Source of the DNA: a virus
Reading direction: 5' to 3' (one strand)
Length of the DNA: 63,683 nucleotides
IMG/VR virus record: IMGVR_UViG_3300045988_129598
The notes under the pieces are model-generated. The model searched no databases, was not told the origin of the DNA, and saw nothing but the letters and a program-made list of their open reading frames with translations. Within the stretch, counting starts at the first letter, position 1. The number at the start of each line of letters is the position of its first letter. A program made the position numbers and the translations under genes. Positions 1 to 63,683 of this stretch are shown here, piece after piece.

Positions 1-99
1 AACTCCCGGATAATCGGCATATCCGTCACTGTATCTCTTTTTAAACAAAGAAATCACTCCTTTCACTATACAGCATGTAATTTCTGCGAAAAAAAAAAG
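1..99. repeat. 99-bp terminal overlap identical to 63585..63683
   Basis: Both ends read aactcccggataatcgg...tttctgcgaaaaaaaaaag with no mismatch. This implies a circularly closed 63,584-bp unit (assembly overlap or short direct terminal repeat). Confidence 0.9.
65..89 (-). promoter_or_regulatory. TCGCA-N14-TATAGT motif (same copy as 63649..63673)
   Basis: Minus strand reads TTCGCAGAAATTACATGCTG-TATAGT-GAAAGGAG directly upstream of gene 63426..63632. It follows the T-run of terminator 90..127. Confidence 0.45.
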
Positions 100-127
100 A
101 GATGCCGTGTTTTCACAGCGATCTCTT
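90..127 (-). terminator. intrinsic terminator after gene 164..502
   Basis: Minus strand hairpin AAGAGATCGCTGTG-AAAA-CACGGCATCTCTT followed by T10. Confidence 0.65.
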
Positions 128-163
128 TCGAGAGTTCCGTCCAAAATATCTCCATAGAATTGT

Positions 164-502
164 TCAATCACGGCCCAATCTGTTTTTGAGCACAGAATGA
201 ACCGGTCCGACAATATCCTCGTAGCGAAGGACCAACACTGTTGATAAAATTGAGCATCCGCATTTCAGAATCGTTTCACCATATTTCTGAAAAAACGTCT
301 CCGGGACTGAATCGGTATCAAGTTTCTTGTCCTTGATTTCGTACAGTCCCTTCAAGCGTGTCGCCAGTTTCGGATAATTCTCCGAAAGCGGATCTTCCTC
401 TTTTAACTTTTCAGTCAGTCTTTCAATCTCCAAGTCGATATCGTCCCGTTCAGTTTCCTCTGGTTCATCAACTCGCAGTCCAATGATTTTCAGAATATCC
501 AC
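164..502 (-). CDS. hypothetical protein, acidic N-terminus, hydrophobic C-terminal segment
   Basis: 112-aa ORF with GTG start after GAAAGGAG. It is the last gene after the holin and is followed by a terminator. Confidence 0.6.
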   Translation of the reverse strand: MDILKIIGLRVDEPEETERDDIDLEIERLTEKLKEEDPLSENYPKLATRLKGLYEIKDKKLDTDSVPETFFQKYGETILKCGCSILSTVLVLRYEDIVGPVHSVLKNRLGRD

Positions 503-527
503 GATTTTCTCCTTTCATGAACTCTCT

Positions 528-552
528 ATCATAAGAAATGTTAATTCCGCGA
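528..552 (-). promoter_or_regulatory. TCGCG-N14-TATGAT motif copy
   Basis: Minus strand TTCGCGGAATTAACATTTCT-TATGAT-AGAGAG overlaps the holin stop codon, upstream of gene 164..502. Confidence 0.4.
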
Positions 553-870
553 ATCCTTATTGACTTTAAAGGTAACGGAATCACGATCTGCCAGCGACTC
601 CACCGGAACATTCAGCATGAGCTGATACACATCCTTATTCGTTTCCGCATCAGCGTGAATTTCAAGCGTACCTTCGCCCGAATAGTTTGCAGAAGAGATA
701 CCCAGAATTGCACCAAGGAAAATATCAATCGCGCTTAGCGTGCCGACAACCTCGCTGCCATATGGAAAGCCCCAAATCTTGGACAGTGCTGCATAGAGCG
801 TGCCCGCAGCCGGAATGAAATACTGTGCAATCCACTTGATCACATCGTAAGTTTTATTGTTCAGCGTCAT
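541..870 (-). CDS. holin, Dp-1-like family
   Basis: N-terminus KTYDVIKWIAQYFIPAAGTLYAALSKIWGFPYGSEVVGTLSAIDIFLGAILGIS matches the remembered Dp-1 holin pattern. RBS AAAGGAG lies 7 nt before the ATG. Confidence 0.7.
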   Translation of the reverse strand: MTLNNKTYDVIKWIAQYFIPAAGTLYAALSKIWGFPYGSEVVGTLSAIDIFLGAILGISSANYSGEGTLEIHADAETNKDVYQLMLNVPVESLADRDSVTFKVNKDSRN

Positions 871-1193
871 TTTGTTACTCCTTTCGTATAAGAAGATTTA
901 TGAATCGGCAGGTTGTTGACTGCCTGCATGATTCGCTTTGCTGAGCCATTGCCACCCATCTTCTCATATGGCTTATACAGGTATTCATACAAATTTTCGT
1001 ATTCATCCTGCGTAATCCATCCACGCTCGACATACTGCATGCCAAGCCAGACAATTCGATCGTGAGCCAGGCCGATCAGCATTTGCGTCTTTACATCTTT
1101 TTTATCCGTAATCTTTTGCATACACGTCCAGAATCCGGAAGATGCAATTACGGAGCAGATAATCGTGACAAAGATTTCCAATCGACTATCCAC
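867..1193 (-). CDS. membrane protein (one N-terminal TM), unknown function
   Basis: ORF 867..1247; preferred start is GTG at 1193 after GGAGGTGA. TM segment LEIFVTIICSVIASSGFW. ATGA overlap with the holin start. Confidence 0.55.
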   Translation of the reverse strand: MDSRLEIFVTIICSVIASSGFWTCMQKITDKKDVKTQMLIGLAHDRIVWLGMQYVERGWITQDEYENLYEYLYKPYEKMGGNGSAKRIMQAVNNLPIHKSSYTKGVTK

Positions 1194-1204
1194 GCCATCA
1201 CCTC

Positions 1205-1588
1205 CTATCCGATCATTCGTTCGAGTTCTCTTGGAATATATGTCCAAACTTCATCGCCAAGGATAAAGTACATGCTTTCAAATATCTTCATACCATAGTC
1301 GGCTATGAAGTTGCATATCCATTCTTCCGCTTCTGTGCGGTACTCCGGCTTTACCATGCGGTAGATGTCGTCGATCAGATGGAAGCTGAATAAAACGCAA
1401 TGTCCGATCTCATGAATCAAAACACGATTTTTAAAGTGGCCGGTTAAGCGATTCGAAATATAAATCGATCCCGTTCGAGGGTCTGTCGTTGCCACGCTGA
1501 ATCGTCCGTCTCGATCCATAAGAATCGGATCATCGGGGCTTACATGCTCAAGCTTCCATAAATATCCATTTAGTAGGAAGCTTTTCAT
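1205..1588 (-). CDS. ImmA/IrrE-like zinc metallopeptidase
   Basis: 127 aa with HEIGH zinc-binding motif in the context RVLIHEIGHCVLF. Size and layout are typical of DUF955/ImmA-type peptidases. Confidence 0.55.
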   Translation of the reverse strand: MKSFLLNGYLWKLEHVSPDDPILMDRDGRFSVATTDPRTGSIYISNRLTGHFKNRVLIHEIGHCVLFSFHLIDDIYRMVKPEYRTEAEEWICNFIADYGMKIFESMYFILGDEVWTYIPRELERMIG

Positions 1589-1593
1589 TGCTT

Positions 1594-2163
1594 TTAGCCC
1601 GGCATTTCGCTGATGAGTTTTGTCAGATCCGTCTTGATACGCTTTTTGAGATCAGGATCGGCACTCTTATAGATTTCCCGAACAGTCTCCATCGTATCTG
1701 CAACGTGTTCGTTAGCATGGCGAGTCATTTCGTCCTTATCCGTCTGCGAGTTGGTCATCGTGTAATGCCTCTTGGCAGACTGATACTCATTGTAGGCCTG
1801 ACCGTATCGAGGATGTTCGGTATGGCGGTCGCCCTCTCGAAGCATTTCCTCAAAACCACTTTCGCGATTCAGACGATCTTCGTAGTCATATGGATGAGGT
1901 TTTCTAAGCGGTCGCCTGTGATATCCACGCCGTCCGTATTCGTCTTCCTCCTCGAAATCGTCCATCGTCTCGATAAGCCTCGCATAATAACAGGCCTTCC
2001 AACAGTCTTTTTTCGCCTCGGCAAGGTCTTTGATCATGTCGATTGCTTCACCAAGCTCATGCGTATCAACCGTCTCGATCCCTTTAGCGAGCTCGCCCTT
2101 AACGGATTGAACAATATCATCATAGATACCGCAAAGTTCTCTTACCTTGTCGTTCTCATACAT
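1594..2163 (-). CDS. hypothetical protein (charged, helical)
   Basis: 189-aa ORF in the co-directional gene chain. No motif recognised. Confidence 0.6.
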   Translation of the reverse strand: MYENDKVRELCGIYDDIVQSVKGELAKGIETVDTHELGEAIDMIKDLAEAKKDCWKACYYARLIETMDDFEEEDEYGRRGYHRRPLRKPHPYDYEDRLNRESGFEEMLREGDRHTEHPRYGQAYNEYQSAKRHYTMTNSQTDKDEMTRHANEHVADTMETVREIYKSADPDLKKRIKTDLTKLISEMPG

Positions 2164-2178
2164 CGTTGTTCACCTCCA

Positions 2179-2586
2179 TTAGGATACTCGCGCAATACGA
2201 AGGTTCATGTTCGCAGCTAACAAGACCGGAACCGTACCTGTATTGACAATGCTCACGCGGTTGAGATCGCAGCACGTGTTCTTGACATATGTGCCGATGG
2301 CGATATTGTTGAAAGCATTTTCGGCAGCCGGAGTCGAAACGCCAACCGTTGCCGGAATTGCTACACCACCCAATGCAACTGCGAGCTGCACCGGCGTATT
2401 GGCAGCAGTACCGCTCACGTTACCTGTAAAGTCGATTTTGTATGTTCCACCGATAGCACGAAGTTTAACCGAAGGAATTCCCTTCGTGAAACATTCGCCG
2501 CAGCCAGTGTGCAGCATCACCGTATCGAAGGTAACAGCCGCTCCGGGTTGGACAGTCTGAGCGGCAGAATTAGTGAGTTCAATCAT
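2179..2586 (-). CDS. hypothetical beta-rich protein (tentatively BclA-C/C1q-like)
   Basis: 135-aa ORF with RBS TAGGAGG. The pattern GGTYKIDFTGNVSG...LAVALGGVAIP...LNRVSIVNTG is only loosely reminiscent of TNF/C1q-like jelly rolls. Confidence 0.55.
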   Translation of the reverse strand: MIELTNSAAQTVQPGAAVTFDTVMLHTGCGECFTKGIPSVKLRAIGGTYKIDFTGNVSGTAANTPVQLAVALGGVAIPATVGVSTPAAENAFNNIAIGTYVKNTCCDLNRVSIVNTGTVPVLLAANMNLRIARVS

Positions 2587-2603
2587 AAATATACCTCCTA
2601 AAA

Positions 2604-2640
2604 GAGATAGGGAGAGATCTCCGTATTAGAAATCTCTCCC
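2604..2640 (-). terminator. hairpin downstream of gene 2649..3431
   Basis: GGGAGAGAT-N13-ATCTCTCCC stem followed by a weak T-run (TATCTCTTTT). Confidence 0.4.
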
Positions 2641-2648
2641 ATTTTGAT

Positions 2649-3431
2649 TTAGCTGTAATTCCCGCAGCAGGTCTGTCCGTTGTAGTTATACGGATTGGGC
2701 ACAGTGTAAGCCGGAATCGGGCAAGGCTTCAGCTGAGCAATCAGATATTCGTTCTGATTCCGCTGAGATACCGCCAGATTCAGGCTATTGATAATCTGTG
2801 CCTGATCCGCGATCTTCTCGTCCTTACGAGCCAACTCGGAAGCCGTGAGACGATCCGAGATAGCACGGAAGTTCGCATTGTCGTTATCCATAATGTCTCG
2901 CGCCGCATTGGCAATACTGGTCGTGATCGCGCAGGTATCAGTCGCCATCCGGTACTGGATTTCGGCCTGACCCTGACGATTCTCGCAGCAGCAATCACCG
3001 AGCTGACGAGACAGTGCGTTTGTATCCTGCATCTGAGCGATGCCCATTTGTGTAATGCCGTTCTGGATGTTGTATCCGGTCTGCATGATGCTGGTGTTGA
3101 TACCATTCATCTGGGCAAGCTGATCGTATCCAAGGGAGCAGATGCCGTTGTTGATGCCATCGAGCTTCGTGATAACCGTACTGGTATCAAAACCTCTCTG
3201 GACTTCACCGCCAATCCCACTACCGGAGCCAACGCCGCGATCCATGTAAACCACGGAAGGCATACCGTTATTATTGCCGTTTCGATTACCCCAGCCGCCA
3301 AACAACGCGAACAGAATAATCCAAGCCCACCAACTGTTGTCGTTACCGCATCCATAACCGCCATTGAAGCCGCCCATCATGTTGCCAATCGGAGCAGTCA
3401 AAGGAATACTGGGAATAGAAGAACCAAACAT
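2649..3431 (-). CDS. Gly/Asn/Cys-rich membrane protein, unknown function
   Basis: 260-aa ORF with RBS GGAGG. TM segment WWAWIILFALFGGW. Has CCC and CC motifs (GDCCCENRQ, QTCCGNYS). Confidence 0.6.
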   Translation of the reverse strand: MFGSSIPSIPLTAPIGNMMGGFNGGYGCGNDNSWWAWIILFALFGGWGNRNGNNNGMPSVVYMDRGVGSGSGIGGEVQRGFDTSTVITKLDGINNGICSLGYDQLAQMNGINTSIMQTGYNIQNGITQMGIAQMQDTNALSRQLGDCCCENRQGQAEIQYRMATDTCAITTSIANAARDIMDNDNANFRAISDRLTASELARKDEKIADQAQIINSLNLAVSQRNQNEYLIAQLKPCPIPAYTVPNPYNYNGQTCCGNYS

Positions 3432-3454
3432 AGGATGACCTCCTAAAAATAAAT

Positions 3455-3505
3455 ATTAACAACAGAAAAGAGACCCTTCCGGCCGCGCGCTCCGTTAAAG
3501 TCTCT
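3455..3505 (-). terminator. GC-rich hairpin upstream of gene 2649..3431
   Basis: Minus strand AGAGAC...GGAGCGCGCGGCCGGAAG...GGTCTCT followed by TTTCTGTTGTT. Confidence 0.4.
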
Positions 3506-3544
3506 CTGCGTTGTCGCATTATTTCATTCGGTCTGTCATACCCC

Positions 3545-3766
3545 TTAGAGCGGGATATGAAGCTGATTCTTAAAGTATTCCGTGGCCATGCCGACCGCCT
3601 GTTCCTTTGAAACCCCATAAGTTTTACAAAGGTTCATGGCGATTTGCTGACCCTTTTGTGCATCTCCGCTCTGAATGACCTGAAGCATTTCCTGTGCTCT
3701 CGGGTTATTCGCGATATTCGAATTTTGCATTGCCATATTCAAAAGCATAGACATCGGATTATTCAT
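3545..3766 (-). CDS. hypothetical protein
   Basis: 73-aa ORF whose start overlaps the end of the upstream gene. Confidence 0.5.
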   Translation of the reverse strand: MNNPMSMLLNMAMQNSNIANNPRAQEMLQVIQSGDAQKGQQIAMNLCKTYGVSKEQAVGMATEYFKNQLHIPL

Positions 3767-4214
3767 GAGCTACATCCTCCTTCTTCGGACTTCCATTTTG
3801 ATGATTGGAACGGTTCGGGTTATAAGGTTTACCAAGCCGCTTTTCCAATCGAACAAGTCGTTCCAAAATATCGTCGAGCTTCTTTTCGGCATTAGAGCCC
3901 TCGACTTTATCGGATGTAGTGTCCGGTGCGGGAACAAAGACTCGACCTTCGATCAAGCCATTGCTACCCCACCATTTGACAAAAATTGCTTGCCCATCGT
4001 CTTTTGGAAAGAATGACACACCGCCATCCATAACGATATCGTTTGGACGAATATCATTTTCGCTCGCCACTGACCGCCCTCTCAAACTGAGCTGACGGTT
4101 TTGGGAAGCGGGCTCCATGTATGGATTGGCCGGAATCTGAATAGACTGTTGAGGCATCTGATAAGGATACATTCCTTGATACCCCACTGGTCTATTATCC
4201 GGATATCGCTGCAT
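3759..4214 (-). CDS. hypothetical protein, Pro/Gln-rich N-terminus
   Basis: ORF 3759..4232; ATG at 4214 follows TTGAAAGGAG. The MKGEHN extension in the track is the RBS read as codons. Confidence 0.6.
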   Translation of the reverse strand: MQRYPDNRPVGYQGMYPYQMPQQSIQIPANPYMEPASQNRQLSLRGRSVASENDIRPNDIVMDGGVSFFPKDDGQAIFVKWWGSNGLIEGRVFVPAPDTTSDKVEGSNAEKKLDDILERLVRLEKRLGKPYNPNRSNHQNGSPKKEDVAHE

Positions 4215-4249
4215 ATTGTGCTCTCCTTTCAAAGATTCAGTTCAGTCTA

Positions 4250-4381
4250 TTACTCCTCAGCCAGTTCCGGGAGACCGGATTCCACCAGCAGCTCCTTCAC
4301 CTGGGGCTTGAGCTTAGCCGGGACGTTCTTAAATTCGGTTTTGCCAAGGATTACGCGCTGTGCAAAAAACATTGCCATCAT
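4250..4381 (-). CDS. small hypothetical protein (43 aa)
   Basis: ATG at 4381 follows GAAGGAGGTGA. The upstream part of ORF 4250..4462 overlaps gene 4431..4820. Confidence 0.45.
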   Translation of the reverse strand: MMAMFFAQRVILGKTEFKNVPAKLKPQVKELLVESGLPELAEE

Positions 4382-4430
4382 GATCTCACCTCCTTCGCCC
4401 AAAAATAAAAGAAAGAGCCCCCATAAGACA

Positions 4431-4820
4431 TCATGCATAGATGATCGCCGCCATTTCTGCAATGCAATCTTCGAGGAACTCGTTTCTGTCCGTCAATGCC
4501 TGAATTCTGGCATTCGTTAGTGTTTTTTCTTTTTCTTCTTTGGATGGTTCCGGATCAGGTTGATTTGTATAATCGGTATCCATCTCAGCCTGCGTTCTCT
4601 GGACAATCACGCCGTCAACAAATTTGTAACGATATATGCCTCGATCGTCGATGAGCGGATATGTCAGATAATTGTTCTGGGCATGATGATATCGATCTCC
4701 AGTACCGACATCAACAACCGTCCAACCCGTTTCATCTGAAATGAATGCATCAGAATTGATGTCTGTTACTCGACTTGCATCGTCAACCCGCACCAGCACC
4801 TTATAAAGCCCTTCGTCCAT
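4431..4820 (-). CDS. hypothetical protein downstream of tail fibre (fibre accessory?)
   Basis: 129-aa ORF with RBS AAAGGAGGG, positioned directly after the fibre gene. Confidence 0.55.
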   Translation of the reverse strand: MDEGLYKVLVRVDDASRVTDINSDAFISDETGWTVVDVGTGDRYHHAQNNYLTYPLIDDRGIYRYKFVDGVIVQRTQAEMDTDYTNQPDPEPSKEEKEKTLTNARIQALTDRNEFLEDCIAEMAAIIYA

Positions 4821-4832
4821 GCCATCCCTCCT

Positions 4833-5789
4833 TTACAGATCGGCAGAAATATCAATGTCGCCCTGCGGAGTAATCGTGCCCGTGCATACGCCCGTTACAG
4901 ACACCGGGCACTTGACGATGACGCGTTCCGTCCCGGCTCTGTGCTGCGTGCCGGTTTCCACCGACGTTTGCTGTGTGCTGCCCAGCGTGTAGAAAAACTT
5001 CCCGCTGAACGTCACCGTCGGCACAATCCGCATCGCCTGAGTCAGCGGAATAAACGCGTAGGCGATGCCGCTCGCGGCGTATCCGACGAACGTCTGCGAA
5101 TCGCCCTTGATCTTCCGATAATACCGCAGACACTCGGCCAGTTCCTCCGCGTATCCTTTCGGCACATACGGCGGCAGGGTTTCCGCCGTGTATTCGCCCT
5201 CATACAGGGCTGCCCACTGAACGATTGCTGCCGTTCCCGTACTGTCGGTATCAGGTGAAATATAAATGTTCACCACTTCATCGCCAGTTAGACTGCTGGG
5301 CTTCGTCAACTTTAGAACCAGCGTGCGCTCTGCCGGATCACCTTGAAAATAGCCGGGATCGCCAAAATTTACAGTACCGCTGCCGATATATGCATATAAT
5401 CTGCATGCAACTGGAAAAATGCCATGCACCGCAAGCGTCATCGTATCAGCAAATCGTTTTGCTTCGATTCTCTGCTGGATACCAGCAACCCAGTCCGATT
5501 TGTCGGATACAACTTTCAAACCGTTCGAGACAAGGGAAACCGTAGCGCCCGTTGTTCTGTTCCAGCGATCGATTGCATATGCAGTCGAACCATGAAGGCC
5601 GCCGACTCCTGCTTGTGCAATCGGATTCAAAAAATCGCTGTTATTCAACAAATTCGCAGGCTGAATATAATATTCCGGCATCTTTCCTCCGAGTCTGGCT
5701 GAATCGTATGCTTTATCGTTTTTGCCAAGAAAAGCACCCTTGATTTTTGCCCAGAGGTAAGTCAAACCACCTCCATCCAAATAAGCCAT
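4833..5789 (-). CDS. tail fibre / receptor-binding protein
   Basis: N-terminus MAYLDGGGLTYLWAKIKGAF shares the G-L-x-YLW-x-KIK motif with fibre gene 6086..7732. RBS GAAGGAGG. Confidence 0.6.
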   Translation of the reverse strand: MAYLDGGGLTYLWAKIKGAFLGKNDKAYDSARLGGKMPEYYIQPANLLNNSDFLNPIAQAGVGGLHGSTAYAIDRWNRTTGATVSLVSNGLKVVSDKSDWVAGIQQRIEAKRFADTMTLAVHGIFPVACRLYAYIGSGTVNFGDPGYFQGDPAERTLVLKLTKPSSLTGDEVVNIYISPDTDSTGTAAIVQWAALYEGEYTAETLPPYVPKGYAEELAECLRYYRKIKGDSQTFVGYAASGIAYAFIPLTQAMRIVPTVTFSGKFFYTLGSTQQTSVETGTQHRAGTERVIVKCPVSVTGVCTGTITPQGDIDISADL

Positions 5790-5805
5790 TCAGATCCTCC
5801 TTCGG

Positions 5806-5907
5806 TTATCTGTCCCAGCTGCCACCGGCATGAATGAACTTGCCAATGGCAATTCCAACGGCAAGTATTACGAGTGCTCCGATGATGATTGTTGCAATAA
5901 CATTCAT
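5806..5907 (-). CDS. 33-aa single-TM micro-protein
   Basis: Below the ORF-track cutoff. TAAGGAG lies 8 nt before ATG. Product MNVIATIIIGALVILAVGIAIGKFIHAGGSWDR. Confidence 0.4.
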   Translation of the reverse strand: MNVIATIIIGALVILAVGIAIGKFIHAGGSWDR

Positions 5908-6085
5908 AGACCAGGCTCCTTAACCCGCCTTAGCAATCAGCGCATCGATGTCCGTCTGAGTATCACCAATGTTTACAAATTGAATATCCGTTCAAAATCA
6001 TCTCCTTGCTATATGGAATAACGCAGAACCGATTACGCGATCAATTATCGTTTTTGTTTAGTTAGAACTAGCAAACTTTAGTTAA

Positions 6086-7732
6086 TTAAATACCCTGTAA
6101 AAAAACTTCGTACTTGTGCATTGCTCTCTTATGCCCATCCTCGTTGAGGTGATAACTGTCTTTCATTGTCAATGCGTTTACCTGATAACTATTTGAAAAA
6201 TCTAACGCGCCATTAACAGTATTATCAAAAACAGGTATTCCACCAAATTTTTCACAAACTTCATGAATTGCAGTTACGTATTGTTTACATATCTCAGTAG
6301 TTGCAAATCCAGCATTTCTGATATATGGAGTAATAAAACAAATATTTCCTGACGGATATGTCTGTATTAGACGTTGACAAATCGCATTTAAAGCACCGTA
6401 AAAAGTTTGAGACGTTGCATCATCGATCGTTCCAAGAGGGCATTGGTCATTTCTTGCTATGTCGTTTGTTCCCCCAAAAACGATAATATAATCAGCCTCT
6501 ACAGGATTGTTAAGATTGTTCATTACTTTTGCATGAACACTGTCTGTATCTAAAAAAGTCGCGCCACTCATTGTCGTTGTTTTTCGAGTTATAGTAGTAC
6601 CATTTTGCGCAAAATTGGTTAAAATCATGCCGTGCTTTTCAGCAAGAAGCTTTGTCCAAACGCTTTCTGGAATCGTGTGACCATATGCCATACTGTCTCC
6701 AAATACAACCAATTTTTTTTCATGTAATACGTCAATCAAATTACTCTTTGGTGTTTTGCGTTTGACTGCTTTTTTTCGAAAAACCTCAGGTTTTCCCTTG
6801 GAACTCAGTCGAGAGACATACAGCTTAGTCGCCCCTTCGGGAACAGTAACCTCAATATTTGTTTTATCTACGAGACCCGATAAAGATTCGTCATAATAAT
6901 GATAAATGGTTTTATTTCTATCATCCGTAAAAGTAAATCCCCAAGAAGTTGTGGTATTCGCAACTGTTGACGAAATATATAAAGTCTCTCCAACTACTAC
7001 ATTTGTCAGTGTTGCAATGCTTGAATTAGATTGCTCTTGAATCGCAATATAAGTAGAAGTATATAATGTTTTTCCGTCCTCAACAATAGGATTCGTGTTG
7101 ACAAGTTCTTCTGTTGTGGTAGTGTCAAAAACCGCATTGTCTATCTCACCTAAATCGTCCCTTAACTGATTAAGCTCGCCAGCAGGGGCCGCATCAATGT
7201 TTGATCTTGCCTGCGCCTTTTGTGTATCATCAAGTATCTGTGGCGTATACAGCACGGATTCCTGTGGCGCATTCGTGTCCTTATAATAAGGAACGCCACC
7301 CACAATCGGAACCGGAGTATAGCCGTGCACGTCCGTAACTGAACTCGTCGTCTTTACGCCACCCAGAGAGCTTCCGGCAGTCGGCAGAGTATACTTATTT
7401 GCGCCTTCCGCAATACCAGCCAACTTTTCCTTTTCGGCTGTGGTGAAGTCGTTAGTCGAAAGCTGCTTGTCGGCTACTTTGTCAACTTTTGTCGAATCAT
7501 GCGGGTGAACGTGATCTCCACGGGCAAACGTGATTTCACTGCCTGCATTCGGAGTCCCGTTTTCCTTAGGTAGCGTATTACTGGCTACCGTGCCTTCCGG
7601 AACATCGTCGATCGTGATAAACTTACTGTCGTTTGTGAGCTGACTGACTTTGGTCGGAAGCACACTCCCCACATAAGTCTTGATCTTACCCCACAAATAA
7701 AGTACGCCATCGCCATTCAGAAATTTGCTCAT
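6086..7732 (-). CDS. tail fibre with C-terminal SGNH/GDSL hydrolase domain
   Basis: Fibre motifs LYLWGKIK, GDHVHPHD, STNDFTTAEKEKLAGI. C-terminal SGNH blocks VVFGDSMAYGH, FGGTNDI, DSYHLNEDGH. Confidence 0.8.
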   Translation of the reverse strand: MSKFLNGDGVLYLWGKIKTYVGSVLPTKVSQLTNDSKFITIDDVPEGTVASNTLPKENGTPNAGSEITFARGDHVHPHDSTKVDKVADKQLSTNDFTTAEKEKLAGIAEGANKYTLPTAGSSLGGVKTTSSVTDVHGYTPVPIVGGVPYYKDTNAPQESVLYTPQILDDTQKAQARSNIDAAPAGELNQLRDDLGEIDNAVFDTTTTEELVNTNPIVEDGKTLYTSTYIAIQEQSNSSIATLTNVVVGETLYISSTVANTTTSWGFTFTDDRNKTIYHYYDESLSGLVDKTNIEVTVPEGATKLYVSRLSSKGKPEVFRKKAVKRKTPKSNLIDVLHEKKLVVFGDSMAYGHTIPESVWTKLLAEKHGMILTNFAQNGTTITRKTTTMSGATFLDTDSVHAKVMNNLNNPVEADYIIVFGGTNDIARNDQCPLGTIDDATSQTFYGALNAICQRLIQTYPSGNICFITPYIRNAGFATTEICKQYVTAIHEVCEKFGGIPVFDNTVNGALDFSNSYQVNALTMKDSYHLNEDGHKRAMHKYEVFLQGI

Positions 7733-8247
7733 TTCAATAGCTCCTCCAAATCTTCATTCGTCAGAGCTTTGACGTTACCGACACTCTCGGCGGCATCTTC
7801 TGCTCTTTTAGCTGCATCAGTCGCTTTCGTCGCGGCCTCTTCCGCTTTTTTTCGAGCGACTTCTGCTTTTTCCATCCAGTTATCTATTCTGTCAGGTTTT
7901 TGCCCTCCGTCGGGTAGACTTCTGCTAATTTCCATAGCTGCTACTGCCGTCTTGATCTTACTTCCTGTCGGAGATATCAACGACAGTTGCAGCTCGCCTC
8001 GACCTTCCTTAGCTGTGTCGGAATCGCTAATAGACCAATGCAATTTGTCGTCTATCGTCTCGGTTACAGCCGGATATGCTGCTTTTTCATCCGGAGGCCG
8101 AACTTTTAAAACGGCAGTCGCGCCTGGAAATTCAAGTAGAATATCATGGAGATCGACGATCAAAGTGCTTCGATCCTCTTCTCCAGCGTAGCCGAGCCAT
8201 AAAACTCGTTTGCCAAATGTTTCAAAGGTCTCGTCTATGGATCGCAT
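7729..8247 (-). CDS. tail/baseplate-associated structural protein (hypothetical)
   Basis: 172-aa ORF between two fibre genes, with ATGA overlap to the next gene and an Ala/Glu-rich coiled C-terminus. Confidence 0.5.
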   Translation of the reverse strand: MRSIDETFETFGKRVLWLGYAGEEDRSTLIVDLHDILLEFPGATAVLKVRPPDEKAAYPAVTETIDDKLHWSISDSDTAKEGRGELQLSLISPTGSKIKTAVAAMEISRSLPDGGQKPDRIDNWMEKAEVARKKAEEAATKATDAAKRAEDAAESVGNVKALTNEDLEELLK

Positions 8248-8249
8248 AC

Positions 8250-9032
8250 TTATTCCCCCTCGGCAGATGCTATTGCAGAATCGATCAACTCATTAGTCAG
8301 GGGAACTATATCTCGATTCCGAAATTCGACGTCGAGCACCTCGTCAATATTTTCAAGACTTCCTGTGTCTCCGCGTGGGATCGTAAGCTTCAGTGCAATG
8401 CTTTTCCCCGTACCCGTTTGCTCAACTACAGCATTCGTTCCTGGTAAACCGGTTTCAACTGTGAATGTAATATTCGGAACAAAGTCATTATTGTCTAATT
8501 TTGTCTGAACTGTTTCAGCAGCAGTATTTGCCTTACTGGTCGCTGTATTGGCATTGTTGGTTGCGGTATCAGCATTTGACGCAGCAGTATTTGCTTTAGA
8601 AGTTGCTTCGTTAGCTTTGGTTGTTGCCGTATTAGCATTGCTCGTTGCAGTATCAGCATTCGACGCAGCAGTATTTGCTTTAGAAGCTGCTTCATTAGCT
8701 TTGGTCGTTGCGGTATTAGCATTCGAAGCCGCTGTATCAGCCTTGGTTGCGGCATTGTTGGCTTTCGTTGTCGCCGCATTTGCATTACTAGCTGCTGTGC
8801 CAGCTTTTGTCGCCGCATCGTTAGCCAGTTTTGCTTTGGTGTCAGCATTTGATGCAGCCGTATTTGCTTTACTGGTTACTGCATTGGCATTCGAAGCCGC
8901 TGTATCTGCTAAAGTTTTCGCATTACTGACATCCGTATAGCATTGCTCGATCGAATCGTGGATAGCATCGCGAACTTCTCGGCCATAAATAGCTGTCTTA
9001 ATTTGAGCGAGGTATTCACTGATCTTGCTCAC
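8250..9032 (-). CDS. fibre protein with Ala/Asn/Thr heptad repeats
   Basis: GTG start after GGAG. About 20 units of TAASNAN / TATTKAN / EAASKAN. N-terminus YLAQIKTAIYGREVRDAIHDSI. Confidence 0.6.
   Translation of the reverse strand: MSKISEYLAQIKTAIYGREVRDAIHDSIEQCYTDVSNAKTLADTAASNANAVTSKANTAASNADTKAKLANDAATKAGTAASNANAATTKANNAATKADTAASNANTATTKANEAASKANTAASNADTATSNANTATTKANEATSKANTAASNADTATNNANTATSKANTAAETVQTKLDNNDFVPNITFTVETGLPGTNAVVEQTGTGKSIALKLTIPRGDTGSLENIDEVLDVEFRNRDIVPLTNELIDSAIASAEGE
8500..8900 (-). repeat. 21-nt coding tandem repeats inside fibre gene
   Basis: Repeated gcagcagtatttgctttaga / gttgc(g/c)gtattagcatt units. They generate the spurious Ala-rich ORFs seen in other frames and on the other strand. 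Confidence 0.8.
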
Positions 9033-9036
9033 GGAA

Positions 9037-9360
9037 TCACTCCGTCCTGTTCCGACTCATCCAAGCGTCAAATCCATCAGGATAACGCTTTTTAAGCTTA
9101 TCAACATTCATCTGAAATACTTCTTGCATGGTAACGCCGAGTCCCTGACAGGCAAGTGCGATATACCATGCGACGTCACCGAGTTCTTTCATGATGGCAT
9201 CTTTATCAAGAATATGTCCCTGATAATTGGCTTTCTTTACGAGATCTGCCACTTCACCAGCCTCTCCAGTCAAACCGAGAGCAGCATCGATAAGCATCTG
9301 CTGGCGGTCCAGTTCCGGAGCAGTTCGCATAGCGGCACGATGATAATCATTTACAGTCAT
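9037..9360 (-). CDS. mazG: MazG-like nucleoside triphosphate pyrophosphohydrolase
   Basis: YHRAAMRTA...GLTGEAGEVADLVKK...KELGDVAWYIA is the typical MazG EExxE/D core. RBS GAAAGGAG. Confidence 0.8.
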   Translation of the reverse strand: MTVNDYHRAAMRTAPELDRQQMLIDAALGLTGEAGEVADLVKKANYQGHILDKDAIMKELGDVAWYIALACQGLGVTMQEVFQMNVDKLKKRYPDGFDAWMSRNRTE

Positions 9361-9431
9361 TTACGGCTCCTTTCATTCTTCCATTTTGAATACGTCGATC
9401 AATACCATTGAGACGATTAAAACCAACATGA

Positions 9432-10163
9432 TTAACTCAAAAGTTTGTTCCACGTTTTCTTTCCTACAATGCCATCCGCTTTAAGTCCGTTAGCTTCTTG
9501 AAAGGCTGTGATGGCTTTAAGCGTTCGACTGGCATACTTTCCGGTAGCAGACAGGACGTAGCCTCGATTGATGAGCATCTGCTGCATAAGCTTTACATCG
9601 TCACCCTGCATACCCCATTTAATGACTCTATAATTTCCAACCGTAGATGGAGTGTCAATGTCGTCTTCGATCGGGTCAGGCACCGCCCCAACAGTAGGAT
9701 AATCGACACCTTTGAGTTCACCCCAGCAATGCCATTGACTGAGTTTGCTCGTAGTCACGCCGTAAAGGGTGCTCTTGGCTTCGATAATAGTTTTATCTCC
9801 GATATACAGACCGGTATGATAATAATCATCGTCTCTGACTTTGAATACAGCGGTTCCAGGAAGAATCTTTGCCATGGCCTCTTCGGTGAGTGTGCCTTTT
9901 GTCGTACACCACTTTTTCCACATCGTATTGCTTCCGTGATACATCTTTCCGCCAAGTTGTTTAAATGCCCAAGAAAACAACCCACTGCAATCGGCTACTT
10001 TATGGCCAACCCACTGCTGGCCGTATTTGATAGCCATCTCATTCTTGGTATTATCTTGATCTTTTTGTGTCCATTCGCCGCCAGCTTTTCCAAGAATGTA
10101 TCCCCAATTATTGTCAAGAGCATATTGAAACTTTTCGATAAGCTGCTCCGGTGTAATACTCAT
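9432..10163 (-). CDS. endolysin: NlpC/P60 peptidase + PG_binding_1 domain
   Basis: Catalytic context VADCSGLFSWAF...YHTGLYIG. C-terminal GDDVKLMQQMLINRGY...FQEANGLKADGIVGKKTW. RBS AAAGGAGG. Confidence 0.85.
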   Translation of the reverse strand: MSITPEQLIEKFQYALDNNWGYILGKAGGEWTQKDQDNTKNEMAIKYGQQWVGHKVADCSGLFSWAFKQLGGKMYHGSNTMWKKWCTTKGTLTEEAMAKILPGTAVFKVRDDDYYHTGLYIGDKTIIEAKSTLYGVTTSKLSQWHCWGELKGVDYPTVGAVPDPIEDDIDTPSTVGNYRVIKWGMQGDDVKLMQQMLINRGYVLSATGKYASRTLKAITAFQEANGLKADGIVGKKTWNKLLS

Positions 10164-10185
10164 GAGTATTCCTCCTTTTTTTTAG

Positions 10186-10220
10186 ATATAAAAATAAGAG
10201 ACCATGCTTTCATGGTCTCT
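10186..10220 (-). terminator. strong intrinsic terminator between promoter-like motif and endolysin
   Basis: Minus strand AGAGACCATG-AAAG-CATGGTCTCT (10-bp stem) followed by TATTTTTAT. It lies downstream of motif 10243..10267 and upstream of the lysin RBS. Confidence 0.7.
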
Positions 10221-10225
10221 CGAGA

Positions 10226-10269
10226 CGTATTCTATCTCCTCTATTATAGCATATGTTCTTGACGCGAGG
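10226..10269 (-). promoter_or_regulatory. extended promoter/leader element (44 nt, copy of 36867..36910)
   Basis: Minus strand CCTCGCGTCAAGAACATATGC-TATAAT-AGAGGAGATAGAATACG. It matches 36867..36910 at 41 of 44 nt and contains TGn-TATAAT. Confidence 0.55.
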
Positions 10270-10377
10270 CTATTCTTCCATTTTGAATTTTGATAAGCAC
10301 CTGCCGTCAGTTTGCTTATGAAAATTAAACAGAATATTCGGCGCAAAATTGGTCGATTTTGTTCCTTGGTAAGGATG

Positions 10378-10410
10378 AGGTCGCCGGTTCGAATCCGGCC
10401 ATCAGCTCCA
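10378..10410 (+). other. tRNA 3'-end fragment: candidate attP core
   Basis: AGGTC-GCCGG-TTCGAAT-CCGGC-CATCAGC-T-CCA gives a variable loop, T-arm, 3' acceptor strand and CCA. No matching 5' half (GCTGATG) lies upstream. It sits 67 nt from the integrase stop. Confidence 0.6.
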
Positions 10411-10412
10411 CG

Positions 10413-10455
10413 AAAAACCCTTAAGTTTCTTAGAAAACTTGAGGGTTTTCTTTTT
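10413..10455 (+). terminator. terminator following the tRNA fragment (also usable for int on the minus strand)
   Basis: AAAACCCTTAAGTT...AACTTGAGGGTTTT then TTTTCTTTTT. The single non-Watson-Crick pair is U-G in plus sense. Confidence 0.65.
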
Positions 10456-10476
10456 ATACTTCGACAAGGTTAGACC

Positions 10477-11655
10477 TCATCCGTCAGCTTTTGTTCCGTT
10501 TCGTGTTCCATAGACGTTCATTTTTTCCTTTGCCTGCCTATACAATTCGGGTCGATATTTGACGTATCTTTGTTCCGTAACTTCTGTTTTCTGATGCCCA
10601 AGCAGCCTGGCGATCATATCGATCGAAATGCCAGATTCACGCCACTCAGTTGCACAAGTGTCTCGGAAGTCATGCGCAGAGTATTCCTTTACATCGCACA
10701 TATCGCGAATTCGATCGAAAGCCTTCTTTGCTTCTGTATAGCTCATGGGCGTCTCCCGTTTTAAGTCTTTGTAGCTATACAGTATAAATCCGGTTTGTTC
10801 TCGTGGCGCTAACTCTGCCATGAGATTATTTGGAATTGGAATATAGCGATCATGCCCGTTCTTTGTAGACTTCACTTCCGGCAGATTTCGCTTTGGGTGT
10901 ACGACCGCCCGTCGAATGTGGATATAGTCTCGCCCTACATCGATATCTTCCCAGCGTAGTCCAAGAACTTCTTCCATTCGCATACCCGTAGAGCATAACA
11001 GCGCCGCCATGCGACGTTCTCGCACGTCCATAATGGGGATACGTTCACGGACGGCAGCGATCTTCTCCGGCGGCAAAGCCTTATGATGCACGGTCGCTTT
11101 TCCTTCAATTTTAAGTCTGGAAGAATGCAGCGGATTCCTTTCAATATATCCGTCTTCTACAGCGCTGTCAAAAGCTGGAGACATGATGTTTTTAATCTTC
11201 AAGATAGTTTCTTTCGAGTATTCTTTCGCCAGTTCATTGAACCAAAGTTGAATATCCCCTGTGCTGATTGCATCGATAGGTACATCTCCAAATTTGGGCA
11301 TGATGTGATTCTTGATCATCCGATCCCGATTGACCATCGTTGAAGAGCACTGGTTCGACTTATAAGTACGAATATATTCCTTCAGATAATCTCCGAACTT
11401 TACTGTCTTTTCTCTTCCATTTTGATTTTCCGGTTCAGAGGACTCGAACAACTTTCTGTAGTTCTCCAGCATATCTCCGATGTTTGCACCTGTTACCCAG
11501 CGTTCTTTTCCGTGGACTGTTACAAGTTGCTTCAGTCGTTTAGCCATATCATTTTCTCCTTGATCTGCGTCGAATATTCCGTTTTCAAGGAGCATAACGG
11601 TTAGCATCAGTGCCTGATATACCTCATCCATAGTGTACAGTCTAGCATTGCTCAT
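10477..11655 (-). CDS. int: tyrosine integrase
   Basis: 392 aa. Catalytic signature: R in STGMRMEEVLGLRW, HDFRDTCAT (H-x-x-R), LLGHQKTEVTEQRYVKY (H...Y). Confidence 0.9.
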   Translation of the reverse strand: MSNARLYTMDEVYQALMLTVMLLENGIFDADQGENDMAKRLKQLVTVHGKERWVTGANIGDMLENYRKLFESSEPENQNGREKTVKFGDYLKEYIRTYKSNQCSSTMVNRDRMIKNHIMPKFGDVPIDAISTGDIQLWFNELAKEYSKETILKIKNIMSPAFDSAVEDGYIERNPLHSSRLKIEGKATVHHKALPPEKIAAVRERIPIMDVRERRMAALLCSTGMRMEEVLGLRWEDIDVGRDYIHIRRAVVHPKRNLPEVKSTKNGHDRYIPIPNNLMAELAPREQTGFILYSYKDLKRETPMSYTEAKKAFDRIRDMCDVKEYSAHDFRDTCATEWRESGISIDMIARLLGHQKTEVTEQRYVKYRPELYRQAKEKMNVYGTRNGTKADG

Positions 11656-11684
11656 GTCAACCTCCTCTATTTTTTAGATTTTCC

Positions 11685-11713
11685 TTGACATTTACTGTGG
11701 CTGCGAGTATATT
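11685..11713 (+). promoter_or_regulatory. canonical sigma-70-type promoter
   Basis: TTGACA (11685-11690), 17-nt spacer, TATATT (11708-11713). Divergent from int and drives micro-gene 11773..11937. Confidence 0.65.
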
Positions 11714-11721
11714 ATCTCCGC

Positions 11722-11744
11722 TCTCATACAGAAGCCGCTCAAGG
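11722..11744. repeat. left arm of 23-nt inverted repeat
   Basis: TCTCATACAGAAGCCGCTCAAGG. Its reverse complement occurs at 11952..11975 with one extra T. Confidence 0.85.
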
Positions 11745-11772
11745 CTATCTTTCACAGAAAGGAGGTGATGCC

Positions 11773-11937
11773 ATGAATGTGGGCTTCTCTTGCCCCGGTA
11801 AAAAGGGCAATACTGTCTACGGTACCGCAGCGTTGCTTCGGAAGATGACCGTCGATCTTGATACCGCTAAAAAGGTTCAGGAGGTAATGGACAATGAACA
11901 GAAGAAAGTTCACAAAACTTCATCTAAAGTCCAGTAA
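11773..11937 (+). CDS. 54-aa protein of unknown function (plus strand)
   Basis: Below track cutoff. GGAGGTG lies 6 nt before ATG. Product MNVGFSCPGKKGNTVYGTAALLRKMTVDLDTAKKVQEVMDNEQKKVHKTSSKVQ. Has its own promoter. Confidence 0.5.
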   Translation: MNVGFSCPGKKGNTVYGTAALLRKMTVDLDTAKKVQEVMDNEQKKVHKTSSKVQ

Positions 11938-11951
11938 TTTACTCGGATTCA

Positions 11952-11975
11952 ACCTTTGAGCGGCTTCTGTATGAG
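11952..11975. repeat. right arm of inverted repeat
   Basis: CCTTTGAGCGGCTTCTGTATGAGA, 15 nt after the micro-gene stop. Confidence 0.85.
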
Positions 11976-12030
11976 AACGAAAAATATCCGGCTGTCACGG
12001 TCTATTGCTAGGCTTGAATTCCACACTCGA

Positions 12031-12192
12031 TCATTTCGTTTCGCCGACTTCCGAAGAAGCGGTTTCTTTAGAAATCATATTGTTCAGAAACGTGATTGAT
12101 GCGTAAAGCATGCTTAGATTCTGCTCACCATGTACTTCGATATTGTTTAAAGTCTTAATGACTTTCAGAATATCATTTTTTTCGACTTGCAT
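12031..12192 (-). CDS. 53-aa hypothetical protein
   Basis: Below track cutoff. ATG overlaps the stop region of gene 12194..12559 (TGATATG). Product MQVEKNDILKVIKTLNNIEVHGEQNLSMLYASITFLNNMISKE... Confidence 0.35.
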   Translation of the reverse strand: MQVEKNDILKVIKTLNNIEVHGEQNLSMLYASITFLNNMISKETASSEVGETK

Positions 12193-12193
12193 A

Positions 12194-12559
12194 TCAGTTC
12201 TCCCTCACAATCGCAATAGGCTCATAAACAAATTCGTGGAGATTGTCTGCATCCACTCCAAAGTCCAGATACATCCGTTTTACGCCGTAAACCTGAGCCA
12301 TATGGTCTTCAAGGCGACAACCCGCCGACTGATAGTAGCATGGTAGGAAGAAACAGACGTCTGCCTGACTCATGATTTCCGTGCATTTCGCCATATACTC
12401 AAGCGGCGTAAATTTAGAGGTATCATAATCTTCAAAGTATGTCGGCAAAATCTCACAGTCGGGATAGTAAATCTGAGCGACTTTAATGCCGTTTTCCCGA
12501 TCGATCTCGATCTGTTCTTTAGTCAGTCCTGCCATCGGCTGAGAAATATAAACCTTCAT
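12194..12559 (-). CDS. DUF4406-like (nucleoside 2-deoxyribosyltransferase-like) protein
   Basis: MKVYISQPMAG... and ...QADVCFFLPCYYQSAGCRLEDHMAQVYGV match the remembered DUF4406 pattern (MKIYIAGPMTG; W-x-x-S-x-G-x-x-x-E). Confidence 0.55.
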   Translation of the reverse strand: MKVYISQPMAGLTKEQIEIDRENGIKVAQIYYPDCEILPTYFEDYDTSKFTPLEYMAKCTEIMSQADVCFFLPCYYQSAGCRLEDHMAQVYGVKRMYLDFGVDADNLHEFVYEPIAIVREN

Positions 12560-12572
12560 TGCACTTCTCCTA

Positions 12573-13148
12573 TCAAATCTTTAATACGGTAGCAGTTGCC
12601 GTTGTGAGCGTTGCTTTTTTTAGACTCACTCTGGTTGCTTTGGAAGTATTGTAGAATCTCGGATTCGCGCTTGATGGTGCGTATACCACTTGCTTGCCAA
12701 CAGTCGTTACCGAGCTTCCCTCTTGGTACAAAACATCATCGTATTCGACCGCCGATACGGACTCTCCCCTTGGATAAACCGTTGTAGAGCTCGCCGTGTA
12801 GTATACCATTTTACGTGTTGCCGTTCGTTGATAAGTTCCACTGGATGAGGCTTCCAAATAGGTTTTTGTATCAGATGCGCCTTGCTTTGTAACACCGCTG
12901 GTGTTTCCTCTATAAAACGTATCGGGCCAATGTGCCACGCCTATCTTCTTCTCCGACGTTCCCGCCAAATAGACATTGCTGTTCGCTGCATTGTTTCCGT
13001 CAGAATCCGTAAGACTGGACGCAGTATAGTCCATCCAAACCTGGGACGGCGTGTATCCAGTCCCATTCATATCCGTGATGGACGATGCGACGTAATTGGT
13101 ATATAGGGTCGGCAGTTTATCGTAACCTTCGATTGCTCTATGTGCCAT
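12573..13148 (-). CDS. Ser/Thr/Tyr-rich repeat protein, unknown function
   Basis: 191-aa ORF with five Y-x-A-S-S-like repeats (NYVASSITD, DYTASSLTD, YLEASSSGT, YYTASSTTV, VYAPSSANP). Weak RBS. Confidence 0.55.
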   Translation of the reverse strand: MAHRAIEGYDKLPTLYTNYVASSITDMNGTGYTPSQVWMDYTASSLTDSDGNNAANSNVYLAGTSEKKIGVAHWPDTFYRGNTSGVTKQGASDTKTYLEASSSGTYQRTATRKMVYYTASSTTVYPRGESVSAVEYDDVLYQEGSSVTTVGKQVVYAPSSANPRFYNTSKATRVSLKKATLTTATATVLKI

Positions 13149-13406
13149 ACCTTTCGGTGTGGCGAGGACTATCTCACCAAGAAAATACTTCCATTTTGAA
13201 TTTTCTCAGGCCTGCCGCTTTGGCCGAAGCCTACTCCCCCGCCGGGGATAGTCTCTGAACATTACCCTGTTCGGGTCTTAGCTGCGCTGATTGTCCAATC
13301 CTTATCGATTTTTAGAGCATTCGCACTCAGGCTTCTTTCATCCTCATGCTGTAGCTGATAAGGCTCTAAGGAGTTCCCCGCAATTCAACAGGTCCGCGCC
13401 GAGAAT
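13149..13406 (-). other. 258-nt GC-rich structured non-coding region
   Basis: No ORF. Minus sense contains GGC-UUCG-GCC, CCCC-GGC-GGGG, ACCC-GAACA-GGGU, and long-range stems UUAGAGC/GCUCUAA and GAGACUAUC/GAUAGUCCUC. Confidence 0.4.
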
Positions 13407-15287
13407 TTAGTTGAAGGTGATTGTGTCTCCATAAGCTGGCGTGTATGTTGTTGGGACAAATGCCTCACTCGTTCGAAGAAACGTAACATACTTGTCACCT
13501 TCAAGATGAATCCCATAAGTTGACGCCTGCGTAAAATCGGTTACGACTTTGACTTGACCTTTAGTTACTGTGCTGCCGCCAAAGGTCATCGTTTTGACTT
13601 CCAAATATCCAATGTCCGCGCTGTTCGTGGTGAGAGCAGCCGTCTTGACGTAGCCGCCATCAAGCAATTTGATAATCGCGCTTGAAGTGACAAGACTATC
13701 CACATATGCTTTTTTAGCATAAAGATTTTCGATATTGGTGATCTCACTGTTGATGTTGGTGATGTCCGTATCAATATCGAGAACGCTTTTCTTCAAGCCG
13801 TCAATATCTTTAATCGACAGCTCGATGCTTCCGCGAACATCGTTAATTTCATCGGACACGTCGGCTCGAATGGAACTGTCCGTCTGAGAGATTTTAGTCT
13901 CCAGACCTTCTTTGGTGTTCTTGATCTCAGATGTTAGAGATCCTTCCATCTGTGTAATCGTCGAAGACAGCGTGTTCAATTTGTTATGAACGTTTTCGAT
14001 GATCTTGCCGTCGCCAACCGTTAAAGCGGCAGTGATCTGCCCAAGCGTGCCCCCGGGCAGACTTTCGAGATTGACCACCTTGTCCTTGATCGTAAGAACG
14101 CCGTTCACCTCGGTGATAAACTTCTCAAGCAAACTTGCCGCCGCAGCACCGCCTGCACCGCTTCTCTTTGCAGAGCTCGCTGTTGAGGATGTACTTGCAC
14201 TGCTGCCGGTGAGCGTTCGATCTTTCCGAAGCGTGATCTGGTTCGGATCAGTCAACGTATATTGGGTTTTGGAAGGGTCTTTGATGTTGACCTCGATTGC
14301 AGTGCAGATCAGAATCCTCTCGACACCATGAATGGGAGATTTTACTGTGATGGAATCGCCCAGATTAAATGGCCGAACCGTCGGATAGAATCGGTGCAGA
14401 TCGATTGCTTTGATGCTCAATTTAGGAGGAATGCCTTTATAGTTATCGGTCATGTACTTCTCGGCTTTTTCCATCAAAGTTCCCGCATCTGTAATGTCAC
14501 CGAAATCTTCAGTCTTTACAATTCGTCCATAGATAGCAATCGCTTCTGCATTTTCAAGATACTTCCCATTATGCGTGTACTTTTGGGAATCTCCGGCGGC
14601 TTCAATCGTAAGCTTGTCTTTTCCGATCGGAAGTAAAACTGTGAACAGATCTTCTCCTGTCTGCTCATTCATCAAGTCAATCAGGTTCTGTCCAAATTCG
14701 ATCGTTTGTGAAGATGTTGCATTGTAAGACTTCAAATAGTCGATGCATCGAATTCCATTTTCGTATCGAATTCGCAAATATCCGCCAAAGGAGTCGATCA
14801 AGTCAGACTGAATTGCGGAGAATGTTTCTCGATAATTGTCTTCGCCAAAGATATGTGACTCGGCCTTCTCGTCAATCTCAATACTGCCAACTGTGAACTT
14901 TTTCGTATCTTCGACTTGAGCATTGTGGGAATCAATGAGAAGCCGAAAATGCTCCTCGGCGGTCCTTGTCCCTTTTGACGGACCAAAAATGGAATCAACC
15001 AAATAGGCAAGTGTTCCTTCACAATAAACCTTGCGCTGCTTATACGTATCGGCATTATTTCTTAGAACACGACTTGAAAAAATCAGCTCTTCATCACGAT
15101 ATACGTCAATCCACGTCTTCATGGCTGGAAGCATATCGTAAAATAAATGTCTTGGAAGCATGGTAAATTCAACACTTCCGGCCTTGTTGACTTCCATTTT
15201 GATAATCGGACTGATCAGTTGATAATCGGGGTCGGCCCAATCGCTCGCGAAAATAAGCTCGTCGTTTGCATAGAGTCGATAATTCAT
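13407..15287 (-). CDS. tail-associated lysin/Tal-type distal tail protein
   Basis: 626 aa directly after Dit. N-terminus MNYRLYANDELIF...MEVNKAGSVEFTM is typical of siphovirus Tal/prophage-tail-endopeptidase N-domains. Coiled C-terminal part. Confidence 0.65.
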   Translation of the reverse strand: MNYRLYANDELIFASDWADPDYQLISPIIKMEVNKAGSVEFTMLPRHLFYDMLPAMKTWIDVYRDEELIFSSRVLRNNADTYKQRKVYCEGTLAYLVDSIFGPSKGTRTAEEHFRLLIDSHNAQVEDTKKFTVGSIEIDEKAESHIFGEDNYRETFSAIQSDLIDSFGGYLRIRYENGIRCIDYLKSYNATSSQTIEFGQNLIDLMNEQTGEDLFTVLLPIGKDKLTIEAAGDSQKYTHNGKYLENAEAIAIYGRIVKTEDFGDITDAGTLMEKAEKYMTDNYKGIPPKLSIKAIDLHRFYPTVRPFNLGDSITVKSPIHGVERILICTAIEVNIKDPSKTQYTLTDPNQITLRKDRTLTGSSASTSSTASSAKRSGAGGAAAASLLEKFITEVNGVLTIKDKVVNLESLPGGTLGQITAALTVGDGKIIENVHNKLNTLSSTITQMEGSLTSEIKNTKEGLETKISQTDSSIRADVSDEINDVRGSIELSIKDIDGLKKSVLDIDTDITNINSEITNIENLYAKKAYVDSLVTSSAIIKLLDGGYVKTAALTTNSADIGYLEVKTMTFGGSTVTKGQVKVVTDFTQASTYGIHLEGDKYVTFLRTSEAFVPTTYTPAYGDTITFN

Positions 15288-16009
15288 TACAAACTACCTC
15301 CTCTATAATCGATGCTGAGCGTTCCACTTCCGGAAATCGTAATTCTGTTTTCTCCGCTTCCGAATGTGATGCCATAGATCTTATGCGTCCCCTTCTTGAT
15401 GGGAAACGTTGATCCATTAAACACCGCAGTCATATCCGAAGTCGCCGTAAAGATGGGCGAAATACGGGCTTGCTCACCAACGATTGTAAACGTATACGTG
15501 CCGTCGATTTGAAGGAGCTTGTAGTTCTGGATAATGCCCGTTTCGAAATTGAACGTATCCCATATCCATTCATCCAACGTTCCGATGACATTGTACTTGT
15601 ATGGATCAACGTCGTAGTTGATTACTATGGAAGAATGTTTTTCTGAAGACTTCCATGCATCAACTGAGAAACGCCCTTCGTAGAAATAGGTGGGGTCATC
15701 CGTAAGAATTGCCCGTAAGAACTGCCCATGCAGATAATTTGATATCTCGGAATAAACCGTAGCCCAGTTCTTCCAGTCCGGGTCAACCACAAATTCAAAG
15801 GAACCGTTTCGATTTTTAAAAAGAGGATACCCGGAAAGAATTTCTGAAATGTCGATTCCGCCATTCATTCCGGGTATGTCGATGAAGTTGGTCTTCACTT
15901 CTGGTGGATTAAAAACGGGGCGGGAAGCGGGAATAAGGTGCCAATCTTTCCAGCTATCCTTATTCCCGAAGATAACCGAGTGTTCTCCATCGTATTGACT
16001 TACGTACAT
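15287..16009 (-). CDS. distal tail protein (Dit)
   Basis: 240 aa between tape measure and Tal, with TGATG/TAATG coupled starts. This is the position typical of Dit. Confidence 0.6.
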   Translation of the reverse strand: MYVSQYDGEHSVIFGNKDSWKDWHLIPASRPVFNPPEVKTNFIDIPGMNGGIDISEILSGYPLFKNRNGSFEFVVDPDWKNWATVYSEISNYLHGQFLRAILTDDPTYFYEGRFSVDAWKSSEKHSSIVINYDVDPYKYNVIGTLDEWIWDTFNFETGIIQNYKLLQIDGTYTFTIVGEQARISPIFTATSDMTAVFNGSTFPIKKGTHKIYGITFGSGENRITISGSGTLSIDYRGGSL

Positions 16010-19000
16010 CAGTTACCCCTTCCTTTCATAATCGTTCTTTCTCCCAAAGTTTTGTCTATATCACCAGCGATTTGACCCACGAGCGCTCCACTGTCGAGTA
16101 CAACCTGCATCCTCGCAATTCTTTGGCCTAGTTCTTCGATCTGATTATTCACGTTGCCGATCGCGTTCACGATGGATGCATAGTCACTTCCATTTTGATT
16201 CGGAATGGACTGCTCGGTCCGATCGGCGAGTTGAACTGTACTGACGCCATTAAGCGTAATCACTCTGCCTCCGAAAAGGCTGTTGATTCCACCGATTCCG
16301 GACTGAATATTGCTTGCATCGAGCACAGGCGTGATCGTTGGCGCAAAACTCATATCTGAAGACATAACTTCGCTGACTTTGGCAACAATTCCCTTAGCGG
16401 TGTCAACGGCATTCTGACTAGACTCTCTTGCAGCATCGCTTACAAGACTGGCATAATGGTTCAAACCGTTAGCCATGCCCATATCCCAATACATGCCGAG
16501 TTCCGCGCCAATTCGAGAAGGACTGTTGATCGCCAAAGTTTGCCGTGAAGCTTTGACGGCAACGGAAGCAACGTATCTGGCAGCATTTGCCACACGCCAG
16601 TCTCCACTAAGAATGCCATTAGCCAACCCCATGTCAAGGTATTCGCCTGCCGAATGGAAATCCGTATAGTAGTTTCGCAGTTCGGTTGTCATGGAAGAAA
16701 CCAAAGAAGTAATTCCCGTTGTAATACTTGTCATGACGCTGGACGTAAAGATCCCATCTTTGAATTTCTTTCCGAGCGATTCGAGCGAATTGGAATCGAC
16801 CAGCGAAAGATCCTTCAAAGCGTTTGTAGCAGATCCGACGATTCCGGAATCGAACCCCGCGAGATCGTCAGAGAATAGTTTAAGCTTTTCGCCAATACCT
16901 CCGCCTTTACCGTCATGAAGACTATTTGCGAATGTTTGAAGCTGAAGTACGTTACCGGCAAGATTCAAGTTGGTGTCGGCGACGGCCAGCTTTTGCAGGA
17001 TTGTCGCCGCCTGGGAAGCAACTGTTGTGTTCTTTACGCCGTCGAGCGCTTTGCAGAAAGCCGCAAGGCCTGTTCCGAGCGGTTCAAGGTTATTGCCAAG
17101 ATCGGAGAGATTTTGATCGCCTGTAAACCATGCCAGAACGCCTCCATGATTGGTAAGTCCTCGATCAATAGCTGCAAAGATCGAAAGCGCATTTGCTGCG
17201 GATGTTACCTTTCCTGAATCGACATTCTTCGTTTTTTCGGAGAAATTGTAAAGTCCTTCGCCTATGGCATTAACACCAGTTGCAAAGCTGGTAAGCGAAG
17301 AATCGCCTGTGAAAAAGCCGAACAGGCTCCCATGATTGCGAAGCCCCCACTCAAGCGTGCTCAGCAACCGAAGTGAACCGATGGCGTTTGTTACCTTGTT
17401 CGAATCAATACCGCTTGTTTTTTCAGCAAAAGCAGCAAGACCGCCGCCGATATCGGCCACAGAAACTGAGAAGGTATCGAGACTAGAAATACCTGTAACG
17501 GTCTCGAAAATACCGCCATGATTCTTAAGCGTCGTCTCCAGTTCACTGAGCATTCCTAAAGACACGATGGCATTGTTCACGTCGTCTCGATTAACTCCGG
17601 ATGCGCTGTTACCGAAAGAAACCAACGCTCCTCCAAGTGAAACCAGTCGCGCAGAGAATATACTCATGGAGTTTTCTTCAGGCAAAGCACTGAGTCTTGT
17701 CGTCAGATTATCTGGAAGATTCTCTATAAGAGAAGACAGCAACGCGGTCGCGTTTTGAACTCGCGCATCGGCTTCCTTTCCGTTTAATCCGGAATCGGCG
17801 GAAGCAAAGAGTGTAAGCGCGCCGCCCAGATCGGTAATATAGCCGATAAAATCCTGAATATTGGCGAATTCTGTTGTGCTGACTTGTGTGAGAATATCAA
17901 GCAGGCTCTGGATCGCTTCAACCCTCGGTGCAATCGATTCGCTCGTCACGCCGTCTGAATTGGCGATAAACAAACCAAGTGCTGCGCCCATCTGGCTCAA
18001 ATTGCCGGAGAAGGTGATAAGCGCCGTGCCATCAGAAGCGGGAACGGACGCCACAAGGCTGAACAGCGTCTCAAATATCTGTTTTAGTTCGTCAACGCGA
18101 TCGCTGTCCACGCCGTCCATCGAACTCACAAATCCGGATATCATGCCGCCTGCCAATTCAAGAGCGCTGGAAAGTTGTACCAAGGCACTTGAGATGCTAT
18201 CGGACACCAAATCAAGAACCAGTCCAAAGACAGCCCCTAAAGCAAGAATAGCAGCTGATAGAAGTCCAATGGCTTTAAGGCCGGACGCGAACGGCATATT
18301 GGCTAGAATGGTCATAACGCCTGTAAGCGTCAGAGCGATAGCGGATAACCCTACACTGAATGCCGCAATGGTTTGCCATGGAACATCTTTGATATAATCA
18401 ATGCAGCCTGCAAAAACAACCATGACAGCAGCCATGGCAATAATTGCTGGAAGGGCTTTCTTCGGATCAGTTTTTTCTGTCAGCTTCAAGAATGCGCCCA
18501 AACTGAGCATGATGGCGACCAGACCGCCGACACCCTTTATAAGGGTCCCTGTATCAAGACTTCCGAGTATGGCAATAGACGCAACGAGAACAAGTATTCC
18601 GATGGCCAGGCCTTTGATATCGCCAGCAGATTTTTCGAGGTCGAGAGTTTTGACTGCGAACAAGAACGCTGCTATTCCGCCAAGAATGACCGCCATAAAT
18701 CCCATACCTTGCCAAATTTTTCTAGCATCTAAGTAGCCCAAAATGGCAATAGAGGCAGTCAACATCAAGATTCCCTTCGCGAGATTTTCGATCTCACCAG
18801 CAGATTTATCGAGACCGAGGGTTTTAACTGCAAATAAGAAACCCGTTATACCTCCAATAATGGCCGCCATAAATCCCATACCTTGCCAAATCTTTCCAGC
18901 ATCTAAGTAGCCTAAGATCAGAATCGATCCAGCCAGCATTAGAATGGCTTCACCGATGCCCTTAATCTGGTCACCAACCTTAGCGGTATCAGGGAACTTT

Positions 19001-22000
19001 TTACTCAAAACGCCAAACGCCGCAGCAATTCCGATCAAGGCAGCTGCAATCGCCGCTGTGACAATTCCTCCCTGTGCCAGAGCGCCAGCATCCATAGTGC
19101 CGATTAGGTAGATCGCTCCAGCAACCATCAGAATCGCTCCTGCCATCTTGAGGAAGGTGTCACCAATCGAATCGGCGTTCTCCATCTTCTTGGCCTGTGC
19201 GAGCTTCTTAAATCCCTTGGCTATGTTATCGGCTGCACTAGTCAAGCCAAGAATTGCTTTCGCCATCGTGATACCTTTATACAGACGCATGACGGTCAGC
19301 CCCGTATCGATTGCATAAGTGAATGCAGGTGTGACGTAATCAGCAATCTTCTGAAATATATTTGCGACAGCTTCGCCAAATCGTTTGATGTAATCCCCGA
19401 TAGTATCCAACGTGCTGGCTGCTTTTTCGAGTGCATCCCCCTCATTTTGAAGCTCGGCGGTATCCTCCTCAGCCAGGGCTTTCGGAAACAGCCAATCGAT
19501 AATCGGATCGAAGAGACCTTTTGTCGTTTCTGTTTCGGCAGGCTTGATAAGCTCGCTGATCGTAGTCTTTATGGTTTCGATGAAACCGAGAACGGACTCC
19601 TTAACGCGTGCAAATTCTTCAGACTGAGCGATAGAATCGATTCCGTCGGCGATTCCATTAAAAAGATTGGCAAAAAATATCTTGATTCGATCGAAATAGC
19701 TGCGTTTGCCATCCGCACCAGACACGGCATCCAGATCGTCTTGCCCTATAAAGATTCCTTCGATCCATGTAAAGATATCGAGAAAAGGCTGCAAACGCTT
19801 GAATAGCTTCTCTTTAAATCCGGAGACATCACTCGTATCAATCAGGAAGAATTGCTCTATAGCATCGACAAACTTTTTCGCAAATTCGCGAATTACCCCA
19901 ACGATTCCATATCCATCCGTGCTCTTGAGTTCTTCCCCAAACCCTTTAAGCCAAACCCATCCGGCAAAGATCTTCTCAACAAAAGCAGCGAATAGACTGG
20001 ATTCTTTGACAGCACTCCGAATCCCCTTAAAGCTTTCCCACAGGAATTGAATCGTGTCAGCCAGTCCCCGAATGATGGGCGTAAGGAATCCGACGACAGC
20101 ATCCATACCATTCTTAAATGTCTCACCCTGTTTGAGCGCTTCATCCTGCCCGACAATCCAATCTGCAATCTCTGCCAGAATATCAGTAAAGACGTCGGCA
20201 AGTGGCTTCATAGCTGGAATCAGCTTCGTTATGCCATACCCGATCGCCGAAAGAGCTTGTTTCACAACATCAACAACCGCCGCGAATCCTTGAACGATCT
20301 TCGTCAGCTTTTCGTAGATTGTTAAAGTCGAATATACGGACTCGCCAGCCTCTTCTGCTGCATCCCCGGTTTCTTTAAGCCCCTCGCCAGCCTCATCTGT
20401 TGCCTCTTTGGTTCCGCTAATCGCGGCTTCTACCGCATCCGCTGCATCCCAATAGGCATTCCATGCCGCCAAATATCCGGCGCTCCATTTTTTGCCGTCT
20501 GCCCAATCGCGTTTTTTGCCTTCCTGGAGTCGAGCTTGAGCGGTAGAATTCAACTTGTTATACGCGTCGTATTGCTTCTTAATCAGATCGACCGGAATTC
20601 CGAGCTTTGCAGCTTGATATTTCGCCCAGGTGTCGAAGTTACTTTTTCTACTCCATGCTCGAATAAGCGGAAGCGCAACGTCACTGTTTTTATCTGCCCA
20701 CTTTTTCATCCAATCGGGCATGGCGTCGTATATCTTTTTGGCTTCCTCGGCATCTGCCTCTGCTGCCCCTGATACGAGATTGGTTTCCGATACTCCGCTG
20801 TCGGCTCCGGTTATCGCGTCGATCGTTTCCTGAACCGTATCTTTGAAGCCCTCGATAAAACCGATTGCATTCTTGATTTGAAGCGTAAAGTTTTCAAATC
20901 TTCGGGTCAATTCGACCAATCGCTCTCCCGTCATGGGAGGAATAATTGATTTGAAAGCCTGGTCGGCAATATCGGCAATCGCAGAAATAACGTCATAAAG
21001 ATTCTGAAATGCGCTGAGCAGGCTGGATCGTCCGCCGTTTTCATACCAGAATTTCAAAATTTCGTTTCGGGCTTTGCCACCCGCAGCAAACACATCCCAG
21101 AGAATTTCGGTGACTTGCGTCCAAAGTTCAATGGACTCGTCCAAATTACCAAAAACGTACTTGAATGTTTGCATCCATTGACTGCTCACAGCATCCTTGG
21201 TGGCATCTAGAGAATCTTTAAATGACTTGGACTGTTGACCCGCCTCAAAAGATTTCTTACCTAGTTCATCGGTGCTGTCTGCCAGTCGATCCATGGCTTC
21301 GGAAGCTAAAATGCCCTCTGTCTGGCACATCTGGTATACTTCGTCCGTATAGTTGGAATATTTCTTTAAGGTTTCCAACATTACCTCAGTAGTAAACCAG
21401 CCTTTGTTCAATGTGTTCGCAAACGTACCTGTTGTCACGGCCAACTTTTTATCTTTGGTCATGACTTTTCCCTGCACGTCAGAAAGGGTTCCCAATGCTA
21501 CAGCAGTATCGATAGCTGTCTGCATGAACTCCTGTGTGTTCATGTTTGCATTTTGAATGCTTCGCCAGTCAAGCAGCTGCATTTTGCCAGCAGCAATGGC
21601 CTGACTCATATTGTACATAGCTCGTGCTGCGGTCGTTGCATTTTGACCCGAGACAGCCGCCCAGTTTGCAATGCCAATCATTGCGTCAATGGAGGTATCG
21701 AGTTCGACGCCTGCGTTTACAAATTTTGAAACGTTGTCCGTCATATCAGACAGATTATAGCTTGTCTCGTCTGAAAACCAGTTCATTTTGGAAAGCGCCT
21801 GATCGACTTCATTAGCCGTCTTGCCAGTTGCCGCCATGATGGTTTTGGTCGAAGTCATGATCGATTCATACTTCGAAAAACCTTCACTAATCTGGTCGAT
21901 GCTGAGGGATTTTGCAATGCTCGTCGCATAGGAGGTGATTTGGCTCGTCACCGTAGCCAGTGCGGAAGTCGCCATCGTTTCAAACGCATTGAATCCTCGT

Positions 22001-22236
22001 CCCGCCGTCTGCAAGGCCGTATCAAGGCTGGAAAGACTGACGCTTGAAAGATCATCAAATGCCTTACCTAGTTTCCGGGTACTCTCTGCGGAGTCATCCA
22101 GTTTCAAACTTTCCTTGAGATTCTTGAGCGACTTGGTACTCTGTTTAATGCCTCGCTCGAACTGATCATTTTGAAATTGCATCTCAACGACGCGTTCGTC
22201 GATTGCTCTGCTCAAGCCGAGATTACCTCCTTCCAT
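16009..22236 (-). CDS. tail tape measure protein
   Basis: 2075 aa with long helical regions, internal TM-hairpin repeats and position after the chaperones. The start may be TTG at 22215 (GGAGG 10 nt upstream). Confidence 0.9.
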   Translation of the reverse strand: MEGGNLGLSRAIDERVVEMQFQNDQFERGIKQSTKSLKNLKESLKLDDSAESTRKLGKAFDDLSSVSLSSLDTALQTAGRGFNAFETMATSALATVTSQITSYATSIAKSLSIDQISEGFSKYESIMTSTKTIMAATGKTANEVDQALSKMNWFSDETSYNLSDMTDNVSKFVNAGVELDTSIDAMIGIANWAAVSGQNATTAARAMYNMSQAIAAGKMQLLDWRSIQNANMNTQEFMQTAIDTAVALGTLSDVQGKVMTKDKKLAVTTGTFANTLNKGWFTTEVMLETLKKYSNYTDEVYQMCQTEGILASEAMDRLADSTDELGKKSFEAGQQSKSFKDSLDATKDAVSSQWMQTFKYVFGNLDESIELWTQVTEILWDVFAAGGKARNEILKFWYENGGRSSLLSAFQNLYDVISAIADIADQAFKSIIPPMTGERLVELTRRFENFTLQIKNAIGFIEGFKDTVQETIDAITGADSGVSETNLVSGAAEADAEEAKKIYDAMPDWMKKWADKNSDVALPLIRAWSRKSNFDTWAKYQAAKLGIPVDLIKKQYDAYNKLNSTAQARLQEGKKRDWADGKKWSAGYLAAWNAYWDAADAVEAAISGTKEATDEAGEGLKETGDAAEEAGESVYSTLTIYEKLTKIVQGFAAVVDVVKQALSAIGYGITKLIPAMKPLADVFTDILAEIADWIVGQDEALKQGETFKNGMDAVVGFLTPIIRGLADTIQFLWESFKGIRSAVKESSLFAAFVEKIFAGWVWLKGFGEELKSTDGYGIVGVIREFAKKFVDAIEQFFLIDTSDVSGFKEKLFKRLQPFLDIFTWIEGIFIGQDDLDAVSGADGKRSYFDRIKIFFANLFNGIADGIDSIAQSEEFARVKESVLGFIETIKTTISELIKPAETETTKGLFDPIIDWLFPKALAEEDTAELQNEGDALEKAASTLDTIGDYIKRFGEAVANIFQKIADYVTPAFTYAIDTGLTVMRLYKGITMAKAILGLTSAADNIAKGFKKLAQAKKMENADSIGDTFLKMAGAILMVAGAIYLIGTMDAGALAQGGIVTAAIAAALIGIAAAFGVLSKKFPDTAKVGDQIKGIGEAILMLAGSILILGYLDAGKIWQGMGFMAAIIGGITGFLFAVKTLGLDKSAGEIENLAKGILMLTASIAILGYLDARKIWQGMGFMAVILGGIAAFLFAVKTLDLEKSAGDIKGLAIGILVLVASIAILGSLDTGTLIKGVGGLVAIMLSLGAFLKLTEKTDPKKALPAIIAMAAVMVVFAGCIDYIKDVPWQTIAAFSVGLSAIALTLTGVMTILANMPFASGLKAIGLLSAAILALGAVFGLVLDLVSDSISSALVQLSSALELAGGMISGFVSSMDGVDSDRVDELKQIFETLFSLVASVPASDGTALITFSGNLSQMGAALGLFIANSDGVTSESIAPRVEAIQSLLDILTQVSTTEFANIQDFIGYITDLGGALTLFASADSGLNGKEADARVQNATALLSSLIENLPDNLTTRLSALPEENSMSIFSARLVSLGGALVSFGNSASGVNRDDVNNAIVSLGMLSELETTLKNHGGIFETVTGISSLDTFSVSVADIGGGLAAFAEKTSGIDSNKVTNAIGSLRLLSTLEWGLRNHGSLFGFFTGDSSLTSFATGVNAIGEGLYNFSEKTKNVDSGKVTSAANALSIFAAIDRGLTNHGGVLAWFTGDQNLSDLGNNLEPLGTGLAAFCKALDGVKNTTVASQAATILQKLAVADTNLNLAGNVLQLQTFANSLHDGKGGGIGEKLKLFSDDLAGFDSGIVGSATNALKDLSLVDSNSLESLGKKFKDGIFTSSVMTSITTGITSLVSSMTTELRNYYTDFHSAGEYLDMGLANGILSGDWRVANAARYVASVAVKASRQTLAINSPSRIGAELGMYWDMGMANGLNHYASLVSDAARESSQNAVDTAKGIVAKVSEVMSSDMSFAPTITPVLDASNIQSGIGGINSLFGGRVITLNGVSTVQLADRTEQSIPNQNGSDYASIVNAIGNVNNQIEELGQRIARMQVVLDSGALVGQIAGDIDKTLGERTIMKGRGN
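16950..17720 (-). repeat. about 62-aa coding repeats in tape measure
   Basis: Four or five units of the form NHGG..(F/W)(F/V)TG.SSL..F...IG.GL..F..K...(V/I)DS.KV..A. Confidence 0.7.
18540..19080 (-). repeat. 57-aa TM-hairpin repeats in tape measure
   Basis: GILMLTASIAILGYLDARKIWQGMGFMAVILGGIAAFLFAVKTLDLEKSAG and close copies. Nucleotide period is about 171. Confidence 0.8.
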
Positions 22237-22598
22237 GCGCTGTTCGCGATTTCATCAAAAACGGGTTTCAGCGCAGGATTGATGTAATCGATTCCCTTAA
22301 CGTATCCTCCGTTTCTGGTTCCGTGCCCATATTGCAGGATCACGGCGATGTTCACGTTCTTGTTGACGTTGCTGTTCTTCCAAGAAATAACGACGTTACC
22401 GGATTCCTCTCGAATTTCGTAGCTCCAGCTTTCGGATGTCTTTCCCGTATCTTTGGGCGTCGCATTCCGAAGAGCTTCTACGCCCTGTTCGCCATATTGG
22501 GCAAGTTTCTTCATCCAGACCCGCTTGGTCATAGCCTTGAGAAACTTATCCAAATGATCGAAATTGCCCTTATGTCGAATTTTGATTACGGTTGCCAC
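22212..22598 (-). CDS. HK97 gp10-like tail component
   Basis: NATPKDTGKTSESWSYEI matches the remembered gp10-family P-x-D-T-G motif. GTG start at 22598 avoids overlap with gene 22603..23142. Confidence 0.5.
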   Translation of the reverse strand: MATVIKIRHKGNFDHLDKFLKAMTKRVWMKKLAQYGEQGVEALRNATPKDTGKTSESWSYEIREESGNVVISWKNSNVNKNVNIAVILQYGHGTRNGGYVKGIDYINPALKPVFDEIANSAWKEVISA

Positions 22599-22602
22599 GT
22601 CA

Positions 22603-23142
22603 TCATCCTCTTGATCCGAAGCGCTTTTTATTCGCCGCATTGATGGATGCATTGCGTTTTGCAGCTTCTTTTTTGCTCATCTTTTTGGGCGGCTGGCTCT
22701 TAATTGCGCAGACATGAATTAACGTAAGCAGCCGATTGAGGTGCCACTTTTCGCATTCGAACGGAATGTTCAGCGCCGTCATCTGATAATATAAAATTTC
22801 AGCCGTAGTTTTTTTGGATTGCCGTCCTGTCTGCTTCTCCGGGCCGAATGTGGTAGCCGTCATCGGGTCATCGATGTAGGCATTTACCTGTTCGAGCATC
22901 TTCGTATCGATAGCCAGATAAACGAGAGGATCGACCTTTCCGATTGTCATGCAGCGAATATAATCGACACTTTCCTCATAGGTTTTGGGCGTCTTACTGA
23001 TGAAGGGTTTCTTCCATTTGCTCTCCCATTTTGAAAGAGAAATGAGCGAGTGCTCAAGCTGCAAGACCGTAGGCTTCACCGAAATGAACTCGCTCGTCGC
23101 TTCGTTGAAAAATTCCCTTCCGGGTATTGTCAGTTCAAGCAT
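22603..23142 (-). CDS. tail assembly chaperone-like protein
   Basis: 179 aa between the tail tube and tape measure genes, with its own RBS AAGGGTGA. Confidence 0.45.
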   Translation of the reverse strand: MLELTIPGREFFNEATSEFISVKPTVLQLEHSLISLSKWESKWKKPFISKTPKTYEESVDYIRCMTIGKVDPLVYLAIDTKMLEQVNAYIDDPMTATTFGPEKQTGRQSKKTTAEILYYQMTALNIPFECEKWHLNRLLTLIHVCAIKSQPPKKMSKKEAAKRNASINAANKKRFGSRG

Positions 23143-23154
23143 CTCGCGTCACCC

Positions 23155-23565
23155 TTACTTGAGAACAGCAGGCGGAACGGGAGAACCCTCGTTCTTCTGA
23201 ACCTGCGGCACAATCGCGTTGACGAAATCGATCTGCTTCTGCGGATCGGTAAAGAGCGACATCATGAAATCGCTATACACCTGCGTCTGGGCGAAATCTT
23301 CGGAAACCCTATGGCCGTCAATGACCTTGACAAACCGCTTACCATCCGCACTCTTAACGCCATACGCCTTTAGGATAATAGTTCTGAACATCTCTGCCAG
23401 CTTTACCTTATCCTTTTCAGCGACGATCTTTTCAAGCAGCTTCTGCATGCCGCCCTCGGTCGTCAGTTCCCATTCAAGCAGTTCTGCCTGCGTCAGATTA
23501 AAGCGGAGCTCTTCCTCGTGCTCGTTGCCGTCAAAATCGGTATACGTCATTTTTTCGCAATACAT
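23155..23565 (-). CDS. tail assembly chaperone
   Basis: ATG at 23565 follows TTGAAAGGAG. Acidic 136-aa protein immediately after the tail tube gene. Confidence 0.5.
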   Translation of the reverse strand: MYCEKMTYTDFDGNEHEEELRFNLTQAELLEWELTTEGGMQKLLEKIVAEKDKVKLAEMFRTIILKAYGVKSADGKRFVKVIDGHRVSEDFAQTQVYSDFMMSLFTDPQKQIDFVNAIVPQVQKNEGSPVPPAVLK

Positions 23566-23602
23566 AAAATTGGTCTCTCCTTTCAAATCGTGGCGTTAAG
23601 CC

Positions 23603-24268
23603 TTATACTTCCTTAAACATCTCCATGATCTCATTCGGAAGCGGCAGCTCCGGTTCGGTGCTTTCAGTGCCATAAAGCTTCTCAAGCAGGGTTGCCAGTG
23701 CGGTCTTACCCTTCTCGCTCAGCTTGGTCGTATCAATCGTAATCTTGGAGGTTGGTTTATGACCCGTGCAGGAAACCGGAGTTGTATCAAAATCCCAGTT
23801 CATCGTTCCAGCGTCCGGGCTATCGTTGATTGTGTCATGCGACTTCTCACTCGGAGAAACCGTCGCGTTGTACACCAGATGCAGCTTATATTCGTCGTCG
23901 TTTACGCCCAGTTCATCGCTGCCGATCATCGTTCGATAGCAGAGGGAGAACGGCTTGCGAATCTGCTGGCCGATATAGACACCCTTCGCCGAAGTATACG
24001 CGCCGTCGCATTCCTCAAATTCGGGCGGATACATATAGGCCTCGATCGAACCGCCATAGGTTTCAGCGCTTCGCATGGATGCATACTTGATGTCATCCGC
24101 ATAAATATCATTGGCTTCTGCGCCATCCGGGCTCTCCGTGATGTTTGAGATGCCGTTCCAGGCAACGCCGTTCGTCCACTTATTCTCGGCTTTCTTGTAC
24201 AACACGCAGTTGCGAACGCCAGCTTCAAAAAACCGCTGACCGTCAGCGTCAAAAACAATTTTGCTCAC
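23603..24268 (-). CDS. major tail (tube) protein
   Basis: 221 aa. The context FEAGVRNCVLYKK...GVAWNGISNITESPDGAE...IEAYMYPPEF and the gene position are typical of a tail tube protein. Confidence 0.65.
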   Translation of the reverse strand: MSKIVFDADGQRFFEAGVRNCVLYKKAENKWTNGVAWNGISNITESPDGAEANDIYADDIKYASMRSAETYGGSIEAYMYPPEFEECDGAYTSAKGVYIGQQIRKPFSLCYRTMIGSDELGVNDDEYKLHLVYNATVSPSEKSHDTINDSPDAGTMNWDFDTTPVSCTGHKPTSKITIDTTKLSEKGKTALATLLEKLYGTESTEPELPLPNEIMEMFKEV

Positions 24269-24329
24269 TATTATTCCTCCTTACAAAGGATATAAAAATA
24301 TCCGTAGAGGGTGTGCAGTCCCCTACGGA

Positions 24330-24635
24330 TCAGTAGTAGATGGTGAATGGATAATGGTTGAGGTTGTCTGCCGGATATGGCTTTTGAAACGCGCAAAATG
24401 GCAGCCTTCGGAGCTTATCCAGCAGAACCGTATCCGGATTGGTGTCGATCAGAATGCCGTCGTATCCTCTCCCTGTCAGATAAGCTTTGTCATCCGCATG
24501 CTGTACAGGCAGCTTTGCCAGCTCATAGATGATGCAAGGGTATTTCAGCTTAACCGATTCGGGCGGCTGAAAATAGACATTCTTTGACTCGAGAATCGTT
24601 TCGAAAATCCGATGAAGATCAACTCTCCGGCCCAT
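24330..24635 (-). CDS. head-tail joining / tail completion protein (hypothetical)
   Basis: ATG at 24635 follows GGAGGGG. 101 aa, positioned between the head-closure and tube genes. Confidence 0.45.
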   Translation of the reverse strand: MGRRVDLHRIFETILESKNVYFQPPESVKLKYPCIIYELAKLPVQHADDKAYLTGRGYDGILIDTNPDTVLLDKLRRLPFCAFQKPYPADNLNHYPFTIYY

Positions 24636-24948
24636 TGTATACCCCTCCAATCGTTAAAATCAGTCGGGGCGTCTTATCCTCAACATTCGTGACCTGCCAC
24701 TTCCGTCCACGCCACTGGACATATCGAATTTCGGAAAAGTGATCGTAGGCGTATCCATCGGCGACAATACTGATGGAATTGTTCACATTCAGATTGTCAT
24801 TCACCTGTCCGCTTACCGTCTCCCAACGACGGGTATTCCGAAGAACATCACCGTAGTAGCTTCGTTCAGTGATCTTCTCTACCCATACACCGGGGGAGTC
24901 CGTTTCTACAGTCTCAGCGTAGCCTACGATGCCATAGAATTTGTTCAT
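24619..24948 (-). CDS. head closure / head-tail adaptor
   Basis: ATG at 24948 overlaps the upstream stop (TGATG). C-terminal IRYVQWRGRKWQVTNVE resembles head-closure family ends. Confidence 0.5.
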   Translation of the reverse strand: MNKFYGIVGYAETVETDSPGVWVEKITERSYYGDVLRNTRRWETVSGQVNDNLNVNNSISIVADGYAYDHFSEIRYVQWRGRKWQVTNVEDKTPRLILTIGGVYNGPES

Positions 24949-25406
24949 CAGGAAGCCGTATAGAGCTCCTTGGTGTGGCATTCGACGACTTCAAGTAGAT
25001 CTTCTGCGCCATCCGTGGCAGTAACGGACTTTGCCTTACCATAGGTAATGACAATCGGGGAATGGCCATTTTTGTCGGCCTTAGTCAGGTCAAACGCCAT
25101 GTTCGTCGGCTTGTAGAAAGCGGGTGCATCTTCATTGTTCTCGCAGATCAGCATCGTACCGGAAATAAAATCGCCGTAGACTTCCTCAGCCGGGGCCGCC
25201 AGCTCCTGATAATTCGGCGTACCGGCAGACGGAGCCTTATACAGACCCTTGACCAGAATTACGGCGCTCTTCGTGTTGTCCTCAACGGCAGTATACACGG
25301 ACGCGCTGACGTACTTATGGACGAGATCACCGTAAATCTTGTGCTTGTCCATGCTGCCCGGAACGAGCTTGTTATACCATTCTGGATTCTTCGCAGTCAT
25401 AATCAT
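24948..25406 (-). CDS. hypothetical head protein (decoration?)
   Basis: 152-aa ORF directly after the capsid gene. RBS GGGAGG. Confidence 0.5.
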   Translation of the reverse strand: MIMTAKNPEWYNKLVPGSMDKHKIYGDLVHKYVSASVYTAVEDNTKSAVILVKGLYKAPSAGTPNYQELAAPAEEVYGDFISGTMLICENNEDAPAFYKPTNMAFDLTKADKNGHSPIVITYGKAKSVTATDGAEDLLEVVECHTKELYTAS

Positions 25407-25424
25407 TTACCTCCCATTTTGATT

Positions 25425-27122
25425 TCAGCCAGCAGATTCGACGGACTCAATCGCCATAGCGGAGTACGGCTTAATCAGCGCACCGGAGAAACGGGTTTCA
25501 ATCAGATACTTCATGGCATTGAAATCGATGTCAAAGCCGTCGAACATCCTCACCGAACCGCCATTGTCAGCGCCTACATTGTAGTCGTTTAGGTTGACAA
25601 TTAGGCCGAGCAGATTATGCATTTCGACCTTGCCGCCATTGTTGACCTCACGGGACAGACCTTCCATCGTCGGAACAGTCACGATCTCCTTAACGCGCAG
25701 AACCGTCCTCAGCTTCTCCATCGTATCGTAAATCACGCGGCCGGTGGTGTCCTCAATCAGCAGCATGTCCGTCACAACATCCTCGGTCGTATAGAAAGTC
25801 GGATCGCCGGAACCACGATAGTTCTTGCGGCTCTTGATGATGGCGCGAATGGTCGCCTTGGCGCGATCGGAATCGGAAGCGTTCTGCGCAACCGTCACCG
25901 GAACTTTGATGGTAAACAGATCGGAATCCTTCCAGACAGGGCGGACATGATCCTCGGCGATCTTGTCGTCGCTGGAAGACAGACGGCCATCACCCGTCAG
26001 AATTGCACGGGCGCACTCCTCGTCGAGCATCATTCGCATCTCGATCTTGAGCCATGCGATTACATCAAAGTCGGTAATGTCCAGCACGTCGTCTCGATCC
26101 ATCTTCTGCTTCTTGTAGATGGTCGTCGGATCAGTCGTACGCTTCAGCAGGCTGAAGACTTCTTCCTTCTTAAACTTGCCTTTAATGTAGCCCTTCGCGC
26201 GAGCCTCATCCTCGGTCAGGTCGGCAAACATCGACTTGACACGAGAGAACGGAGTGCGATGAACGGCGTTCATAACCTTCGCCACCCAGTCATCCTTGCG
26301 CTTGATGAACTCAGGCGGGGTATTCAGGTTGTGCGGTTCCGGGAACAACATGCCGACATCCTCAATGCCATGTGCCAAAGCAGCTTCCTTGAGCGAACCG
26401 CAGCGCTTGCCATCGCCGAGAATTTCGGCAAACTCAGCATGAGTCGGGGTGTTTTTTGGGGTATCATTTTCAAAGACATTATGCTTCACTTCTTCGTCCT
26501 CCTTGTTGTCGTCGGCCCCGTCTTCTCCCTTGGAGTCCATAGCCTGACCGACCAAATAGTACACGACGTCCTTCTGTTCCTCATTGAGGGTATTGAAGAC
26601 ATCCTTAACCGTCTTTTCCTTATTGCTGTCTGCCATTTTCTTCTCTTCTTTTTCCGGCTCGTCGGCGTGCTCGAGCGAAATATCCATGTTCGTATAAATA
26701 AGCGCTTCGGTCGCTGCGTCCTCGCCGTGCTGAATGTCCATGTAGTCAATCAAAGCGCCAGGATTCGCACCAGCAAGCACAAGGCTGACTTCCTTAATCG
26801 ATCCATGGAGAACGTCGCCATGATCCTGCTTGAGACCATTGGCATAAATAGAAAGCGCACAAATATCGCCATGCCGGATCAGCTCCTTAGCATGGCGTGC
26901 ACTATCGGTGTTGTTGAACGTGCAGTAGGCGTACACACCTTCATCCTTATTTTGAAGGAGCGCGTGTCCGAGCACGTTTTCGGGGTTACTGTGGCTGTGC
27001 TGCCAAACCAGCGGAACAGTGTGGCCGTCATCACCTGCAAAAGCATTGCGTCGAATCGTTCGGCCATCACTGCATCGGAGGTCGTTCTTGGTTGCCCAGC
27101 CGCTAAAGTCGTATTTACTCAT
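25425..27122 (-). CDS. prohead protease (HK97/S78-like) - linker - major capsid protein fusion
   Basis: N-terminus VPLVWQHS...LSIYANG...IKEVSLVLAGANPGA gives the protease motifs. An acidic/Lys-rich linker and a capsid-sized C-terminal part follow. ATG at 27122 follows AAAGGAGA. Confidence 0.75.
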   Translation of the reverse strand: MSKYDFSGWATKNDLRCSDGRTIRRNAFAGDDGHTVPLVWQHSHSNPENVLGHALLQNKDEGVYAYCTFNNTDSARHAKELIRHGDICALSIYANGLKQDHGDVLHGSIKEVSLVLAGANPGALIDYMDIQHGEDAATEALIYTNMDISLEHADEPEKEEKKMADSNKEKTVKDVFNTLNEEQKDVVYYLVGQAMDSKGEDGADDNKEDEEVKHNVFENDTPKNTPTHAEFAEILGDGKRCGSLKEAALAHGIEDVGMLFPEPHNLNTPPEFIKRKDDWVAKVMNAVHRTPFSRVKSMFADLTEDEARAKGYIKGKFKKEEVFSLLKRTTDPTTIYKKQKMDRDDVLDITDFDVIAWLKIEMRMMLDEECARAILTGDGRLSSSDDKIAEDHVRPVWKDSDLFTIKVPVTVAQNASDSDRAKATIRAIIKSRKNYRGSGDPTFYTTEDVVTDMLLIEDTTGRVIYDTMEKLRTVLRVKEIVTVPTMEGLSREVNNGGKVEMHNLLGLIVNLNDYNVGADNGGSVRMFDGFDIDFNAMKYLIETRFSGALIKPYSAMAIESVESAG

Positions 27123-28359
27123 TGGGTCTCCTTTCTTGAGTTTGAATCTGTTCGTTTGCTTCTTCCTCAATCACCTGATCGGAAGCGTTGAGGTTTTTGT
27201 TGCGCAGCTTGTCCGCATCCGGGTCTTCCGAAGGCTTGAAGCCGATAATCTGCCGGATTTCATTCGAGCTGAGAATTGCATTGCGCGTGAGCTTGTCTGC
27301 CGTCTCCGCGATCTGATCCGCAGGCATGAGTTTGAATGGCTCACGGAAGAATGCAATAACCTGCCCTTGAGATCGGGCAGTTTTGGTCAGGAATTTTCGC
27401 TTCATCTCATCTGCAATCGCAGAAAGAATCGGCTCAATGGTTCGGTTATAGTAGTTAAGCATGGTCTTTTCATCGGCCGTTCCATCGAGAACCGTCGTTG
27501 TCATGCTCAACTGGCTATAAACCATGTTTGTCAGATACTCGATTTGACTCATCAGGTTATTCTCAAGCGAACGGTTGAGCTGAACGACTTTTTCCGTACC
27601 GTCCGTATAAGCGATTCCATACTTACTTCCAGCCAGCTGCATTTCGATGTCTTTTCGCCGCTGCTCCGCCTGAGCTTTGCGAGCCTCGGATTTTACGACG
27701 TAGGGCAGCTGAATAATTAGGTCCAGCTTTCCAGCGCCGTTCTGTTCATCGATCTGATCAAGTAGATTAAGCTTTCGAACAAGCCGCTGCATGGTTGAGT
27801 TGGGTTCATTCATCACGGCAAAGAATGGATTCTCGATAATGGCGACGGACTTTTTGGGGAGTATAATATCTTCCTTGATGCCTGTCTGTTCATTGTAAAG
27901 ATTCACTCTGACGTGCTGGGGGAACCAATCCACAATCTTGCCAACTCGCATCGAATTGACGTCAAATACATTGCTTCCGGTCTTCGTAATATCATTCGTG
28001 GTATCGACTGGAACAATCGCAACGCAGCCCTCGTCCAACATCGACTGAATCACATCCTGCATGAAAGCACGTCCTGTCTGGTCGATGTTGGCAGAAACGG
28101 TCAGACACTCATTCAGACCGCTTTTTCGGGCAAATAAAAAACGGCCATCGTCGTCGAGCTGTACATGCTCAAACAACGTGGCCGCCGCATCGATTGAAAT
28201 TCTGGTGTAGATGGCGGAGACAATCGATCGCTCATTGCCTCTCGTATATCGAGGTCGATCTGGTCGAGTTCCGCCGTAATACCCTCCGTATTGAACCTTC
28301 GGAGGGTCTTTGTTCAGGAATGCATTCCATCCATGCTGTAGTTTGTCTAAGAAGTTCAT
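27115..28359 (-). CDS. portal protein
   Basis: 414 aa between the terL region and the protease-capsid gene. ATGA-type overlap with the next gene. Confidence 0.7.
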   Translation of the reverse strand: MNFLDKLQHGWNAFLNKDPPKVQYGGYYGGTRPDRPRYTRGNERSIVSAIYTRISIDAAATLFEHVQLDDDGRFLFARKSGLNECLTVSANIDQTGRAFMQDVIQSMLDEGCVAIVPVDTTNDITKTGSNVFDVNSMRVGKIVDWFPQHVRVNLYNEQTGIKEDIILPKKSVAIIENPFFAVMNEPNSTMQRLVRKLNLLDQIDEQNGAGKLDLIIQLPYVVKSEARKAQAEQRRKDIEMQLAGSKYGIAYTDGTEKVVQLNRSLENNLMSQIEYLTNMVYSQLSMTTTVLDGTADEKTMLNYYNRTIEPILSAIADEMKRKFLTKTARSQGQVIAFFREPFKLMPADQIAETADKLTRNAILSSNEIRQIIGFKPSEDPDADKLRNKNLNASDQVIEEEANEQIQTQERRPNE

Positions 28360-28574
28360 TTATCTTTTTCGTCAGAGACAACTTCGATGCTGAGAATATC
28401 GGATTCGTCGAAATCAAAAACTCGCCCATCAGGAAAATCGACAACGATTGAGTTTTCACCGTTCTCGTTTTCATCCCCAGGACTGAAATAGTAGACGGAG
28501 CCAAAAAATTCTTCGCCATCAATCGTGACGATCCGAACGTTTTTTCCGTCATACTTCTCCAGATGCACAATCAA
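28356..28574 (-). CDS. small acidic protein (candidate immunity to the upstream toxin-like domain)
   Basis: 72 aa, very acidic (DGEEFF, GDENENGEN, FDFDESD, SDEKDK). Its start abuts the stop of gene 28575..29060. Confidence 0.55.
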   Translation of the reverse strand: MIVHLEKYDGKNVRIVTIDGEEFFGSVYYFSPGDENENGENSIVVDFPDGRVFDFDESDILSIEVVSDEKDK

Positions 28575-29060
28575 TCACTCCTTATTTCTCGCCGGAATAA
28601 TATGCGCTCCGGCTTTTCCATAATGGATGATTCCATATCGAGTCTTGGATTCCTGCCTGGTTTCTTCATCGACATATATTCCGAATACTCTGGAAGCTCT
28701 GACCCTTTCTTTGTTATTAAATTCGCCATGTCTATTCGTGAGTGCCTTCCCAGTTCCATATAGATCAGAAATCAGGGTCTGGCAGTCCTTAAGATTGCCC
28801 AGTATATAGCTCTTTCCCTCTTCGAAATTGTGACTGCCCTTTATATGCTTCGTCTGATTACTGACATTCACTTTAACCGAAATCTTTCCGGCTTCAAGGG
28901 CTTGCATTACCTCTGAATTGGGATTGCGTTTATGATGGGTTTCTCGATTATCCCTGCATCGTTCTCGGCCTTTAGCTGTAAGCGTTCCATCTGCATTTTG
29001 AAATCGGCGAACTCCCCACTTCATGCCTAGAATACCATGATGATAGAGTTCGTTTTCCAC
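28575..29060 (-). CDS. protein with polymorphic-toxin-type-50-like C-terminal domain
   Basis: GTG start after GAAGGTGA. C-terminus QTKHIKGSHNF..GKSYILG...LYGTGKAL...KERV...TRYGIIHYGKAGAHIIPAR matches the remembered PT50/Ntox50 pattern (..IIHYSKKGAHIVPARP). Confidence 0.6.
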   Translation of the reverse strand: MENELYHHGILGMKWGVRRFQNADGTLTAKGRERCRDNRETHHKRNPNSEVMQALEAGKISVKVNVSNQTKHIKGSHNFEEGKSYILGNLKDCQTLISDLYGTGKALTNRHGEFNNKERVRASRVFGIYVDEETRQESKTRYGIIHYGKAGAHIIPARNKE

Positions 29061-29073
29061 TTCTTCACCTTCT
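28987..29073. repeat. 87-nt direct repeat (copy 1) flanking terL
   Basis: 85 of 87 nt identical to 31348..31434. Encodes the shared N-terminus VENELYHHGILGMKWGVRRFQNADG plus the RBS. Confidence 0.9.
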
Positions 29074-30825
29074 TTATTCAAAAGAATCCTTATTTGCTTT
29101 ATAGGCCACATAAGCATCTATAAGAGCTGCCACAACGTCAATCTTAGCCTCGTGGCGCTTCTTCATCAGCTTTCGGTTGCCATTCGTGTCCTCAAGGGTA
29201 ATTGCGTTTCCCAAACAAAATGTCGTGATTCCCTGATCAAAGATGAGCAGTCTCTCCTCGGCAAACAACTTAATCTCCCCAAGCGGAACAGTCTCTGTCT
29301 TCGCGCCCTGAATGACCTTCTCGATGCCGTAAACACCATTCTCTCTGGCCCAGCGTTCAACAAACTCCTTCGCATTGTACGGGTCGTAACCAAACGCTCG
29401 AACGTCATAAGCCACTTCATTTGTCAGCCATTGATCAAGATCGTCGTATACGGCTTCCATGGTAATAACCGTCCCCTCAAGAACAATCAGGCTGCCATCC
29501 TCGATGAATTGATCATACTTAAACCTCAATGCACTCGGCAGCTTCGCAAGTGTAATTGAACTGATGTAGCATCTGGCCTTCACACCAAAAGCGCCGCCGC
29601 GCAGCGGAAACAGAAATGTAAAAGCGCAGAAGTCATCACCCTGCGAAAGATCAGCGCCCATCGCGCACGGCATGCCGTCAAAGCTCTGATGCGGATGCGG
29701 TATCGTTTCCTCGTATGTGAAGAAGTAGGTATATCCCTCCATCGGGATACCGAATCGCTTGGCGAGAATATCATTTCGGGTTGCAGGGGCTTTTTCCGCT
29801 CTCTCTACATCCAGCTGGTAGGTCTCGTAAGTTACGGTCTTTCCAATGTTGGGATTCGCTTTCATCCACATTGCCGGGTTGGAGACTTCTTTTACATCAT
29901 CGAGTCGGTAATACCAGATTGACACACCCGGGTTATAATACTCTCCTTTGAGAATACTCAACAGTTCCATTTTGATTGTGTCGCCGCTGCCGTTACGCAC
30001 TGTACCCTCAGAACTTGTTGCAATAATCAAGTAGTCGTCCAGTTTACTCGCACCCTGCTCAATCGCGCCAACAACGTCCTCTCGGACATCGCCACTCAGC
30101 CATTCATCAACAGTTGACACCTTAGGTCGATAGCCTTGAAGCTTGTCAATGTCCATTGGCAGAACCTCAAGAACTGAGTTGGTCAGAAAGTTCTCAATAC
30201 CTTTCTTGGTCGAAGCCAACTTGACACGATTGGCCTTTGAGCCTGTCGTGTTCTGAAGACTGCCTTCCGTCAAAAACTTGAACATCGGCCCTCTGGCACG
30301 AGTAATAGCCGACTTGAACGGCTTGAGAATTTCCTCCGCCTGTCTCATCGTGGGTGCTGTCGCAATCTGACTAGTCGTCGAATTGTTTGCCGTCAACGAA
30401 TACGACTGATGACAGGTATCGTAAAGCGTTTTTGCCGCGCCTCGTCCGACGATAAGATACTGCTTCTTTGTCAGGCGCCTTTTGATAAGCTTATGAACAT
30501 ATTGTCCGCCATGCCCATCAGGATTTGGCTCATAGACTTCCCGCTCAACATAGTAATACCAGCAGAAAACCTGCTCTGCCCATAGCTTGAAGCTGTCGAG
30601 CATGTGAAAGTCCGAACCGTCTGTCAGCACCAACTCGTTTTCGCAAAAGTCAATAAAATGCTCTACGGGCAGCGGGTCGTAATAAATTCCCGGATTCGCA
30701 ATCAGCGCGTCGATTCGGTTCATCTCCATTGAAATTGTCTGACAGACTGGAATTTCACCTCGAAGAACCGCATCCCGAAACAGACCATAATACTTAGGAA
30801 CAGCGGTGTTGGAAAGCCTACTCAA
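29074..30825 (-). CDS. terL: terminase large subunit
   Basis: 583 aa. Walker A context YLIVGRGAAKT, with a nuclease-sized C-terminal half. TTG start per the track (TTGA overlap with the upstream stop). Confidence 0.85.
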   Translation of the reverse strand: MSRLSNTAVPKYYGLFRDAVLRGEIPVCQTISMEMNRIDALIANPGIYYDPLPVEHFIDFCENELVLTDGSDFHMLDSFKLWAEQVFCWYYYVEREVYEPNPDGHGGQYVHKLIKRRLTKKQYLIVGRGAAKTLYDTCHQSYSLTANNSTTSQIATAPTMRQAEEILKPFKSAITRARGPMFKFLTEGSLQNTTGSKANRVKLASTKKGIENFLTNSVLEVLPMDIDKLQGYRPKVSTVDEWLSGDVREDVVGAIEQGASKLDDYLIIATSSEGTVRNGSGDTIKMELLSILKGEYYNPGVSIWYYRLDDVKEVSNPAMWMKANPNIGKTVTYETYQLDVERAEKAPATRNDILAKRFGIPMEGYTYFFTYEETIPHPHQSFDGMPCAMGADLSQGDDFCAFTFLFPLRGGAFGVKARCYISSITLAKLPSALRFKYDQFIEDGSLIVLEGTVITMEAVYDDLDQWLTNEVAYDVRAFGYDPYNAKEFVERWARENGVYGIEKVIQGAKTETVPLGEIKLFAEERLLIFDQGITTFCLGNAITLEDTNGNRKLMKKRHEAKIDVVAALIDAYVAYKANKDSFE

Positions 30826-31421
30826 ATATAACCAGACCGATTAAGCATCGATCGTCCTTTCAGCCATGCGTCATATCGAGCCTGCTCTCTCTGAGCCTCT
30901 CGTTCCTCATTCTGCTTGGCGTCGTAAGCCGAAGTAAGGGTATAGGCGGCCGTCTCTTTTTTGATTCGGTCATTATAGAGCTGTAAATCTTTGGAGCTCA
31001 TTCGCTTCGGGTCGGCATGGGAATCGATCAAGTCCCTCGCTCGCTTGTCATCTGCTTTGGTTTTCTCCTTAGCCTGCTCTTCTTTGAAGTTATCGACTAT
31101 TCGGGAAACCAACCACTTCCCACTTGCCTCTATTGCGCCTAGAACGGCTTTTTTCCCAGCCTGAACAAGTCGATTGGGCTTTGGGGCAGTTAGCTGCTTG
31201 TATAGCTGCTCATTTCTCAATCGGTTGATTGTATCCTGAAGCTCTTTGTCTGACATCTCGGAAACTTTCTTTTTTCGAGGCGCATCGGCAGAGCCTGTAC
31301 TCGTTCCCGAATCTCTATACCGAGACTTTCCGGCTTCAGTCAGACTTCCATCCGCATTTTGAAATCGGCGAACGCCCCACTTCATGCCTAGAATACCATG
31401 ATGATAGAGTTCGTTTTCCAC
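30822..31421 (-). CDS. paralogue of 28575..29060 N-terminus with unrelated charged helical C-terminus
   Basis: GTG start. The first ~29 aa are identical except one residue to gene 28575..29060. The remainder is Lys/Glu-rich. Confidence 0.6.
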   Translation of the reverse strand: MENELYHHGILGMKWGVRRFQNADGSLTEAGKSRYRDSGTSTGSADAPRKKKVSEMSDKELQDTINRLRNEQLYKQLTAPKPNRLVQAGKKAVLGAIEASGKWLVSRIVDNFKEEQAKEKTKADDKRARDLIDSHADPKRMSSKDLQLYNDRIKKETAAYTLTSAYDAKQNEEREAQREQARYDAWLKGRSMLNRSGYI

Positions 31422-31434
31422 TTCTTCACCTTCT
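31348..31434. repeat. 87-nt direct repeat (copy 2)
   Basis: See 28987..29073. Confidence 0.9.
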
Positions 31435-31439
31435 CTCGT

Positions 31440-31748
31440 TTAATACTCCTTTTGGCAATGCCTATATAGTCGCCAAGCGCTCTCGTCGATCTGTTTATTG
31501 AGTGCATCCAAAACATATGAACTCGACGGCGGGTCGAAAAGTTTCTGAGTACGCAAAGAAATATACTCCTTGCTGCCCTCGACGACGAACGGGTCTTCCG
31601 ACCATTCGCTCCATACAGCGCCGGAATCGTGAATTCGGAACGGAACCTCCGGTCCAACACCCATATCTTGCAGCGTGGCGAATGCTCCATTGATGTATGT
31701 AATGATCCTTAAATCGAATGATCTATCCTCGGCCACCACGCCGACCAT
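31440..31748 (-). CDS. hypothetical protein (packaging/head module)
   Basis: 102-aa ORF between HNH and terL. Function not recognised. Confidence 0.55.
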   Translation of the reverse strand: MVGVVAEDRSFDLRIITYINGAFATLQDMGVGPEVPFRIHDSGAVWSEWSEDPFVVEGSKEYISLRTQKLFDPPSSSYVLDALNKQIDESAWRLYRHCQKEY

Positions 31749-31793
31749 CTGTTTAATGTAATCGAGAATACTATCTATGGAAACTCACCATCC

Positions 31794-32201
31794 CTACCAT
31801 AATTTTGTGTCGCCCGGTGTCCGCTCAATCGGAGGTAAAATTAAAAGCGACTCATCGCCATAATGAATCGCTTTGTGGGTTCTGTCCGAGACACAGATCA
31901 GATACTCGGGGTCATAAATCCAGTCTCGGTCTTCAAGAATATCATCAAGCGTAATCGGATTCATATGATGGATCACTAGACCTTTTCCAATTTCGCGGTC
32001 CTCCATTCCAAGATCGCACCCCTTATCCCGTAATATCACTTTGCTTCGCGCTGACTGCCATTGTTTCGACTGATAGAACGTCTGATTGAAATGCCGGTTA
32101 AAGCCAAACATTGCCGCTCCAACTTGTCCGGCCAGTTTCAAATATTGATAACGTTCCTCGAATGTCTCCAATCTCCGAAGTTCTCTATAGCATCGAATCA
32201 T
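31794..32201 (-). CDS. HNH endonuclease (terminase-associated type)
   Basis: CDLGMEDREIGKGLVIHHMNPIT...THKAIHYG gives the H-N-H core. Position next to the packaging genes. Confidence 0.8.
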   Translation of the reverse strand: MIRCYRELRRLETFEERYQYLKLAGQVGAAMFGFNRHFNQTFYQSKQWQSARSKVILRDKGCDLGMEDREIGKGLVIHHMNPITLDDILEDRDWIYDPEYLICVSDRTHKAIHYGDESLLILPPIERTPGDTKLW

Positions 32202-32551
32202 CGACCGTCGTCTCCGATTTCGTCAACCACACAGGCACCCGAAATATCAGCATAACTCTGGAATGCCTTGATAGCGTTTGCGTAAAGCTCCTCCGTCCTC
32301 CTCTGAGACTCGAGCGCCTCCGTCTTCGCCCTAAGCATCGCATTCTCGCTAATCAGGCGATCTCTCTCAAGCTGTTCTCTTGTCGATCCCAGCTTCAAGT
32401 AGAACGATATCACCTGAGAGGAAGCTGTCCCCTCTCTTAGTTGGCGTTCTGCCAAGTCAACCGCAAGATCGATCAACTCGTTCTCACGCTGCTCTGGTGT
32501 AAGAGCAGGTGGTCGCGCACGTGCCACCGGTTTGCTAACTCTTTCTGACAC
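32198..32551 (-). CDS. hypothetical; candidate small terminase subunit
   Basis: 117 aa, first gene after the candidate cos region, coiled-coil C-terminus. Assignment is by position only. Confidence 0.4.
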   Translation of the reverse strand: MSERVSKPVARARPPALTPEQRENELIDLAVDLAERQLREGTASSQVISFYLKLGSTREQLERDRLISENAMLRAKTEALESQRRTEELYANAIKAFQSYADISGACVVDEIGDDGR

Positions 32552-32797
32552 TTTCGGTTCCCTCTTTCTATGTTAAATATCACTTTAAGAGGGCTTTGCT
32601 TGAGATACCGACCAGCTTCCTCCGTCCCTGAAAGGAGAGAAACCACGAACGGCTCTACCACGAGCATGAACTCTGGCCAGTATCTCGAGCAAAACCCTCC
32701 GGCAAAATATCCACCGGAGAATTTTTAAAGAGACGGGCGATTTGAGAGGGGGTGCTGTTTTTGGAGACCCCTCCCCCCTGTCGCTCATGGGAATGTT
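32552..32797 (-). other. 246-nt GC-rich non-coding region: candidate cos/pac site or structured RNA
   Basis: No ORF. G/C runs (CCCCTCCCCCCTG). 18-nt long-range pairing GCUCGAGAUACUGGCCAG / CUGGUCGGUAUCUCAAGC with 17 pairs, 2 of them G-U, in minus sense only. Confidence 0.45.
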
Positions 32798-33055
32798 TTA
32801 GACTTCCCGGACCACTCTCTTGTAATTGTCGGTGGGATCGAGCTCAAGAATCCATCGAATTGCTTCATCAAGATCACTTTCTTGATCCGCTTGACTGAGT
32901 TCTTGAGATGTAACAAGATGACGATCAATAAGCTGGCAAGTATTGTAGCCATGATCTTCATCAAAGCGAATCCAATCATCGAATTGCGTAAATGGATCAA
33001 ATGGATTGTCTTTAGTTGTTACCCAAACTTCTTTTGTTTTTGTAATTTCCGCCAT
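32798..33055 (-). CDS. hypothetical acidic protein
   Basis: 85-aa ORF with a good ATG context after gene 33071..35881. Confidence 0.55.
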   Translation of the reverse strand: MAEITKTKEVWVTTKDNPFDPFTQFDDWIRFDEDHGYNTCQLIDRHLVTSQELSQADQESDLDEAIRWILELDPTDNYKRVVREV

Positions 33056-33070
33056 CTTGAGCTCCTTTCT

Positions 33071-35881
33071 TTAAGATTTAGGTAAGTTATCGTTAAGAGC
33101 ACGAATAACAGTGCTTGCTGAGACACCTAAAAAACTGGCAATTTCATCATTTGTGTAGCCGTTTGCACTCAATCGTTTAGCTCTTGCAATTTTAGCAGCA
33201 GGCATGACCGAACTATTTCTCGGCATCGCATAGGATTTTACGACATCCATGTCTGCATTCTTTAGAATTTGGGTGAGTTTGTTGTGTGTAATTGCGCCAG
33301 CTTGAATGGCTTCCCATTCTTTTGGCGTAATCTTAATACGCGTTTTCTTTGCGCCTACTCGAAGACGCGCTTCTGTCAAAGATTGTCCTTTGATCTTCTT
33401 TACTTTATCGGCATCCTGCCTGTATTCAGGATTTGCATCCATCTTGGCTTTAAAGTTGTAATTGGCAAGAAGCTGGGCTTGACGTTCTAGTGGCGCGTTC
33501 TTTAGTGCTTCGTTGAGTTGGGCGTTAAGACTTGCTACTTCCTGAGCATAGGCTTGCTTTGCGGAGGGATTGTATTTTAAAGGCTTTACGCTCAAACTTT
33601 CTTTTCTAGCTTCATTTGCGAGTGCTTTCAATTTATTCGCATGTACTGCATACGCGCTTTCCATGACGGTTCCAGAAGATAAAGAAAAGGCGTCCTTCGT
33701 CTCGTACATCTTAGTGCTTTCGAGAGTCTTGGGCGTCTCTTTGTATATTGGTTTTCCATCTGCGTCGCGCTTGACTTCGCCAGTCTTTGTATTTTTAACT
33801 GGCTTGTTATACGTTTCTCCTGTTTCGGTGTAAAGCTTTTCGCCGGTTTCGGAATCGATGTAGATTTTCTTCTTCTTTCCGGTTTCTTTATCTTTTACAA
33901 CGATTCCGTCTTTGCGATCTGGCACTCGTTCTGTGCTACTCGCTTTTGAAAGTAATGTAGAAGCTCCCGATTTAGCTTTGCCTTGGTACTTAATCTTTAG
34001 CTCTGCGATGTCGTTATCTTTATACGACTGTTGATAATTCAGCTCGTGCTTTTTTGCATCAATAACGACCATTGAATGCCGAACAGCTCTAGCTAATTCA
34101 TCAGGAGTAGGGTTCTGAAGGCTCATATCTGTGATGAGATTGGTAATCATTCCCATCTCTCGTCCTTTTTCCTGATCTGTCATGACGTGCATTCCAGGAT
34201 ACTTAGGATAGGCTTCCTTAGGATCGAAATTTTTTAAGCCTTGCAGAGCAGGAGCGGTCTTCATTTTTCCGTCATTATTCGGAATGACCAGAACACTATC
34301 TCCATCAAAATCCGCGCCACTTAGCTTTTCTGCTGTCTTCGCGTTAATGACAACAGCGTCAATGGGATTGTTTCCTATGATCTTTCTGCCTGCACTCGAT
34401 TCGCTATTATTGACTACACATTCTGGAATCTCGAACCTTCCCGCATGTGGAAATCTGATTAAAACAACGCTCTCGCCATCATGAAAATTAGGCGCATAGA
34501 TCTCTTTTTCCGGAATGTCCGGAGATGGAAGAATGACCTGTGTTCTTTGTCTCGGTAAAGCGGCAGCCTTTAAGTGTACAGCGGCAGCATCACAATCGTC
34601 GGCAAAACTATCGAGCAACTGTTTCTTAACTGCGGGGTTCGTGGTAGCAAGAATATCTTTGAATTCTTCTGCCTTGGCATCATACGCGAGCCCAAGTTGT
34701 TTTTTAGCTAATGCGTATGTCTGTTTAGAAAGTACCTGCGACGAAAGGGATTTGCTCCATTCATTCCAGTTTCCTTCTTCATTGACAATATTAAGCGCCG
34801 ATAATTTCTCTTCTCCTGTTTTGGGATCGATATAATGCCGTTGAGCACGAACGAGCTGGTCATCCATTTTGATAGTTGCACCAAATGGATTTACCGGGTC
34901 CTTTTCCATCTTTTTGAAGACTTTTTCCGATTTATCTCTCGTTTTGTTTGTATTATAGATTATATCATAGCCATCGGGAATATCGTCTGAGTAGACAGCC
35001 ATGCCCTTCATATACTTATTTCCGTCAACAGCAATTCGAACCTGAGCATAATTAGCATTACCAAGAGAAATATCAGGCACTCCTCTGCGAAGCTCAATTA
35101 GGCCGTCTTTTTGGGCACCACCCGTTCCGTCATCATTTGTATAGTTCACATAGACTCGCTTGCTGTCAATAGAGACTGGCGGTTCAAGAGCTCTAGCTCT
35201 AGTACCATTATCCTCCATATAAAAATTTGTCGGGAGACTGATTTTTTCTTTGTTATCAACAAGTTCTTTATACCCGACATCATTTTTAGTTAGGACTTTG
35301 ATACTTGTTTTGTTATTCGTGCCCATCTGATCGACCTGAACGTATTGGATTTTATATCCTTGCTGCTCAAGTAGAGCGATGGCTGTTCGCATTCTTGTAG
35401 AGCTTACCGGCATAGCAAACTGATGCTCTGTTCCGCTGCCGACATCGATATATTTTTTCTCATCTACCGCAGCTTTAAGTTGGTCAGCCAGTGCGTTTGT
35501 CATGTTGTTCCGCTCTTTGAGATGCGGATCGAGCAATGCACGAACAGAACTTTCATTCTTACCCATGCGTTGGCCAATGGCGACATTGGAATATCCTTTT
35601 TCTTTCAACTTCCAAGCCATTGCCGATTCTTCTTTTCGGATTTCGGCTTTTGCAATGGATAGCTTGGCGCGAAGCTGACTGGTGGTCATTTCCATGCTAT
35701 CCGCGATCTGTTTCTCACTGAGTCCGTTTTTCCGCAACTTCGTAACATGCGAAACAAAGTTTCCGTTTCTCTGATAGGGATTCTCGCCAGATCCCCAAGG
35801 ATATCTTCCGCTATGTCGAGGGGTTCCGTAGTGTTCGAGCTCATCGGTTTCTTCTTGCCCAATAAGTTTTCGATCGTCCAT
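33071..35881 (-). CDS. two-barrel (YonO/RdRP-like) RNA polymerase candidate with N- and C-terminal HTH domains
   Basis: SGADFDGDSVLVIP (DFDGD codons 34298-34312) preceded by VVLIRFPHAGRFEIPECVV. Upstream YAQVRIAVDGNKYMKGMAVY (34994-35008 = KGMAV). HTH-like segments at both ends. ATG at 35881 follows GGAGGG. Confidence 0.6.
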   Translation of the reverse strand: MDDRKLIGQEETDELEHYGTPRHSGRYPWGSGENPYQRNGNFVSHVTKLRKNGLSEKQIADSMEMTTSQLRAKLSIAKAEIRKEESAMAWKLKEKGYSNVAIGQRMGKNESSVRALLDPHLKERNNMTNALADQLKAAVDEKKYIDVGSGTEHQFAMPVSSTRMRTAIALLEQQGYKIQYVQVDQMGTNNKTSIKVLTKNDVGYKELVDNKEKISLPTNFYMEDNGTRARALEPPVSIDSKRVYVNYTNDDGTGGAQKDGLIELRRGVPDISLGNANYAQVRIAVDGNKYMKGMAVYSDDIPDGYDIIYNTNKTRDKSEKVFKKMEKDPVNPFGATIKMDDQLVRAQRHYIDPKTGEEKLSALNIVNEEGNWNEWSKSLSSQVLSKQTYALAKKQLGLAYDAKAEEFKDILATTNPAVKKQLLDSFADDCDAAAVHLKAAALPRQRTQVILPSPDIPEKEIYAPNFHDGESVVLIRFPHAGRFEIPECVVNNSESSAGRKIIGNNPIDAVVINAKTAEKLSGADFDGDSVLVIPNNDGKMKTAPALQGLKNFDPKEAYPKYPGMHVMTDQEKGREMGMITNLITDMSLQNPTPDELARAVRHSMVVIDAKKHELNYQQSYKDNDIAELKIKYQGKAKSGASTLLSKASSTERVPDRKDGIVVKDKETGKKKKIYIDSETGEKLYTETGETYNKPVKNTKTGEVKRDADGKPIYKETPKTLESTKMYETKDAFSLSSGTVMESAYAVHANKLKALANEARKESLSVKPLKYNPSAKQAYAQEVASLNAQLNEALKNAPLERQAQLLANYNFKAKMDANPEYRQDADKVKKIKGQSLTEARLRVGAKKTRIKITPKEWEAIQAGAITHNKLTQILKNADMDVVKSYAMPRNSSVMPAAKIARAKRLSANGYTNDEIASFLGVSASTVIRALNDNLPKS

Positions 35882-35885
35882 AACT

Positions 35886-36533
35886 TTAACCCTCCATAAG
35901 TTGCTTCTGGACAAAATCGCTTGCGTATACGATCTGGTCCATTACTGATAGTATTCTGTCGGGCTCTGGTTGTAGAACCTGAACATCATTGTTTTGATAG
36001 ATCCGCAATTCGACTTGCGTATGCTCCGGGTGCGCATCTTCGATTTCGCCGTACTCCAAGAAGAACAGCGCAGCATATTGCTCAAGCTGCTTCATAGATA
36101 CAGGACTAAGACCTGTTTTGAGATCATGGATGCGAAGAATATCATTTTCAAACTTGATCGTATCTGCTGTTCCAAAAGCCACCGAACTGTAAGCCAGCAC
36201 AATTTCGGGGTCCATTCTTAGAGCAATGGCATCATTTACATAATTCATCAAATTCGGAAAAATATAATCGATGTCAATCGCTCGACGGGGAATCCGCTGA
36301 TCTCGAATTAAAGAAAACAACACGCCATTCTTTTCAGATTTAGTCAGCTTAATATGGGCTTGAATCCGATCCTTTGCATACAAATGGACGGCTGTTCCAA
36401 GTTCGGTTGCATAGTAGGCTTTCAGCTTGGCTGTCAGAATATCATTGAGATTATCTTTGTCTACCCAATGATAATTACTTGGGCTAATGATGGCATGTTT
36501 GCCTTCAATCGCCAAATGCTGCTTGTAATGCAC
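35886..36533 (-). CDS. PD-(D/E)xK-like nuclease (hypothetical)
   Basis: GTG at 36533 follows AGAGGAGG. The ILRIHDLKTG context resembles RecB/Cas4-type D-x-K cores. Assignment is weak. Confidence 0.45.
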   Translation of the reverse strand: MHYKQHLAIEGKHAIISPSNYHWVDKDNLNDILTAKLKAYYATELGTAVHLYAKDRIQAHIKLTKSEKNGVLFSLIRDQRIPRRAIDIDYIFPNLMNYVNDAIALRMDPEIVLAYSSVAFGTADTIKFENDILRIHDLKTGLSPVSMKQLEQYAALFFLEYGEIEDAHPEHTQVELRIYQNNDVQVLQPEPDRILSVMDQIVYASDFVQKQLMEG

Positions 36534-36801
36534 AAAGTACCTCCTCTTTGTTTTCGGGATAGATAAAACGAGCAAAGCTCAAATTATCCATTTTTGAAAC
36601 ATAATAGTCTTGGTTCGGTTGATGACCCGCTTTGGCATCTTTTTTGCATTCGAGAAGCGCCCACTTGTCGTTATAAAGAATAAGGAGATCGGGAAAGCCC
36701 TGAATATAAGTTGCATCAGTCTTCAGGACAACGCTTCCAGGGAACATGCTTTTCAGCTCTCGGATCAGACTGCTCTGAAACGCGCTCTCTTTGGGAGACA
36801 T
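36505..36801 (-). CDS. VRR-NUC-type nuclease
   Basis: ATG at 36801 follows AAAGGAGG. GFPDLLILYNDKWALLECKK gives the PD...E-x-K motif. The track's N-terminal extension covers the terminator. Confidence 0.6.
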   Translation of the reverse strand: MSPKESAFQSSLIRELKSMFPGSVVLKTDATYIQGFPDLLILYNDKWALLECKKDAKAGHQPNQDYYVSKMDNLSFARFIYPENKEEVLCALQAAFGD

Positions 36802-36817
36802 CCGATCTCCTCCTTTG

Positions 36818-36847
36818 CGAAAAATAAAAGGAGATGTTTCCATCTCC
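36818..36847 (-). terminator. intrinsic terminator inside the leader, upstream of the nuclease/packaging genes
   Basis: Minus strand GGAGATG-GAAA-CATCTCC followed by TTTTATTTTT, 17 nt before the RBS of gene 36505..36801. Confidence 0.65.
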
Positions 36848-36866
36848 AACGATAGAATATAAAAGT

Positions 36867-36910
36867 CGTATTCTATCTCCTCTATTATAGCATATGTTTT
36901 CTACGCGAGG
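36867..36910 (-). promoter_or_regulatory. extended promoter/leader element (copy of 10226..10269)
   Basis: Minus strand CCTCGCGTAGAAAACATATGC-TATAAT-AGAGGAGATAGAATACG, directly after the helicase stop. Followed by hairpin GATAGAATA/TATTCTATC (36851-36877). Confidence 0.55.
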
Positions 36911-36911
36911 G

Positions 36912-38189
36912 TTATGCTCCAACAAAAGCCTTTTCGTTAAAGTTCTTCTTCATTTTCAGCGTGTTGGCAATCGCTGTATCGATCTTGGCTCGGCTTCTCA
37001 AATGGTAATAGTACAGGTCTTTGTACGGGGTATTCATTCGGTCAATTCTTCCGGCTGCCTGAATCATAGTTTTATAGCTATAGTTCTGACTATAGAATAT
37101 CATTGTGTTCGTCTGCGTACAGTTCCATCCTTCCGCACCCGCAGTATATTGGACAAGATACGCCCATCTTTTTCCGAGAGGGATTTTCTCATGCTTGTGC
37201 CCATTCCATTCTCGAACTTCGACCTCATCGCTAAGGGTAGCCTTGAGTAATTCCAATTCATAGTCAAAGTTGTAAAATATAATGGCAGAGCCACGGGCGG
37301 ACAATATCTCCTGTACAGTATGTATCCGATCCATGTCTTCGTTGACCACTCTTCGAAGCAAATAGCAAAGGGCAGCGACCTCTTGGATTGGCTCGTTCTC
37401 ATACGGATTCCATCTCCTTTTTATAATCATGTTGTACTTCTGAATATCATACCCCGTATAAATTACTTCATGATGCTGGATGGTATTCCTCTCAAAAGGC
37501 ATTTCAACGATCAGTCGTTTGCGCAGTTGCTCAAGCCGCTTTGTTCCAACGTAACGATCAATCTGTGGATATTTGGCGAATCTCTTATAGATGATGTGCT
37601 CATTGATAAACTCCGTTCGATTCTTATAAAAGCCGTTAGCAATAAAAACTGGAATATAATCTGTCCAAGTATCACCGGGTGTAGCAGACAGCAAAATCCA
37701 AAAGTTCTTCTTAGCAATTTTGAGGAATGCTTTGACCCATGCGCCACTTCCAACAACTCGCTGTTCGTCAAATATGAAGAATGCGTCCTCGACATTGGCG
37801 TATTTCCCGATGTTGTTCCAGCTGTCTACGGTTACTTTTATGCCAGCTCTGCTCTCCTGAGGCAAAAAAGAAAGGCCGAAGAATCGGCACTCATCATCCC
37901 ACTCGTGCGTATCGCGCTTCCGAGCAGTAGTGATGATATACAGATCCTTCGGCTTTACCGGATGCTCAAGATTCTCGTCAAACCCGCAGCTTTTCCACAT
38001 AAAATATCCAAGAGAGGTCCTACTCTTTCCTGAACCTACGCCTCCGCAAAGAATACAGCCGTCTCTCAATTCCTCAATCGCTTTTTGCTGATGCGGATAT
38101 AAATCAGAATACGTCGTCATCTTCCTGATAATCGGCGTAGTCATCGTCAAAGGTGGTTCGTTCGGCTCTCTGAACCGCTTGGAACTCAT
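36912..38189 (-). CDS. SNF2/DEAD-box-like helicase
   Basis: Motif I CGGVGSGKS, motif II FFIFDEQ, motif III LLSATP, motif VI QAAGRIDR. Start uncertain because the ORF overlaps the SSB gene by 86 nt. Confidence 0.8.
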   Translation of the reverse strand: MSSKRFREPNEPPLTMTTPIIRKMTTYSDLYPHQQKAIEELRDGCILCGGVGSGKSRTSLGYFMWKSCGFDENLEHPVKPKDLYIITTARKRDTHEWDDECRFFGLSFLPQESRAGIKVTVDSWNNIGKYANVEDAFFIFDEQRVVGSGAWVKAFLKIAKKNFWILLSATPGDTWTDYIPVFIANGFYKNRTEFINEHIIYKRFAKYPQIDRYVGTKRLEQLRKRLIVEMPFERNTIQHHEVIYTGYDIQKYNMIIKRRWNPYENEPIQEVAALCYLLRRVVNEDMDRIHTVQEILSARGSAIIFYNFDYELELLKATLSDEVEVREWNGHKHEKIPLGKRWAYLVQYTAGAEGWNCTQTNTMIFYSQNYSYKTMIQAAGRIDRMNTPYKDLYYYHLRSRAKIDTAIANTLKMKKNFNEKAFVGA

Positions 38190-38664
38190 GCAGATATCCC
38201 TTCATGGTGTAACGATCCCCGTTGTAATTAAAGCTACCAATGCGAAGGTTAATCCGTTCAAGCCGAATAGCGTCTAGCTTACTTACCGTTTCAGCAGTCA
38301 GACGGCGACACACTTTCTTACCGTCAAGAGAGGAATAGAGCTTAATCGTCGGATCGCGACGTCCATCATCCGAAAACGATACGTTAATATTTGTCATGTA
38401 AGTCGGTTCTTCGCCTTCCTCGCGACCAGGCATAACACGGATGTTCCATCCATCAGCGCGAAGATCATCTGCCGCTTCCTTAGACAAAACTAGATTGAAT
38501 TGCGGTCTTCCAGCAAGACCGAAACGATCCGGTTCTCCCGCAAAATTCGTAAACATGATACAGGCATTCTTCACTACAACATTTGTATACGGTCTGCCTT
38601 GATACATACTATGTTCGATCTCGATTGTGCTCTCATTGACATTGTTGCCATTAAACGTTCTCAT
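38104..38664 (-). CDS. single-stranded DNA-binding protein (gp2.5/DUF2815-like)
   Basis: ATG at 38664 follows AAAGGAGAAG. Acidic C-terminal tail DDDYADYQEDDDVF ends in an aromatic residue, as in phage and bacterial SSBs. Confidence 0.55.
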   Translation of the reverse strand: MRTFNGNNVNESTIEIEHSMYQGRPYTNVVVKNACIMFTNFAGEPDRFGLAGRPQFNLVLSKEAADDLRADGWNIRVMPGREEGEEPTYMTNINVSFSDDGRRDPTIKLYSSLDGKKVCRRLTAETVSKLDAIRLERINLRIGSFNYNGDRYTMKGYLHEFQAVQRAERTTFDDDYADYQEDDDVF

Positions 38665-38911
38665 GCTTCTTCTCCTTTTCAAGCTCAAGGTACTTATTCA
38701 GATACCAGATTGCCTTTGAAATATCTTCTGTTCCGTTCTTCTTTTTATGACGGTAGAGGTACTTAAATGCATTACAGACGCAGAAACTTTGCACGGCATC
38801 GATACCCTGCGTCTCCGCCATAATATCAATGCACTCAAACTTCCCTGTCTTGTAGTGTTCGGGGTGGTTTACATGCTCTTTAGCTCGGGGCAAATCTGAA
38901 AGCTTATTCAT
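38651..38911 (-). CDS. DUF3310-like protein
   Basis: VNHPEHYKTGKFECIDIM...FCVCNAFKYLYRHKKKNG..DISKAIWYL matches the remembered DUF3310 pattern. ATG at 38911 follows GGAGGG. Confidence 0.6.
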   Translation of the reverse strand: MNKLSDLPRAKEHVNHPEHYKTGKFECIDIMAETQGIDAVQSFCVCNAFKYLYRHKKKNGTEDISKAIWYLNKYLELEKEKKHENV

Positions 38912-41900
38912 CCCTTGGCCCTCCGATGCTTTCTCCAAGGAACCATTCGATGTCACCAAATCTTGATAAGCTTGCAACTGCCTCATCGACCAGTTTTCGG
39001 TAATAGGATTCATCTACCGTGTCCTCCTTTTTCAGTTCCCGCAGAAATTCGGCTTCTCGCCATCTATAACCCTTGGTTCCCGTTACAGAATCAAACTTTT
39101 CGCCGGAATCCCTAACCAGTCTCGCACCGCCTGTTCCCGGAAGAACAGGACAGAATTGGCCACATTTACCGATGAATATCCGATTATGCTCGTCCTCTCC
39201 AAGATTCTCGTCAAAATCCAGATAGATAGCGGTCTTGACGCTCTTGGTCTGACAATAATCATTGAACACAATGGGTTCTTTCGAGAACAGGGTCTTGAAC
39301 ACATACGGTTCCGCAAACTGCTTACCGGTCGCCGTCCACTGTCCAGGCGCTTCAGGATCATCCTCAGCCAATTTAGCAATATAAACTGCATTATTGACCA
39401 AACAGATTTTCTCGAAGATGTGCTCAATCTCGAAATCGTACCCATACCGTTTACCGAAAGCGATAATCTCTTTCTGCAATTCCGGAGACGGATTAAGCAC
39501 TTTAATCGAATCGGTCTTGATATGGATAACTTCTCCGCCACGCTCATGAACATAATTCAACAGGTCGATCATGAACAACGCGCCGCGCTTGGCAACGATG
39601 TTATCGATATTGCGTGGATCGTGGAACGCATTGTCGAAGTGCGCAGCGGTCAAACCGTATACCGAATTGATCGCAATCTTGAGCGCCTGCGACAGCTGCT
39701 TAGCTTTGGCCGGGTCAGTCAAATACTTGGCCAGCTTTCCACCAAACATCTTTCCGGCCTTCTCGAAATCTTTATGTTTGATCGCGATTCGTGTATTAAG
39801 CAAGTCGTTGAATACCACGGTGTATTGGCCAAATAGATACTCGCTCGTAATACTATGCGGGTGCATACTGGCCACGTCAAATGTAATTGTTCGACCATAC
39901 ATTCCGGGTTTGGCCCATACGAATCCTCCTTCACCAGGGTCAAAGCCGCCATACGAGGATGTTGGTTTCTTCACAATATCAGGTTCTATGCTTTCAGGAT
40001 CGCGTCCATCCCAATTAAACCCTACGAGCTTATATAGTTCATGCCCTGAGCCTTTCTTGAAATCGTATCCTGGAAAATACGGAAGATCACTTTTTGCTTC
40101 GCCGAAAGGCTCCCTCATCATCTCAGAAAAGTTTGCTTTAAGAAAATCCTTTTCCGGAGAATCATCCGGCAGTTGAATAGGATCTGCCAGATTGCGATAA
40201 ACGAAAGAACTCTGAGGATTTTTAACATTTCCGAATATCAATCGGGCAGTCAGCTGATTTGTCGTGTCATTCACTGTTCCACCTGCGATATCTGCAAGGA
40301 TCTCTCTAGCCACGAAATCCGCCTGCCGAGCATTCCAAACAGCCTCCGTTGCAATAACGTCGTTGTCACAATACTCAGCAACCAACTGCCATTTGTCTTC
40401 GGGCACAGGCTGATCCCAAGGTAAGCCAAGCTCTTGATGGTGAATTCCAAGATCAATCTCGAATTTCTTCAAACTCTGCTTCGTGCTCGAAAAGTCATAG
40501 ACATCCGTGTAACTCACATTGTATGCTTGCCCAAACATCGCATTTCGATCGCCAGAAATGATTGCCTGACTGATATCATAAAGTTCTTCGATGCTCTTTC
40601 CGAGATATCTGGCATAAAGGATATGATTATCATATCGACGACAGTTAAAACCGATCAGCTTCTTTTGCATCAGTTCCCCAACATCTTGCGGACTTGGGTT
40701 AATCATCCGAACACATTTGCATTCTTTGCCCGGATACTTCCAGTTGACAAGGAAAAGATTCGGAAATACCTCGATATCAAAAAACACGAGCGGCTCTTCG
40801 GCGTAAGTGCCGGGCTCACTCGTGTCTTCACTCTTGTATTTCATTTTCATTGCAATCTTCGTGCATCGTTCGCTCTGATGCGTGCTTCCCGCAGCAAAGG
40901 CCAGGACAGCAGGTTTCATGTCGCTCACGTCGTAGGCCATCCCGCTTTCGTAAGCCTTATCGAGAATATCATTGATAAGACCAATCGAGGAAGCGGTCGA
41001 GCCTACGATTTCTTTACGAAGATGGCGGTTAATCAATCGCCTTAGTCCTTTTTCGCTTTTGACAGCTTTTTCATTGACCATTGGCTTCTCCTCTTTCAAC
41101 GGAAGTCCGCTCGTAATCGTGGCAATCGGAATATCATTGCACTTCGTTAGCCTACGTCGGCAGCTGCTCTTGCCTGTGAACACTTTGACTTCAATGTTCG
41201 GCGCATAAAGCCGTTGAAGCTGCTTCGGGTCGCCTCCCTCATAAATATAATGCAGATGAATGCCCGCTCCACCCTTACTGAACTCGGCATACGTTTTTGG
41301 CCACTTTGATGCCGCTTCGAGATTTCGCTCAACGGATTTCTCGCCTGAATCGTCTTTCAGGTCAAAGTCAATCACGATATGATTCTCAGGCAGCATGACA
41401 TAATGCAGCTTATCTGTGCAAATATCAGCCAGAGTTGTCGTCACCTTGTCCCATGCGATAAGCGGCGTGCCATCCTCAGTTGCGTATTGGGCAGGATAGT
41501 TCGCATAAATATCATCCAGCAAAGATTCGGTGCAATCGAGTTTCAGCCACGATCCTTTTTCCTTTGGCGCTTCCTCCTTGGCTTGCTCTTCCGGTCGAAA
41601 CTTCTTTCGGATAAACCCTGAATAATATTTCCGTACTTGCTTTCCATCGATACGCTCCATGTCGGCATAATGCTCGAAATAGTTCTTCAGCTCCTCTCGA
41701 AATTTGTACATCGGCAGCTTGGCTTCGGTTCCACTATCTTCGCAATATTCCTTGTACATCGCATAGGCAATTTTCAGAGTCGTGCAATCCTGCTTATCGA
41801 AGATATCATACTTATCCTCGACAAAGTTGAAGAAGAAGTCGGTCTTGTACATCATGTCCATCGGCCGATAGGCATTGTAATAGTCTTTTCCCATCTCCTT

Positions 41901-42896
41901 ATAAACTTCGAGACAATGATGTGCAATCGCTCCCAGCTCAAAATCAATCTTGCCCATCAAGTCTTGATAGCGGCTGAATGGGAGTTTTCGTCCGCTTGGC
42001 CGTACATCGATCAAACGACGGATGATACCCGATTTCGCGTCGGTAATCTTGACCGGGCGGTTCGTTGCCATGAAGAGAAAACAATTCGCTCGCGCCGTGT
42101 AAGCGGACTTGTATTTTTCATTCATGGTCATCATCTCATGAGACACGATTGAATTCAACTTGGTATTGTCTTCGATTCGACTCAGATCGCCATCATGCTG
42201 AATCGCAACAAGCGGGTTGTCTCGAAAAGCTTCTGTGGCAAACTGGTTGTTATTGCTCGCAAGAGACTTGGCATCGAAACTTACGTAATATCCCTCAAAG
42301 AGTTTCTGGATAATGTTAAGGATCGTGCTTTTGCCTGCACCCGCATCGCCATAGAAGACCAAGAATTTCTGAATCGTAACACTGTCACCCGAAACAATCG
42401 CTCCAATCGCCCATTCAATCTTTGCTCGTTCATCAGGATCATAGAGCGTTGAGACGATCTCATCAAACGCATCATAGTTTCCGGGTTCAAGCGGATAGGA
42501 TAGTGACTTCGAAATGTAATCGGTCTTCTTGATTGGCGTATTCGCAAAGGTCAGCTTGCTGTCGAGTTGATGGCTATTATCAGACAGGTTCCCCACATAG
42601 CTCTGAAATATCTTCCACGAATTTGTGGAGTAGTCCATCATCGTTCGGAGTCGTAATGTGGCCTCAGGGAATATCTTTCTGGTTTCGTCAACCTTAGCTT
42701 CGATATCCTTGTCAATAAGACGCTGCACGTCGTAACTATCCGTAGTCCATAGCCCACGCTCTTCATCCCAAATTGCGTAGAAGTCTTTACCTCGGATCAT
42801 GAGGTCTTTGCTTTTGCAGATTTTAAACTCCGGATAGATCTCGACGACGTTCTTTTCTTTCGGAACAGTACGCGTCCTAATTTGACAAAAGTCCAT
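38904..42896 (-). CDS. fused SF3 (D5/P4-like) helicase - primase-polymerase (AEP) - family B DNA polymerase
   Basis: Walker A FYGDAGAGKST. AEP motifs HIVIDFDLKD and GGAGIHLHYIY. PolB exo motifs FFDIEVFPN, NCRRYDNHIL, YCDNDVIAT. PolB pol motifs FDVASMHPHSI, KIAINSVYG, IHIKTDSI. Confidence 0.8.
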   Translation of the reverse strand: MDFCQIRTRTVPKEKNVVEIYPEFKICKSKDLMIRGKDFYAIWDEERGLWTTDSYDVQRLIDKDIEAKVDETRKIFPEATLRLRTMMDYSTNSWKIFQSYVGNLSDNSHQLDSKLTFANTPIKKTDYISKSLSYPLEPGNYDAFDEIVSTLYDPDERAKIEWAIGAIVSGDSVTIQKFLVFYGDAGAGKSTILNIIQKLFEGYYVSFDAKSLASNNNQFATEAFRDNPLVAIQHDGDLSRIEDNTKLNSIVSHEMMTMNEKYKSAYTARANCFLFMATNRPVKITDAKSGIIRRLIDVRPSGRKLPFSRYQDLMGKIDFELGAIAHHCLEVYKEMGKDYYNAYRPMDMMYKTDFFFNFVEDKYDIFDKQDCTTLKIAYAMYKEYCEDSGTEAKLPMYKFREELKNYFEHYADMERIDGKQVRKYYSGFIRKKFRPEEQAKEEAPKEKGSWLKLDCTESLLDDIYANYPAQYATEDGTPLIAWDKVTTTLADICTDKLHYVMLPENHIVIDFDLKDDSGEKSVERNLEAASKWPKTYAEFSKGGAGIHLHYIYEGGDPKQLQRLYAPNIEVKVFTGKSSCRRRLTKCNDIPIATITSGLPLKEEKPMVNEKAVKSEKGLRRLINRHLRKEIVGSTASSIGLINDILDKAYESGMAYDVSDMKPAVLAFAAGSTHQSERCTKIAMKMKYKSEDTSEPGTYAEEPLVFFDIEVFPNLFLVNWKYPGKECKCVRMINPSPQDVGELMQKKLIGFNCRRYDNHILYARYLGKSIEELYDISQAIISGDRNAMFGQAYNVSYTDVYDFSSTKQSLKKFEIDLGIHHQELGLPWDQPVPEDKWQLVAEYCDNDVIATEAVWNARQADFVAREILADIAGGTVNDTTNQLTARLIFGNVKNPQSSFVYRNLADPIQLPDDSPEKDFLKANFSEMMREPFGEAKSDLPYFPGYDFKKGSGHELYKLVGFNWDGRDPESIEPDIVKKPTSSYGGFDPGEGGFVWAKPGMYGRTITFDVASMHPHSITSEYLFGQYTVVFNDLLNTRIAIKHKDFEKAGKMFGGKLAKYLTDPAKAKQLSQALKIAINSVYGLTAAHFDNAFHDPRNIDNIVAKRGALFMIDLLNYVHERGGEVIHIKTDSIKVLNPSPELQKEIIAFGKRYGYDFEIEHIFEKICLVNNAVYIAKLAEDDPEAPGQWTATGKQFAEPYVFKTLFSKEPIVFNDYCQTKSVKTAIYLDFDENLGEDEHNRIFIGKCGQFCPVLPGTGGARLVRDSGEKFDSVTGTKGYRWREAEFLRELKKEDTVDESYYRKLVDEAVASLSRFGDIEWFLGESIGGPRDE

Positions 42897-42934
42897 GCCG
42901 TAACCTCCTTTCTCGGCTCACTCTTTTGTGATTA

Positions 42935-43240
42935 GCGTTGTGACAGTTGTGCAGTTTTTTACACAGTTTATAAACTTTTATATAAAAACACTATTCCCCA
43001 AAAAACTTTTTAGTAGTAAAAAACTGTAAAACTGTAACAGACCCCTATTTTTTCTAATAATATCTAGAAAAATGCTGTTACAGTTTTGGATTTTTGGGCT
43101 TTCAAAACTGTCACACTGTTACAGTTTTCTGTAACACTTTTTCTCTTTTCCGTTAAGATTTCTTAATGCGAACAGCAAAATTTTTTCAAAGCATCGAAAA
43201 CGCATTTCAAAACTGTCACAACTGTTACAGTTTTGCTGAA
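42935..43240. repeat. iteron array with AT-rich spacer: putative replication origin / operator cluster
   Basis: At least 8 copies of AAAACTGT(A/C)ACA in both orientations, including palindromic pairs at 43103-43137 and 43208-43236. AT-rich stretch at 42963-43020. No ORF. Confidence 0.6.
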
Positions 43241-43247
43241 GAAAATA

Positions 43248-43547
43248 TCAGTGAAAATCACTCAAAAACGCCTCCAAATCAGCCTTCTGTCCATCCTTAT
43301 AAGTCACCGAAATCGAGCATTTAAATAACTCAATATCAGGTATCAGGACAACATTTTTGAACGCTGGGGCACTTCTCGAATCAGTCGTAAAGCAGTCCTT
43401 TTTATAGTTATTTTTCAGCGTATGCGTCCTCAAAACTTGACACGCGCGATCGTTCAAGGGCTCAATATCAACCCTCTGAATGCCAGCATGAAGTTCGATC
43501 GGAAGCTGGCTCAGCCATGTCCAAAGTTGCTTATCTCTGTTATCCAT
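43248..43547 (-). CDS. hypothetical protein
   Basis: 99-aa ORF. ATG at 43547 follows AAGGAG. Confidence 0.55.
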   Translation of the reverse strand: MDNRDKQLWTWLSQLPIELHAGIQRVDIEPLNDRACQVLRTHTLKNNYKKDCFTTDSRSAPAFKNVVLIPDIELFKCSISVTYKDGQKADLEAFLSDFH

Positions 43548-43550
43548 CAC

Positions 43551-43751
43551 TCAAATCTCCTTCGTAATACTATCTCCATTTTTACCTGAAACCCGAATCA
43601 GAACACCTGGAACATCCTCTCCCTCGGCAACTCTGATTGTAATAATCGCCATGCTGGGCTCTGCTACGGAACTGTTAAACATGTCAGTTGCAGATGCTTT
43701 AAGGCGTTCCTCCACGCCGCTCATCTTATCCAAAACATTAGTAAGATTCAT
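43551..43751 (-). CDS. hypothetical protein
   Basis: ATG at 43751 follows TTGAAAGGAG. 66 aa. Confidence 0.5.
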   Translation of the reverse strand: MNLTNVLDKMSGVEERLKASATDMFNSSVAEPSMAIITIRVAEGEDVPGVLIRVSGKNGDSITKEI

Positions 43752-43783
43752 GAGTTTGTCTCTCCTTTCAAAGTACCCAAATA

Positions 43784-44317
43784 TCACAGGCAATCAAACG
43801 TCTCCATCAGCCACGCTTGCGCCTGATACCAAATCTCCACTCTTCGCTGATCTTCTCGCGGTCGTTTAAGCGGAAACAGTCCGCCTCGCCCGTTGTACTC
43901 GTACAGCCGTTCAAGTAAGACATTCAGGATATCCTCCACTAGGTCTTCCGTCCGCCAATCCTCAAAAGCTTCATCATCAAACTGAATCAATCCAAGATTA
44001 TCGAGCATTCGCCAGAAGAAATATCCATCGGTGAAGTTCGGTTCATCGTCCACCATAATATCCGTAATCCGCTGACTAAGCGCGACCAGCATTTCCAAAA
44101 CGGAGCACGGCCCTAAGTCTGCCCAGCGTACCCCGAAGTACATGCCGCGCAGCTCAAGGCCATGCTCTTCCAAGTTTTCATCATGCGGAACGATTCCGAT
44201 AAACTCCCGATTCATCAAAATATCAAAGAGCCTATCGTAGGTTCGTCCGGCAGGGATTTCTCGTTCAATGAAACGACGAAGCCATCTTACATACGCTTCA
44301 CGCTCCTTTTCCGTCAT
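43784..44317 (-). CDS. hypothetical protein
   Basis: 177-aa ORF in the co-directional chain. Confidence 0.6.
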   Translation of the reverse strand: MTEKEREAYVRWLRRFIEREIPAGRTYDRLFDILMNREFIGIVPHDENLEEHGLELRGMYFGVRWADLGPCSVLEMLVALSQRITDIMVDDEPNFTDGYFFWRMLDNLGLIQFDDEAFEDWRTEDLVEDILNVLLERLYEYNGRGGLFPLKRPREDQRRVEIWYQAQAWLMETFDCL

Positions 44318-44326
44318 CGTAAAATA

Positions 44327-44689
44327 TCACTCCTTTTCGTCTAAATTAGAATTCCTCAAAAACTCTTCGTATAGTATTCGATTGCCAGGAATAACGATTT
44401 CGTTTCCCAAATCCACATGGATCGTGTTCGTTGGCCACATATTGATAAGACTACGATTATAATACTGGTCAATCAGGACTGCACGTATGCGCTTCCCCAA
44501 ATATACTTCGATTGTTCGATTATATGAAGGCCCAAGTTTTCGGTGCTTCTTTGCCCAATATTGTCGTTTGTCTTCCCTCATCATCGCTTTGGCATACCGT
44601 CTGGGAAATGACGGGTCTCGGGAATTCACCATATATCCAAGACGAAGGCCTTCACACCATCTTCTTCGATATTCCACTTTAGATTTCAT
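44327..44689 (-). CDS. basic hypothetical protein (MKSKVEYRRR N-terminus)
   Basis: ATG at 44689 follows TAAAGGAG. The longer track ORF overlaps gene 44703..44945 out of frame. Confidence 0.5.
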   Translation of the reverse strand: MKSKVEYRRRWCEGLRLGYMVNSRDPSFPRRYAKAMMREDKRQYWAKKHRKLGPSYNRTIEVYLGKRIRAVLIDQYYNRSLINMWPTNTIHVDLGNEIVIPGNRILYEEFLRNSNLDEKE

Positions 44690-44702
44690 AGCTAATGCTC
44701 CT

Positions 44703-44945
44703 TTATTCAGGCAATTCGCCTCTCCTGATTCTTTTACCATTGACAATAATGCCATGCTTTTTAATATACTGATACGAGCGATCCAATCGGCGAATACTTC
44801 GCGAACATTTTCGGATATATGCATCCTTTGGTATACCTCTTCTGGCGTACCATGCTCGTTCTTCTGCCGACAGTCTCGCCCATGAGAAACATGCGTCAAT
44901 TATGTATTTCATTTTGCGCTTCCGATATTCTGTTCTGGATTTCAT
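44703..44945 (-). CDS. basic hypothetical protein (MKSRTEYRKR N-terminus)
   Basis: 80 aa, Arg/Lys-rich. N-terminal decapeptide resembles that of the next gene. Confidence 0.5.
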   Translation of the reverse strand: MKSRTEYRKRKMKYIIDACFSWARLSAEERAWYARRGIPKDAYIRKCSRSIRRLDRSYQYIKKHGIIVNGKRIRRGELPE

Positions 44946-44958
44946 AAACTGGCACTCC

Positions 44959-45345
44959 TTACGGTCTGACTTCGACAGTCGGCAGAACCTCCGTGTGGAA
45001 ATAGAGCTTATAATGGTAGGGATCAGTATACATTCCTGTAATATCTTCTACCACGTACATAGTATACGTATTCAGATAGATATAATTCTTTTTATACGAG
45101 TTCGGTCCAATTTTTATAGTCACAACGAGTTCGTTGCTCGAGTTGTTCGAGATGGACATCGCGCCTTCGCACTCAAGGATGACCTTGTCTGTTCGAGCAT
45201 TATAGACCGTAATTTTTCGCTGCGACTCAAAGTAGTCGGCCTGCTTGCTGATGTTGGCATTAACCTTGTCTGCTTCACTGCATCCCGTCGTAAGGAGCAG
45301 TGCACCAGTCAGCATACCCGCAAGAACGAAATTTTTAATTTTCAT
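44959..45345 (-). CDS. lipoprotein (candidate superinfection exclusion)
   Basis: Signal peptide plus lipobox MKIKNFVLAGMLTGALLLTTGC. 128 aa with a beta-rich mature part. Confidence 0.6.
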   Translation of the reverse strand: MKIKNFVLAGMLTGALLLTTGCSEADKVNANISKQADYFESQRKITVYNARTDKVILECEGAMSISNNSSNELVVTIKIGPNSYKKNYIYLNTYTMYVVEDITGMYTDPYHYKLYFHTEVLPTVEVRP

Positions 45346-45351
45346 GAATTA

Positions 45352-46011
45352 TCACTTAACCTTTCTTTGTTCCGAGAAATAATATTCTACAAGATCATAG
45401 CCTTTAGGCCTTATGCCGGTAAGTTCAATTTCGCAGAATGCCCAACTGCCAACGTTATTGTAATTCGGAAAGCAGTCATAATAGTCTCCACCACCGCGTC
45501 CGTTACCGCAGGCGGTCAAAAGCGGCAGAGGATGAACGCACGCGTCATATTCATAAGTTTTATTATTGACAACCCGATTGTTTGCATACGTCTTCCATTC
45601 TGATTTTCCATGCCATTTGTTCTCTTCGATATAACTTTCGAGATCAATGTATTCCTTTGTTGTATGATTGATAAGATACCGACGACAATTTTTCAGAGTT
45701 AAATATCCATAGGGTTTAGAATGAATATCAAATCGATCTCGCTTATCACCCCACACATTCTCATAGATTTCATTAAAGTCATCTTGAGAAATATATCTTG
45801 TATAGGCTCCTTCCCACGGATCATTAGAATAATCACCAATCCACGCAAGCTTCGTCGGTTTCTTCCAAATTTGCGTACATACAGCGCTTACAAACTTATT
45901 CCCAATATAAGAGTGTTCCATCAATTTCAAGCCATTATCATAGTCATGCGAGTACAACGTAGAAATCGTTCCGTCTTTTGCGATTAGCGTCGGCATATAA
46001 TACTGGCCCAT
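45352..46011 (-). CDS. hypothetical protein
   Basis: 219-aa ORF with RBS TAGGAGG. Conserved-looking PLPLLTACGNGRGGGDYY segment. Confidence 0.6.
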   Translation of the reverse strand: MGQYYMPTLIAKDGTISTLYSHDYDNGLKLMEHSYIGNKFVSAVCTQIWKKPTKLAWIGDYSNDPWEGAYTRYISQDDFNEIYENVWGDKRDRFDIHSKPYGYLTLKNCRRYLINHTTKEYIDLESYIEENKWHGKSEWKTYANNRVVNNKTYEYDACVHPLPLLTACGNGRGGGDYYDCFPNYNNVGSWAFCEIELTGIRPKGYDLVEYYFSEQRKVK

Positions 46012-46042
46012 AATGTCCTCCTATATGGTCCTTATGTATTGC

Positions 46043-46639
46043 TTACTCTCCCAACACAACCTGATGATAGCTCTGGTGAATTCTCGTCACCTCATAGTCG
46101 CAATGCAGCTTCTCATTGCGGATATACATCGTTTCACTATCCCCGCTCAATTCGGCCGCCTCTGCTCCAAAGTGATCCAAAGCATCTGCACCGATCAAAG
46201 ACTCTACATCGTTGACCATTTCGTCTTCGTTGTTCGCCAGAATATCATCCACCGCATAATAGGTCAGTGATTCGGTGCCATACCTTTCTGGATATCCGGC
46301 ATCAAAATCATCGATCGAGATCATATGAGGTTCTTTAAGCTCCTCCAGGAACTCCTGGTCAATATCTTCTTCTTCCTCAAGAGGTCTGATCGGCGTAATT
46401 TTGCTATAGTCAACCGTTTGCGTCTCATAAGTGCCCTCTACAGGCGTTTGAAGGGGGCTAGGAGCGTTCTGAATATCATTCGTGATCGTTCGTTCACCTC
46501 GGCTCTCAATCGCATTACAGGCGCTATTATTTGCTTCTGTGAGCATCACCTGACGATGCTTGTAAAGTCGATTTCCAAGGTATGCAAGTCCAATGCTTCC
46601 ACCAATAATAGCTGCCAACTTCAAGATTTTAGTCTTCAT
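46043..46639 (-). CDS. membrane-anchored hypothetical protein
   Basis: N-terminal TM LKLAAIIGGSIGLAYLG. RBS TAAGGAG. Confidence 0.6.
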   Translation of the reverse strand: MKTKILKLAAIIGGSIGLAYLGNRLYKHRQVMLTEANNSACNAIESRGERTITNDIQNAPSPLQTPVEGTYETQTVDYSKITPIRPLEEEEDIDQEFLEELKEPHMISIDDFDAGYPERYGTESLTYYAVDDILANNEDEMVNDVESLIGADALDHFGAEAAELSGDSETMYIRNEKLHCDYEVTRIHQSYHQVVLGE

Positions 46640-46651
46640 AGCAATTTCTCC

Positions 46652-47623
46652 TTAGTCTTCCATTAGATCAAAGATACTGCCTCTTACGTTAAAGTCCAGA
46701 ATAATCGAATCCTCCTGACCATTGATAAAACGATACGAGCCATCTTTGGTGAACAGACCGAAGTCCACATAGTAGTCAGCATCATCCTGATCCGCAGCGC
46801 CTTCAGCCGGAATATACCAGCCAACCACAGCGCCAGCTTTTGTTGCATCAAAACCAAGAGCCTCGTAGACTTCGTTCAGGAACAAATATCCGCCGTGCTC
46901 ATGGTTGCGCCTGGCAAGAAGCTTGTCGTTCATCTGATTCTGAACCTTTTTAAGGAACCACATATTATAGGAAGATTCTCCCTGCCAATAGTCGTTCCCC
47001 TTCTCAAATACCTTCGCGTACATTGAGTAGTCGTTAGGATTTCTGCCAATATCATTCCGTTTTACAACAGTAATTTCTTTGGCCTCGCCCTTCTCATCCG
47101 TAGCCGTCTCTTTGATCAGTTCCTCCGCTTTAATACCGTGCAGGAATCGCCAATCCGCTTCTTCACCGAGTTCTTCCCGGACGTTTCCGCGATAACCGCC
47201 AAACGCCTTCGTTGTCGCAGTCAAAGCAGCTGCCGTAGCCGCATAGCGCTGAGCTAACATGTGATGACCACCCAAGAAGCAGGCCATACTCGCAGCGTAC
47301 AATCCCGCAGCCGGAGCATATACCTTAGCCAAATCAACGCACATAATCGCCTTGGCTTTCAGAATGTCATTCCTCTTGTCGTCCTCGGTATAAGTCTGAC
47401 CGTCAACGACACAGTTATTGATCCTCGCCAGATGCGTTTCTTTCTTGGCGAAAATATCATCCACCTTCGTAGTGCTCTTCGCCGTTTCATATAGAGCTGC
47501 TGCACCAGTAACCATACCCGCACCCATCAGGATTTGTGGCATATGCTTATAAATAATAAGACCGGCTCGAGAACCGAACCGGCGAACAACCTTCATTCCA
47601 TTTTTGACAAAACTGAGATTCAT
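46652..47623 (-). CDS. two-TM paralogue family member 1
   Basis: ATG at 47623 follows TTGAAAGGAG. The N-terminal architecture is shared with genes 54922..55707 and 59654..60418. Confidence 0.6.
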   Translation of the reverse strand: MNLSFVKNGMKVVRRFGSRAGLIIYKHMPQILMGAGMVTGAAALYETAKSTTKVDDIFAKKETHLARINNCVVDGQTYTEDDKRNDILKAKAIMCVDLAKVYAPAAGLYAASMACFLGGHHMLAQRYAATAAALTATTKAFGGYRGNVREELGEEADWRFLHGIKAEELIKETATDEKGEAKEITVVKRNDIGRNPNDYSMYAKVFEKGNDYWQGESSYNMWFLKKVQNQMNDKLLARRNHEHGGYLFLNEVYEALGFDATKAGAVVGWYIPAEGAADQDDADYYVDFGLFTKDGSYRFINGQEDSIILDFNVRGSIFDLMED

Positions 47624-47644
47624 ATAGTGCTCTCCTTTCAAATA

Positions 47645-47875
47645 TTATGCCGAAGCATAGTAGTTCCATTTACGTACAGTTTCGGGATAGCCGTCTTTGA
47701 TCTTTATGATAGAACATCTGGTGAGTTTACACAAAGACGACCCTTTTATATACACATTACAGCGCATACACCCAACTCGATAGTCCTCAAAATATGTTCT
47801 TTTAAGAGGCTCCGCATCTCGAGTTGTGATGATTACAGCAGCCCTTCCGCCACAAAACGGACACGGAGCTAACAT
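47645..47875 (-). CDS. Lar-like restriction alleviation protein (zinc ribbon)
   Basis: MLAPCPFCGGRAAV... plus a second Cys pair GCMRCN. The pattern is remembered from the Lar family. Confidence 0.5.
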   Translation of the reverse strand: MLAPCPFCGGRAAVIITTRDAEPLKRTYFEDYRVGCMRCNVYIKGSSLCKLTRCSIIKIKDGYPETVRKWNYYASA

Positions 47876-47892
47876 AATGCTCCCCTTTCAAC

Positions 47893-48372
47893 TCAAAAAC
47901 ATTCCGGTACATCAGCATGCTTACGTGAAATGGGCATTTCCGTGTAAATGAGCGCTTCAGTTGTCACATCGTCGCCATGCTGAACATCTATGCAATCAAT
48001 AAAAGCGCCGGGATTTGCACCGGTGAGAACCAAACTTACTTCCTTGATAGAGCCACGAAGAATAATACCATGATCTTGTTCTATGTCAGTGGCGTAGACT
48101 GAAAGGGCCCAAATATCACCACGACGAATCAGCTCTTTAACGTATCGTACGCTATTAGTGTTGTTGAACGTGCAGTAGGCGTACACACCTTCATCCTTAT
48201 TTTGAAGGAGCGCATAGCCTAGCATATTTTCGCGAGTATAGTCGCCGTGTGTCCAGAGCAGTGGGACAATATTCCCGCCATCTTTCGCAAACGCATTTTG
48301 ATGGATAATTTGCTCGCCTGCATATTCGAGGTCAGTCTTGATTACCCATCCGCTAAAGTCACATTTATTCAT
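47893..48372 (-). CDS. stand-alone paralogue of the prohead protease domain
   Basis: Aligns along its whole length with the N-terminal ~160 aa of gene 25425..27122 (PLLWTHGD, LSVYATD, IKEVSLVLTGANPGA). 56 nt are identical (48158-48213 = 26908-26963). Confidence 0.7.
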   Translation of the reverse strand: MNKCDFSGWVIKTDLEYAGEQIIHQNAFAKDGGNIVPLLWTHGDYTRENMLGYALLQNKDEGVYAYCTFNNTNSVRYVKELIRRGDIWALSVYATDIEQDHGIILRGSIKEVSLVLTGANPGAFIDCIDVQHGDDVTTEALIYTEMPISRKHADVPECF

Positions 48373-48390
48373 CGGGACTCCTTTCAAATA

Positions 48391-48609
48391 TCAGTCATAA
48401 AACCCGCAAGCCTTTTTTGTTTCGATGATTCGAGCTCGCTGAGCCATATTGATACGTGAAACTTCTGTGGCAGCTTCTCTCTTAACTCGGATGCTCTCCG
48501 CCCAATTCAGATAAGCTTCACAGGTCATGTGGCAGTTCGGTTCGACGCAACGGTCTGCGCAATCTCTCGTGCAAGGACTTACCGGATAACTCGAACGGGG
48601 TGAGGTCAT
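48391..48609 (-). CDS. Cys-rich hypothetical protein
   Basis: 72-aa ORF with RBS AAAGGAG. Seven Cys residues. Confidence 0.5.
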   Translation of the reverse strand: MTSPRSSYPVSPCTRDCADRCVEPNCHMTCEAYLNWAESIRVKREAATEVSRINMAQRARIIETKKACGFYD

Positions 48610-48834
48610 TTATTTATTCTCCTTTGCTACATGATAATGAGAAACGGAATAGACCACGTGTCCGCATTTGGGGCAATTACATACTGCATAGAAGCAACCC
48701 GCGTTTGCGGAAAAGAATTCTTCGTAAGAGTATTTGCCCCTGTCCTCGGGTGTGGTTCCGGCTGTAAACTGTGTCCCGCATCTTCGACATATAAATTCAT
48801 AAAACACGATCTGACGGTCGTGTTCAATCTTCAT
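48610..48834 (-). CDS. zinc-ribbon protein (paralogue of 49430..49690)
   Basis: ATG at 48834 follows GGGAGGAA. CRRCG...CNCPKCG motifs. Confidence 0.5.
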   Translation of the reverse strand: MKIEHDRQIVFYEFICRRCGTQFTAGTTPEDRGKYSYEEFFSANAGCFYAVCNCPKCGHVVYSVSHYHVAKENK

Positions 48835-49126
48835 GCGATTGTTCCTCCCAAATGCTTTCCAGGAATCGCTTCGTGAGTGTGTCTTTATGGAATGCAGAAT
48901 CACCTAATTCATCAACCACGTTATTCCAAGCAACGCACATTTCAAGCGCCGTGATCAGCGCTGCCTCTCTGCTTTTGTTATCAGAAGATTTGTATTTTTT
49001 CCCCCATGCATCCCCTAGTATACTGAGTACGGCATCCTCAGAACCTCCGATAAGTCGCATTGCTTTTATCAAAGCGCTCACTGTTTCACGTAACGCATCG
49101 ATATTCGCTTTCATCTCAGCATTCAT
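48824..49126 (-). CDS. helical hypothetical protein (paralogue of 49130..49426)
   Basis: C-terminus AFHKDTLTKRFLESIWEE versus AFHKDALTKRFLKIILEE in the neighbouring gene. Confidence 0.55.
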   Translation of the reverse strand: MNAEMKANIDALRETVSALIKAMRLIGGSEDAVLSILGDAWGKKYKSSDNKSREAALITALEMCVAWNNVVDELGDSAFHKDTLTKRFLESIWEEQSHED

Positions 49127-49129
49127 GCT

Positions 49130-49426
49130 TTATTCCTCCAAAATGATTTTCAGGAATCGTTTCGTCAGTGCATCCTTATGGAATGCGGGATCGCCCAGTT
49201 TGTCGACTGCTTTATTCCAAGCGAGTCCTAGTATTATATCCATAGCCGCCACTTCCTCCATGCATTTCTCGTCAGAAGATTTATAATATTCTGCAAACAT
49301 CCGTTCTAACTTATCCAGCAGGGCATCCTCGGATCTCCCAATAAGCGAAAAAATTCGCATCGCAGAGTACACCATTTCATTTATTGCATCGATAGCATTT
49401 TTCGTCTTTTCAAGTGCGGCATTCAC
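49130..49426 (-). CDS. helical hypothetical protein
   Basis: GTG start after GGAGGAA. Tandem paralogue of gene 48824..49126. Confidence 0.55.
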   Translation of the reverse strand: MNAALEKTKNAIDAINEMVYSAMRIFSLIGRSEDALLDKLERMFAEYYKSSDEKCMEEVAAMDIILGLAWNKAVDKLGDPAFHKDALTKRFLKIILEE

Positions 49427-49429
49427 AAT

Positions 49430-49690
49430 TCATTCCTCCGTCAGTTTGTATTCCATACTCGTGATAAAGCGCACAGTCGGCTGATCTTTTCGGAACATTC
49501 CTTTCTGGGTACTGTATACTCGGTCTCCGCATTCAGGACAGTTACAGGATGCCATCGGTTTGCCGCATTGAACGTTGAACTCTTCCACAAAATCATAGCA
49601 GCCGTCGAATTGAGACGCATAGAAAAGTGTTCCGCAGTTGATGCAGTGAAACAAATACTCGCTGAGATACTTGTGGGAATCCGTTTTCAT
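49430..49690 (-). CDS. zinc-ribbon protein
   Basis: CINCG...CNCPECG motifs. RBS GGAGGAA. Confidence 0.55.
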   Translation of the reverse strand: MKTDSHKYLSEYLFHCINCGTLFYASQFDGCYDFVEEFNVQCGKPMASCNCPECGDRVYSTQKGMFRKDQPTVRFITSMEYKLTEE

Positions 49691-49694
49691 ATGC

Positions 49695-50315
49695 TTATTC
49701 CTCCACTTTAATATCGTCGAAGATAACCGGAATCGTCTCCTGAAGTTCTTCCAGCAGCGGAATCATCAGCGCTCGCATCTGAGGATGAGCGCCCTTAGCC
49801 GTTCTGAGTTTGAGAATATGTCGCCATTCAGCATAGTTCGTTGTCATCACCAGTTTTGTAGCGAGACATAAGGGGAGAACGCAGCGAGCATCTTCGGGTT
49901 TGAGGCCATTTGTGAGAAGCGCCTTATAATAACGTTCCGCCATGTTACAGGTACTCAGCCATAAGTTAGACCCGAACATGCAATCACTCACCCATTCTGG
50001 TTTCACGAAAGCTAATTCATTGCCGAACTTATTCTTGCTATAATTACAATATCTTGTAGACTCCTGAGCGAAGCTGCACAACCTGTGGCGTTCCAGCTCA
50101 TTCGCAATAGCTCGGTCCGTTGTGAATTCGACGCTCAAGGCAGAGTGCTCGAGCATAGCAGTGTGATCACGAGCTACCAGCAGATCTTTGATCAGTTTGT
50201 CACTTGATCCGCCGTCGGTGATTTTGTCTTCGCTGCGATAGCACGTTCGGGCAGCTTTTTCGATGACGTCACCGGGATTCCAGAGAATACGATAAGATTG
50301 CTCAATGATTTTCAT
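49695..50315 (-). CDS. thyX: FAD-dependent thymidylate synthase ThyX
   Basis: ThyX signature RHRLCSFAQESTRY (RHR-x7-S-x-R-Y). 206 aa. Confidence 0.9.
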   Translation of the reverse strand: MKIIEQSYRILWNPGDVIEKAARTCYRSEDKITDGGSSDKLIKDLLVARDHTAMLEHSALSVEFTTDRAIANELERHRLCSFAQESTRYCNYSKNKFGNELAFVKPEWVSDCMFGSNLWLSTCNMAERYYKALLTNGLKPEDARCVLPLCLATKLVMTTNYAEWRHILKLRTAKGAHPQMRALMIPLLEELQETIPVIFDDIKVEE

Positions 50316-50653
50316 TTAAACACCTCGCCAAGCATAGACTTGATACCCACATAATCGATAATCGCTTCAGACTCGGACCGCGTAAGTAGAGCATATCCTT
50401 TTACATTTAGGATCAGTTTTACATCATCGATGCTCATTTCCTCAATAAGTTCCTTAAGCATTTTTTGCTTATTGAATCGTTCTTTGCTCGACTTGATATA
50501 AGGATCATAATCATCGATGATAGCTTTCTTTCTGCAATTATATTCTGCCTCAATCTTAGCGAGTTCCACTTGCATTGTGGTACGAAGTTCACCTTCAGTC
50601 ATACTAGACAGCTTCTCATGGGAAATAGCGATAACATGTGCATCTTTATTCAT
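50312..50653 (-). CDS. hypothetical protein
   Basis: 113-aa ORF overlapping neighbours by 4 nt on both sides. Confidence 0.55.
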   Translation of the reverse strand: MNKDAHVIAISHEKLSSMTEGELRTTMQVELAKIEAEYNCRKKAIIDDYDPYIKSSKERFNKQKMLKELIEEMSIDDVKLILNVKGYALLTRSESEAIIDYVGIKSMLGEVFK

Positions 50654-50991
50654 TTCGAGTTATCTCCATTCTTTTTATTCAGAATCTCATCAAAATAGAT
50701 TGTGAACACAGCGATCACATCTTCTTCCGGCATTCGGCGAATCATCAGAGCAAGCGCTCTTTTATCAACTTCTTTTTCTTTTCGGATGTCCGCTTTTCTA
50801 ATATAAGGTTTGAAAGCATTATAAAGGGCATCTTTTCGTTCGGAAAACTCATCTTGAAGTTTAAGGAACATCCTGTCTCGAATTTTGCACAGATCATCCA
50901 CAGACAAGTTATCAAAGTCTTCTCGAGAATATCCCTGTCCATCAATAAAGATTTGTTCTCCATTGCATACTTCAATAATAATCGAATTCAT
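50650..50991 (-). CDS. hypothetical protein
   Basis: ATG at 50991 overlaps the upstream stop (TAATG). Confidence 0.5.
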   Translation of the reverse strand: MNSIIIEVCNGEQIFIDGQGYSREDFDNLSVDDLCKIRDRMFLKLQDEFSERKDALYNAFKPYIRKADIRKEKEVDKRALALMIRRMPEEDVIAVFTIYFDEILNKKNGDNSK

Positions 50992-51197
50992 TACCACTCA
51001 ACTTCCTTTCCGAGCAGCACCTGCTCACACGCCATCTGAATTGAAATATCACGAGAAATCCCCTCGTCCAGCCAGCGCGAGGTCAAAGCAATCGCTTCCT
51101 TAATATATTGCTTATCCTCAACACTCTCCGGATCGAGGGGAACATGATTCAGTTTTGCCCATTTGCAAATGTCTTTTGTTTTAACTGGTTTGGCCAT
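50991..51197 (-). CDS. hypothetical protein
   Basis: ATG at 51197 follows AAGAGG. Confidence 0.45.
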   Translation of the reverse strand: MAKPVKTKDICKWAKLNHVPLDPESVEDKQYIKEAIALTSRWLDEGISRDISIQMACEQVLLGKEVEW

Positions 51198-51417
51198 CGG
51201 CATGCCTCTTATCATATTCGATTAAATCGCGAAAATCAGTCTCTCTGGGATTGATCGCCATGAACTTCTTAAAGTCCGTCGCGCATGTGCAACAAAGGTC
51301 TAGCTCCTCTCTTATTAGGCCGCATACCCCTGATGTGCTAATATGGAAATTATTTTCTGCCGCAATACCTAATGTTTCATATATGCGACCGCATCGATCA
51401 CATTTGGTCACCGTCAT
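51181..51417 (-). CDS. zinc-ribbon hypothetical protein
   Basis: CDRCG...CCTC motifs. RBS GAAGGAGG. Confidence 0.5.
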   Translation of the reverse strand: MTVTKCDRCGRIYETLGIAAENNFHISTSGVCGLIREELDLCCTCATDFKKFMAINPRETDFRDLIEYDKRHADGQTS

Positions 51418-51628
51418 CTTTTTGGTCCTCCTTCAGCTCATCCCAGCCAGCAGCCCAACCGGGATAATTACGACTGAAACGCTTTGCATTGCGAGTAAAA
51501 AGTGCAAAAAACCCTCCTCCAAGCATCAAAGTAATACCTCCAACCGCAAGAGCACCTAATCCTGCTCCATAAAAAGCTCCAACGTTCATTGCCTTAGCAA
51601 CCATTTTGGTGAGTTCCTTCTTGTCCAT
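51398..51628 (-). CDS. Gly-rich membrane protein
   Basis: GAFYGAGLGALAVGGITLMLGGGFFALF. RBS GAAGGAGG. Confidence 0.55.
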   Translation of the reverse strand: MDKKELTKMVAKAMNVGAFYGAGLGALAVGGITLMLGGGFFALFTRNAKRFSRNYPGWAAGWDELKEDQKDDGDQM

Positions 51629-51630
51629 AT

Positions 51631-51942
51631 TTAGTCCTCCTTCTTGCTCGGATACTTTTCTTCCAGTTCATCGATCCCGTTGCCGAGATAGCAAGCTTTA
51701 TAATCAAGCCCGCGTTCGAAGCAATCCATGCAGACCAGTGCATACTCGGCAGCTCGTTTAAGTTCTTCTTCAGTAGCGCCCATTTTAGACATACGTTCAA
51801 ATAAATGGATAGCCCTACCAATGAGAATCTTGTGATAGTGCTCGGTCATCATTTCAATGTGGCCAGCCCATTTGTTCCTATAGTCATCAGAGCCAACGAT
51901 ATCAATGATCCTTTGAAGATTCATACTGATCGAAATATTCAT
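51631..51942 (-). CDS. hypothetical protein
   Basis: ATG at 51942 follows AAGGAGG. Confidence 0.5.
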   Translation of the reverse strand: MNISISMNLQRIIDIVGSDDYRNKWAGHIEMMTEHYHKILIGRAIHLFERMSKMGATEEELKRAAEYALVCMDCFERGLDYKACYLGNGIDELEEKYPSKKED

Positions 51943-51955
51943 ACGCGCATCCTCC

Positions 51956-52606
51956 TTACATAGCTTCAACTCTAGGCATCAGAATCCGATATCCGCCGGG
52001 GACAGATTCGTAATTCGGATAGCCACCGCCAAAGGACTTCCAGCCCCATTTACGATCAGTGTACTGACTGGGAACGCCAACAGTGCAATAGAAGTCATCG
52101 ACCGTTACGTACTCATACATCTGCATAAGGTCTTCAAGTTTTCGACAGACACTTTCCGCCTCTTCTCGAGTGCCGACAACGATTTCATCAGGCGTGACTC
52201 GTCTCGGTCGCTCTCCAACGTTTCCCCGTGTGCCATAATCATACATGGAGTTATATGGCATGTTATTATTTCGTACTGTCGTGCTACCTGTCTGGCCTCT
52301 TCCACGGGTTCGCACAGGCTGCCCTGTAAGCAGCGTTGAAACCAGATCGATCACGCTATCCGCAAACATTTTCTTCGCTGATGGAATGAAAATATCAAAG
52401 ACCGCATTCGTCAATCGCTCCTCGATGCTACCGTCAAAGATATTATCCATAATGCGCTGGCCGAGTCCCGGCTTTTTGACTGTTACATTGCCAGTCGTAA
52501 CCGGTTCGACCTTTTTAGGTTCGGCCGGAAGATTAGTCTGCTGATTGTTTTCTTTGGCGGCATTCGAATTATTCGGGTACATAGGAACGCCACGGTTCTC
52601 ACTCAT
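51956..52606 (-). CDS. hypothetical protein with shared ~90-aa C-terminal module
   Basis: ATG at 52606 follows GGAGGAAG. The C-terminus ERPRRVTPDEIVVGTREEAESV...YTDRKWGWKSFGGG...GGYRILMPRVEA is shared with gene 55775..56320. Confidence 0.55.
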   Translation of the reverse strand: MSENRGVPMYPNNSNAAKENNQQTNLPAEPKKVEPVTTGNVTVKKPGLGQRIMDNIFDGSIEERLTNAVFDIFIPSAKKMFADSVIDLVSTLLTGQPVRTRGRGQTGSTTVRNNNMPYNSMYDYGTRGNVGERPRRVTPDEIVVGTREEAESVCRKLEDLMQMYEYVTVDDFYCTVGVPSQYTDRKWGWKSFGGGYPNYESVPGGYRILMPRVEAM

Positions 52607-52859
52607 TCTCTTCCTCCGTTCCGGCAAAGGCGGTCTGGAGAATATTGATCGCATTCGCCGCTTCGTCAACCACATTGTCTGTCGTGGATTGGGTTGCTTC
52701 TGTAATCGCCGCAACGATAGCCAAGCTCGCGATGCTTACGCAAGCCTTCGATAATCCCTTCGAGTTGGGCAGAACCATTTTGATTGCGCCGCAGATGATT
52801 GTCTCGATGCCGATTCCAACCACGAGATTGACGATGCTTTTCACGTCCTCAAGTTTCAT
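52599..52859 (-). CDS. membrane protein
   Basis: 86 aa with two hydrophobic segments. RBS GAAAGGAG. Confidence 0.55.
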   Translation of the reverse strand: MKLEDVKSIVNLVVGIGIETIICGAIKMVLPNSKGLSKACVSIASLAIVAAITEATQSTTDNVVDEAANAINILQTAFAGTEEENE

Positions 52860-52886
52860 TTGGTGCTCTCCTTTCCAATATAAATC

Positions 52887-53126
52887 TCAGTGCTCATGGC
52901 GACCGGGATCGATGTAGTTGTTAATCACGATGGGCGCATTCTTACCAGATGAAATATCTTCTTTTTTTCGCTGACCCATCTCAAATGCAAAAACAACGCC
53001 AAGAATAACGATCTCGATCAAAGGCATGAAATCATCGAGCGTCTTTTTTCCGCTTTCCTTGGCGGTTTCGATCGCGGTCTCAGTGGCCTTAGCCGCGAAT
53101 TTCTGCGCCACCTTCTCAAAGAACAA
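52887..53126 (-). CDS. membrane protein
   Basis: TTG start after GAAAGGAGG. One TM, LIEIVILGVVFAF. Confidence 0.5.
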   Translation of the reverse strand: MFFEKVAQKFAAKATETAIETAKESGKKTLDDFMPLIEIVILGVVFAFEMGQRKKEDISSGKNAPIVINNYIDPGRHEH

Positions 53127-53149
53127 GAATATCCTCCTTTCGTAAACGG

Positions 53150-53192
53150 CGAAAAGAAAGGGAAGATGCTAAGTAATTCTTAACATCCTCCC
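53150..53192 (-). terminator. intrinsic terminator
   Basis: Minus strand GGGAGGATGTTAAG-N6-CTTAGCATCTTCCC (two G-U pairs, minus sense only) followed by TTTCTTTT. Confidence 0.6.
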
Positions 53193-53219
53193 ATTGAGCA
53201 GAATCTCAAATATCATTTG

Positions 53220-53444
53220 TCAGCTGACCGTGTAGTCGTCATCGTTGCTGTCCCCATGATCCTTGCCGCCGAGCAGAGCAGCACCTAATACAGCAGCACC
53301 GACTCCAGCAGCGAACGGAAGTACGCGGTTGCAAATAAAGTTTTTCACACCGGCCTTCGTAGGCTTCTGGATGCGCTGCTTCTTAGTATCCTGAACCTGT
53401 TCGGTCTTGGTTTCCTGAGCAACAGTCTGATTCGTCTTTTCCAT
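53220..53444 (-). CDS. C-terminally TM-anchored small protein
   Basis: 74-aa ORF with RBS TGGAGGA. TM segment LPFAAGVGAAVLGAALLGG. Confidence 0.55.
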   Translation of the reverse strand: MEKTNQTVAQETKTEQVQDTKKQRIQKPTKAGVKNFICNRVLPFAAGVGAAVLGAALLGGKDHGDSNDDDYTVS

Positions 53445-53487
53445 AAGTTAAATCCTCCAATAAATTTTATTTAAGAGTTTCCTCTCT

Positions 53488-53512
53488 ACTATAAGCCTTG
53501 CAATTTTCGCGA
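53488..53512 (-). promoter_or_regulatory. TCGCG-N14-TATAGT motif copy
   Basis: Minus strand TCTCGCGAAAATTGCAAGGCT-TATAGT-AGAGAGG upstream of gene 53220..53444. Confidence 0.45.
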
Positions 53513-53513
53513 G

Positions 53514-53547
53514 AGAAAAATATAAGAGCCCACGTTTCCATAGACTC
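53514..53547 (-). terminator. intrinsic terminator
   Basis: Minus strand GAGTCTAT-GGAAAC-GTGGGCTC (three G-U pairs, minus sense only) followed by TTATATTTTT. Confidence 0.55.
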
Positions 53548-53561
53548 TCATACAGGATAGA

Positions 53562-53723
53562 TTAGTCGATTCTCTCATAAGTTCGAGGATCAAATTTTAC
53601 ACTGCAATTTTTAAAAAGGAATTTCGTTGCCCGGCTTTTTGGAAATGCTATTGTTATAATACTAGTCAACATATCCACAACACCAATAATAGCAAAGAAT
53701 CCGATAATAATTTTAGCGATCAT
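53562..53723 (-). CDS. 53-aa membrane micro-protein
   Basis: Below track cutoff. TTGAAAGGAG lies 8 nt before ATG. Product MIAKIIIGFFAIIGVVDMLTSIITIAF... Has its own motif copy upstream and a terminator downstream. Confidence 0.5.
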   Translation of the reverse strand: MIAKIIIGFFAIIGVVDMLTSIITIAFPKSRATKFLFKNCSVKFDPRTYERID

Positions 53724-53760
53724 AAATCATTTCTCCTTTCAAGTGTAGACTAATCCGTCT

Positions 53761-53785
53761 ATTATACGCTTTGCATTTTTTGCGA
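53761..53785 (-). promoter_or_regulatory. TCGCA-N14-TATAAT motif copy
   Basis: Minus strand CTTCGCAAAAAATGCAAAGCG-TATAAT-AGACGG overlaps the 3' end of gene 53762..54133. Confidence 0.45.
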
Positions 53786-54133
53786 AGTACACGAACTTGT
53801 AGGAACATATACCTCATCAAAGAAGCTCAACAGAATATTAAGAATCCCTTTTTTATAAGTTTCGAAATGCCGGGCAGCCAAGCCATCTGTTACACCGTCA
53901 TCTTTGCTGCTGAGGAATACAGCGATCGTATGCTCGTTATCGGCAATACCAATGTAGAAGAGGCTATTCGCCAGCAGAACATGGGAATCTCGACGAATCC
54001 ACTTATTCTGTTTATGAAAAAAGGGAAATCGTTCTTCGATCTCTCGAAACGCTTCTTCCAGAATATCAGGTTCATATTCAACGTACCATTGGGCAGCATA
54101 ATCGCCCGAAGCATAGTAATTACCTCGTCCCAT
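53762..54133 (-). CDS. hypothetical protein
   Basis: ATG at 54133 follows GGGAGG. The upstream part of the track ORF overlaps gene 54187..54381. Confidence 0.5.
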   Translation of the reverse strand: MGRGNYYASGDYAAQWYVEYEPDILEEAFREIEERFPFFHKQNKWIRRDSHVLLANSLFYIGIADNEHTIAVFLSSKDDGVTDGLAARHFETYKKGILNILLSFFDEVYVPTSSCTSQKMQSV

Positions 54134-54186
54134 AACGCCTCCCGAAAAACGAAAGAGGCCGTGAAGACCTCCTTCTGTCGATAGGT

Positions 54187-54381
54187 TTAGAACATTGCTG
54201 GATAGAGCGCAATCATTCCCCACAGGATCACATTGATGAGCAGCGTCCCGATCAGTGCTCCGACATTGGCACCCATCCAGAAATAATTCTTTTCTTTTTG
54301 CGTGCAAGTCAGGTCGTTCTCATCAGCTTCCCTTTCCCTGTAGAAGAATTTGTAAAGTTTCTCCATCATGGCAAACACCAT
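54187..54381 (-). CDS. small membrane protein
   Basis: 64 aa with C-terminal TM pair GANVGALIGTLLINVILWGMIALY. Confidence 0.5.
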   Translation of the reverse strand: MVFAMMEKLYKFFYREREADENDLTCTQKEKNYFWMGANVGALIGTLLINVILWGMIALYPAMF

Positions 54382-54400
54382 CCTTTCATTATAGGTCGTG

Positions 54401-54925
54401 TTATTTCAGCGAGCCGTAAAGGACTAGGCTACCTGCTTCGAAGGATTTTCGCACATCAATAATGCGCTGATTTGAGCTACCACGCCACAAAAGCGAAATA
54501 TCTTTCTTTTCTTCGATAAACGGACCATCTACGAGGACGTCAATGTCCCTCAGTAGCATGTGCATACGACCGTGATCGCAATCATCCATTAGCTCTTCCC
54601 ATGTATACCCAGTCCAGCACCAAATATCCTGCGTAGGCGACTGTCTATGCTTTTTAATGTCATGCGCTATAACGCAAAGCATAGGTTCGTTTTCTTTCTC
54701 GAAAGGTTCTCCTCCAAGAAAGCTGAATCCGTCGTAATTTTGAGATTTCGAATAGGCTATGATGGCGTCCAGCATTCCATCGGTGACCGGCTGCCCATAC
54801 TCAAAATCCTGCGCTTCTGGGTTAAAACATCCGGGGCATCGCCTTCTGCACCCGCTGACCCAAATGCTCATCCGGATTCCCGGTCCATTAGCAACATCAT
54901 AGGGAACGATCTTTGCGATTTTCAT
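54401..54925 (-). CDS. nrdG: anaerobic ribonucleotide reductase activating protein
   Basis: N-terminus VANGPGIRMSIWVSGCRRRCPGCFN (radical-SAM Cys cluster of the NrdG type). 174 aa. Confidence 0.9.
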   Translation of the reverse strand: MKIAKIVPYDVANGPGIRMSIWVSGCRRRCPGCFNPEAQDFEYGQPVTDGMLDAIIAYSKSQNYDGFSFLGGEPFEKENEPMLCVIAHDIKKHRQSPTQDIWCWTGYTWEELMDDCDHGRMHMLLRDIDVLVDGPFIEEKKDISLLWRGSSNQRIIDVRKSFEAGSLVLYGSLK

Positions 54926-55707
54926 TCTACACCGCTTTCCGCCAGCTCAACCGGCATACCGTCTTTATACACGCCATCTGTATACCATCCATCGAGAAAT
55001 TCCGCACTCGGCTCAATATCATAGGTGATCTGGTAGAGACTCTTACCATTCACGTCAACATCCAGCAATTCATGCGAAATATCAATCCAACAGAATCCTT
55101 CCGTGACCGACCATCCGATCATTTGGGATTCCGGTGTTATCGGGATTCCCAAGAAATATAAGAATTCGCTTAAAGAGGCATATCCGCGCAATACAAAGTT
55201 TCGGTTAAAATGGTACTCGGCATCCATGATTTCCCGCTCATACCTCTCAAATGTCTGATGGGTCATGGGCTCGACAAACATAAATTTCCCATCTGGGCAA
55301 TCCAATGCTTGACGATGATACCCCGGATCATTCCTTGTAATCTCCGCCCGAACCTCTTTATCGAATTCTATGCCTTTTTTCTCAATGACTTTCGCTCGAT
55401 AATCGGAATATGTCTTAGTTGCTCCAGCGTACAGTGCAGCCATGGCAGCAGTCTGTTTCGCACTTATCGCATTACCACTCATAATGCATCCAATCGTCAC
55501 GCCAGCAGTAACAGCGGTCGGAATATAAGTCTTGGCGATGTCGAGTCCTGTTGGGTCAAGCCCGTCGGCATACATGTCCGCCACATCCATCGTTGCTTTT
55601 GCGCTGGCTACGGCTGTTCCGATCACACCGACGCTACCGAGCACACTCAAGATCGTAGGGGCATGCCGTTTGGTGAAGCGGACCAGATTCCAAAACGTTT
55701 TAGACAT
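54922..55707 (-). CDS. two-TM paralogue family member 2
   Basis: RBS TTGAAAGGAG. The N-terminal basic segment, TM1, A-x-x-A-T motif, TM2 and Y-R-x-K-V-I-E region are shared with 46652..47623 and 59654..60418. Confidence 0.6.
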   Translation of the reverse strand: MSKTFWNLVRFTKRHAPTILSVLGSVGVIGTAVASAKATMDVADMYADGLDPTGLDIAKTYIPTAVTAGVTIGCIMSGNAISAKQTAAMAALYAGATKTYSDYRAKVIEKKGIEFDKEVRAEITRNDPGYHRQALDCPDGKFMFVEPMTHQTFERYEREIMDAEYHFNRNFVLRGYASLSEFLYFLGIPITPESQMIGWSVTEGFCWIDISHELLDVDVNGKSLYQITYDIEPSAEFLDGWYTDGVYKDGMPVELAESGVE

Positions 55708-55774
55708 AGAAGCTCTCCTTTCAAAATGTGGCTTAAAATTACTCGCTTACGTCAAAATCACTATGAAGTTCTGG

Positions 55775-56320
55775 TCAATCCCAAACTGACGCCGACACAG
55801 CTTCAATTCTAGGCATTAGAATTCGATATCCACCAGGAACAGATTCATAGCTTGGACAGCCGTCACCGAAAGACTTCCAGCCCCACTTTCGGTCAGTGTA
55901 CTGACTGTGAACGCCAACGATACAATGGAAGTCATCGACTGTCACGTACCCATACCTCTGCATAGTATCCTTAAGTGCTTGGCAGACGCTCTCCGCTTCT
56001 TCTCGAGTATTGACGATGATTTCATTGGGCGTAACTCGTCTCGGACGCTCTTCGACGTCTCTCCGCGTATCATAATCGCACCTGCAATGATTCAATTTGG
56101 TATACGCGTCAAAATACATCGCCTGTGCATCTCCATCATAGGTAACCTCGAACATAAGTTCGTCCGGTGTCGGTGCGGCGAGAATAATTTTATGGTTTTG
56201 GAGCGTCTTGCATTGCCATATAACGAAAATATCCGTCCATTCGATAGGCTTTTGATGATACTCGGCAAGATAGTCAGCAACCTTTTTCTTCGCTTCAACC
56301 ATAAAATCGTAACTAGTCAT
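55775..56320 (-). CDS. hypothetical protein with shared ~90-aa C-terminal module
   Basis: ATG at 56320 follows AAAGGAGGG. The C-terminus is alignable with gene 51956..52606 (nucleotides 55801-56072 versus 51964-52235). Confidence 0.55.
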   Translation of the reverse strand: MTSYDFMVEAKKKVADYLAEYHQKPIEWTDIFVIWQCKTLQNHKIILAAPTPDELMFEVTYDGDAQAMYFDAYTKLNHCRCDYDTRRDVEERPRRVTPNEIIVNTREEAESVCQALKDTMQRYGYVTVDDFHCIVGVHSQYTDRKWGWKSFGDGCPSYESVPGGYRILMPRIEAVSASVWD

Positions 56321-56662
56321 GTTTTTATACCCTCCTTTTAAATATGGCTTTTTATAAATCACTTATGCATGCGATAACGCCGATGAGCCATGCGATGACG
56401 AATGAAGTAACGAATATTACAGGATCAAACTTCATGAATATGTCACCTCACAGTTTTAATTTTGGAATCGTTATTTTGAATAACAAGAACATTGTCGCCA
56501 TCAAAGTCTGATCCATAGTCCAGCGACCATTCCAAATATACAACCAGCAAGATATGCTACCATAACGACTACTTCCAAAGTAGTATCGTCAATCATCACT
56601 AAAAATCGCCTCCCAAATCGCCATACATATCCATGCTAAAACAAATGCCTCAATCCAGTTCA

Positions 56663-58804
56663 TTATAAGTGCATCACCCGATCTCTAATTTCAGCCGTTC
56701 GTCCCTGATTCCAGAACTGTGTACCGATATAACCACAGGTTCGTCTGGCGACATTCATCGTTTTCTGATCTCTGTTGCCGCACTTCGGGCACTCCCAAAT
56801 CAATTTTCCATCCTCCTCTACAATCTGGATTTCGCCATCGTACCCGCATTTCTGGCAATAGTCTGATTTCGTGTTAATTTCAGCATACATGATATGGTCA
56901 TACATATACTGAATCAGTCGAATAACAGCCTGAACATTTCCAATCAGATTTGGAACTTCGACATAGCTGATGGCCCCGCCCGGACTCATTTTCTGGAACC
57001 GACTTTCGAAATCAAGCTTTGTAAAAGCGTCAATCGGCTCGCGTACATTAACGTGATACGAATTGGTAATATAAGTGTGGTCGGTTACTTCTTTAATAAT
57101 GCCAAATCGTTTGCGCAAGCACTTAGCGAATTTGTACGTCGTGGACTCAAGCGGGGTTCCATACACACTATAGTCGATATGCTCCGCTTCGCGCCACTCC
57201 TTACATTTATCGTTCAATCGCCTCATGACAGCAATCGCAAATGATTCACCTCTGGGCTCAGTATGGCTAACATGCATGAAAGCCTGGCAACATTCGTACA
57301 ATCCTGCATATCCGAGCGAAATTGTCGAATATCCATTATAAAGAAGTTTGTCGATTGTTTCGCCATGCTTTAGTCTGGCCAGAGCACCGTGCTGCCAAAG
57401 GATCGGAGCAACATCAGACACTGTTCCCTTCAACCGCTCATGCCTGCATCGCAAAGCACGATGACAGAGCTCAAGTCGTTCGTCAAGGACGGTGAAGAAA
57501 TCTCTTTCTTCTTTAATAGCAGTGAGCGCAACATCTGGAAGATTGATCGTAACGACGCCTTGGTTGAAACGCCCATAGTATTTCGGCTTTCCGTTCTCAT
57601 CCTTATAAGGCGTGAGGAAGCTTCGGCAACCCATACACGGATAGCAGTCACCCTTCAGTTCCAGCATCAATTTCTCGGAAATATAATCTGGAACCATTCG
57701 TTTAGCCGTGCACTTGGCTGCCAATTTCGTCAGATAGAAATACGGAGAATCTTCATGGATGTTGTCTTCTTCAGTTACATAAAGAAGCTTCGGAAATGCA
57801 GGAGTGATCCAAACGCCGGACTCGTTCTTTACTCCCTGAATACGCTGATTCAGCATCTCCTCGATAAGCATAGCGAGGTCCTCTTTTTCTCGTGGATTCT
57901 CAGCTTCATTCAGATACATCATGACCGACAGGAAAGGTGCCTGCCCATTCGTTGTCATCAATGTAATGACTTGGTACTGAATAGTCTGAATACCCTTCTG
58001 AATTTCTTTTCGGAGACGACGTTCCACGATATTATCGATATACAACTCACCACCCGGAATGTCATAGTCGAGCATCTCCTGCATAACTTCTTTACGAATC
58101 GCCTGTCTCGAAACATCCACGAACGGTGCAAGGTGTGCAAGGCTGATCGTCTGACCGCCGTACTGACTTGAGGCTACCTGTGCGACGATCTGCATGGCAA
58201 TGTTGCAGGCTGTGGAGAAGCTATGTGGCTTATCGATCTTCACGCCGCTGATAACCGTCCCGTTTTGCAGCATATCCTTGAGATTCACGAGACAGCAGTT
58301 GTGCATATGCTGAGCAAAGTAGTCCTTGTCATGCACATGGATAATGCCCTGTCTATCCGCCTCCACAATGTCCTGAGGCAGAAAATATCTTTCTGTCAGA
58401 TCTTTAGAGACGTATCCGGCCATATAGTCTCTCTGAACACTGTTGATGACCGGATCTTTGTTGCTGTTTTCCTGAAGCGCTTCTTCGTTTGCCTGATCGA
58501 TCAACGACAGAATCTCAGCATCCGTGCTGTTTCCTTTACGGATTTTCTCTCGATCATAGCGATAACGAATATAATCTCTAGCTACGGTCGCATAGCCGTT
58601 TTCCATCAAGGCATCTTCAACCATGTCTTGAATTTCTTCGACATGGGGCGCTCGACCAAGCAACGCGCATTGATCCCCTACACTGTCTGTAATCTTGGCA
58701 ATATTATCGAATGGTATTCTGTCTTTGCCCGCCCGAGTAATTGCTCCAGCGATCTTTGTTGCGTCGAACTCGACTTCAGTTCCGTTTCGTTTGATGACTT
58801 TCAT
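56663..58804 (-). CDS. nrdD: anaerobic ribonucleoside-triphosphate reductase
   Basis: ATP-cone start MKVIKRNGTEVEFD. C-terminal Zn site CQKCG...CPKCG and glycyl-radical motif RRTCGYIG. 713 aa. Confidence 0.95.
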   Translation of the reverse strand: MKVIKRNGTEVEFDATKIAGAITRAGKDRIPFDNIAKITDSVGDQCALLGRAPHVEEIQDMVEDALMENGYATVARDYIRYRYDREKIRKGNSTDAEILSLIDQANEEALQENSNKDPVINSVQRDYMAGYVSKDLTERYFLPQDIVEADRQGIIHVHDKDYFAQHMHNCCLVNLKDMLQNGTVISGVKIDKPHSFSTACNIAMQIVAQVASSQYGGQTISLAHLAPFVDVSRQAIRKEVMQEMLDYDIPGGELYIDNIVERRLRKEIQKGIQTIQYQVITLMTTNGQAPFLSVMMYLNEAENPREKEDLAMLIEEMLNQRIQGVKNESGVWITPAFPKLLYVTEEDNIHEDSPYFYLTKLAAKCTAKRMVPDYISEKLMLELKGDCYPCMGCRSFLTPYKDENGKPKYYGRFNQGVVTINLPDVALTAIKEERDFFTVLDERLELCHRALRCRHERLKGTVSDVAPILWQHGALARLKHGETIDKLLYNGYSTISLGYAGLYECCQAFMHVSHTEPRGESFAIAVMRRLNDKCKEWREAEHIDYSVYGTPLESTTYKFAKCLRKRFGIIKEVTDHTYITNSYHVNVREPIDAFTKLDFESRFQKMSPGGAISYVEVPNLIGNVQAVIRLIQYMYDHIMYAEINTKSDYCQKCGYDGEIQIVEEDGKLIWECPKCGNRDQKTMNVARRTCGYIGTQFWNQGRTAEIRDRVMHL

Positions 58805-59235
58805 TTAAAATACCCCTCCCGCATATTTGTAACTCGGCCGCCTGTAATTTCATACAAAGTAGCTCTCTTAACGTGATCTTTCCAACTCTTTGGAGCTTCT
58901 TTTTCCCGAATATCGAAGTCTACCTTTTCCGCTTTACTCCACTCTTTGAGCGTATCGATAATCTGGACGTAGCCCATGCCCGGTCCCGCGTATTCCATAT
59001 AAATTCTGGGATAACTGTCATCAGGATCGATGCTGCTGTAAAGCCTCATCGTATTGTCGAAATCTCCGAACCGCTTCAGAAAAGAAGAAAGGGGGATGAA
59101 CTGTTTCGGATCATCCGCCCAAGCCTGAATTTCGAATTCCCTTTGCACGTTTACTCGACACCTCCACGCATACACCATATAAACACAGAACAGTACAAGC
59201 CATACAATCATAAGTGCCACCATTGCTGCATCCAT
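58801..59235 (-). CDS. membrane-anchored hypothetical protein
   Basis: N-terminal TM MVALMIVWLVLFCVYMVYAW. ATGA overlap with the nrdD start. Confidence 0.55.
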   Translation of the reverse strand: MDAAMVALMIVWLVLFCVYMVYAWRCRVNVQREFEIQAWADDPKQFIPLSSFLKRFGDFDNTMRLYSSIDPDDSYPRIYMEYAGPGMGYVQIIDTLKEWSKAEKVDFDIREKEAPKSWKDHVKRATLYEITGGRVTNMREGYFK

Positions 59236-59237
59236 GA

Positions 59238-59468
59238 TCAATTAACCTCGCTTTCCAGAATCGCTTCATAATATCGCAGTGCCGTTCGAAGAACCGCCGT
59301 TTTACTCATTGTTCCCAGCTCCATGCAGTGGGTAAGAATATCTGCATCCTTTTCGGTCAGATAAAAACTTTCCCAGCCTGCTGTAACAGGGTTGATGTAG
59401 TCATTCTTTCCAGCGGTGGAAGAGACGATAGAACCATGAGTGCTCATTCTCCCATCTCGCTTTCTCAA
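59238..59468 (-). CDS. possible ribbon-helix-helix DNA-binding protein
   Basis: C-terminal FYLTEKDADILTHCMELGTMSKTAVLRTALRYYEAI has a strand-helix-helix layout. The start is uncertain because the ORF overlaps the upstream gene. Confidence 0.4.
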   Translation of the reverse strand: MRKRDGRMSTHGSIVSSTAGKNDYINPVTAGWESFYLTEKDADILTHCMELGTMSKTAVLRTALRYYEAILESEVN

Positions 59469-59646
59469 TCAGTTTGTCGAGTTCTGTTTTAGGTCTTCTG
59501 AAGGGAGCGCTCTGCACCATACCGGGAGCCACGTATTTTTCATAATACTCCCAATACTCTTTTGTTCCGTAGAATTGCTCATATGCCTCCCTGATCTTTG
59601 CAATGCTGTTTTCCTTCAGCAAGCCATTAACTCGAAAGATCACCAT
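59401..59646 (-). CDS. hypothetical protein
   Basis: ATG at 59646 just after the stop of gene 59654..60418. 81 aa. Confidence 0.45.
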   Translation of the reverse strand: MVIFRVNGLLKENSIAKIREAYEQFYGTKEYWEYYEKYVAPGMVQSAPFRRPKTELDKLIEKARWENEHSWFYRLFHRWKE

Positions 59647-59653
59647 AGCGCCA

Positions 59654-60418
59654 TCAAAGGACACTAAATCCACTTCGGGGCTTACTATCCAAATCGAAGT
59701 CCACGATTCCATAAGGAATACCATCCTCCCTCATGCCGGTCGTGATGTACGGTTCAACCCTTGTCGGGCTTCCCCAGCCTACTTCGTCGCCCATATTGTT
59801 CGGCGTCAATTTAGGATTGTCCAGCGCTTCATAGTAATCGTTCAGCGAAGCATAATAGCTTCCGAGGATTTTGTAGTTGACATCGTTAAACGCTTTCATA
59901 ATCCGCTCATAGGTAGACCAGAAATATCTTCCGCTGTACGCATCGAAGAACAAAGACTCTCCGTCATGACTTTCTTTGGTCATCGCGGCAAGCTGATTGT
60001 TTTGCCTTTCTGCCCGCTCTTTCGCCACTTCATCCCGAATCTCTCGTTCCTTCTTTTCGCCGATTGTCTCGATTACTTTCGAACGATAATCTTTTGCCAT
60101 GTTCTCAGAAAGGTTCAGGAGCGTTGTCAGCGCGGCAGTCCGCTTCTTTGAAATATCATTGGACTTAAAACCACAGGCAATGCTCAGAGCAGTTGCCGCT
60201 ACAGTCGGAGCATACTCCGGTACGACAGTCTTGATCATCTCGACCGTACCTTCCGGCTTCTTTTCATCTACCAGCCGAACCGCTTTGACCGTTGCTTCGC
60301 CGCAAAGCACAACAGCAGCGATAGTTCCAATCGAGCTTGCCACTGAAAGAATCGTGGAGGCGTGAGTCTTTCCGAAATGCCTGAGAACTTGAATACCAGT
60401 AGCGAACAAGTTTTTCAT
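59654..60418 (-). CDS. two-TM paralogue family member 3
   Basis: ATG at 60418 follows TTGAAAGGAG. Architecture shared with genes 46652..47623 and 54922..55707. Confidence 0.6.
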   Translation of the reverse strand: MKNLFATGIQVLRHFGKTHASTILSVASSIGTIAAVVLCGEATVKAVRLVDEKKPEGTVEMIKTVVPEYAPTVAATALSIACGFKSNDISKKRTAALTTLLNLSENMAKDYRSKVIETIGEKKEREIRDEVAKERAERQNNQLAAMTKESHDGESLFFDAYSGRYFWSTYERIMKAFNDVNYKILGSYYASLNDYYEALDNPKLTPNNMGDEVGWGSPTRVEPYITTGMREDGIPYGIVDFDLDSKPRSGFSVL

Positions 60419-60433
60419 AGAGATTTCTCCTTT

Positions 60434-60468
60434 CAAAAATAAAAAAAGAAAGAGCCGAAGCTCCCTCT
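60434..60468 (-). terminator. intrinsic terminator with UUCG loop
   Basis: Minus strand AGAGGGAGC-TTCG-GCTCTTTCT (two G-U pairs) followed by TTTTTTTATTTTT. Confidence 0.65.
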
Positions 60469-60698
60469 TACAGATAGCGAACCGTGTAATCCGTGACGCT
60501 CACTCTATGACCGTTAAACGTGTCCGCCGCAGTATAATTCATTGCGCCGTCATCTTCTCGGCTGATAAAGTGGAAATCAACATAGTTACCGTTGGCTACC
60601 TCAAAAGGTACAGTCTTCGGACAATCTTCCTTTGTCATAACAGAATTTCCAAACAACACAGTCATCATTAAAGCAGCACAAATAACCAATTTCTTCAT
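60468..60698 (-). CDS. small secreted protein
   Basis: Signal-peptide-like MKKLVICAALMMTVLFGNSV. RBS AAAGGAG. Confidence 0.55.
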   Translation of the reverse strand: MKKLVICAALMMTVLFGNSVMTKEDCPKTVPFEVANGNYVDFHFISREDDGAMNYTAADTFNGHRVSVTDYTVRYL

Positions 60699-60742
60699 AG
60701 TCTTGTTCTCCTTTTAATATCATAATTGTGATTATGGTTTCT

Positions 60743-60767
60743 ATTATAACCCTTGTGTTTTCTGCGA
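60743..60767 (-). promoter_or_regulatory. TCGCA-N14-TATAAT motif copy
   Basis: Minus strand GCTCGCAGAAAACACAAGGGT-TATAAT-AGAAACC. Confidence 0.45.
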
Positions 60768-60768
60768 G

Positions 60769-60803
60769 CAAAAAGAAAAGAGCCCACGTTTTCGTGAGCC
60801 CTC
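60769..60803 (-). terminator. intrinsic terminator
   Basis: Minus strand GAGGGCTCACG-AAAA-CGTGGGCTCTT (11 pairs, 3 G-U, minus sense only) followed by TTCTTTTT. Confidence 0.65.
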
Positions 60804-60806
60804 GTC

Positions 60807-60947
60807 TTAAAATATACTTTCGAGCCAATCTCCAAATTCGTCGAACATTTTTCCTACGAGTTTTAGCGCGAGCTTAAAGCCTTTCCAGCAGATAACAATA
60901 CCAATACATCCTACCATCAGGCTCAAGGCTGCTGTCGCAATTCCCAT
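60807..60947 (-). CDS. 46-aa membrane micro-protein
   Basis: Below track cutoff. GAAAGGAG lies 8 nt before ATG. Product MGIATAALSLMVGCIGIVICWKGFKLALKL... Flanked by a motif copy and a terminator. Confidence 0.5.
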   Translation of the reverse strand: MGIATAALSLMVGCIGIVICWKGFKLALKLVGKMFDEFGDWLESIF

Positions 60948-60982
60948 AATAAAATCTCCTTTCGATTTTGAACAATGATTCT

Positions 60983-61007
60983 ATTATAAGAATTGTAGAT
61001 TTTGCGA
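60983..61007 (-). promoter_or_regulatory. TCGCA-N14-TATAAT motif copy
   Basis: Minus strand ATTCGCAAAATCTACAATTCT-TATAAT-AGAATC. Confidence 0.45.
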
Positions 61008-61013
61008 ATATGT

Positions 61014-61313
61014 TTACCACATTCCCGCCTGATGTCCGCAAAACGCAATCATAGCGATAAGTATTCCGATTCCCACAAACGCCATACCGGTATCATTATT
61101 CATCTTCTTTTCTTGGAACTTAATCTCCTGAATCTTAGCCTCATCAATGATCCGTTTCGTCTTACATGAGTTTTCATTGACATTCAGTGTAACGGTAACG
61201 TTGTTCTTCTTATCAACTGAGATTTTGGAGCCGCAGTAGGTACAGAAAAAGACGTCGGCGTTATTTTCAACCATGACACTCTTTTTACAGTTTGGACAGA
61301 TTATAGTTCTCAT
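61014..61313 (-). CDS. zinc-ribbon + C-terminal TM protein (tandem copy B)
   Basis: CPNCKK...CTYCGS, then NENSCKTKRIIDEAKIQEIKFQEKKMNNDTGMAFVGIGIL, which is shared with gene 61329..61637. Confidence 0.6.
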   Translation of the reverse strand: MRTIICPNCKKSVMVENNADVFFCTYCGSKISVDKKNNVTVTLNVNENSCKTKRIIDEAKIQEIKFQEKKMNNDTGMAFVGIGILIAMIAFCGHQAGMW

Positions 61314-61328
61314 AACATTATTTCTTAT

Positions 61329-61637
61329 TTATAACAGTCCCGCTTTATAGAAACTGAATAAAGCTATTGCGAACAATATTCCAATTCCCACAAACGCCAT
61401 ACCGGTATCATTATTCATCTTCTTTTCTTGGAACTTAATCTCCTGAATCTTAGCCTCATCGATGATCCGTTTCGTCTTACATGAGTTTTCATTGACGTTC
61501 ACAGTTACCGTGACTTTATTACTTTTATCTATGGAGATTTTGGAGCCGCAGTAGGTACAGAAAAACGAATCGATGTTTTCGTCCACGGTAAGAACGGCTC
61601 CACAGTTCGGGCAGGTTACGGATTTTGTTTTAGTCAT
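61329..61637 (-). CDS. zinc-ribbon + C-terminal TM protein (tandem copy A)
   Basis: ATG at 61637 follows GGAGGGGAA. About 117 nt (61384-61501) match 61069-61186 with 2 mismatches. Confidence 0.6.
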   Translation of the reverse strand: MTKTKSVTCPNCGAVLTVDENIDSFFCTYCGSKISIDKSNKVTVTVNVNENSCKTKRIIDEAKIQEIKFQEKKMNNDTGMAFVGIGILFAIALFSFYKAGLL

Positions 61638-61788
61638 ATCGTTCCCCTCCAAGTCGAAAAATAAAAAACCCTTGTATGCTTCTAACATACGTCTCCGGTA
61701 TTCCGGTGTCCTCCAATTAGACGATTATTGCGGGCTAACTTAGGACCCAATGCCTAAGCCTCCCACGGGTAAACTCCCAAAGTTCTCT

Positions 61789-61813
61789 ATTATAGCCCTT
61801 GCTTTTTTTGCGA
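61789..61813 (-). promoter_or_regulatory. TCGCA-N14-TATAAT motif copy
   Basis: Minus strand GCTCGCAAAAAAAGCAAGGGC-TATAAT-AGAGAAC, about 150 nt upstream of the ATG at 61637. Confidence 0.45.
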
Positions 61814-61814
61814 G

Positions 61815-61904
61815 CTAGTCTATATAGAATGTTTCAAGAATATATACCGTTGCTAGAATCCCTGTTACAAATCCTATGAATAAGCATACTGCATCCGAAC
61901 TCAT
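61815..61904 (-). CDS. 29-aa hydrophobic micro-protein
   Basis: Below track cutoff. TAAGGAGG lies 9 nt before ATG. Product MSSDAVCLFIGFVTGILATVYILETFYID. Confidence 0.35.
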   Translation of the reverse strand: MSSDAVCLFIGFVTGILATVYILETFYID

Positions 61905-61921
61905 CCGTCAAGACCTCCTTA

Positions 61922-61956
61922 CGAAAAATAAAAAAGAAAGAGACCATGTAGGTCTC
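61922..61956 (-). terminator. intrinsic terminator
   Basis: Minus strand GAGACC-TACAT-GGTCTC followed by TTTCTTTTTTATTTTT. Confidence 0.55.
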
Positions 61957-61970
61957 CTTTAAAAAAGCAT

Positions 61971-62219
61971 TCATAACCTAAGAATTGAACGCCCGTTGAA
62001 TAGTCCTCTATAGGCTTCCATACACAGATTCAGCATGCGAGTCTTTTCACAATCTGGCATCGTACCAAATTTAATCGACTTTACATACTGATGTAACGCC
62101 TCGCAAATTTTACAATATGTATCCCGATCAATGCAATACAGAGGGTAGTCATCATGGTCATGAATTTCTCTATCTGTTAATACATAATATCTCTTTCCCA
62201 AAATTTCGATCTTTTTCAT
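61971..62219 (-). CDS. hypothetical protein
   Basis: ATG at 62219 follows TAGGAGGTG. 82 aa. Confidence 0.55.
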   Translation of the reverse strand: MKKIEILGKRYYVLTDREIHDHDDYPLYCIDRDTYCKICEALHQYVKSIKFGTMPDCEKTRMLNLCMEAYRGLFNGRSILRL

Positions 62220-62233
62220 AAAGATCACCTCCT

Positions 62234-62258
62234 ATAATAGAAGATGCTTTTCCTGCGA
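62234..62258 (-). promoter_or_regulatory. TCGCA-N14-TATTAT motif copy
   Basis: Minus strand TTTCGCAGGAAAAGCATCTTC-TATTAT-AGGAGG. The RBS abuts the hexamer. Confidence 0.4.
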
Positions 62259-62291
62259 AAAAATAAAAAGAAAGAGCCCTTGTTAGAGCTC
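62259..62291 (-). terminator. intrinsic terminator
   Basis: Minus strand GAGCTC-TAACAA-GGGCTC followed by TTTCTTTTTATTTTTT. Confidence 0.55.
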
Positions 62292-62305
62292 AATCTCTCA
62301 AATCA

Positions 62306-62560
62306 TCAGGCATAGACCATTTCTGCGATTCTTGTGCCAAAGTAGTAGCTCACGTTCGTCTTTGAAGCATCGATATCATAATGCGTAACACCAATCGGTC
62401 TTCCTTTTCGAATGTTGACACGATTATATTTCCGAATTAACTTCGAAAACATTCTTCGCTGATCCATCGTTTCAAAATAGAATCTGATCGGAGCATTAAA
62501 TCCTTCCAACTCCACATCACAAGCGTATCCTACCGTATGGCAGATAATAATAACTTCCAT
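62306..62560 (-). CDS. hypothetical protein
   Basis: 84-aa ORF with RBS TAGGAGGAA. Confidence 0.55.
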   Translation of the reverse strand: MEVIIICHTVGYACDVELEGFNAPIRFYFETMDQRRMFSKLIRKYNRVNIRKGRPIGVTHYDIDASKTNVSYYFGTRIAEMVYA

Positions 62561-62586
62561 AATAGTTTCCTCCTAATAATATTTCT

Positions 62587-62611
62587 ATTATAGGAGCTGC
62601 AATTTTTGCGA
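62587..62611 (-). promoter_or_regulatory. TCGCA-N14-TATAAT motif copy
   Basis: Minus strand ATTCGCAAAAATTGCAGCTCC-TATAAT-AGAAA, 1 nt after the stop of gene 62613..62855. Confidence 0.45.
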
Positions 62612-62612
62612 A

Positions 62613-62855
62613 TTATGAAAAGTGTTTCTTGCTGCTATAGTCTCGAATATCCGCCTTATAAAGTGGTTCTGGAGAATCTTCTGGTCCGCTCTTCACAACA
62701 ATATCAGTCAGCTCAGCAAATTCTTTGACGCCCGAAAATTGATCGGTCATGATTTCGAGAAAAGCGTCCAGAAATTTGTCACAGGACTTTTGCGAGCAAA
62801 CCTTTTCGTCCACCATATCGAATCCGATCACCACTTCAAAATGCGCCTTTCTCAT
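62613..62855 (-). CDS. hypothetical protein (first gene leftward of the divergent promoter region)
   Basis: 80-aa ORF with RBS AAAGAGG. Confidence 0.55.
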   Translation of the reverse strand: MRKAHFEVVIGFDMVDEKVCSQKSCDKFLDAFLEIMTDQFSGVKEFAELTDIVVKSGPEDSPEPLYKADIRDYSSKKHFS

Positions 62856-62889
62856 AGAATATACCTCTTTTCTTTCTAATTAGTAAAGC

Positions 62890-62918
62890 TTTACAAATAT
62901 TACGCGTTGTGCTATAAT
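62890..62918 (+). promoter_or_regulatory. canonical sigma-70-type promoter with extended -10
   Basis: TTTACA (62890-62895), 17-nt spacer ending in TGC, TATAAT (62913-62918). A weaker opposing TTGATT-N18-TAATAT (62926-62897, minus) overlaps it. Confidence 0.6.
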
Positions 62919-62945
62919 ATAATCAACAATTACGGGCCGTCCCCT

Positions 62946-63389
62946 TTGCCAGACAAATATGCGATAACAGTTGATTTTATACCGCATAAAACTCGTTGGG
63001 ACCCCAATCCAGACCTCGACGGCTATACTCCGCATTATCGTGATATCATCAGTTTTTGTTTAGCCGTTGACGTACCAGACGAGCTTGGCATTGTTCATGA
63101 TTTTTCTGACGCTATGATCCGAAAAGGGCATAAGACAACTGACGGCAATGGAGAATATTGCTACATTATTGCACCTCAACTTTCGTGGAACATCATGCCG
63201 GGGCAAAGTACCGATTCGCTTCTGAATGACGCCATAAAGCAGATATCTTCCCTTCGCGCAGTCAACTTGGCTTATCCCGATAATGGTGAACGCAAAGTCA
63301 TTCCGCTTTCGGTTACAAACTGGTGGGTGACACACGGAAGTTTCCCGATAGAAGATAAATACAAATACGATGCCCGACATCAAGCATAA
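62946..63389 (+). CDS. plus-strand protein of unknown function (moron / lysogeny-expressed candidate)
   Basis: Open frame 62907..63389, the only long plus-strand ORF not shadowing a minus gene. The promoter overlaps the track start, so TTG at 62946 is the first in-frame start. No clear RBS. A terminator follows the stop. Confidence 0.45.
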   Translation: MPDKYAITVDFIPHKTRWDPNPDLDGYTPHYRDIISFCLAVDVPDELGIVHDFSDAMIRKGHKTTDGNGEYCYIIAPQLSWNIMPGQSTDSLLNDAIKQISSLRAVNLAYPDNGERKVIPLSVTNWWVTHGSFPIEDKYKYDARHQA

Positions 63390-63427
63390 AAAGAAAGAGG
63401 GATTGTTAAAACCCCTCTTTTTTTTTT
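63388..63427. terminator. bidirectional terminator between convergent genes
   Basis: AAGAGGG-N11-CCCTCTT flanked by an A-run upstream and T10 downstream. Confidence 0.65.
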
Positions 63428-63632
63428 AGAAAAACCAGCGTTTCTTTTTAGGTTTTTCGATATAGCCTGCCAACATGCCAAATGCCGCGATGGTTGCATC
63501 ACTGATTTTATGATAGTCAAGTCTGTCCCACCAATGTGTATGGTTTCGAACATACTTAGCTACCATTTCGTCTGTGATTTTTCCAACTCCCGGATAATCG
63601 GCATATCCGTCACTGTATCTCTTTTTAAACAA
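63426..63632 (-). CDS. hypothetical protein
   Basis: ORF 63426..63650; the preferred start is TTG at 63632, 8 nt after AAAGGAG. The start is uncertain. Confidence 0.5.
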   Translation of the reverse strand: MFKKRYSDGYADYPGVGKITDEMVAKYVRNHTHWWDRLDYHKISDATIAAFGMLAGYIEKPKKKRWFF

Positions 63633-63683
63633 AGAAATCACTCCTTTCACTATACAGCATGTAATTTCTGCGAAAAAAAAAAG
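63585..63683. repeat. 99-bp terminal overlap (copy of 1..99)
   Basis: Identical to 1..99. Confidence 0.9.

Follow-up and report, generated by a model that had tools for sequence, protein, structure and literature searches.

The genome analysed here carries its integration module inside the late region, between the tail genes and the lysis genes, and the genes beyond the module are headed by a second copy (copy B) of a predicted promoter element whose first copy (copy A) lies at 36.9 kb. The window (the whole stretch of DNA that was analysed, 63,683 nucleotides) comes from the human gut and represents a temperate, siphovirus-like phage with a circular genome of ~63.6 kb. The stretch from the tail-associated lysin/tip protein gene (Tal) to the endolysin gene would bring together three distinct features: a split Tal, an exchangeable recombination module and the head of a second transcription unit. 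We favour, with moderate confidence, the whole reading in which an intron splits Tal, the module is exchangeable, and twin promoters head both halves. The layout is real, yet it is assembled from known parts.

Gene coordinates and family matches confirmed the minus-strand gene order described in the original prediction: TMP, Dit, Tal, the ORF at 12573-13148, a DUF4406 gene, a 53-aa ORF and then int, with a plus-strand 54-aa ORF between the 53-aa ORF and int. Beyond attP, the minus strand carries the endolysin, MazG, three fibre-like genes and the holin.

16009-22236, minus strand: TMP.
15287-16009, minus strand: Dit.
12194-12559, minus strand: DUF4406 / nucleoside 2-deoxyribosyltransferase-like gene (PF14359, phrog_355).
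12031-12192, minus strand: 53-aa ORF (micro-ORF), backbone, called as a gene in all relatives.
9432-10163, minus strand: endolysin, first gene of the copy-B unit (NlpC/P60 and PG_binding; PF00877, PF01471).
9037-9360, minus strand: MazG.
8250-9032, 7729-8247 and 6086-7732, minus strand: fibre-like genes (GDSL esterase domain in 6086-7732).
541-870, minus strand: Dp-1-type holin, far end of the copy-B unit (PF16938, E 1e-27).

The synteny comparison that had been suggested found the order tail, int, attP, endolysin, fibre preserved in the distant relative L065 (Dit, Tal, micro-ORF, IR, int, tRNA fragment, terminators, endolysin, fibre), where a small ORF like the 53-aa one again comes after Tal. 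Since the order is also found in this distant phage, it is a lineage trait, and the position of the integration module is, as judged from gene order, conserved across the lineage.

The segment that is exchanged proved smaller than first drawn.

10292-11721: exchangeable integration cassette (tyrosine integrase, terminator, attP), delimited by homology breaks against serine-integrase siblings.
10477-11655, minus strand: tyrosine integrase, 392 aa (PF00589, PF14659, PF22022; phrog_1, E 3e-60).
10414-10449: bidirectional terminator hairpin (fold z -3.0 on the minus strand, -4.9 on the plus strand).
10363-10410, plus strand: attP core, corresponding to the 3'-terminal 48 nt of tRNA-Thr(GGT), anticodon loop through CCA.
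10275-10291, minus strand: 17-nt motif AAAATTCAAAATGGAAG, downstream cassette boundary.
11719-11742 and 11956-11979: 24-nt inverted repeat, arms 96% complementary.
11773-11937, plus strand: 54-aa ORF, enclosed by the inverted repeat.
11685-11713, plus strand: sigma-70-like promoter TTGACA-17-TATATT into this micro-gene (11/12 consensus match).

Homology with L004 and L007-L009 ends at 11722 (at 11957 in L004) and resumes at 10291. These siblings are ~95% identical, and exactly 10292-11721 is replaced by a large serine recombinase; only this segment swaps, and the "S/T/Y-repeat" ORF, the DUF4406 gene and the micro-ORF, previously counted in the cassette, are excluded. The serine recombinase, of 581 aa, occupies this place in L004, L007-L009, L031 and L043-L049, and the serine-type siblings have attP inside the 3' coding end of their own recombinase gene. 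The DUF4406 gene, which was found in siblings with either cassette type, is placed in the backbone, outside the cassette. The hairpin at 10414-10449 ends int on the minus strand and, after integration, would also end the reconstituted tRNA-Thr on the plus strand.

The arms of the inverted repeat coincide with the upstream swap boundaries. The region has an RNA fold z of -5.9, and L031, which has a different insert, presents two compensatory changes in the arms; L065 has an analogous 19-nt inverted repeat of unrelated sequence. An inverton was ruled out for this segment, which has the same orientation in 26 loci. The promoter at 11685-11713 is antisense to the late direction. At the downstream boundary, the AAAATTCAAAATGGAAG motif is one copy of a strand-specific 12-mer that is scattered through the late region, and divergent relatives and L065 likewise have the motif immediately after attP.

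The proposed tRNA-fragment attP is real, and at 48 nt it is longer than had been stated. Indeed, 10363-10410 is identical to the 3' part of the complete tRNA-Thr(GGT) at the junction in L019, a metagenomic contig that runs through int, the terminator, the complete tRNA-Thr(GGT), tRNA-Pro and host genes. Contigs L030 and L051 break exactly at the attP core, and in L026 the endolysin side abuts a tRNA-Thr locus. In the serine-integrase sibling L048, the cut falls within the 3' end of int, ~240 nt upstream of copy B, and the junction carries SASP and purC host genes; the SASP gene points to a Gram-positive spore-former as host. Both cassette types open the genome just upstream of copy B, which demonstrates, in the contigs, that the late genes are physically split by integration. 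The expected displacement of the lysin, fibre and holin genes to the opposite prophage end is thus borne out by the junctions in L019, L026 and L048. The integrated form was recovered at its int-side junction (L019); a search for the other canonical junction, which would join phage arm, full 48-nt core and host, found none, and the match of L020 and L026 to the attP core is limited to 11-13 nt.

Then, we examined the element that heads the two units.

36867-36910, minus strand: copy A of the 44-nt element; next come two hairpins (36877-36831) and a U-run, then an RBS and the ATG at 36801.
10226-10269, minus strand: copy B of the 44-nt element, with the extended -10 TGCTATAAT at 10250-10243 and the -10-like TAGAAT at 10234-10229.
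10187-10221, minus strand: intrinsic terminator of copy B, ~15 nt past the predicted transcription start.

The duplicate and its terminator, as first reported, are real: the copies are identical at 40 of 44 positions, 32 nt of them exact, and the 27-nt core has two matches against 0.00 expected. Copy B is followed by a hairpin and U-run at 10221-10196, then by an RBS and the endolysin ATG at 10163. The predicted terminator folds reach -18.4 kcal/mol (z -4.2) for copy B and -19.5 kcal/mol (z -4.8) for copy A. The 44-nt element contains no recognisable -35 hexamer, which is why the consensus promoter scan did not list the TGCTATAAT of copy B. The element reads as a predicted extended -10 promoter with TAGAAT in the first transcribed bases, then a terminator, an RBS and a start codon. 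The name "late leader" is too simple, as the unit headed by the 36.9-kb copy begins with a nuclease, an exonuclease and a phage RNA-polymerase-like gene, ~6 kb before terminase, and continues through packaging, head and tail genes.

The same gene order without a duplicated element had been envisaged in relatives; instead, every full-length relative has two copies per genome. In a divergent clade, both copies have the same 1-nt deletion and are thus co-evolving, and the terminator stem of copy B presents a compensatory A-U to G-C change. In one genome (L018/L023), copy B has been converted to the copy-A spelling. The co-evolving stretch runs from about -35 to +10, as would be expected for a promoter footprint. 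These comparisons support the view that the duplicated element behaves as a functional pair. A different explanation is that copy B is a functionless scar or passive duplicate, left by cassette insertion or by recombination between genome regions; short repeated sequences are common at phage module junctions, and no more than 25 nt separate copy B from the downstream cassette boundary at 10291. Nevertheless, copy B is outside the exchanged segment, is identical beside tyrosine and serine cassettes and is kept in L031. Furthermore, relatives only 75-83% identical conserve its -10, TAGAAT and compensated terminator stem, the clade-specific changes are common to both copies, and copy B is correctly placed before an RBS and a start codon. 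The scar explanation is largely refuted by these alignments, and we consider it very improbable.

Integration opens the circle between int and copy B: one end of the prophage then carries copy B with the endolysin, the fibres and the holin, while the tail genes lie with Tal and int at the opposite end. If the twin elements are promoters, one factor would recognise copies A and B, and both would fire together. Productive transcription would need the terminators to be overridden, either by an antiterminator loaded at a promoter-proximal pause or by a terminator-insensitive polymerase. Co-regulation of the lysin and fibre genes with the 36.9-kb unit is plausible on sequence grounds. The terminator at 10414-10449 follows the tyrosine int regardless of integration, which weakens the notion that integration is the reason for the second copy.

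Among the ~50 early/middle ORFs, we found no Q-like antiterminator, sigma factor or late-activator family. The copy-A unit contains the following candidate.

33071-35914, minus strand: candidate single-chain RNA polymerase, YonO-like, encoded by the third gene after copy A (phrog_4291, 1190 bits).

Its match to Pfam RdRP is weak, and it ends in a C-terminal sigma-region-4-like HTH (HTH_23 and Sigma70_r4_2 at residues 908-942). The strong YonO-family match is also the starting point of another account, in which this polymerase makes the late transcript from a different, unrecognised promoter and, in the excised circle, carries on past Tal, int, attP and the terminators to reach the endolysin, fibre and holin genes. 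The 44-nt elements would then be host-polymerase "middle" promoters, or give mainly ~50-nt terminated RNAs, and would not couple lysis to morphogenesis. Coherently, the structural and lysis genes of SPbeta form one YonO-transcribed operon with an undefined promoter (PMC5467207), strong terminators stand directly after both 44-nt elements, and the strand-specific 12-mer recurs across the late region. No minus-strand terminator was found between 15082 and 10417, and the serine-type siblings have none between int and copy B, so that read-through is possible in them. Conversely, the polymerase gene is itself downstream of copy A, and both copies co-evolve over a promoter-like footprint. Moreover, the halves are not contiguous in the prophage, so this transcription would require prior excision, and the terminator insensitivity of this polymerase is only presumed. 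We regard such read-through as unlikely, and twin promoters remain our preferred reading.

Upstream of the cassette, the Tal region can be read as two exons and an intron.

13407-15287, minus strand: Tal ORF (tail-associated lysin/tip protein), read as exon 1 (PF06605, phrog_3558).
13146-13412, minus strand: group I intron, IA-like, with P7.1/P7.2 hairpins (RF00028); putative boundaries, the best-fitting in-frame ones.
12573-13145, minus strand: "S/T/Y-repeat protein" ORF, read as exon 2 (Tal C-terminal domain); called ORF 12573-13148.

What had been described as a 258-nt structured spacer is indeed structured, but it is not a mere spacer: the Rfam RF00028 match spans 13145-13468 with 58 bits (gathering score 50, E 4e-12). 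The intron is also present in L001, L002 and L061, its core shares 81% identity with introns from ICP1 and Lactococcus phages, and comparison among relatives showed compensatory pairs in P7.1, P8 and P9. The P8 loop holds a 12-mer that recurs elsewhere in the genome.

The Tal ORF covers only positions 15-551 of the 1047 of the phrog_3558 profile, and third-codon-position variation among relatives indicates that coding constraint extends to the Phe codon at 13413-13415. In L065, Tal is uninterrupted (1704 aa) and the micro-ORF comes directly after it. The "S/T/Y-repeat" ORF, which had no family match in profile searches, does not look like the separate gene it was taken for: it has no Shine-Dalgarno sequence, and its AUG is paired in P9, the last hairpin of the intron. 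All 12 exon-2 homologues begin at the intron end, with MAHRAIEGYD or MGLTAIEGYD, and none of the 12 has an upstream region of its own. Most likely, the two ORFs are exons of one gene, and splicing of the self-splicing group I intron would fuse them.

Alternatively, the intron could be intergenic or decayed, with Tal ending at its TAA, the 191-aa ORF encoding a separate protein and the ribozyme-like RNA only processing or stabilising the transcript. The TAA is conserved in all seven variants (L032 has TAA TAA), whereas the preceding codon is hypervariable, as a C-terminal residue would be expected to be. The P1 helix and U-G 5' splice site were looked for in the intron and not identified, and no intron-less homologue spanning the Tal/exon-2 junction was found. 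However, phage introns usually carry an in-frame stop just inside (PMC4124061), and a single in-frame junction, placed after the Phe codon and after the G of AUG, fits all seven variants. Furthermore, the AUG of the ORF is base-paired in the covarying P9 hairpin, and the sole purine run 5' of it is 1 nt away, whereas neighbour genes have AGGAGG 6-8 nt upstream. An intergenic or decayed intron thus appears doubtful to us, and we retain the two-exon reading.

Finally, we compared this arrangement with known systems. In lambdoid PR' (lambda, 82, 21), a strong -10 is followed a few bases on by a second -10-like hexamer, and a promoter-proximal terminator precedes the late genes. The 44-nt element resembles this PR'/qut/tR' organisation of Q antitermination in its -10, second -10-like hexamer and proximal intrinsic terminator. 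Unlike PR', it has no -35 hexamer, occurs in two copies per genome instead of one and has its terminator ~15 nt from the start, compared with tens to hundreds of nt. Moreover, no Q-family protein was detected in this genome, which also encodes a polymerase-like protein, and the host is a Gram-positive spore-former.

The intron resembles that of the tail hydrolase gene of S. aureus phage DW2, which is small and ORF-less, has an in-frame stop just inside and splits a tail gene into two called ORFs (PMC4124061); its core is also 80% identical over ~100 nt to that in the tape-measure gene of Lactococcus phage AM8. It differs from these introns in that no intron-less allele was found, the splice sites are not fixed and the P8 loop carries the recurring 12-mer. 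SPbeta is likewise a temperate Firmicute phage with a YonO-family protein upstream of structural and lysis genes (PMC5467207) and a large serine recombinase, here found in sibling phages. The late genes of SPbeta form one operon (PMC5467207), whereas here they are divided by int and attP, and the candidate polymerase differs from YonO in its sigma-region-4-like HTH tail.

With mycobacteriophages of Cluster J, the genome shares a tyrosine integrase with attP just 3' of int and a common core that overlaps the 3' part of a tRNA gene (PMC3706429). As in mycobacteriophages, the cassette lies mid-genome, after the structural genes (PMC3706429), and those phages likewise have group I introns, in capsid and tail genes. 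In mycobacteriophages, however, the cassette separates functionally distinct arms and the lysis genes remain part of the structural arm, whereas in this genome the endolysin, fibre and holin genes are found on the far side of attP, headed by the duplicated predicted promoter.

The first 99 nt of the 63,683-nt window are identical to its last 99 nt; thus, the window is a circular assembly of ~63.6 kb. Nearly all of its genes are carried by the minus strand. For the integrase alone, 57 blocks are listed from public assemblies, mainly human gut metagenomes with contigs of ~60-63 kb, and the only match in the phage collection was an unannotated faecal "Bacteriophage sp." fragment. Gene calls and family matches agreed with the minus-strand gene order, from the tape measure protein (TMP) to the holin, given in the original prediction.

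Genes on the two sides of the attachment site (attP), in minus-strand order
16009-22236, minus strand: TMP (TMP_3 in relatives)
15287-16009, minus strand: Dit (phrog_33)
13407-15287, minus strand: Tal (PF06605; phrog_3558)
12573-13148, minus strand: S/T/Y-repeat ORF, without family
12194-12559, minus strand: DUF4406 gene
12031-12192, minus strand: 53-aa ORF (micro-ORF)
11773-11937, plus strand: 54-aa ORF
10477-11655, minus strand: tyrosine integrase (PF00589, E 3e-24; PF14659; PF22022)
9432-10163, minus strand: endolysin (NlpC/P60 + PG_binding), beyond attP
9037-9360, minus strand: MazG, beyond attP
between MazG and the holin: fibre-like genes, beyond attP
541-870, minus strand: Dp-1 holin, beyond attP

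An integration cassette had been proposed at 10164-13406. The module itself was recovered, with a smaller extent: the exchanged piece is just 10292-11721. On both cassette flanks, the window has ~95%-identical siblings (four IMG/VR contigs and many ENA contigs), in which ~2.0 kb stand in place of 10292-11721 and encode, besides an 86-aa ORF, a large serine recombinase of 581 aa (domains Resolvase, Recombinase, and Zn_ribbon_recom are on record for the related contigs L031 and L043-L049). Downstream, the swap is bounded by the motif AAAATTCAAAATGGAAG, at its first base (10291); upstream, by one of the two arms of a 24-nt inverted repeat, at 11722 or, in the related contig L004, at 11957. The S/T/Y ORF, the DUF4406 gene, and the micro-ORF are present with either cassette type and thus belong to the backbone. 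A third cassette, with a 343-aa tyrosine integrase and the same tRNA-Thr core, was found in the more divergent phage L062. With its fixed boundaries, the tyrosine/serine swap illustrates cleanly how integration specificity can be exchanged as a module in nature.

Two integrase relatives at 49-50% (L003 and L010) lie in unrelated contexts and were left out; in the first, an unrelated IMG/VR phage with 49% integrase similarity, positions 2374-3952 hold a HEARO RNA (128 bits) and then a 434-aa ORF, an IscB-type arrangement. In the divergent relative L059 (23-1573), a DDE (IS630-like) transposase ORF adjoins a truncated tyrosine-integrase ORF, and its integration module appears disrupted. In the early region, a 128-aa protein (44959-45345, minus strand) matches phrog_478, annotated as a recombination directionality factor (Pfam Phage_VG64); it is a backbone gene common to both integrase cassette types.

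The 24-nt inverted repeat (11719-11742 / 11956-11979) encloses the plus-strand micro-gene. L031 (6620-6760) keeps the repeat through two compensatory pair changes and has a different 69-nt insert, and the distant relative L065 (5975-6115) carries, in the same place, a 19-nt perfect repeat of unrelated sequence. An inverton was rejected, as the 213-nt segment is in one orientation in 26/26 loci carrying it. The repeat could be an RNase III-type processing stem parting late from int RNA, or a recombination hot spot.

Just after attP, the predicted duplicate of a 44-nt element followed by a terminator was confirmed, the two copies being identical at 40/44 positions, with 32 nt exact.

The two copies and the units that follow them
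36867-36910, minus strand: copy A; then VRR-NUC-type endonuclease, exonuclease, 947-aa YonO-type-PHROG protein, HNH, terminase, head and tail genes
10226-10269, minus strand: copy B; then endolysin, MazG, fibre and esterase genes, holin

The 27-nt core of the element gave 2 matches in the window against 0.00 expected. On the minus strand both copies read CCTCGCGT, 4 variable bases, AACATA, TGCTATAAT, AGAGGAGA, TAGAAT, and ACG; a hairpin and its U-run come next (copy A, −19.5 kcal/mol and z −4.8; copy B, −18.4 kcal/mol and z −4.2), ahead of an AGGAGG ribosome-binding site and the start codon. By its sequence, TGCTATAAT is a putative extended −10, and TAGAAT, 8 nt after it, a second −10-like hexamer. 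A −35 hexamer is absent at both copies, and for this reason the consensus promoter scan lists neither. Relative to the predicted start, A and B match from about −37 to +10, a span as large as a polymerase footprint.

Every full-length relative holds exactly two copies of the element; searches for further copies, and for the element in other phage groups, gave nothing outside this lineage. Copy B is unchanged beside tyrosine and serine cassettes and persists, somewhat diverged, in L031. In the relatives L018 and L023, the four positions distinguishing B from A carry the A spelling in copy B. Furthermore, in a clade 75-83% identical, the same base is lost in both copies between the two hexamers (TATAATAGAGG-GATAGAAT), and the copy-B terminator stem shows a compensatory A-U to G-C change. 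Of all observations, this concerted change speaks most strongly for a shared machinery that would read both copies, and it largely excludes the suggested alternative, that copy B is a passive scar of a cassette insertion. The two copies are probably paired, co-regulated promoters that need terminator override.

The 48 nt at 10363-10410 correspond to the 3' portion of a tRNA, adjoin the integrase gene, and match a tRNA-Thr(GGT) that is complete in the related contig L019, as expected from the tRNA-fragment attP originally proposed. ARAGORN found no complete tRNA in the window; sub-threshold Rfam hits to tmRNA, FasX, and PhotoRC-I were set aside as chance, or simply the tRNA-like core. L019 runs from the phage integrase through the 10414-10449 hairpin to the complete tRNA-Thr(GGT), a tRNA-Pro, and host genes (HMA/DsbD, FtrD-like, ThiF); phage and tRNA are identical over the 48 nt of window 10363-10410, and this int-side junction is canonical. 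The hairpin is a predicted bidirectional terminator, and after integration it would terminate the rebuilt tRNA-Thr gene. In annotation, attP belongs at tRNA-Thr. Upstream of the endolysin, the T-arm of the attP core differs in the relatives L060 and L061 by a compensated change (GCCAG...CTGGC for GCCGG...CCGGC), which would fit tRNA-Thr from another host.

On the endolysin side, the only tyrosine-type junction was in L026, beside another integrated island. Here the phage arm with copy B adjoins a tRNA-Thr locus with just 13 nt of the core (ATCCTTACCAAGG) at the junction; within the locus, repeats of this core also flank a 4.4-kb island. This island (L026 430-5160), in tandem with the prophage end, encodes a resolvase, a DUF6291 protein, and a 343-aa integrase; the integrase and its hairpin are the cassette of the free phage L062. 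In L020 the int side passes into non-tRNA DNA after ...ACCAA, and in L030 and L051 the assembly breaks exactly at the edge of the attP core. The partial junctions of L020 and L026 overlap in TTGGTAAGGAT, which would fit strand exchange in the anticodon loop, the usual strand-exchange place for this integrase class. A canonical attR was not found, both metagenome scans returning free attP only, and one scan of the genome collection for an empty attB or attR gave just a 50%-identical integrase without tRNA.

Among the serine-type forms, L048 follows the free phage L044 up to ~109 nt ahead of the int stop codon, where it passes into host DNA with SASP, SH3, and purC genes. The serine recombinase thus carries its attP within the 3' end of its own coding sequence, and the SASP gene indicates that the host is a spore-former. 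Comparing L048 7750-7810 with L044, integration swaps the C-terminal ~36 residues of the enzyme for 16 host-encoded ones (581 to 561 aa).

In the junction contigs, both cassette types open the genome just upstream of copy B; therefore, integration physically separates the endolysin, fibre, and holin genes from the other late genes, as had been anticipated. It is plausible, as further proposed, that copy B owes its existence to the splitting of the operon by integration, but this explanation is not required, since the tyrosine cassette's own terminator lies 170 nt upstream of copy B and a new promoter would already be necessary.

A second −10-like hexamer in the first transcribed bases together with a close terminator is the design of lambdoid Q-dependent late promoters. 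Both copies look like this type, with TGCTATAAT-N8-TAGAAT and then a hairpin and U-run. Unlike the lambdoid Q system, the window genome is without a detected Q-family gene: PHROG/Pfam scans of the ORFs at 29-63.6 kb, many of them without any family, returned no Q-family antiterminator, so that a defining feature of the Q-type system is missing. Likewise, no Q, sigma, late-activator, or ArpU-type regulator was found among ~50 ORFs scanned.

A candidate for the late machinery is the 947-aa protein at 33071-35914 (minus strand), which matches phrog_4291, the PHROG of YonO-type polymerases, over its full length (1190 bits) and ends in a C-terminal HTH resembling sigma-70 region 4. Its possible kinship with YonO is suggested by the PHROG profile, the Pfam RdRP match being below threshold (15 bits), and no PDB relative was found. 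A 112-aa ORF (51631-51969) weakly matches an internal part of phrog_4291. YonO serves SPbeta as the polymerase of a single operon, with structural and lysis genes, whose promoter is undefined (PMC5467207). By analogy, the candidate phage polymerase may be the enzyme that ignores terminators. Alternatively, it might start from other promoters and, once the circle is excised, transcribe through int, which we consider unlikely; the SPbeta operon offers a precedent for it, and the concerted change of the two copies points to a machinery that reads both. Returning to the twin modules as paired promoters, they might be loading sites for an unrecognised late-transcription factor in a Firmicute lineage of gut phages, the site being duplicated so that the attP-bisected late regulon fires as one; this is a quite doubtful proposal. 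The factor could belong to a new family of antiterminators that act at a sigma-dependent pause close to the promoter, or it could be the YonO-like polymerase that the phage itself encodes, which has a sigma-4-like tail.

The ~245 nt between genes at 32552-32797 (minus strand), past the polymerase gene and a small ORF, are GC-rich and contain several hairpins; their position recalls SPbeta, where an unannotated non-coding RNA stands at the start of the late operon. The early region shows a series of clean hairpin terminators (63394, 62271, 61937, 60781, and 60447, minus strand), the first three of which share the tail TCTTTTT, and several early promoters share CTATAATAGAG with the 44-nt element. 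Taken together, the terminators and the shared CTATAATAGAG suggest a possible antitermination-driven early cascade. Three paralogues of phrog_2152, of unknown function, are spread over the early/replication region (46652-47641, 54922-55707, and 59654-60436, minus strand).

The 258 nt after Tal had been described as a structured spacer. The structure was confirmed, and the spacer status was not: Rfam covariance models identify a group I intron (RF00028) at 13145-13468 (minus strand; 58 bits against a gathering score of 50, E 4e-12), found also in the relatives L001 and L002 (58 bits each) and L061 (51 bits). Its core is ~81% identical to the introns of Vibrio phage ICP1 and ~80% identical to the intron splitting the tape-measure gene of Lactococcus phage AM8. 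P3, P4, P6, and P7, the latter holding the guanosine site, align to the model. By inspection, we recognized P3 (CCUGUUG/CGGCAGG), P7 (GACUAU/AUAGUC), P4, P6, P8, a terminal GAAA-capped P9, and two extra hairpins between P7 and P3', which mark it as an IA-type phage intron. Compensatory changes on both sides of P7.1, P8, and P9 between the window clade and L032/L031, with one truly divergent sequence only, give modest covariation support to the helices. At the 3' end, the P9 hairpin ends in G13146 and G13145. Systematic enumeration and RNAalifold gave no credible P1 helix or IGS, and the P1 proposed by Rfam was rejected, because its stretch varies at third codon positions like coding sequence.

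We read Tal and the S/T/Y ORF as one putative gene of ~816 codons on the following grounds. The AUG of the S/T/Y ORF is base-paired within P9, and the ORF is without a Shine-Dalgarno, while neighbouring genes have AGGAGG 6-8 nt upstream. In a search of 5.8 billion proteins, 12/12 homologues of the ORF begin at the same point (MAHRAIEGYD or MGLTAIEGYD); the same search returned split ORFs only, with 0/12 fused to Tal or N-terminally extended. Tal covers just the first half of its PHROG profile (phrog_3558), and the distant L065 has an uninterrupted 1704-aa Tal with the micro-ORF directly after. As a guide to the splice junction the L065 Tal was rejected, its C-terminal part not being homologous, and homologues of the intron annotated in ICP1 and AM8 were of no help in fixing it.

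The codon before the conserved Tal TAA is hypervariable (AAC, ACC, AGC, GCT, TCT, or TAA). The predicted exon junction TTC|...AUG|GCA, with cuts behind the Phe codon (13413) and behind the AUG's G (13146), is in frame in 7/7 variants and the only in-frame one that is also stop-free in all seven; the intron would then begin with six bases made up of the variable triplet and the TAA. The junction U13409 | G13145 was dropped as a general solution, because L032 would carry two stop codons. The tail-hydrolase intron of phage DW2 has an in-frame stop just inside the intron (PMC4124061), and the putative Tal intron resembles it in this respect. Splicing could set the ratio of short to long Tal. An annotation should join Tal to the next ORF across the group I intron.

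A strand-specific 12-mer, TCAAAATGGAAG, occurs in the window in 7 exact and 6 one-mismatch copies, with none on the plus strand.

Copies of the 12-mer, by end position of the exact ones
Exact, minus strand: 16198, 15202, 13199, 11425, 10286, 9389, 3801
One mismatch, minus strand: 45603, 34872, 29975, 25422, 23034, 2647

Its 13-mer version gave 8 matches against 0.2 expected. The copies fall in differing reading frames, in TMP, Tal, int, the intron P8 loop, before MazG, and at the cassette boundary; one is just upstream of copy B and one in the P8 loop, with 11 other co-oriented sites. The motif is kept in divergent relatives despite changed flanks, and a similar one follows attP in L065. It could belong to the same control system as the twin modules.

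In L065, whose endolysin is 47% identical, the order is Dit, Tal, micro-ORF, inverted-repeat pair, tyrosine integrase, tRNA 3' fragment, GTCAAAATGGCAG, small ORF, two terminators, endolysin, and fibre; in L066 it is tail protein, endolysin, and fibre, with the integrase not between. On these gene orders, an endolysin among tail/fibre genes with the integration module in front is an old lineage trait and not a recent insertion. If both 44-nt modules are truly one regulatory device, they would be a way to coordinate a late regulon cut by its attachment site, in a common human-gut phage lineage, and a compact late-promoter candidate in phages encoding a YonO-type polymerase, whose promoters remain undefined.

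The single parts of this organization, i.e., the central cassette, the integrase exchange, the tail-gene introns, and the promoter-proximal terminators (the last well known), are already known. In Cluster J mycobacteriophages, for example, central integration cassettes with tRNA cores, tyrosine/serine exchange, and tail-gene group I introns are documented (PMC3706429). What is unusual is their combination: an attP permanently bisecting the late genes, a co-evolving promoter-terminator twin for each half, and a YonO-like polymerase.

Follow-up and report, generated by a model that had tools for sequence, protein, structure and literature searches.

The two genes at 28356–29060 of the window (by which the whole 63,683-nucleotide stretch of IMG/VR virus record IMGVR_UViG_3300045988_129598 is meant) most plausibly represent a phage polymorphic toxin–immunity cassette with a new carrier, namely a tag for incorporation into the virion, and a probability of about 60% is assigned to this reading. 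The toxin–immunity pair is itself well supported, and the delivery of the toxin by the virion is what we infer. Both genes are inserted at the terL–portal junction of the late operon of a temperate gut phage, as its integrase (10477–11655) indicates, and the phage is of the HK97-like siphovirus type with a protease–capsid fusion. The genes of this region, all on the minus strand, include those of a head–tail connector (Phage_connect_2, 31440–31748; Pfam PF24829, E 9e-21), a 199-aa core DUF7211 protein (30822–31421), the terminase large subunit (terL, 29074–30825; Pfam TerL_ATPase/TerL_nuclease, phrog_9), the toxin (28575–29060), the immunity protein (28356–28568) and the portal protein (27115–28359; Pfam Phage_portal, phrog_12), with a DUF7211 gene on either side of terL. 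The tag common to the proteins encoded on either side of terL is the most informative feature of the locus.

The Ntox50 toxin and its predicted immunity protein

The 161-aa product noticed initially was recovered with its C-terminal sequence (...GIIHYGKAGAHIIPARNKE) as the minus-strand open reading frame at 28575–29060, and it is composed of a DUF7211 tag, a linker and an Ntox50 RNase domain, as assigned by Pfam, by sequence matches in the PDB and by AF2 modelling with Foldseek. The reading frame starts at GTG 29060, 14 nt past the terL stop codon and behind an AAGGTGA Shine-Dalgarno sequence; the mechanically longest frame opens at ATG 29117, encodes 180 aa and overlaps terL, and this start is less likely than GTG 29060. 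The database homologues are 159–161 aa long, and the toxin has a pI of 9.66. The PT50/Ntox50-like domain that had been recognised by eye returned a full-length Pfam match above threshold with its catalytic residues intact (Ntox50, PF15542; residues 65–156, 28593–28868, minus strand; profile positions 2–92 of 92, E 2.2e-25, 89.7 bits against a cut-off of 22.2 bits), which far exceeds chance. Ntox50 domains are characterised by conserved H, S, K, T, H and K residues and a C-terminal HxVP motif (Zhang et al. 2012), and this residue set is present in the toxin, where the motif reads H153-I-I-P156 (V to I) and where H72, K83-S84, E118, T140, H146 and K149 are conserved as well. In alignments with YxiD-CTD, MafB2-CT and the phage homologues, Q69, H72, G82, S84, G151 and P156 are invariant, with H153 (corresponding to H528 of YxiD), K149, T140 and E118 being nearly so.

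Searches of the PDB with phmmer retrieved YxiD-CTD (9v8i_B, 1.5e-8) and MafB2 (8hhj_B, 5e-7). The AF2 model of the toxin has a pLDDT above 90 for residues 48–158, and its only significant Foldseek matches are the same two chains, 9v8i_B with E 8e-8, TM 0.80, rmsd 1.6 Å and 35% identity in the structural alignment, and 8hhj_B with E 3e-5, TM 0.69 and 30% identity. The alignments and the model point to a predicted RNase of the BECR fold, with a C-terminal Ntox50 domain whose catalytic residues are intact. The YxiD-CTD/YxxD pair of Bacillus subtilis 6633 (PDB 9v8i; PMC12700104) and the MafB2-CT/MafI2 pair of Neisseria meningitidis (PDB 8hhj) share the toxin family, the fold, the HxVP-type motif and the catalytic His with the window toxin, but these bacterial toxins are delivered via the T7SS (LXG) or Maf secretion and not by a phage. 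For YxiD-CTD, experiments have established tRNase activity and its neutralisation at a 1:1 ratio by a Sm-like immunity protein (PMC12700104). In NCBIfam, neither the toxin nor the immunity protein nor the 199-aa protein is matched by any model.

The second gene had been described as starting at the toxin stop codon and encoding a strongly acidic 72-aa protein; its acidity stands (19 D/E against 6 K/R, pI 4.05), and a TTG at 28574 directly after the toxin TGA would indeed give 72 aa, but the start is most likely GTG 28568, 6 nt past the toxin gene, because of the spacing of the AAGGAG at 28583–28578 (3 nt from the TTG, 9 nt from the GTG) and because every database copy has 70 aa. The gene accordingly spans 28356–28568 on the minus strand, and its stop codon overlaps the portal ATG (ATGA). 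The protein matches phrog_1865 (E 1.4e-14), and the profile of its family retrieves 1312 clusters, many of which are called 'LSM domain protein' by NCBI. Its AF2 model (pLDDT 84) has one helix and five strands and resembles Sm/LSm/Hfq proteins (TM 0.6–0.7, best E 1.9e-3), and the profile search gave a weak match to LSm8 (E 0.016), so that a Sm-like fold is predicted. With YxxD, which is Sm-like, only this fold class would be common according to PMC12700104; no sequence match to YxxD (9v8i_A) was obtained at E values up to 10, 9v8i_A lies outside the top 50 fold matches of the model, and no sequence similarity of the protein or its family to MafI2 was detectable.

The candidate toxin–immunity pair gained support from the neighbourhoods of the family elsewhere. 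Immunity homologues begin at, or a few nucleotides from, the stop codons of MuF–Ntox50 genes in S. pseudintermedius phages and Streptococcus phage Javan253, and an immunity-family gene comes right after an Ntox50 gene in about 27 Staphylococcus and Streptococcus phages and in 13 of the 17 bacterial genome loci that could be assessed. Members of the family immediately follow Ntox50 genes with three types of carrier and are also found in orphan cassette arrays, and the adjacency is kept whether the carrier is MuF or DUF7211. In a relative phage (L023) the two genes are neighbours as well, although they are located in another slot of the genome (E 6e-22). Tandem immunity genes and arrays of orphan toxin fragments with immunity genes were observed in L018, L006 and L004, and orphan cassette arrays in L025 too, these arrays being found in the relatives and not in the window. 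Because the family accompanies Ntox50 toxins whatever the carrier, the 70-aa protein is predicted to be the cognate immunity protein of the window toxin.

A compact layout in which the toxin gene precedes that of a small acidic inhibitor would also be expected of an intracellular toxin–antitoxin-like module that is never packaged. Such a module would act within the lysogen or the cell producing the phage, for example in addiction, in abortive infection or superinfection exclusion, or in late shutoff of the host by an RNase whose activity the inhibitor adjusts, with DUF7211 irrelevant to trafficking. BECR RNases are known in classical TA systems too (PMC3482391), and toxin-less orphan immunity genes occur in three relatives (L007, L019 and L020). 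This explanation is nevertheless considered unlikely, as the genes lie within the late terL–portal operon with overlapping or abutting codons and without a detectable promoter of their own (promoter-like sites did not exceed the shuffled expectation, and none was located inside the toxin gene), and therefore they would be silent in lysogens. The order of toxin before immunity matches polymorphic toxins, the same pair is elsewhere fused to MuF, a virion head protein, and the tag is conserved at the protein level from phages of Actinobacteria to those of Clostridia and is common to a protein annotated as structural, all of which counts against an unpackaged module.

The DUF7211 tag and its distribution among phages

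The toxin opens with DUF7211 (ELYHHGILGMKWGVRRFQN), and the tag comprises its first ~34 residues, with the motif at residues 2–34 (ENELYHHGILGMKWGVRRFQNADGTLTAKGRER; 28959–29057, minus strand) being detected by Pfam PF23847 and by a motif HMM of our own (E 7e-24 on the toxin tag). The Pfam match covers residues 2–19 (35.5 bits, E 6e-9) and reaches 35.9 bits in the 199-aa protein, with a cut-off of 27 bits. A motif of about 30 aa shared with a second protein across terL had been noted before, and the resemblance proved stronger than described, as it extends to a 96-nt direct repeat on the minus strand whose copies are 95% identical (repeat search family D1 and alignment), each with the RBS and the opening 27 codons of a gene, at 28978–29073 those of the toxin and at 31339–31434 those of the 199-aa protein. 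Because the repeat is absent from the relatives L032 and L033, it is regarded as a recent gene-conversion tract in the tag-coding part. The tag has a pLDDT below 50 in the AF2 monomer model, i.e., disorder is predicted for the isolated tag, which is consistent with a peptide that folds upon binding. Literature searches with DUF7211 or the motif string returned nothing, and the motif had no match in a PDB sequence search. The N-terminus of the 947-aa YonO-like RNA polymerase (33071–35914; ELEHYGTPRHSGRYPWGSG) resembled a third copy of the tag, a resemblance that the motif HMM (E 7.5) and Pfam (no match) did not support.

The packaging module is orthologous to that of Lactococcus phage 1706 (terL against orf8, E 9e-225; portal against orf9, E 2.5e-105). 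The core 199-aa protein, encoded immediately upstream of terL, is the positional and sequence counterpart of ORF7 of this phage (phmmer E 1.3e-10), and its synteny with the connector is conserved. ORF7 carries two DUF7211 copies, and its database record bears the label 'structural protein', a label that concerns this core paralogue and not the toxin-bearing member. [quoted passage not shown] In 65 of 77 related loci, terL is preceded at a distance of no more than 150 nt by the end of a DUF7211 reading frame. A role of the 199-aa protein as the small terminase subunit is unlikely, since a 117-aa orthologue of 1706 orf4 stands before an HNH gene and since the DUF7211 gene of Oengus is located after terL.

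DUF7211 is represented by 23,234 clusters at 50% identity, many of them from gut metagenomes. Among 80 phages with a related portal, 76 contain between one and five DUF7211 reading frames, all in the packaging/head module, and the reading frames of these 80 phages fall into 37 unrelated C-terminal clusters, one conserved core copy being placed before terL. When 50,697 phage records were tallied by genus, almost the same numbers were obtained for phages bearing the motif as for phages with this terL/portal type. DUF7211 marks a multi-copy, hypervariable family that occurs only in the packaging/head module and only in one phage supercluster, which embraces Lactococcus phage 1706, Faecalibacterium phage Oengus with abundant human-gut relatives, and actinophages of Streptomyces, Arthrobacter, Gordonia and Rhodococcus. 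The cargo domains observed include Ntox50, a Gln_amidase (glutamine deamidase) toxin (8.6e-9 and 4.1e-8 in representative sets; borderline in L081, at 23.3 bits), DUF4258 (a weak match, with a small acidic partner of its own), GNAT and sigma-70. An ADP-ribosyltransferase cargo was suspected by eye at 2004–2987 of L036, for which Pfam and PHROGs were negative. Of the cultured phages found, none bears an Ntox50 cargo on DUF7211. The family appears to combine one N-terminal module with alternative C-terminal toxin domains, the pattern that defines polymorphic toxins, and to place a short conserved terminal peptide on diverse cargo encoded among the head genes.

The latter arrangement recalls the internal proteins of phage T4 (IPI–III and Alt) with their capsid targeting sequence (PMC3012670), in which a short conserved N-terminal peptide precedes highly diverse small effectors encoded with head genes, and the same logic is proposed for DUF7211. 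The sequences are unrelated, and T4 is a myovirus with a scaffolding core and not an HK97-like siphovirus. In T4 the tagged proteins have been demonstrated to enter the capsid and to lose the tag by proteolysis. Fusions of DUF7211 to the portal C-terminus, found as two distinct sequences on three contigs of two phage lineages, would put the motif inside the capsid, with scores of 25–26.8 bits that are just below the Pfam cut-off. They argue against a release of the DUF7211 proteins, including the toxin, at lysis, in a bacteriocin-like or cell-wall-associated form with DUF7211 as a surface- or peptidoglycan-binding or export motif, which is regarded as very improbable. The basic, Trp/Gly-rich character of the motif, the CW_7 cell-wall-binding repeats in 5 of 108 multi-copy DUF7211 proteins and the hydrophobic or Gly-zipper segments of many members could be explained in that manner, but neither a signal peptide nor a receptor-binding or translocation domain is present in the 161-aa toxin, the genes stay within the packaging/head module and do not occur in the lysis module, and the motif follows the portal/terL lineage and not the cell-wall type of the host, being carried by phages of both Actinobacteria and Firmicutes. 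That the Ntox50 domain is a decayed or domesticated non-toxic remnant beside an unrelated head-module reading frame is scarcely credible, for all the decaying morons of phage genomes and the truncated Ntox50 fragments of L006 and L004, given the full-profile match, the conservation of all catalytic positions, the confidently predicted fold, the homologues of 76–98% identity that stay full-length (159–161 aa) in many independent contigs and the specific linkage of the small gene to Ntox50 elsewhere.

Comparison with MuF toxins and proposed mechanism

The virion-tagged cassette has its closest parallel in the MuF toxins (Jamet et al. 2017, PMC5576092), whose phages are all temperate and which are likewise encoded in the head/packaging module near the portal with interchangeable cargo domains. 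The MuF–Ntox50 proteins of S. pseudintermedius phage SN10 and Streptococcus phage Javan253 have a homologous C-terminal Ntox50 domain (E 3e-25 and 2e-19, respectively) and a homologous small immunity gene directly downstream. By contrast, the window protein has no MuF part and only 161 aa, its carrier is the ~34-aa DUF7211 tag, its gene is placed between terL and the portal gene where MuF toxin genes come after the portal, and its carrier family has several copies per genome and is peculiar to a different phage lineage. The absence of a MuF-like part, as stated in the initial annotation, was borne out in every frame of the window by an HMM made ad hoc from MuF–Ntox50 proteins and by the Pfam annotation of the head module, the toxin protein included. 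Because neither the protein nor the window has a match to a MuF domain (PF04233/PF06152-type), the N-terminal part of MuF toxins, the toxin is placed outside the MuF family on sequence grounds; it probably works like a member of it.

In the mechanism proposed, the immunity protein would form a 1:1 complex with the toxin while virions are being made and would cover its RNA-binding face, by which the phage's own late translation would be spared, and the DUF7211 tag would bind the portal or the procapsid interior and lead to incorporation into the virion. The toxin may enter the head as a substitute for the core DUF7211 structural protein or together with it, and would pass with the DNA from the capsid to the next cell, where, free of immunity, it would cut tRNA or other RNA. 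The recipient could be shut down or handicapped, through killing of competitors or growth arrest at lysogenisation, or host functions could be disabled early; the former two have already been proposed for MuF toxins, whose delivery, on which this reading is modelled, is still hypothetical itself (PMC5576092). Against delivery, an injected general tRNase would harm the incoming phage too, and no promoter for the immunity gene able to protect lysogens was found. Phage tRNA genes able to replace cleaved tRNAs were looked for and not found. New cargoes may be gained by recombination within the conserved tag-coding sequence, of which the 96-nt repeat would be an example.

A broader proposition is offered tentatively. 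DUF7211 might be a portal- or procapsid-binding loading tag, functionally like the T4 capsid targeting sequence and encapsulin cargo peptides, by which the supercluster packs changeable small effectors (RNase toxins, deamidase toxins, acetyltransferases and a sigma factor) into the head and injects them with the DNA. The cassette of the window might then represent a single cargo of a general delivery system, undescribed so far, whose evolution proceeds through recombination in the tag-coding sequence.

Implications for the phage supercluster

To our knowledge, phage-encoded polymorphic toxins have so far been known only as MuF fusions, and the same toxin–immunity module is found here on a second, much smaller carrier. 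No immunity family was listed for Ntox50 by Zhang et al. (2012), and the locus assigns a predicted function, Ntox50 immunity, to the widespread 'LSM domain' protein family. If the tag is a head-loading signal, it would explain a hypervariable gene slot across the whole phage supercluster, would provide a short peptide for packaging foreign proteins into phages of Gram-positive bacteria, and would make the question of virion-delivered toxins testable in cultivable phages (1706, ReqiPoco6 and SEA-PHAGES isolates). The presence of the tag also on a protein labelled as structural and on many small enzymes suggests a previously undescribed loading of effectors into phage heads.

Packaging operon and phage type

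Nearly all genes of the window (63.7 kb) lie on the minus strand, and on that strand the packaging region runs in transcription order from a 947-aa YonO-like RNA polymerase (33071-35914; phrog_4291, with a DFDGD motif and HTH domains) through two small ORFs, a 117-aa gene (32198-32551), an HNH endonuclease (31794-32201), a head-tail connector (31440-31748; Phage_connect_2), a 199-aa gene (30822-31421), terL (29074-30825), the 161-aa toxin gene (28575-29060), a small acidic gene (28356-28568/28574) and the portal (27115-28359) to a prohead-protease/capsid fusion (25425-27170). The toxin and immunity genes are embedded in this late packaging operon, and the same arrangement was found on a second, circularly permuted contig (63.6 kb). 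The toxin gene starts with GTG, 14 nt past the terL stop codon, and is preceded by AAGGTGA. The product of the small gene is acidic as the initial annotation proposed (pI 4.05 vs 9.66 for the toxin), while the annotated length of 72 aa probably gives way to 70 aa; judged from the sequence, the start is most probably GTG 28568, 9 nt past AAGGAG, all database copies are 70 aa long, and the stop codon overlaps the portal ATG.

The supercluster of bioRxiv 10.1101/842583, to which the window belongs, comprises Lactococcus phage 1706 with its relatives and Faecalibacterium phage FP_oengus, together with Streptomyces BI, Arthrobacter AM/AU/AW, Gordonia DJ, Rhodococcus CC and Microbacterium EL phages, with HNH, connector, terL, portal, protease and YonO-like polymerase in common. 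The YonO-like/RdRP-like single-subunit RNA polymerase is the signature gene of this 1706/Oengus/actinophage supercluster. The phage is considered temperate because a tyrosine integrase is encoded (10477-11655). Other features include a group I catalytic intron at 13145-13468 on the minus strand (Rfam RF00028, 58 bits, full model). It lies where two tail-region ORFs meet (12573-13148 and 13407-15287, with a Prophage_tail endopeptidase domain in the second), and a tail gene is probably interrupted here by a self-splicing element. The phage also encodes NrdD, an anaerobic ribonucleotide reductase with an ATP-cone (56663-58804, minus strand, E 2e-188), a 1330-aa D5-like primase/helicase (38904-42896) and, at 6086-7732, a GDSL esterase domain protein of 548 aa that is probably a tail fibre/esterase like those of Rhodococcus relatives.

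The Ntox50 toxin and its Sm-like partner

The proposed Ntox50 domain was borne out by Pfam, where residues 65-156 of the 161-aa protein matched the whole profile (E 2.2e-25, 89.7 bits against a cut-off of 22.2 bits). The protein also matches the solved Ntox50 toxins YxiD-CTD (9v8i_B, 1.5e-8) and MafB2-CT (8hhj_B, 4.8e-7) in sequence. Q69, H72, G82, S84, G151 and P156 are invariant in the alignment with these toxins and phage homologues, H153, K149, T140 and E118 are nearly so, and the C-terminal motif HIIP represents HxVP with a V-to-I change. H153 corresponds to the YxiD residue mutated as H528A to inactivate that toxin. Residues 48-158 of the AlphaFold2 model exceed pLDDT 90, and its sole significant PDB structure matches are 9v8i_B (E 8e-8, TM 0.80, rmsd 1.6 A) and 8hhj_B (E 3e-5). 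The predicted RNase domain is intact at the sequence level. In experiments, YxiD-CTD acts as a tRNase that depends on metal and is lethal to E. coli, and its own immunity protein blocks it 1:1 (PMC12700104). Ntox50 was already noted in Clostridium phage phiC2 by Zhang et al. 2012 and listed among the toxin domains of the phage head-morphogenesis protein MuF by Jamet et al. 2017 (PMC5576092). Neither the toxin family nor its occurrence in phages is new, and phage polymorphic toxins are an established idea.

The 70-aa protein has no Pfam or NCBIfam match and belongs to phrog_1865. Its AlphaFold2 model (pLDDT 84; one helix and five strands) is similar in fold to Sm/LSm/Hfq proteins (TM 0.6-0.7), its family profile matches LSm8 weakly, and many family members are named 'LSM domain protein' by NCBI. 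YxxD, the immunity protein of YxiD, is Sm-like by crystal structure (PMC12700104), and no sequence similarity to it was detectable in the 70-aa protein. The family forms 1312 clusters at 90% identity, the named ones all from Firmicutes. In the phage collection, tblastn found homologues in 26 Staphylococcus records and Streptococcus phage Javan253, which, bar one extra Staphylococcus record for immunity, are the Staphylococcus phages and Javan253 hit by the toxin too; in SN10, pSp_SNUABM-J and Javan253 the homologue starts at, or no more than 3 nt from, the MuF-Ntox50 stop codon. Among 18 loci with an immunity relative (one genome per species), an Ntox50 ORF ends right at the immunity start in 13 of the 17 assessable. 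In L023, where a DUF7211-Ntox50 gene 38% identical to the window's occupies a different slot, on the upstream side of the connector gene, an immunity homologue again comes next (E 6e-22). The Sm-like partner gene is family-specific and co-inherited with Ntox50.

Hallmarks of polymorphic toxin systems were displayed by three loci: a Eubacterium MAG (L018) with a DUF7211-like-Ntox50 gene and then three tandem immunity genes; a Ruminococcus sp. MAG (L006, JAJQGO010000019.1, 2600-4200) with three orphan 86-aa Ntox50 C-terminal fragments alternating with four immunity genes; and S. intermedius (L004) with three immunity copies and toxin remnants. The Ruminococcus array directly adjoins a cas2 gene and a CRISPR array. 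Stand-alone immunity genes without toxin occur in L007, L019 and L020, and a 201-aa ORF of Companilactobacillus sp. (L013, 3593-4195), with no Ntox50 gene upstream, joins an unrelated N-terminal domain of ~135 aa to an immunity-family domain. The 161-aa and 70-aa genes very probably constitute a toxin-immunity pair, and Ntox50 immunity as the role of the 'LSM domain protein' family appears undescribed in the literature searched.

The DUF7211 tag and its cargoes

Toxin residues 1-34 (ENELYHHGILGMKWGVRRFQNADGTLTAKGRER) match Pfam DUF7211, and the 199-aa protein across terL opens with the same domain, in agreement with the shared motif first annotated. Both gene starts, including the ribosome-binding site, lie in a 96-nt direct repeat (95% identical). 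Two close relatives, L032 and L033 (with portals 93-94% identical), carry the same toxin with a tag unlike that of their own pre-terL gene. The repeat therefore stems from gene conversion that took place recently between paralogues of the window's lineage; the tag-coding DNA has recently recombined. The tag is disordered in the toxin monomer model (pLDDT <50), as would be expected for a peptide folding on a partner. A superficial likeness of the RNA polymerase N-terminus (ELEHYGTPRHSGRYPWGSGENPYQR) to the DUF7211 start was not significant (E 7.5).

A 45-aa query retrieved 23,234 clusters at 50% identity (E<=1e-3), many of their proteins with 2-5 motif copies; no mention of the motif was found in the literature searched. 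Copies lie 150-400 aa apart in multi-copy metagenomic proteins (P0129-P0278, e.g. P0129, P0132, P0136), with a conserved H-S about 8-10 residues upstream of most internal copies and, in some, a partial or complete motif at the C-terminal end; these proteins look like concatenated units, or are possibly polyproteins cut at the motif. With a motif variant, tblastn found 749 places in 239 phage records (Arthrobacter 95, Gordonia 55, Streptomyces 54, and so on), and because these genus counts almost equal those of records DNA-similar to the window's terL-portal region, the tag follows this head/packaging machinery and not a host group.

DUF7211 ORFs were present in 76 of 80 IMG/VR phages with a related portal (165 in total, 0-5 per locus), and they occupy three positions: ahead of terL, in the terL-portal interval, and directly behind the portal gene. 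In 65 of 77 loci the counterpart of the 199-aa gene (cluster 0, 65 members) has its end no more than 150 nt from terL; the slot between terL and portal contains either no DUF7211 gene or 1-3 accessory copies, and on other contigs this module has 3-5 copies. By their C-terminal parts the proteins form 37 unrelated clusters, with Pfam cargo domains including Ntox50, a glutamine deamidase toxin of the papain fold (8.6e-9 and 4.1e-8 in representative sets, a borderline match in L081), GNAT acetyltransferases, CW_7 repeats and a sigma-70 region 3/4 protein. A DUF7211-GNAT gene was found in the slot that L023 fills with its toxin-immunity pair. The tag is common to a conserved head-module protein and many alternative cargoes. 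A 137-aa DUF7211 protein with a weak DUF4258 match (L026, 8499-9127) precedes an acidic protein of 72 aa that does not belong with the Sm-like family, and a sister phage (L025, 8664-9121) has an 85-aa tag-less, N-terminally truncated orphan of the toxin with a 67-aa homologue of the acidic protein, an arrangement with the look of a second type of toxin-immunity pair borne by the DUF7211 carrier. The C-terminal half of a 327-aa DUF7211 protein (L036, 2004-2987) reads like an ADP-ribosyltransferase (YRST ... STS ... QEA), unrecognised by Pfam and PHROGs.

Virion link and proposed role

In phage 1706, orf7 (462 aa) sits between connector orf6 and terL orf8, contains two DUF7211 copies and a second motif, MSxxSLQNRVKRLQAEQQF, also found in the 199-aa protein, and is matched by the latter at E 1.3e-10. 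Its database label is 'structural protein', which presumably rests on virion mass spectrometry, the practice of that laboratory. Of the seven DUF7211 genes in ReqiPoco6, six lie between terL and portal; one of the seven is annotated as a virion structural protein from its similarity to 1706 gp07. Two distinct portal proteins bear a C-terminal extension opening with a DUF7211-like motif, HLAHHGVKGQKWGV[QR]NGPPYPI, one sequence being identical in L043 (5995-7617), L116 and L117 (1346-2974) from two samples and the other occurring in L118 (1340-2995). Beyond the motif they have two different tails of ~110 aa, that of L118 His-rich (HGKPKLHPFGNHGEHAHDYEW) and without a Pfam match, and by their sequences they are read as portal-DUF7211-cargo fusions. 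In known portal structures the C-terminal crown faces the capsid interior.

Delivery of the toxin in the virion through its tag is a tentative proposal, placed slightly under even odds, while the reading as a whole, a toxin-immunity pair with virion delivery via the tag, is assigned a probability of about 0.6. The main competing explanation, an intracellular toxin-antitoxin-like role without packaging, is unlikely. Extracellular action after lysis fits the data poorly and is quite improbable, and a dead remnant, also a poor fit, is the least probable of all. The DUF7211 carrier appears undescribed in the literature searched, as does the family-wide pattern of a core structural copy, hypervariable accessory toxin/enzyme cargoes and portal fusions in one phage supercluster only.

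For the toxin-immunity pair with virion delivery, the immunity protein would neutralise the RNase during virion production, the tag would bring the toxin to the portal or procapsid, and the toxin would exit with the DNA and act in the recipient cell. Such action is likewise a proposal for MuF toxins (PMC5576092). The DUF7211 system may be functionally comparable to the internal proteins and Alt of T4 with their capsid targeting sequence.
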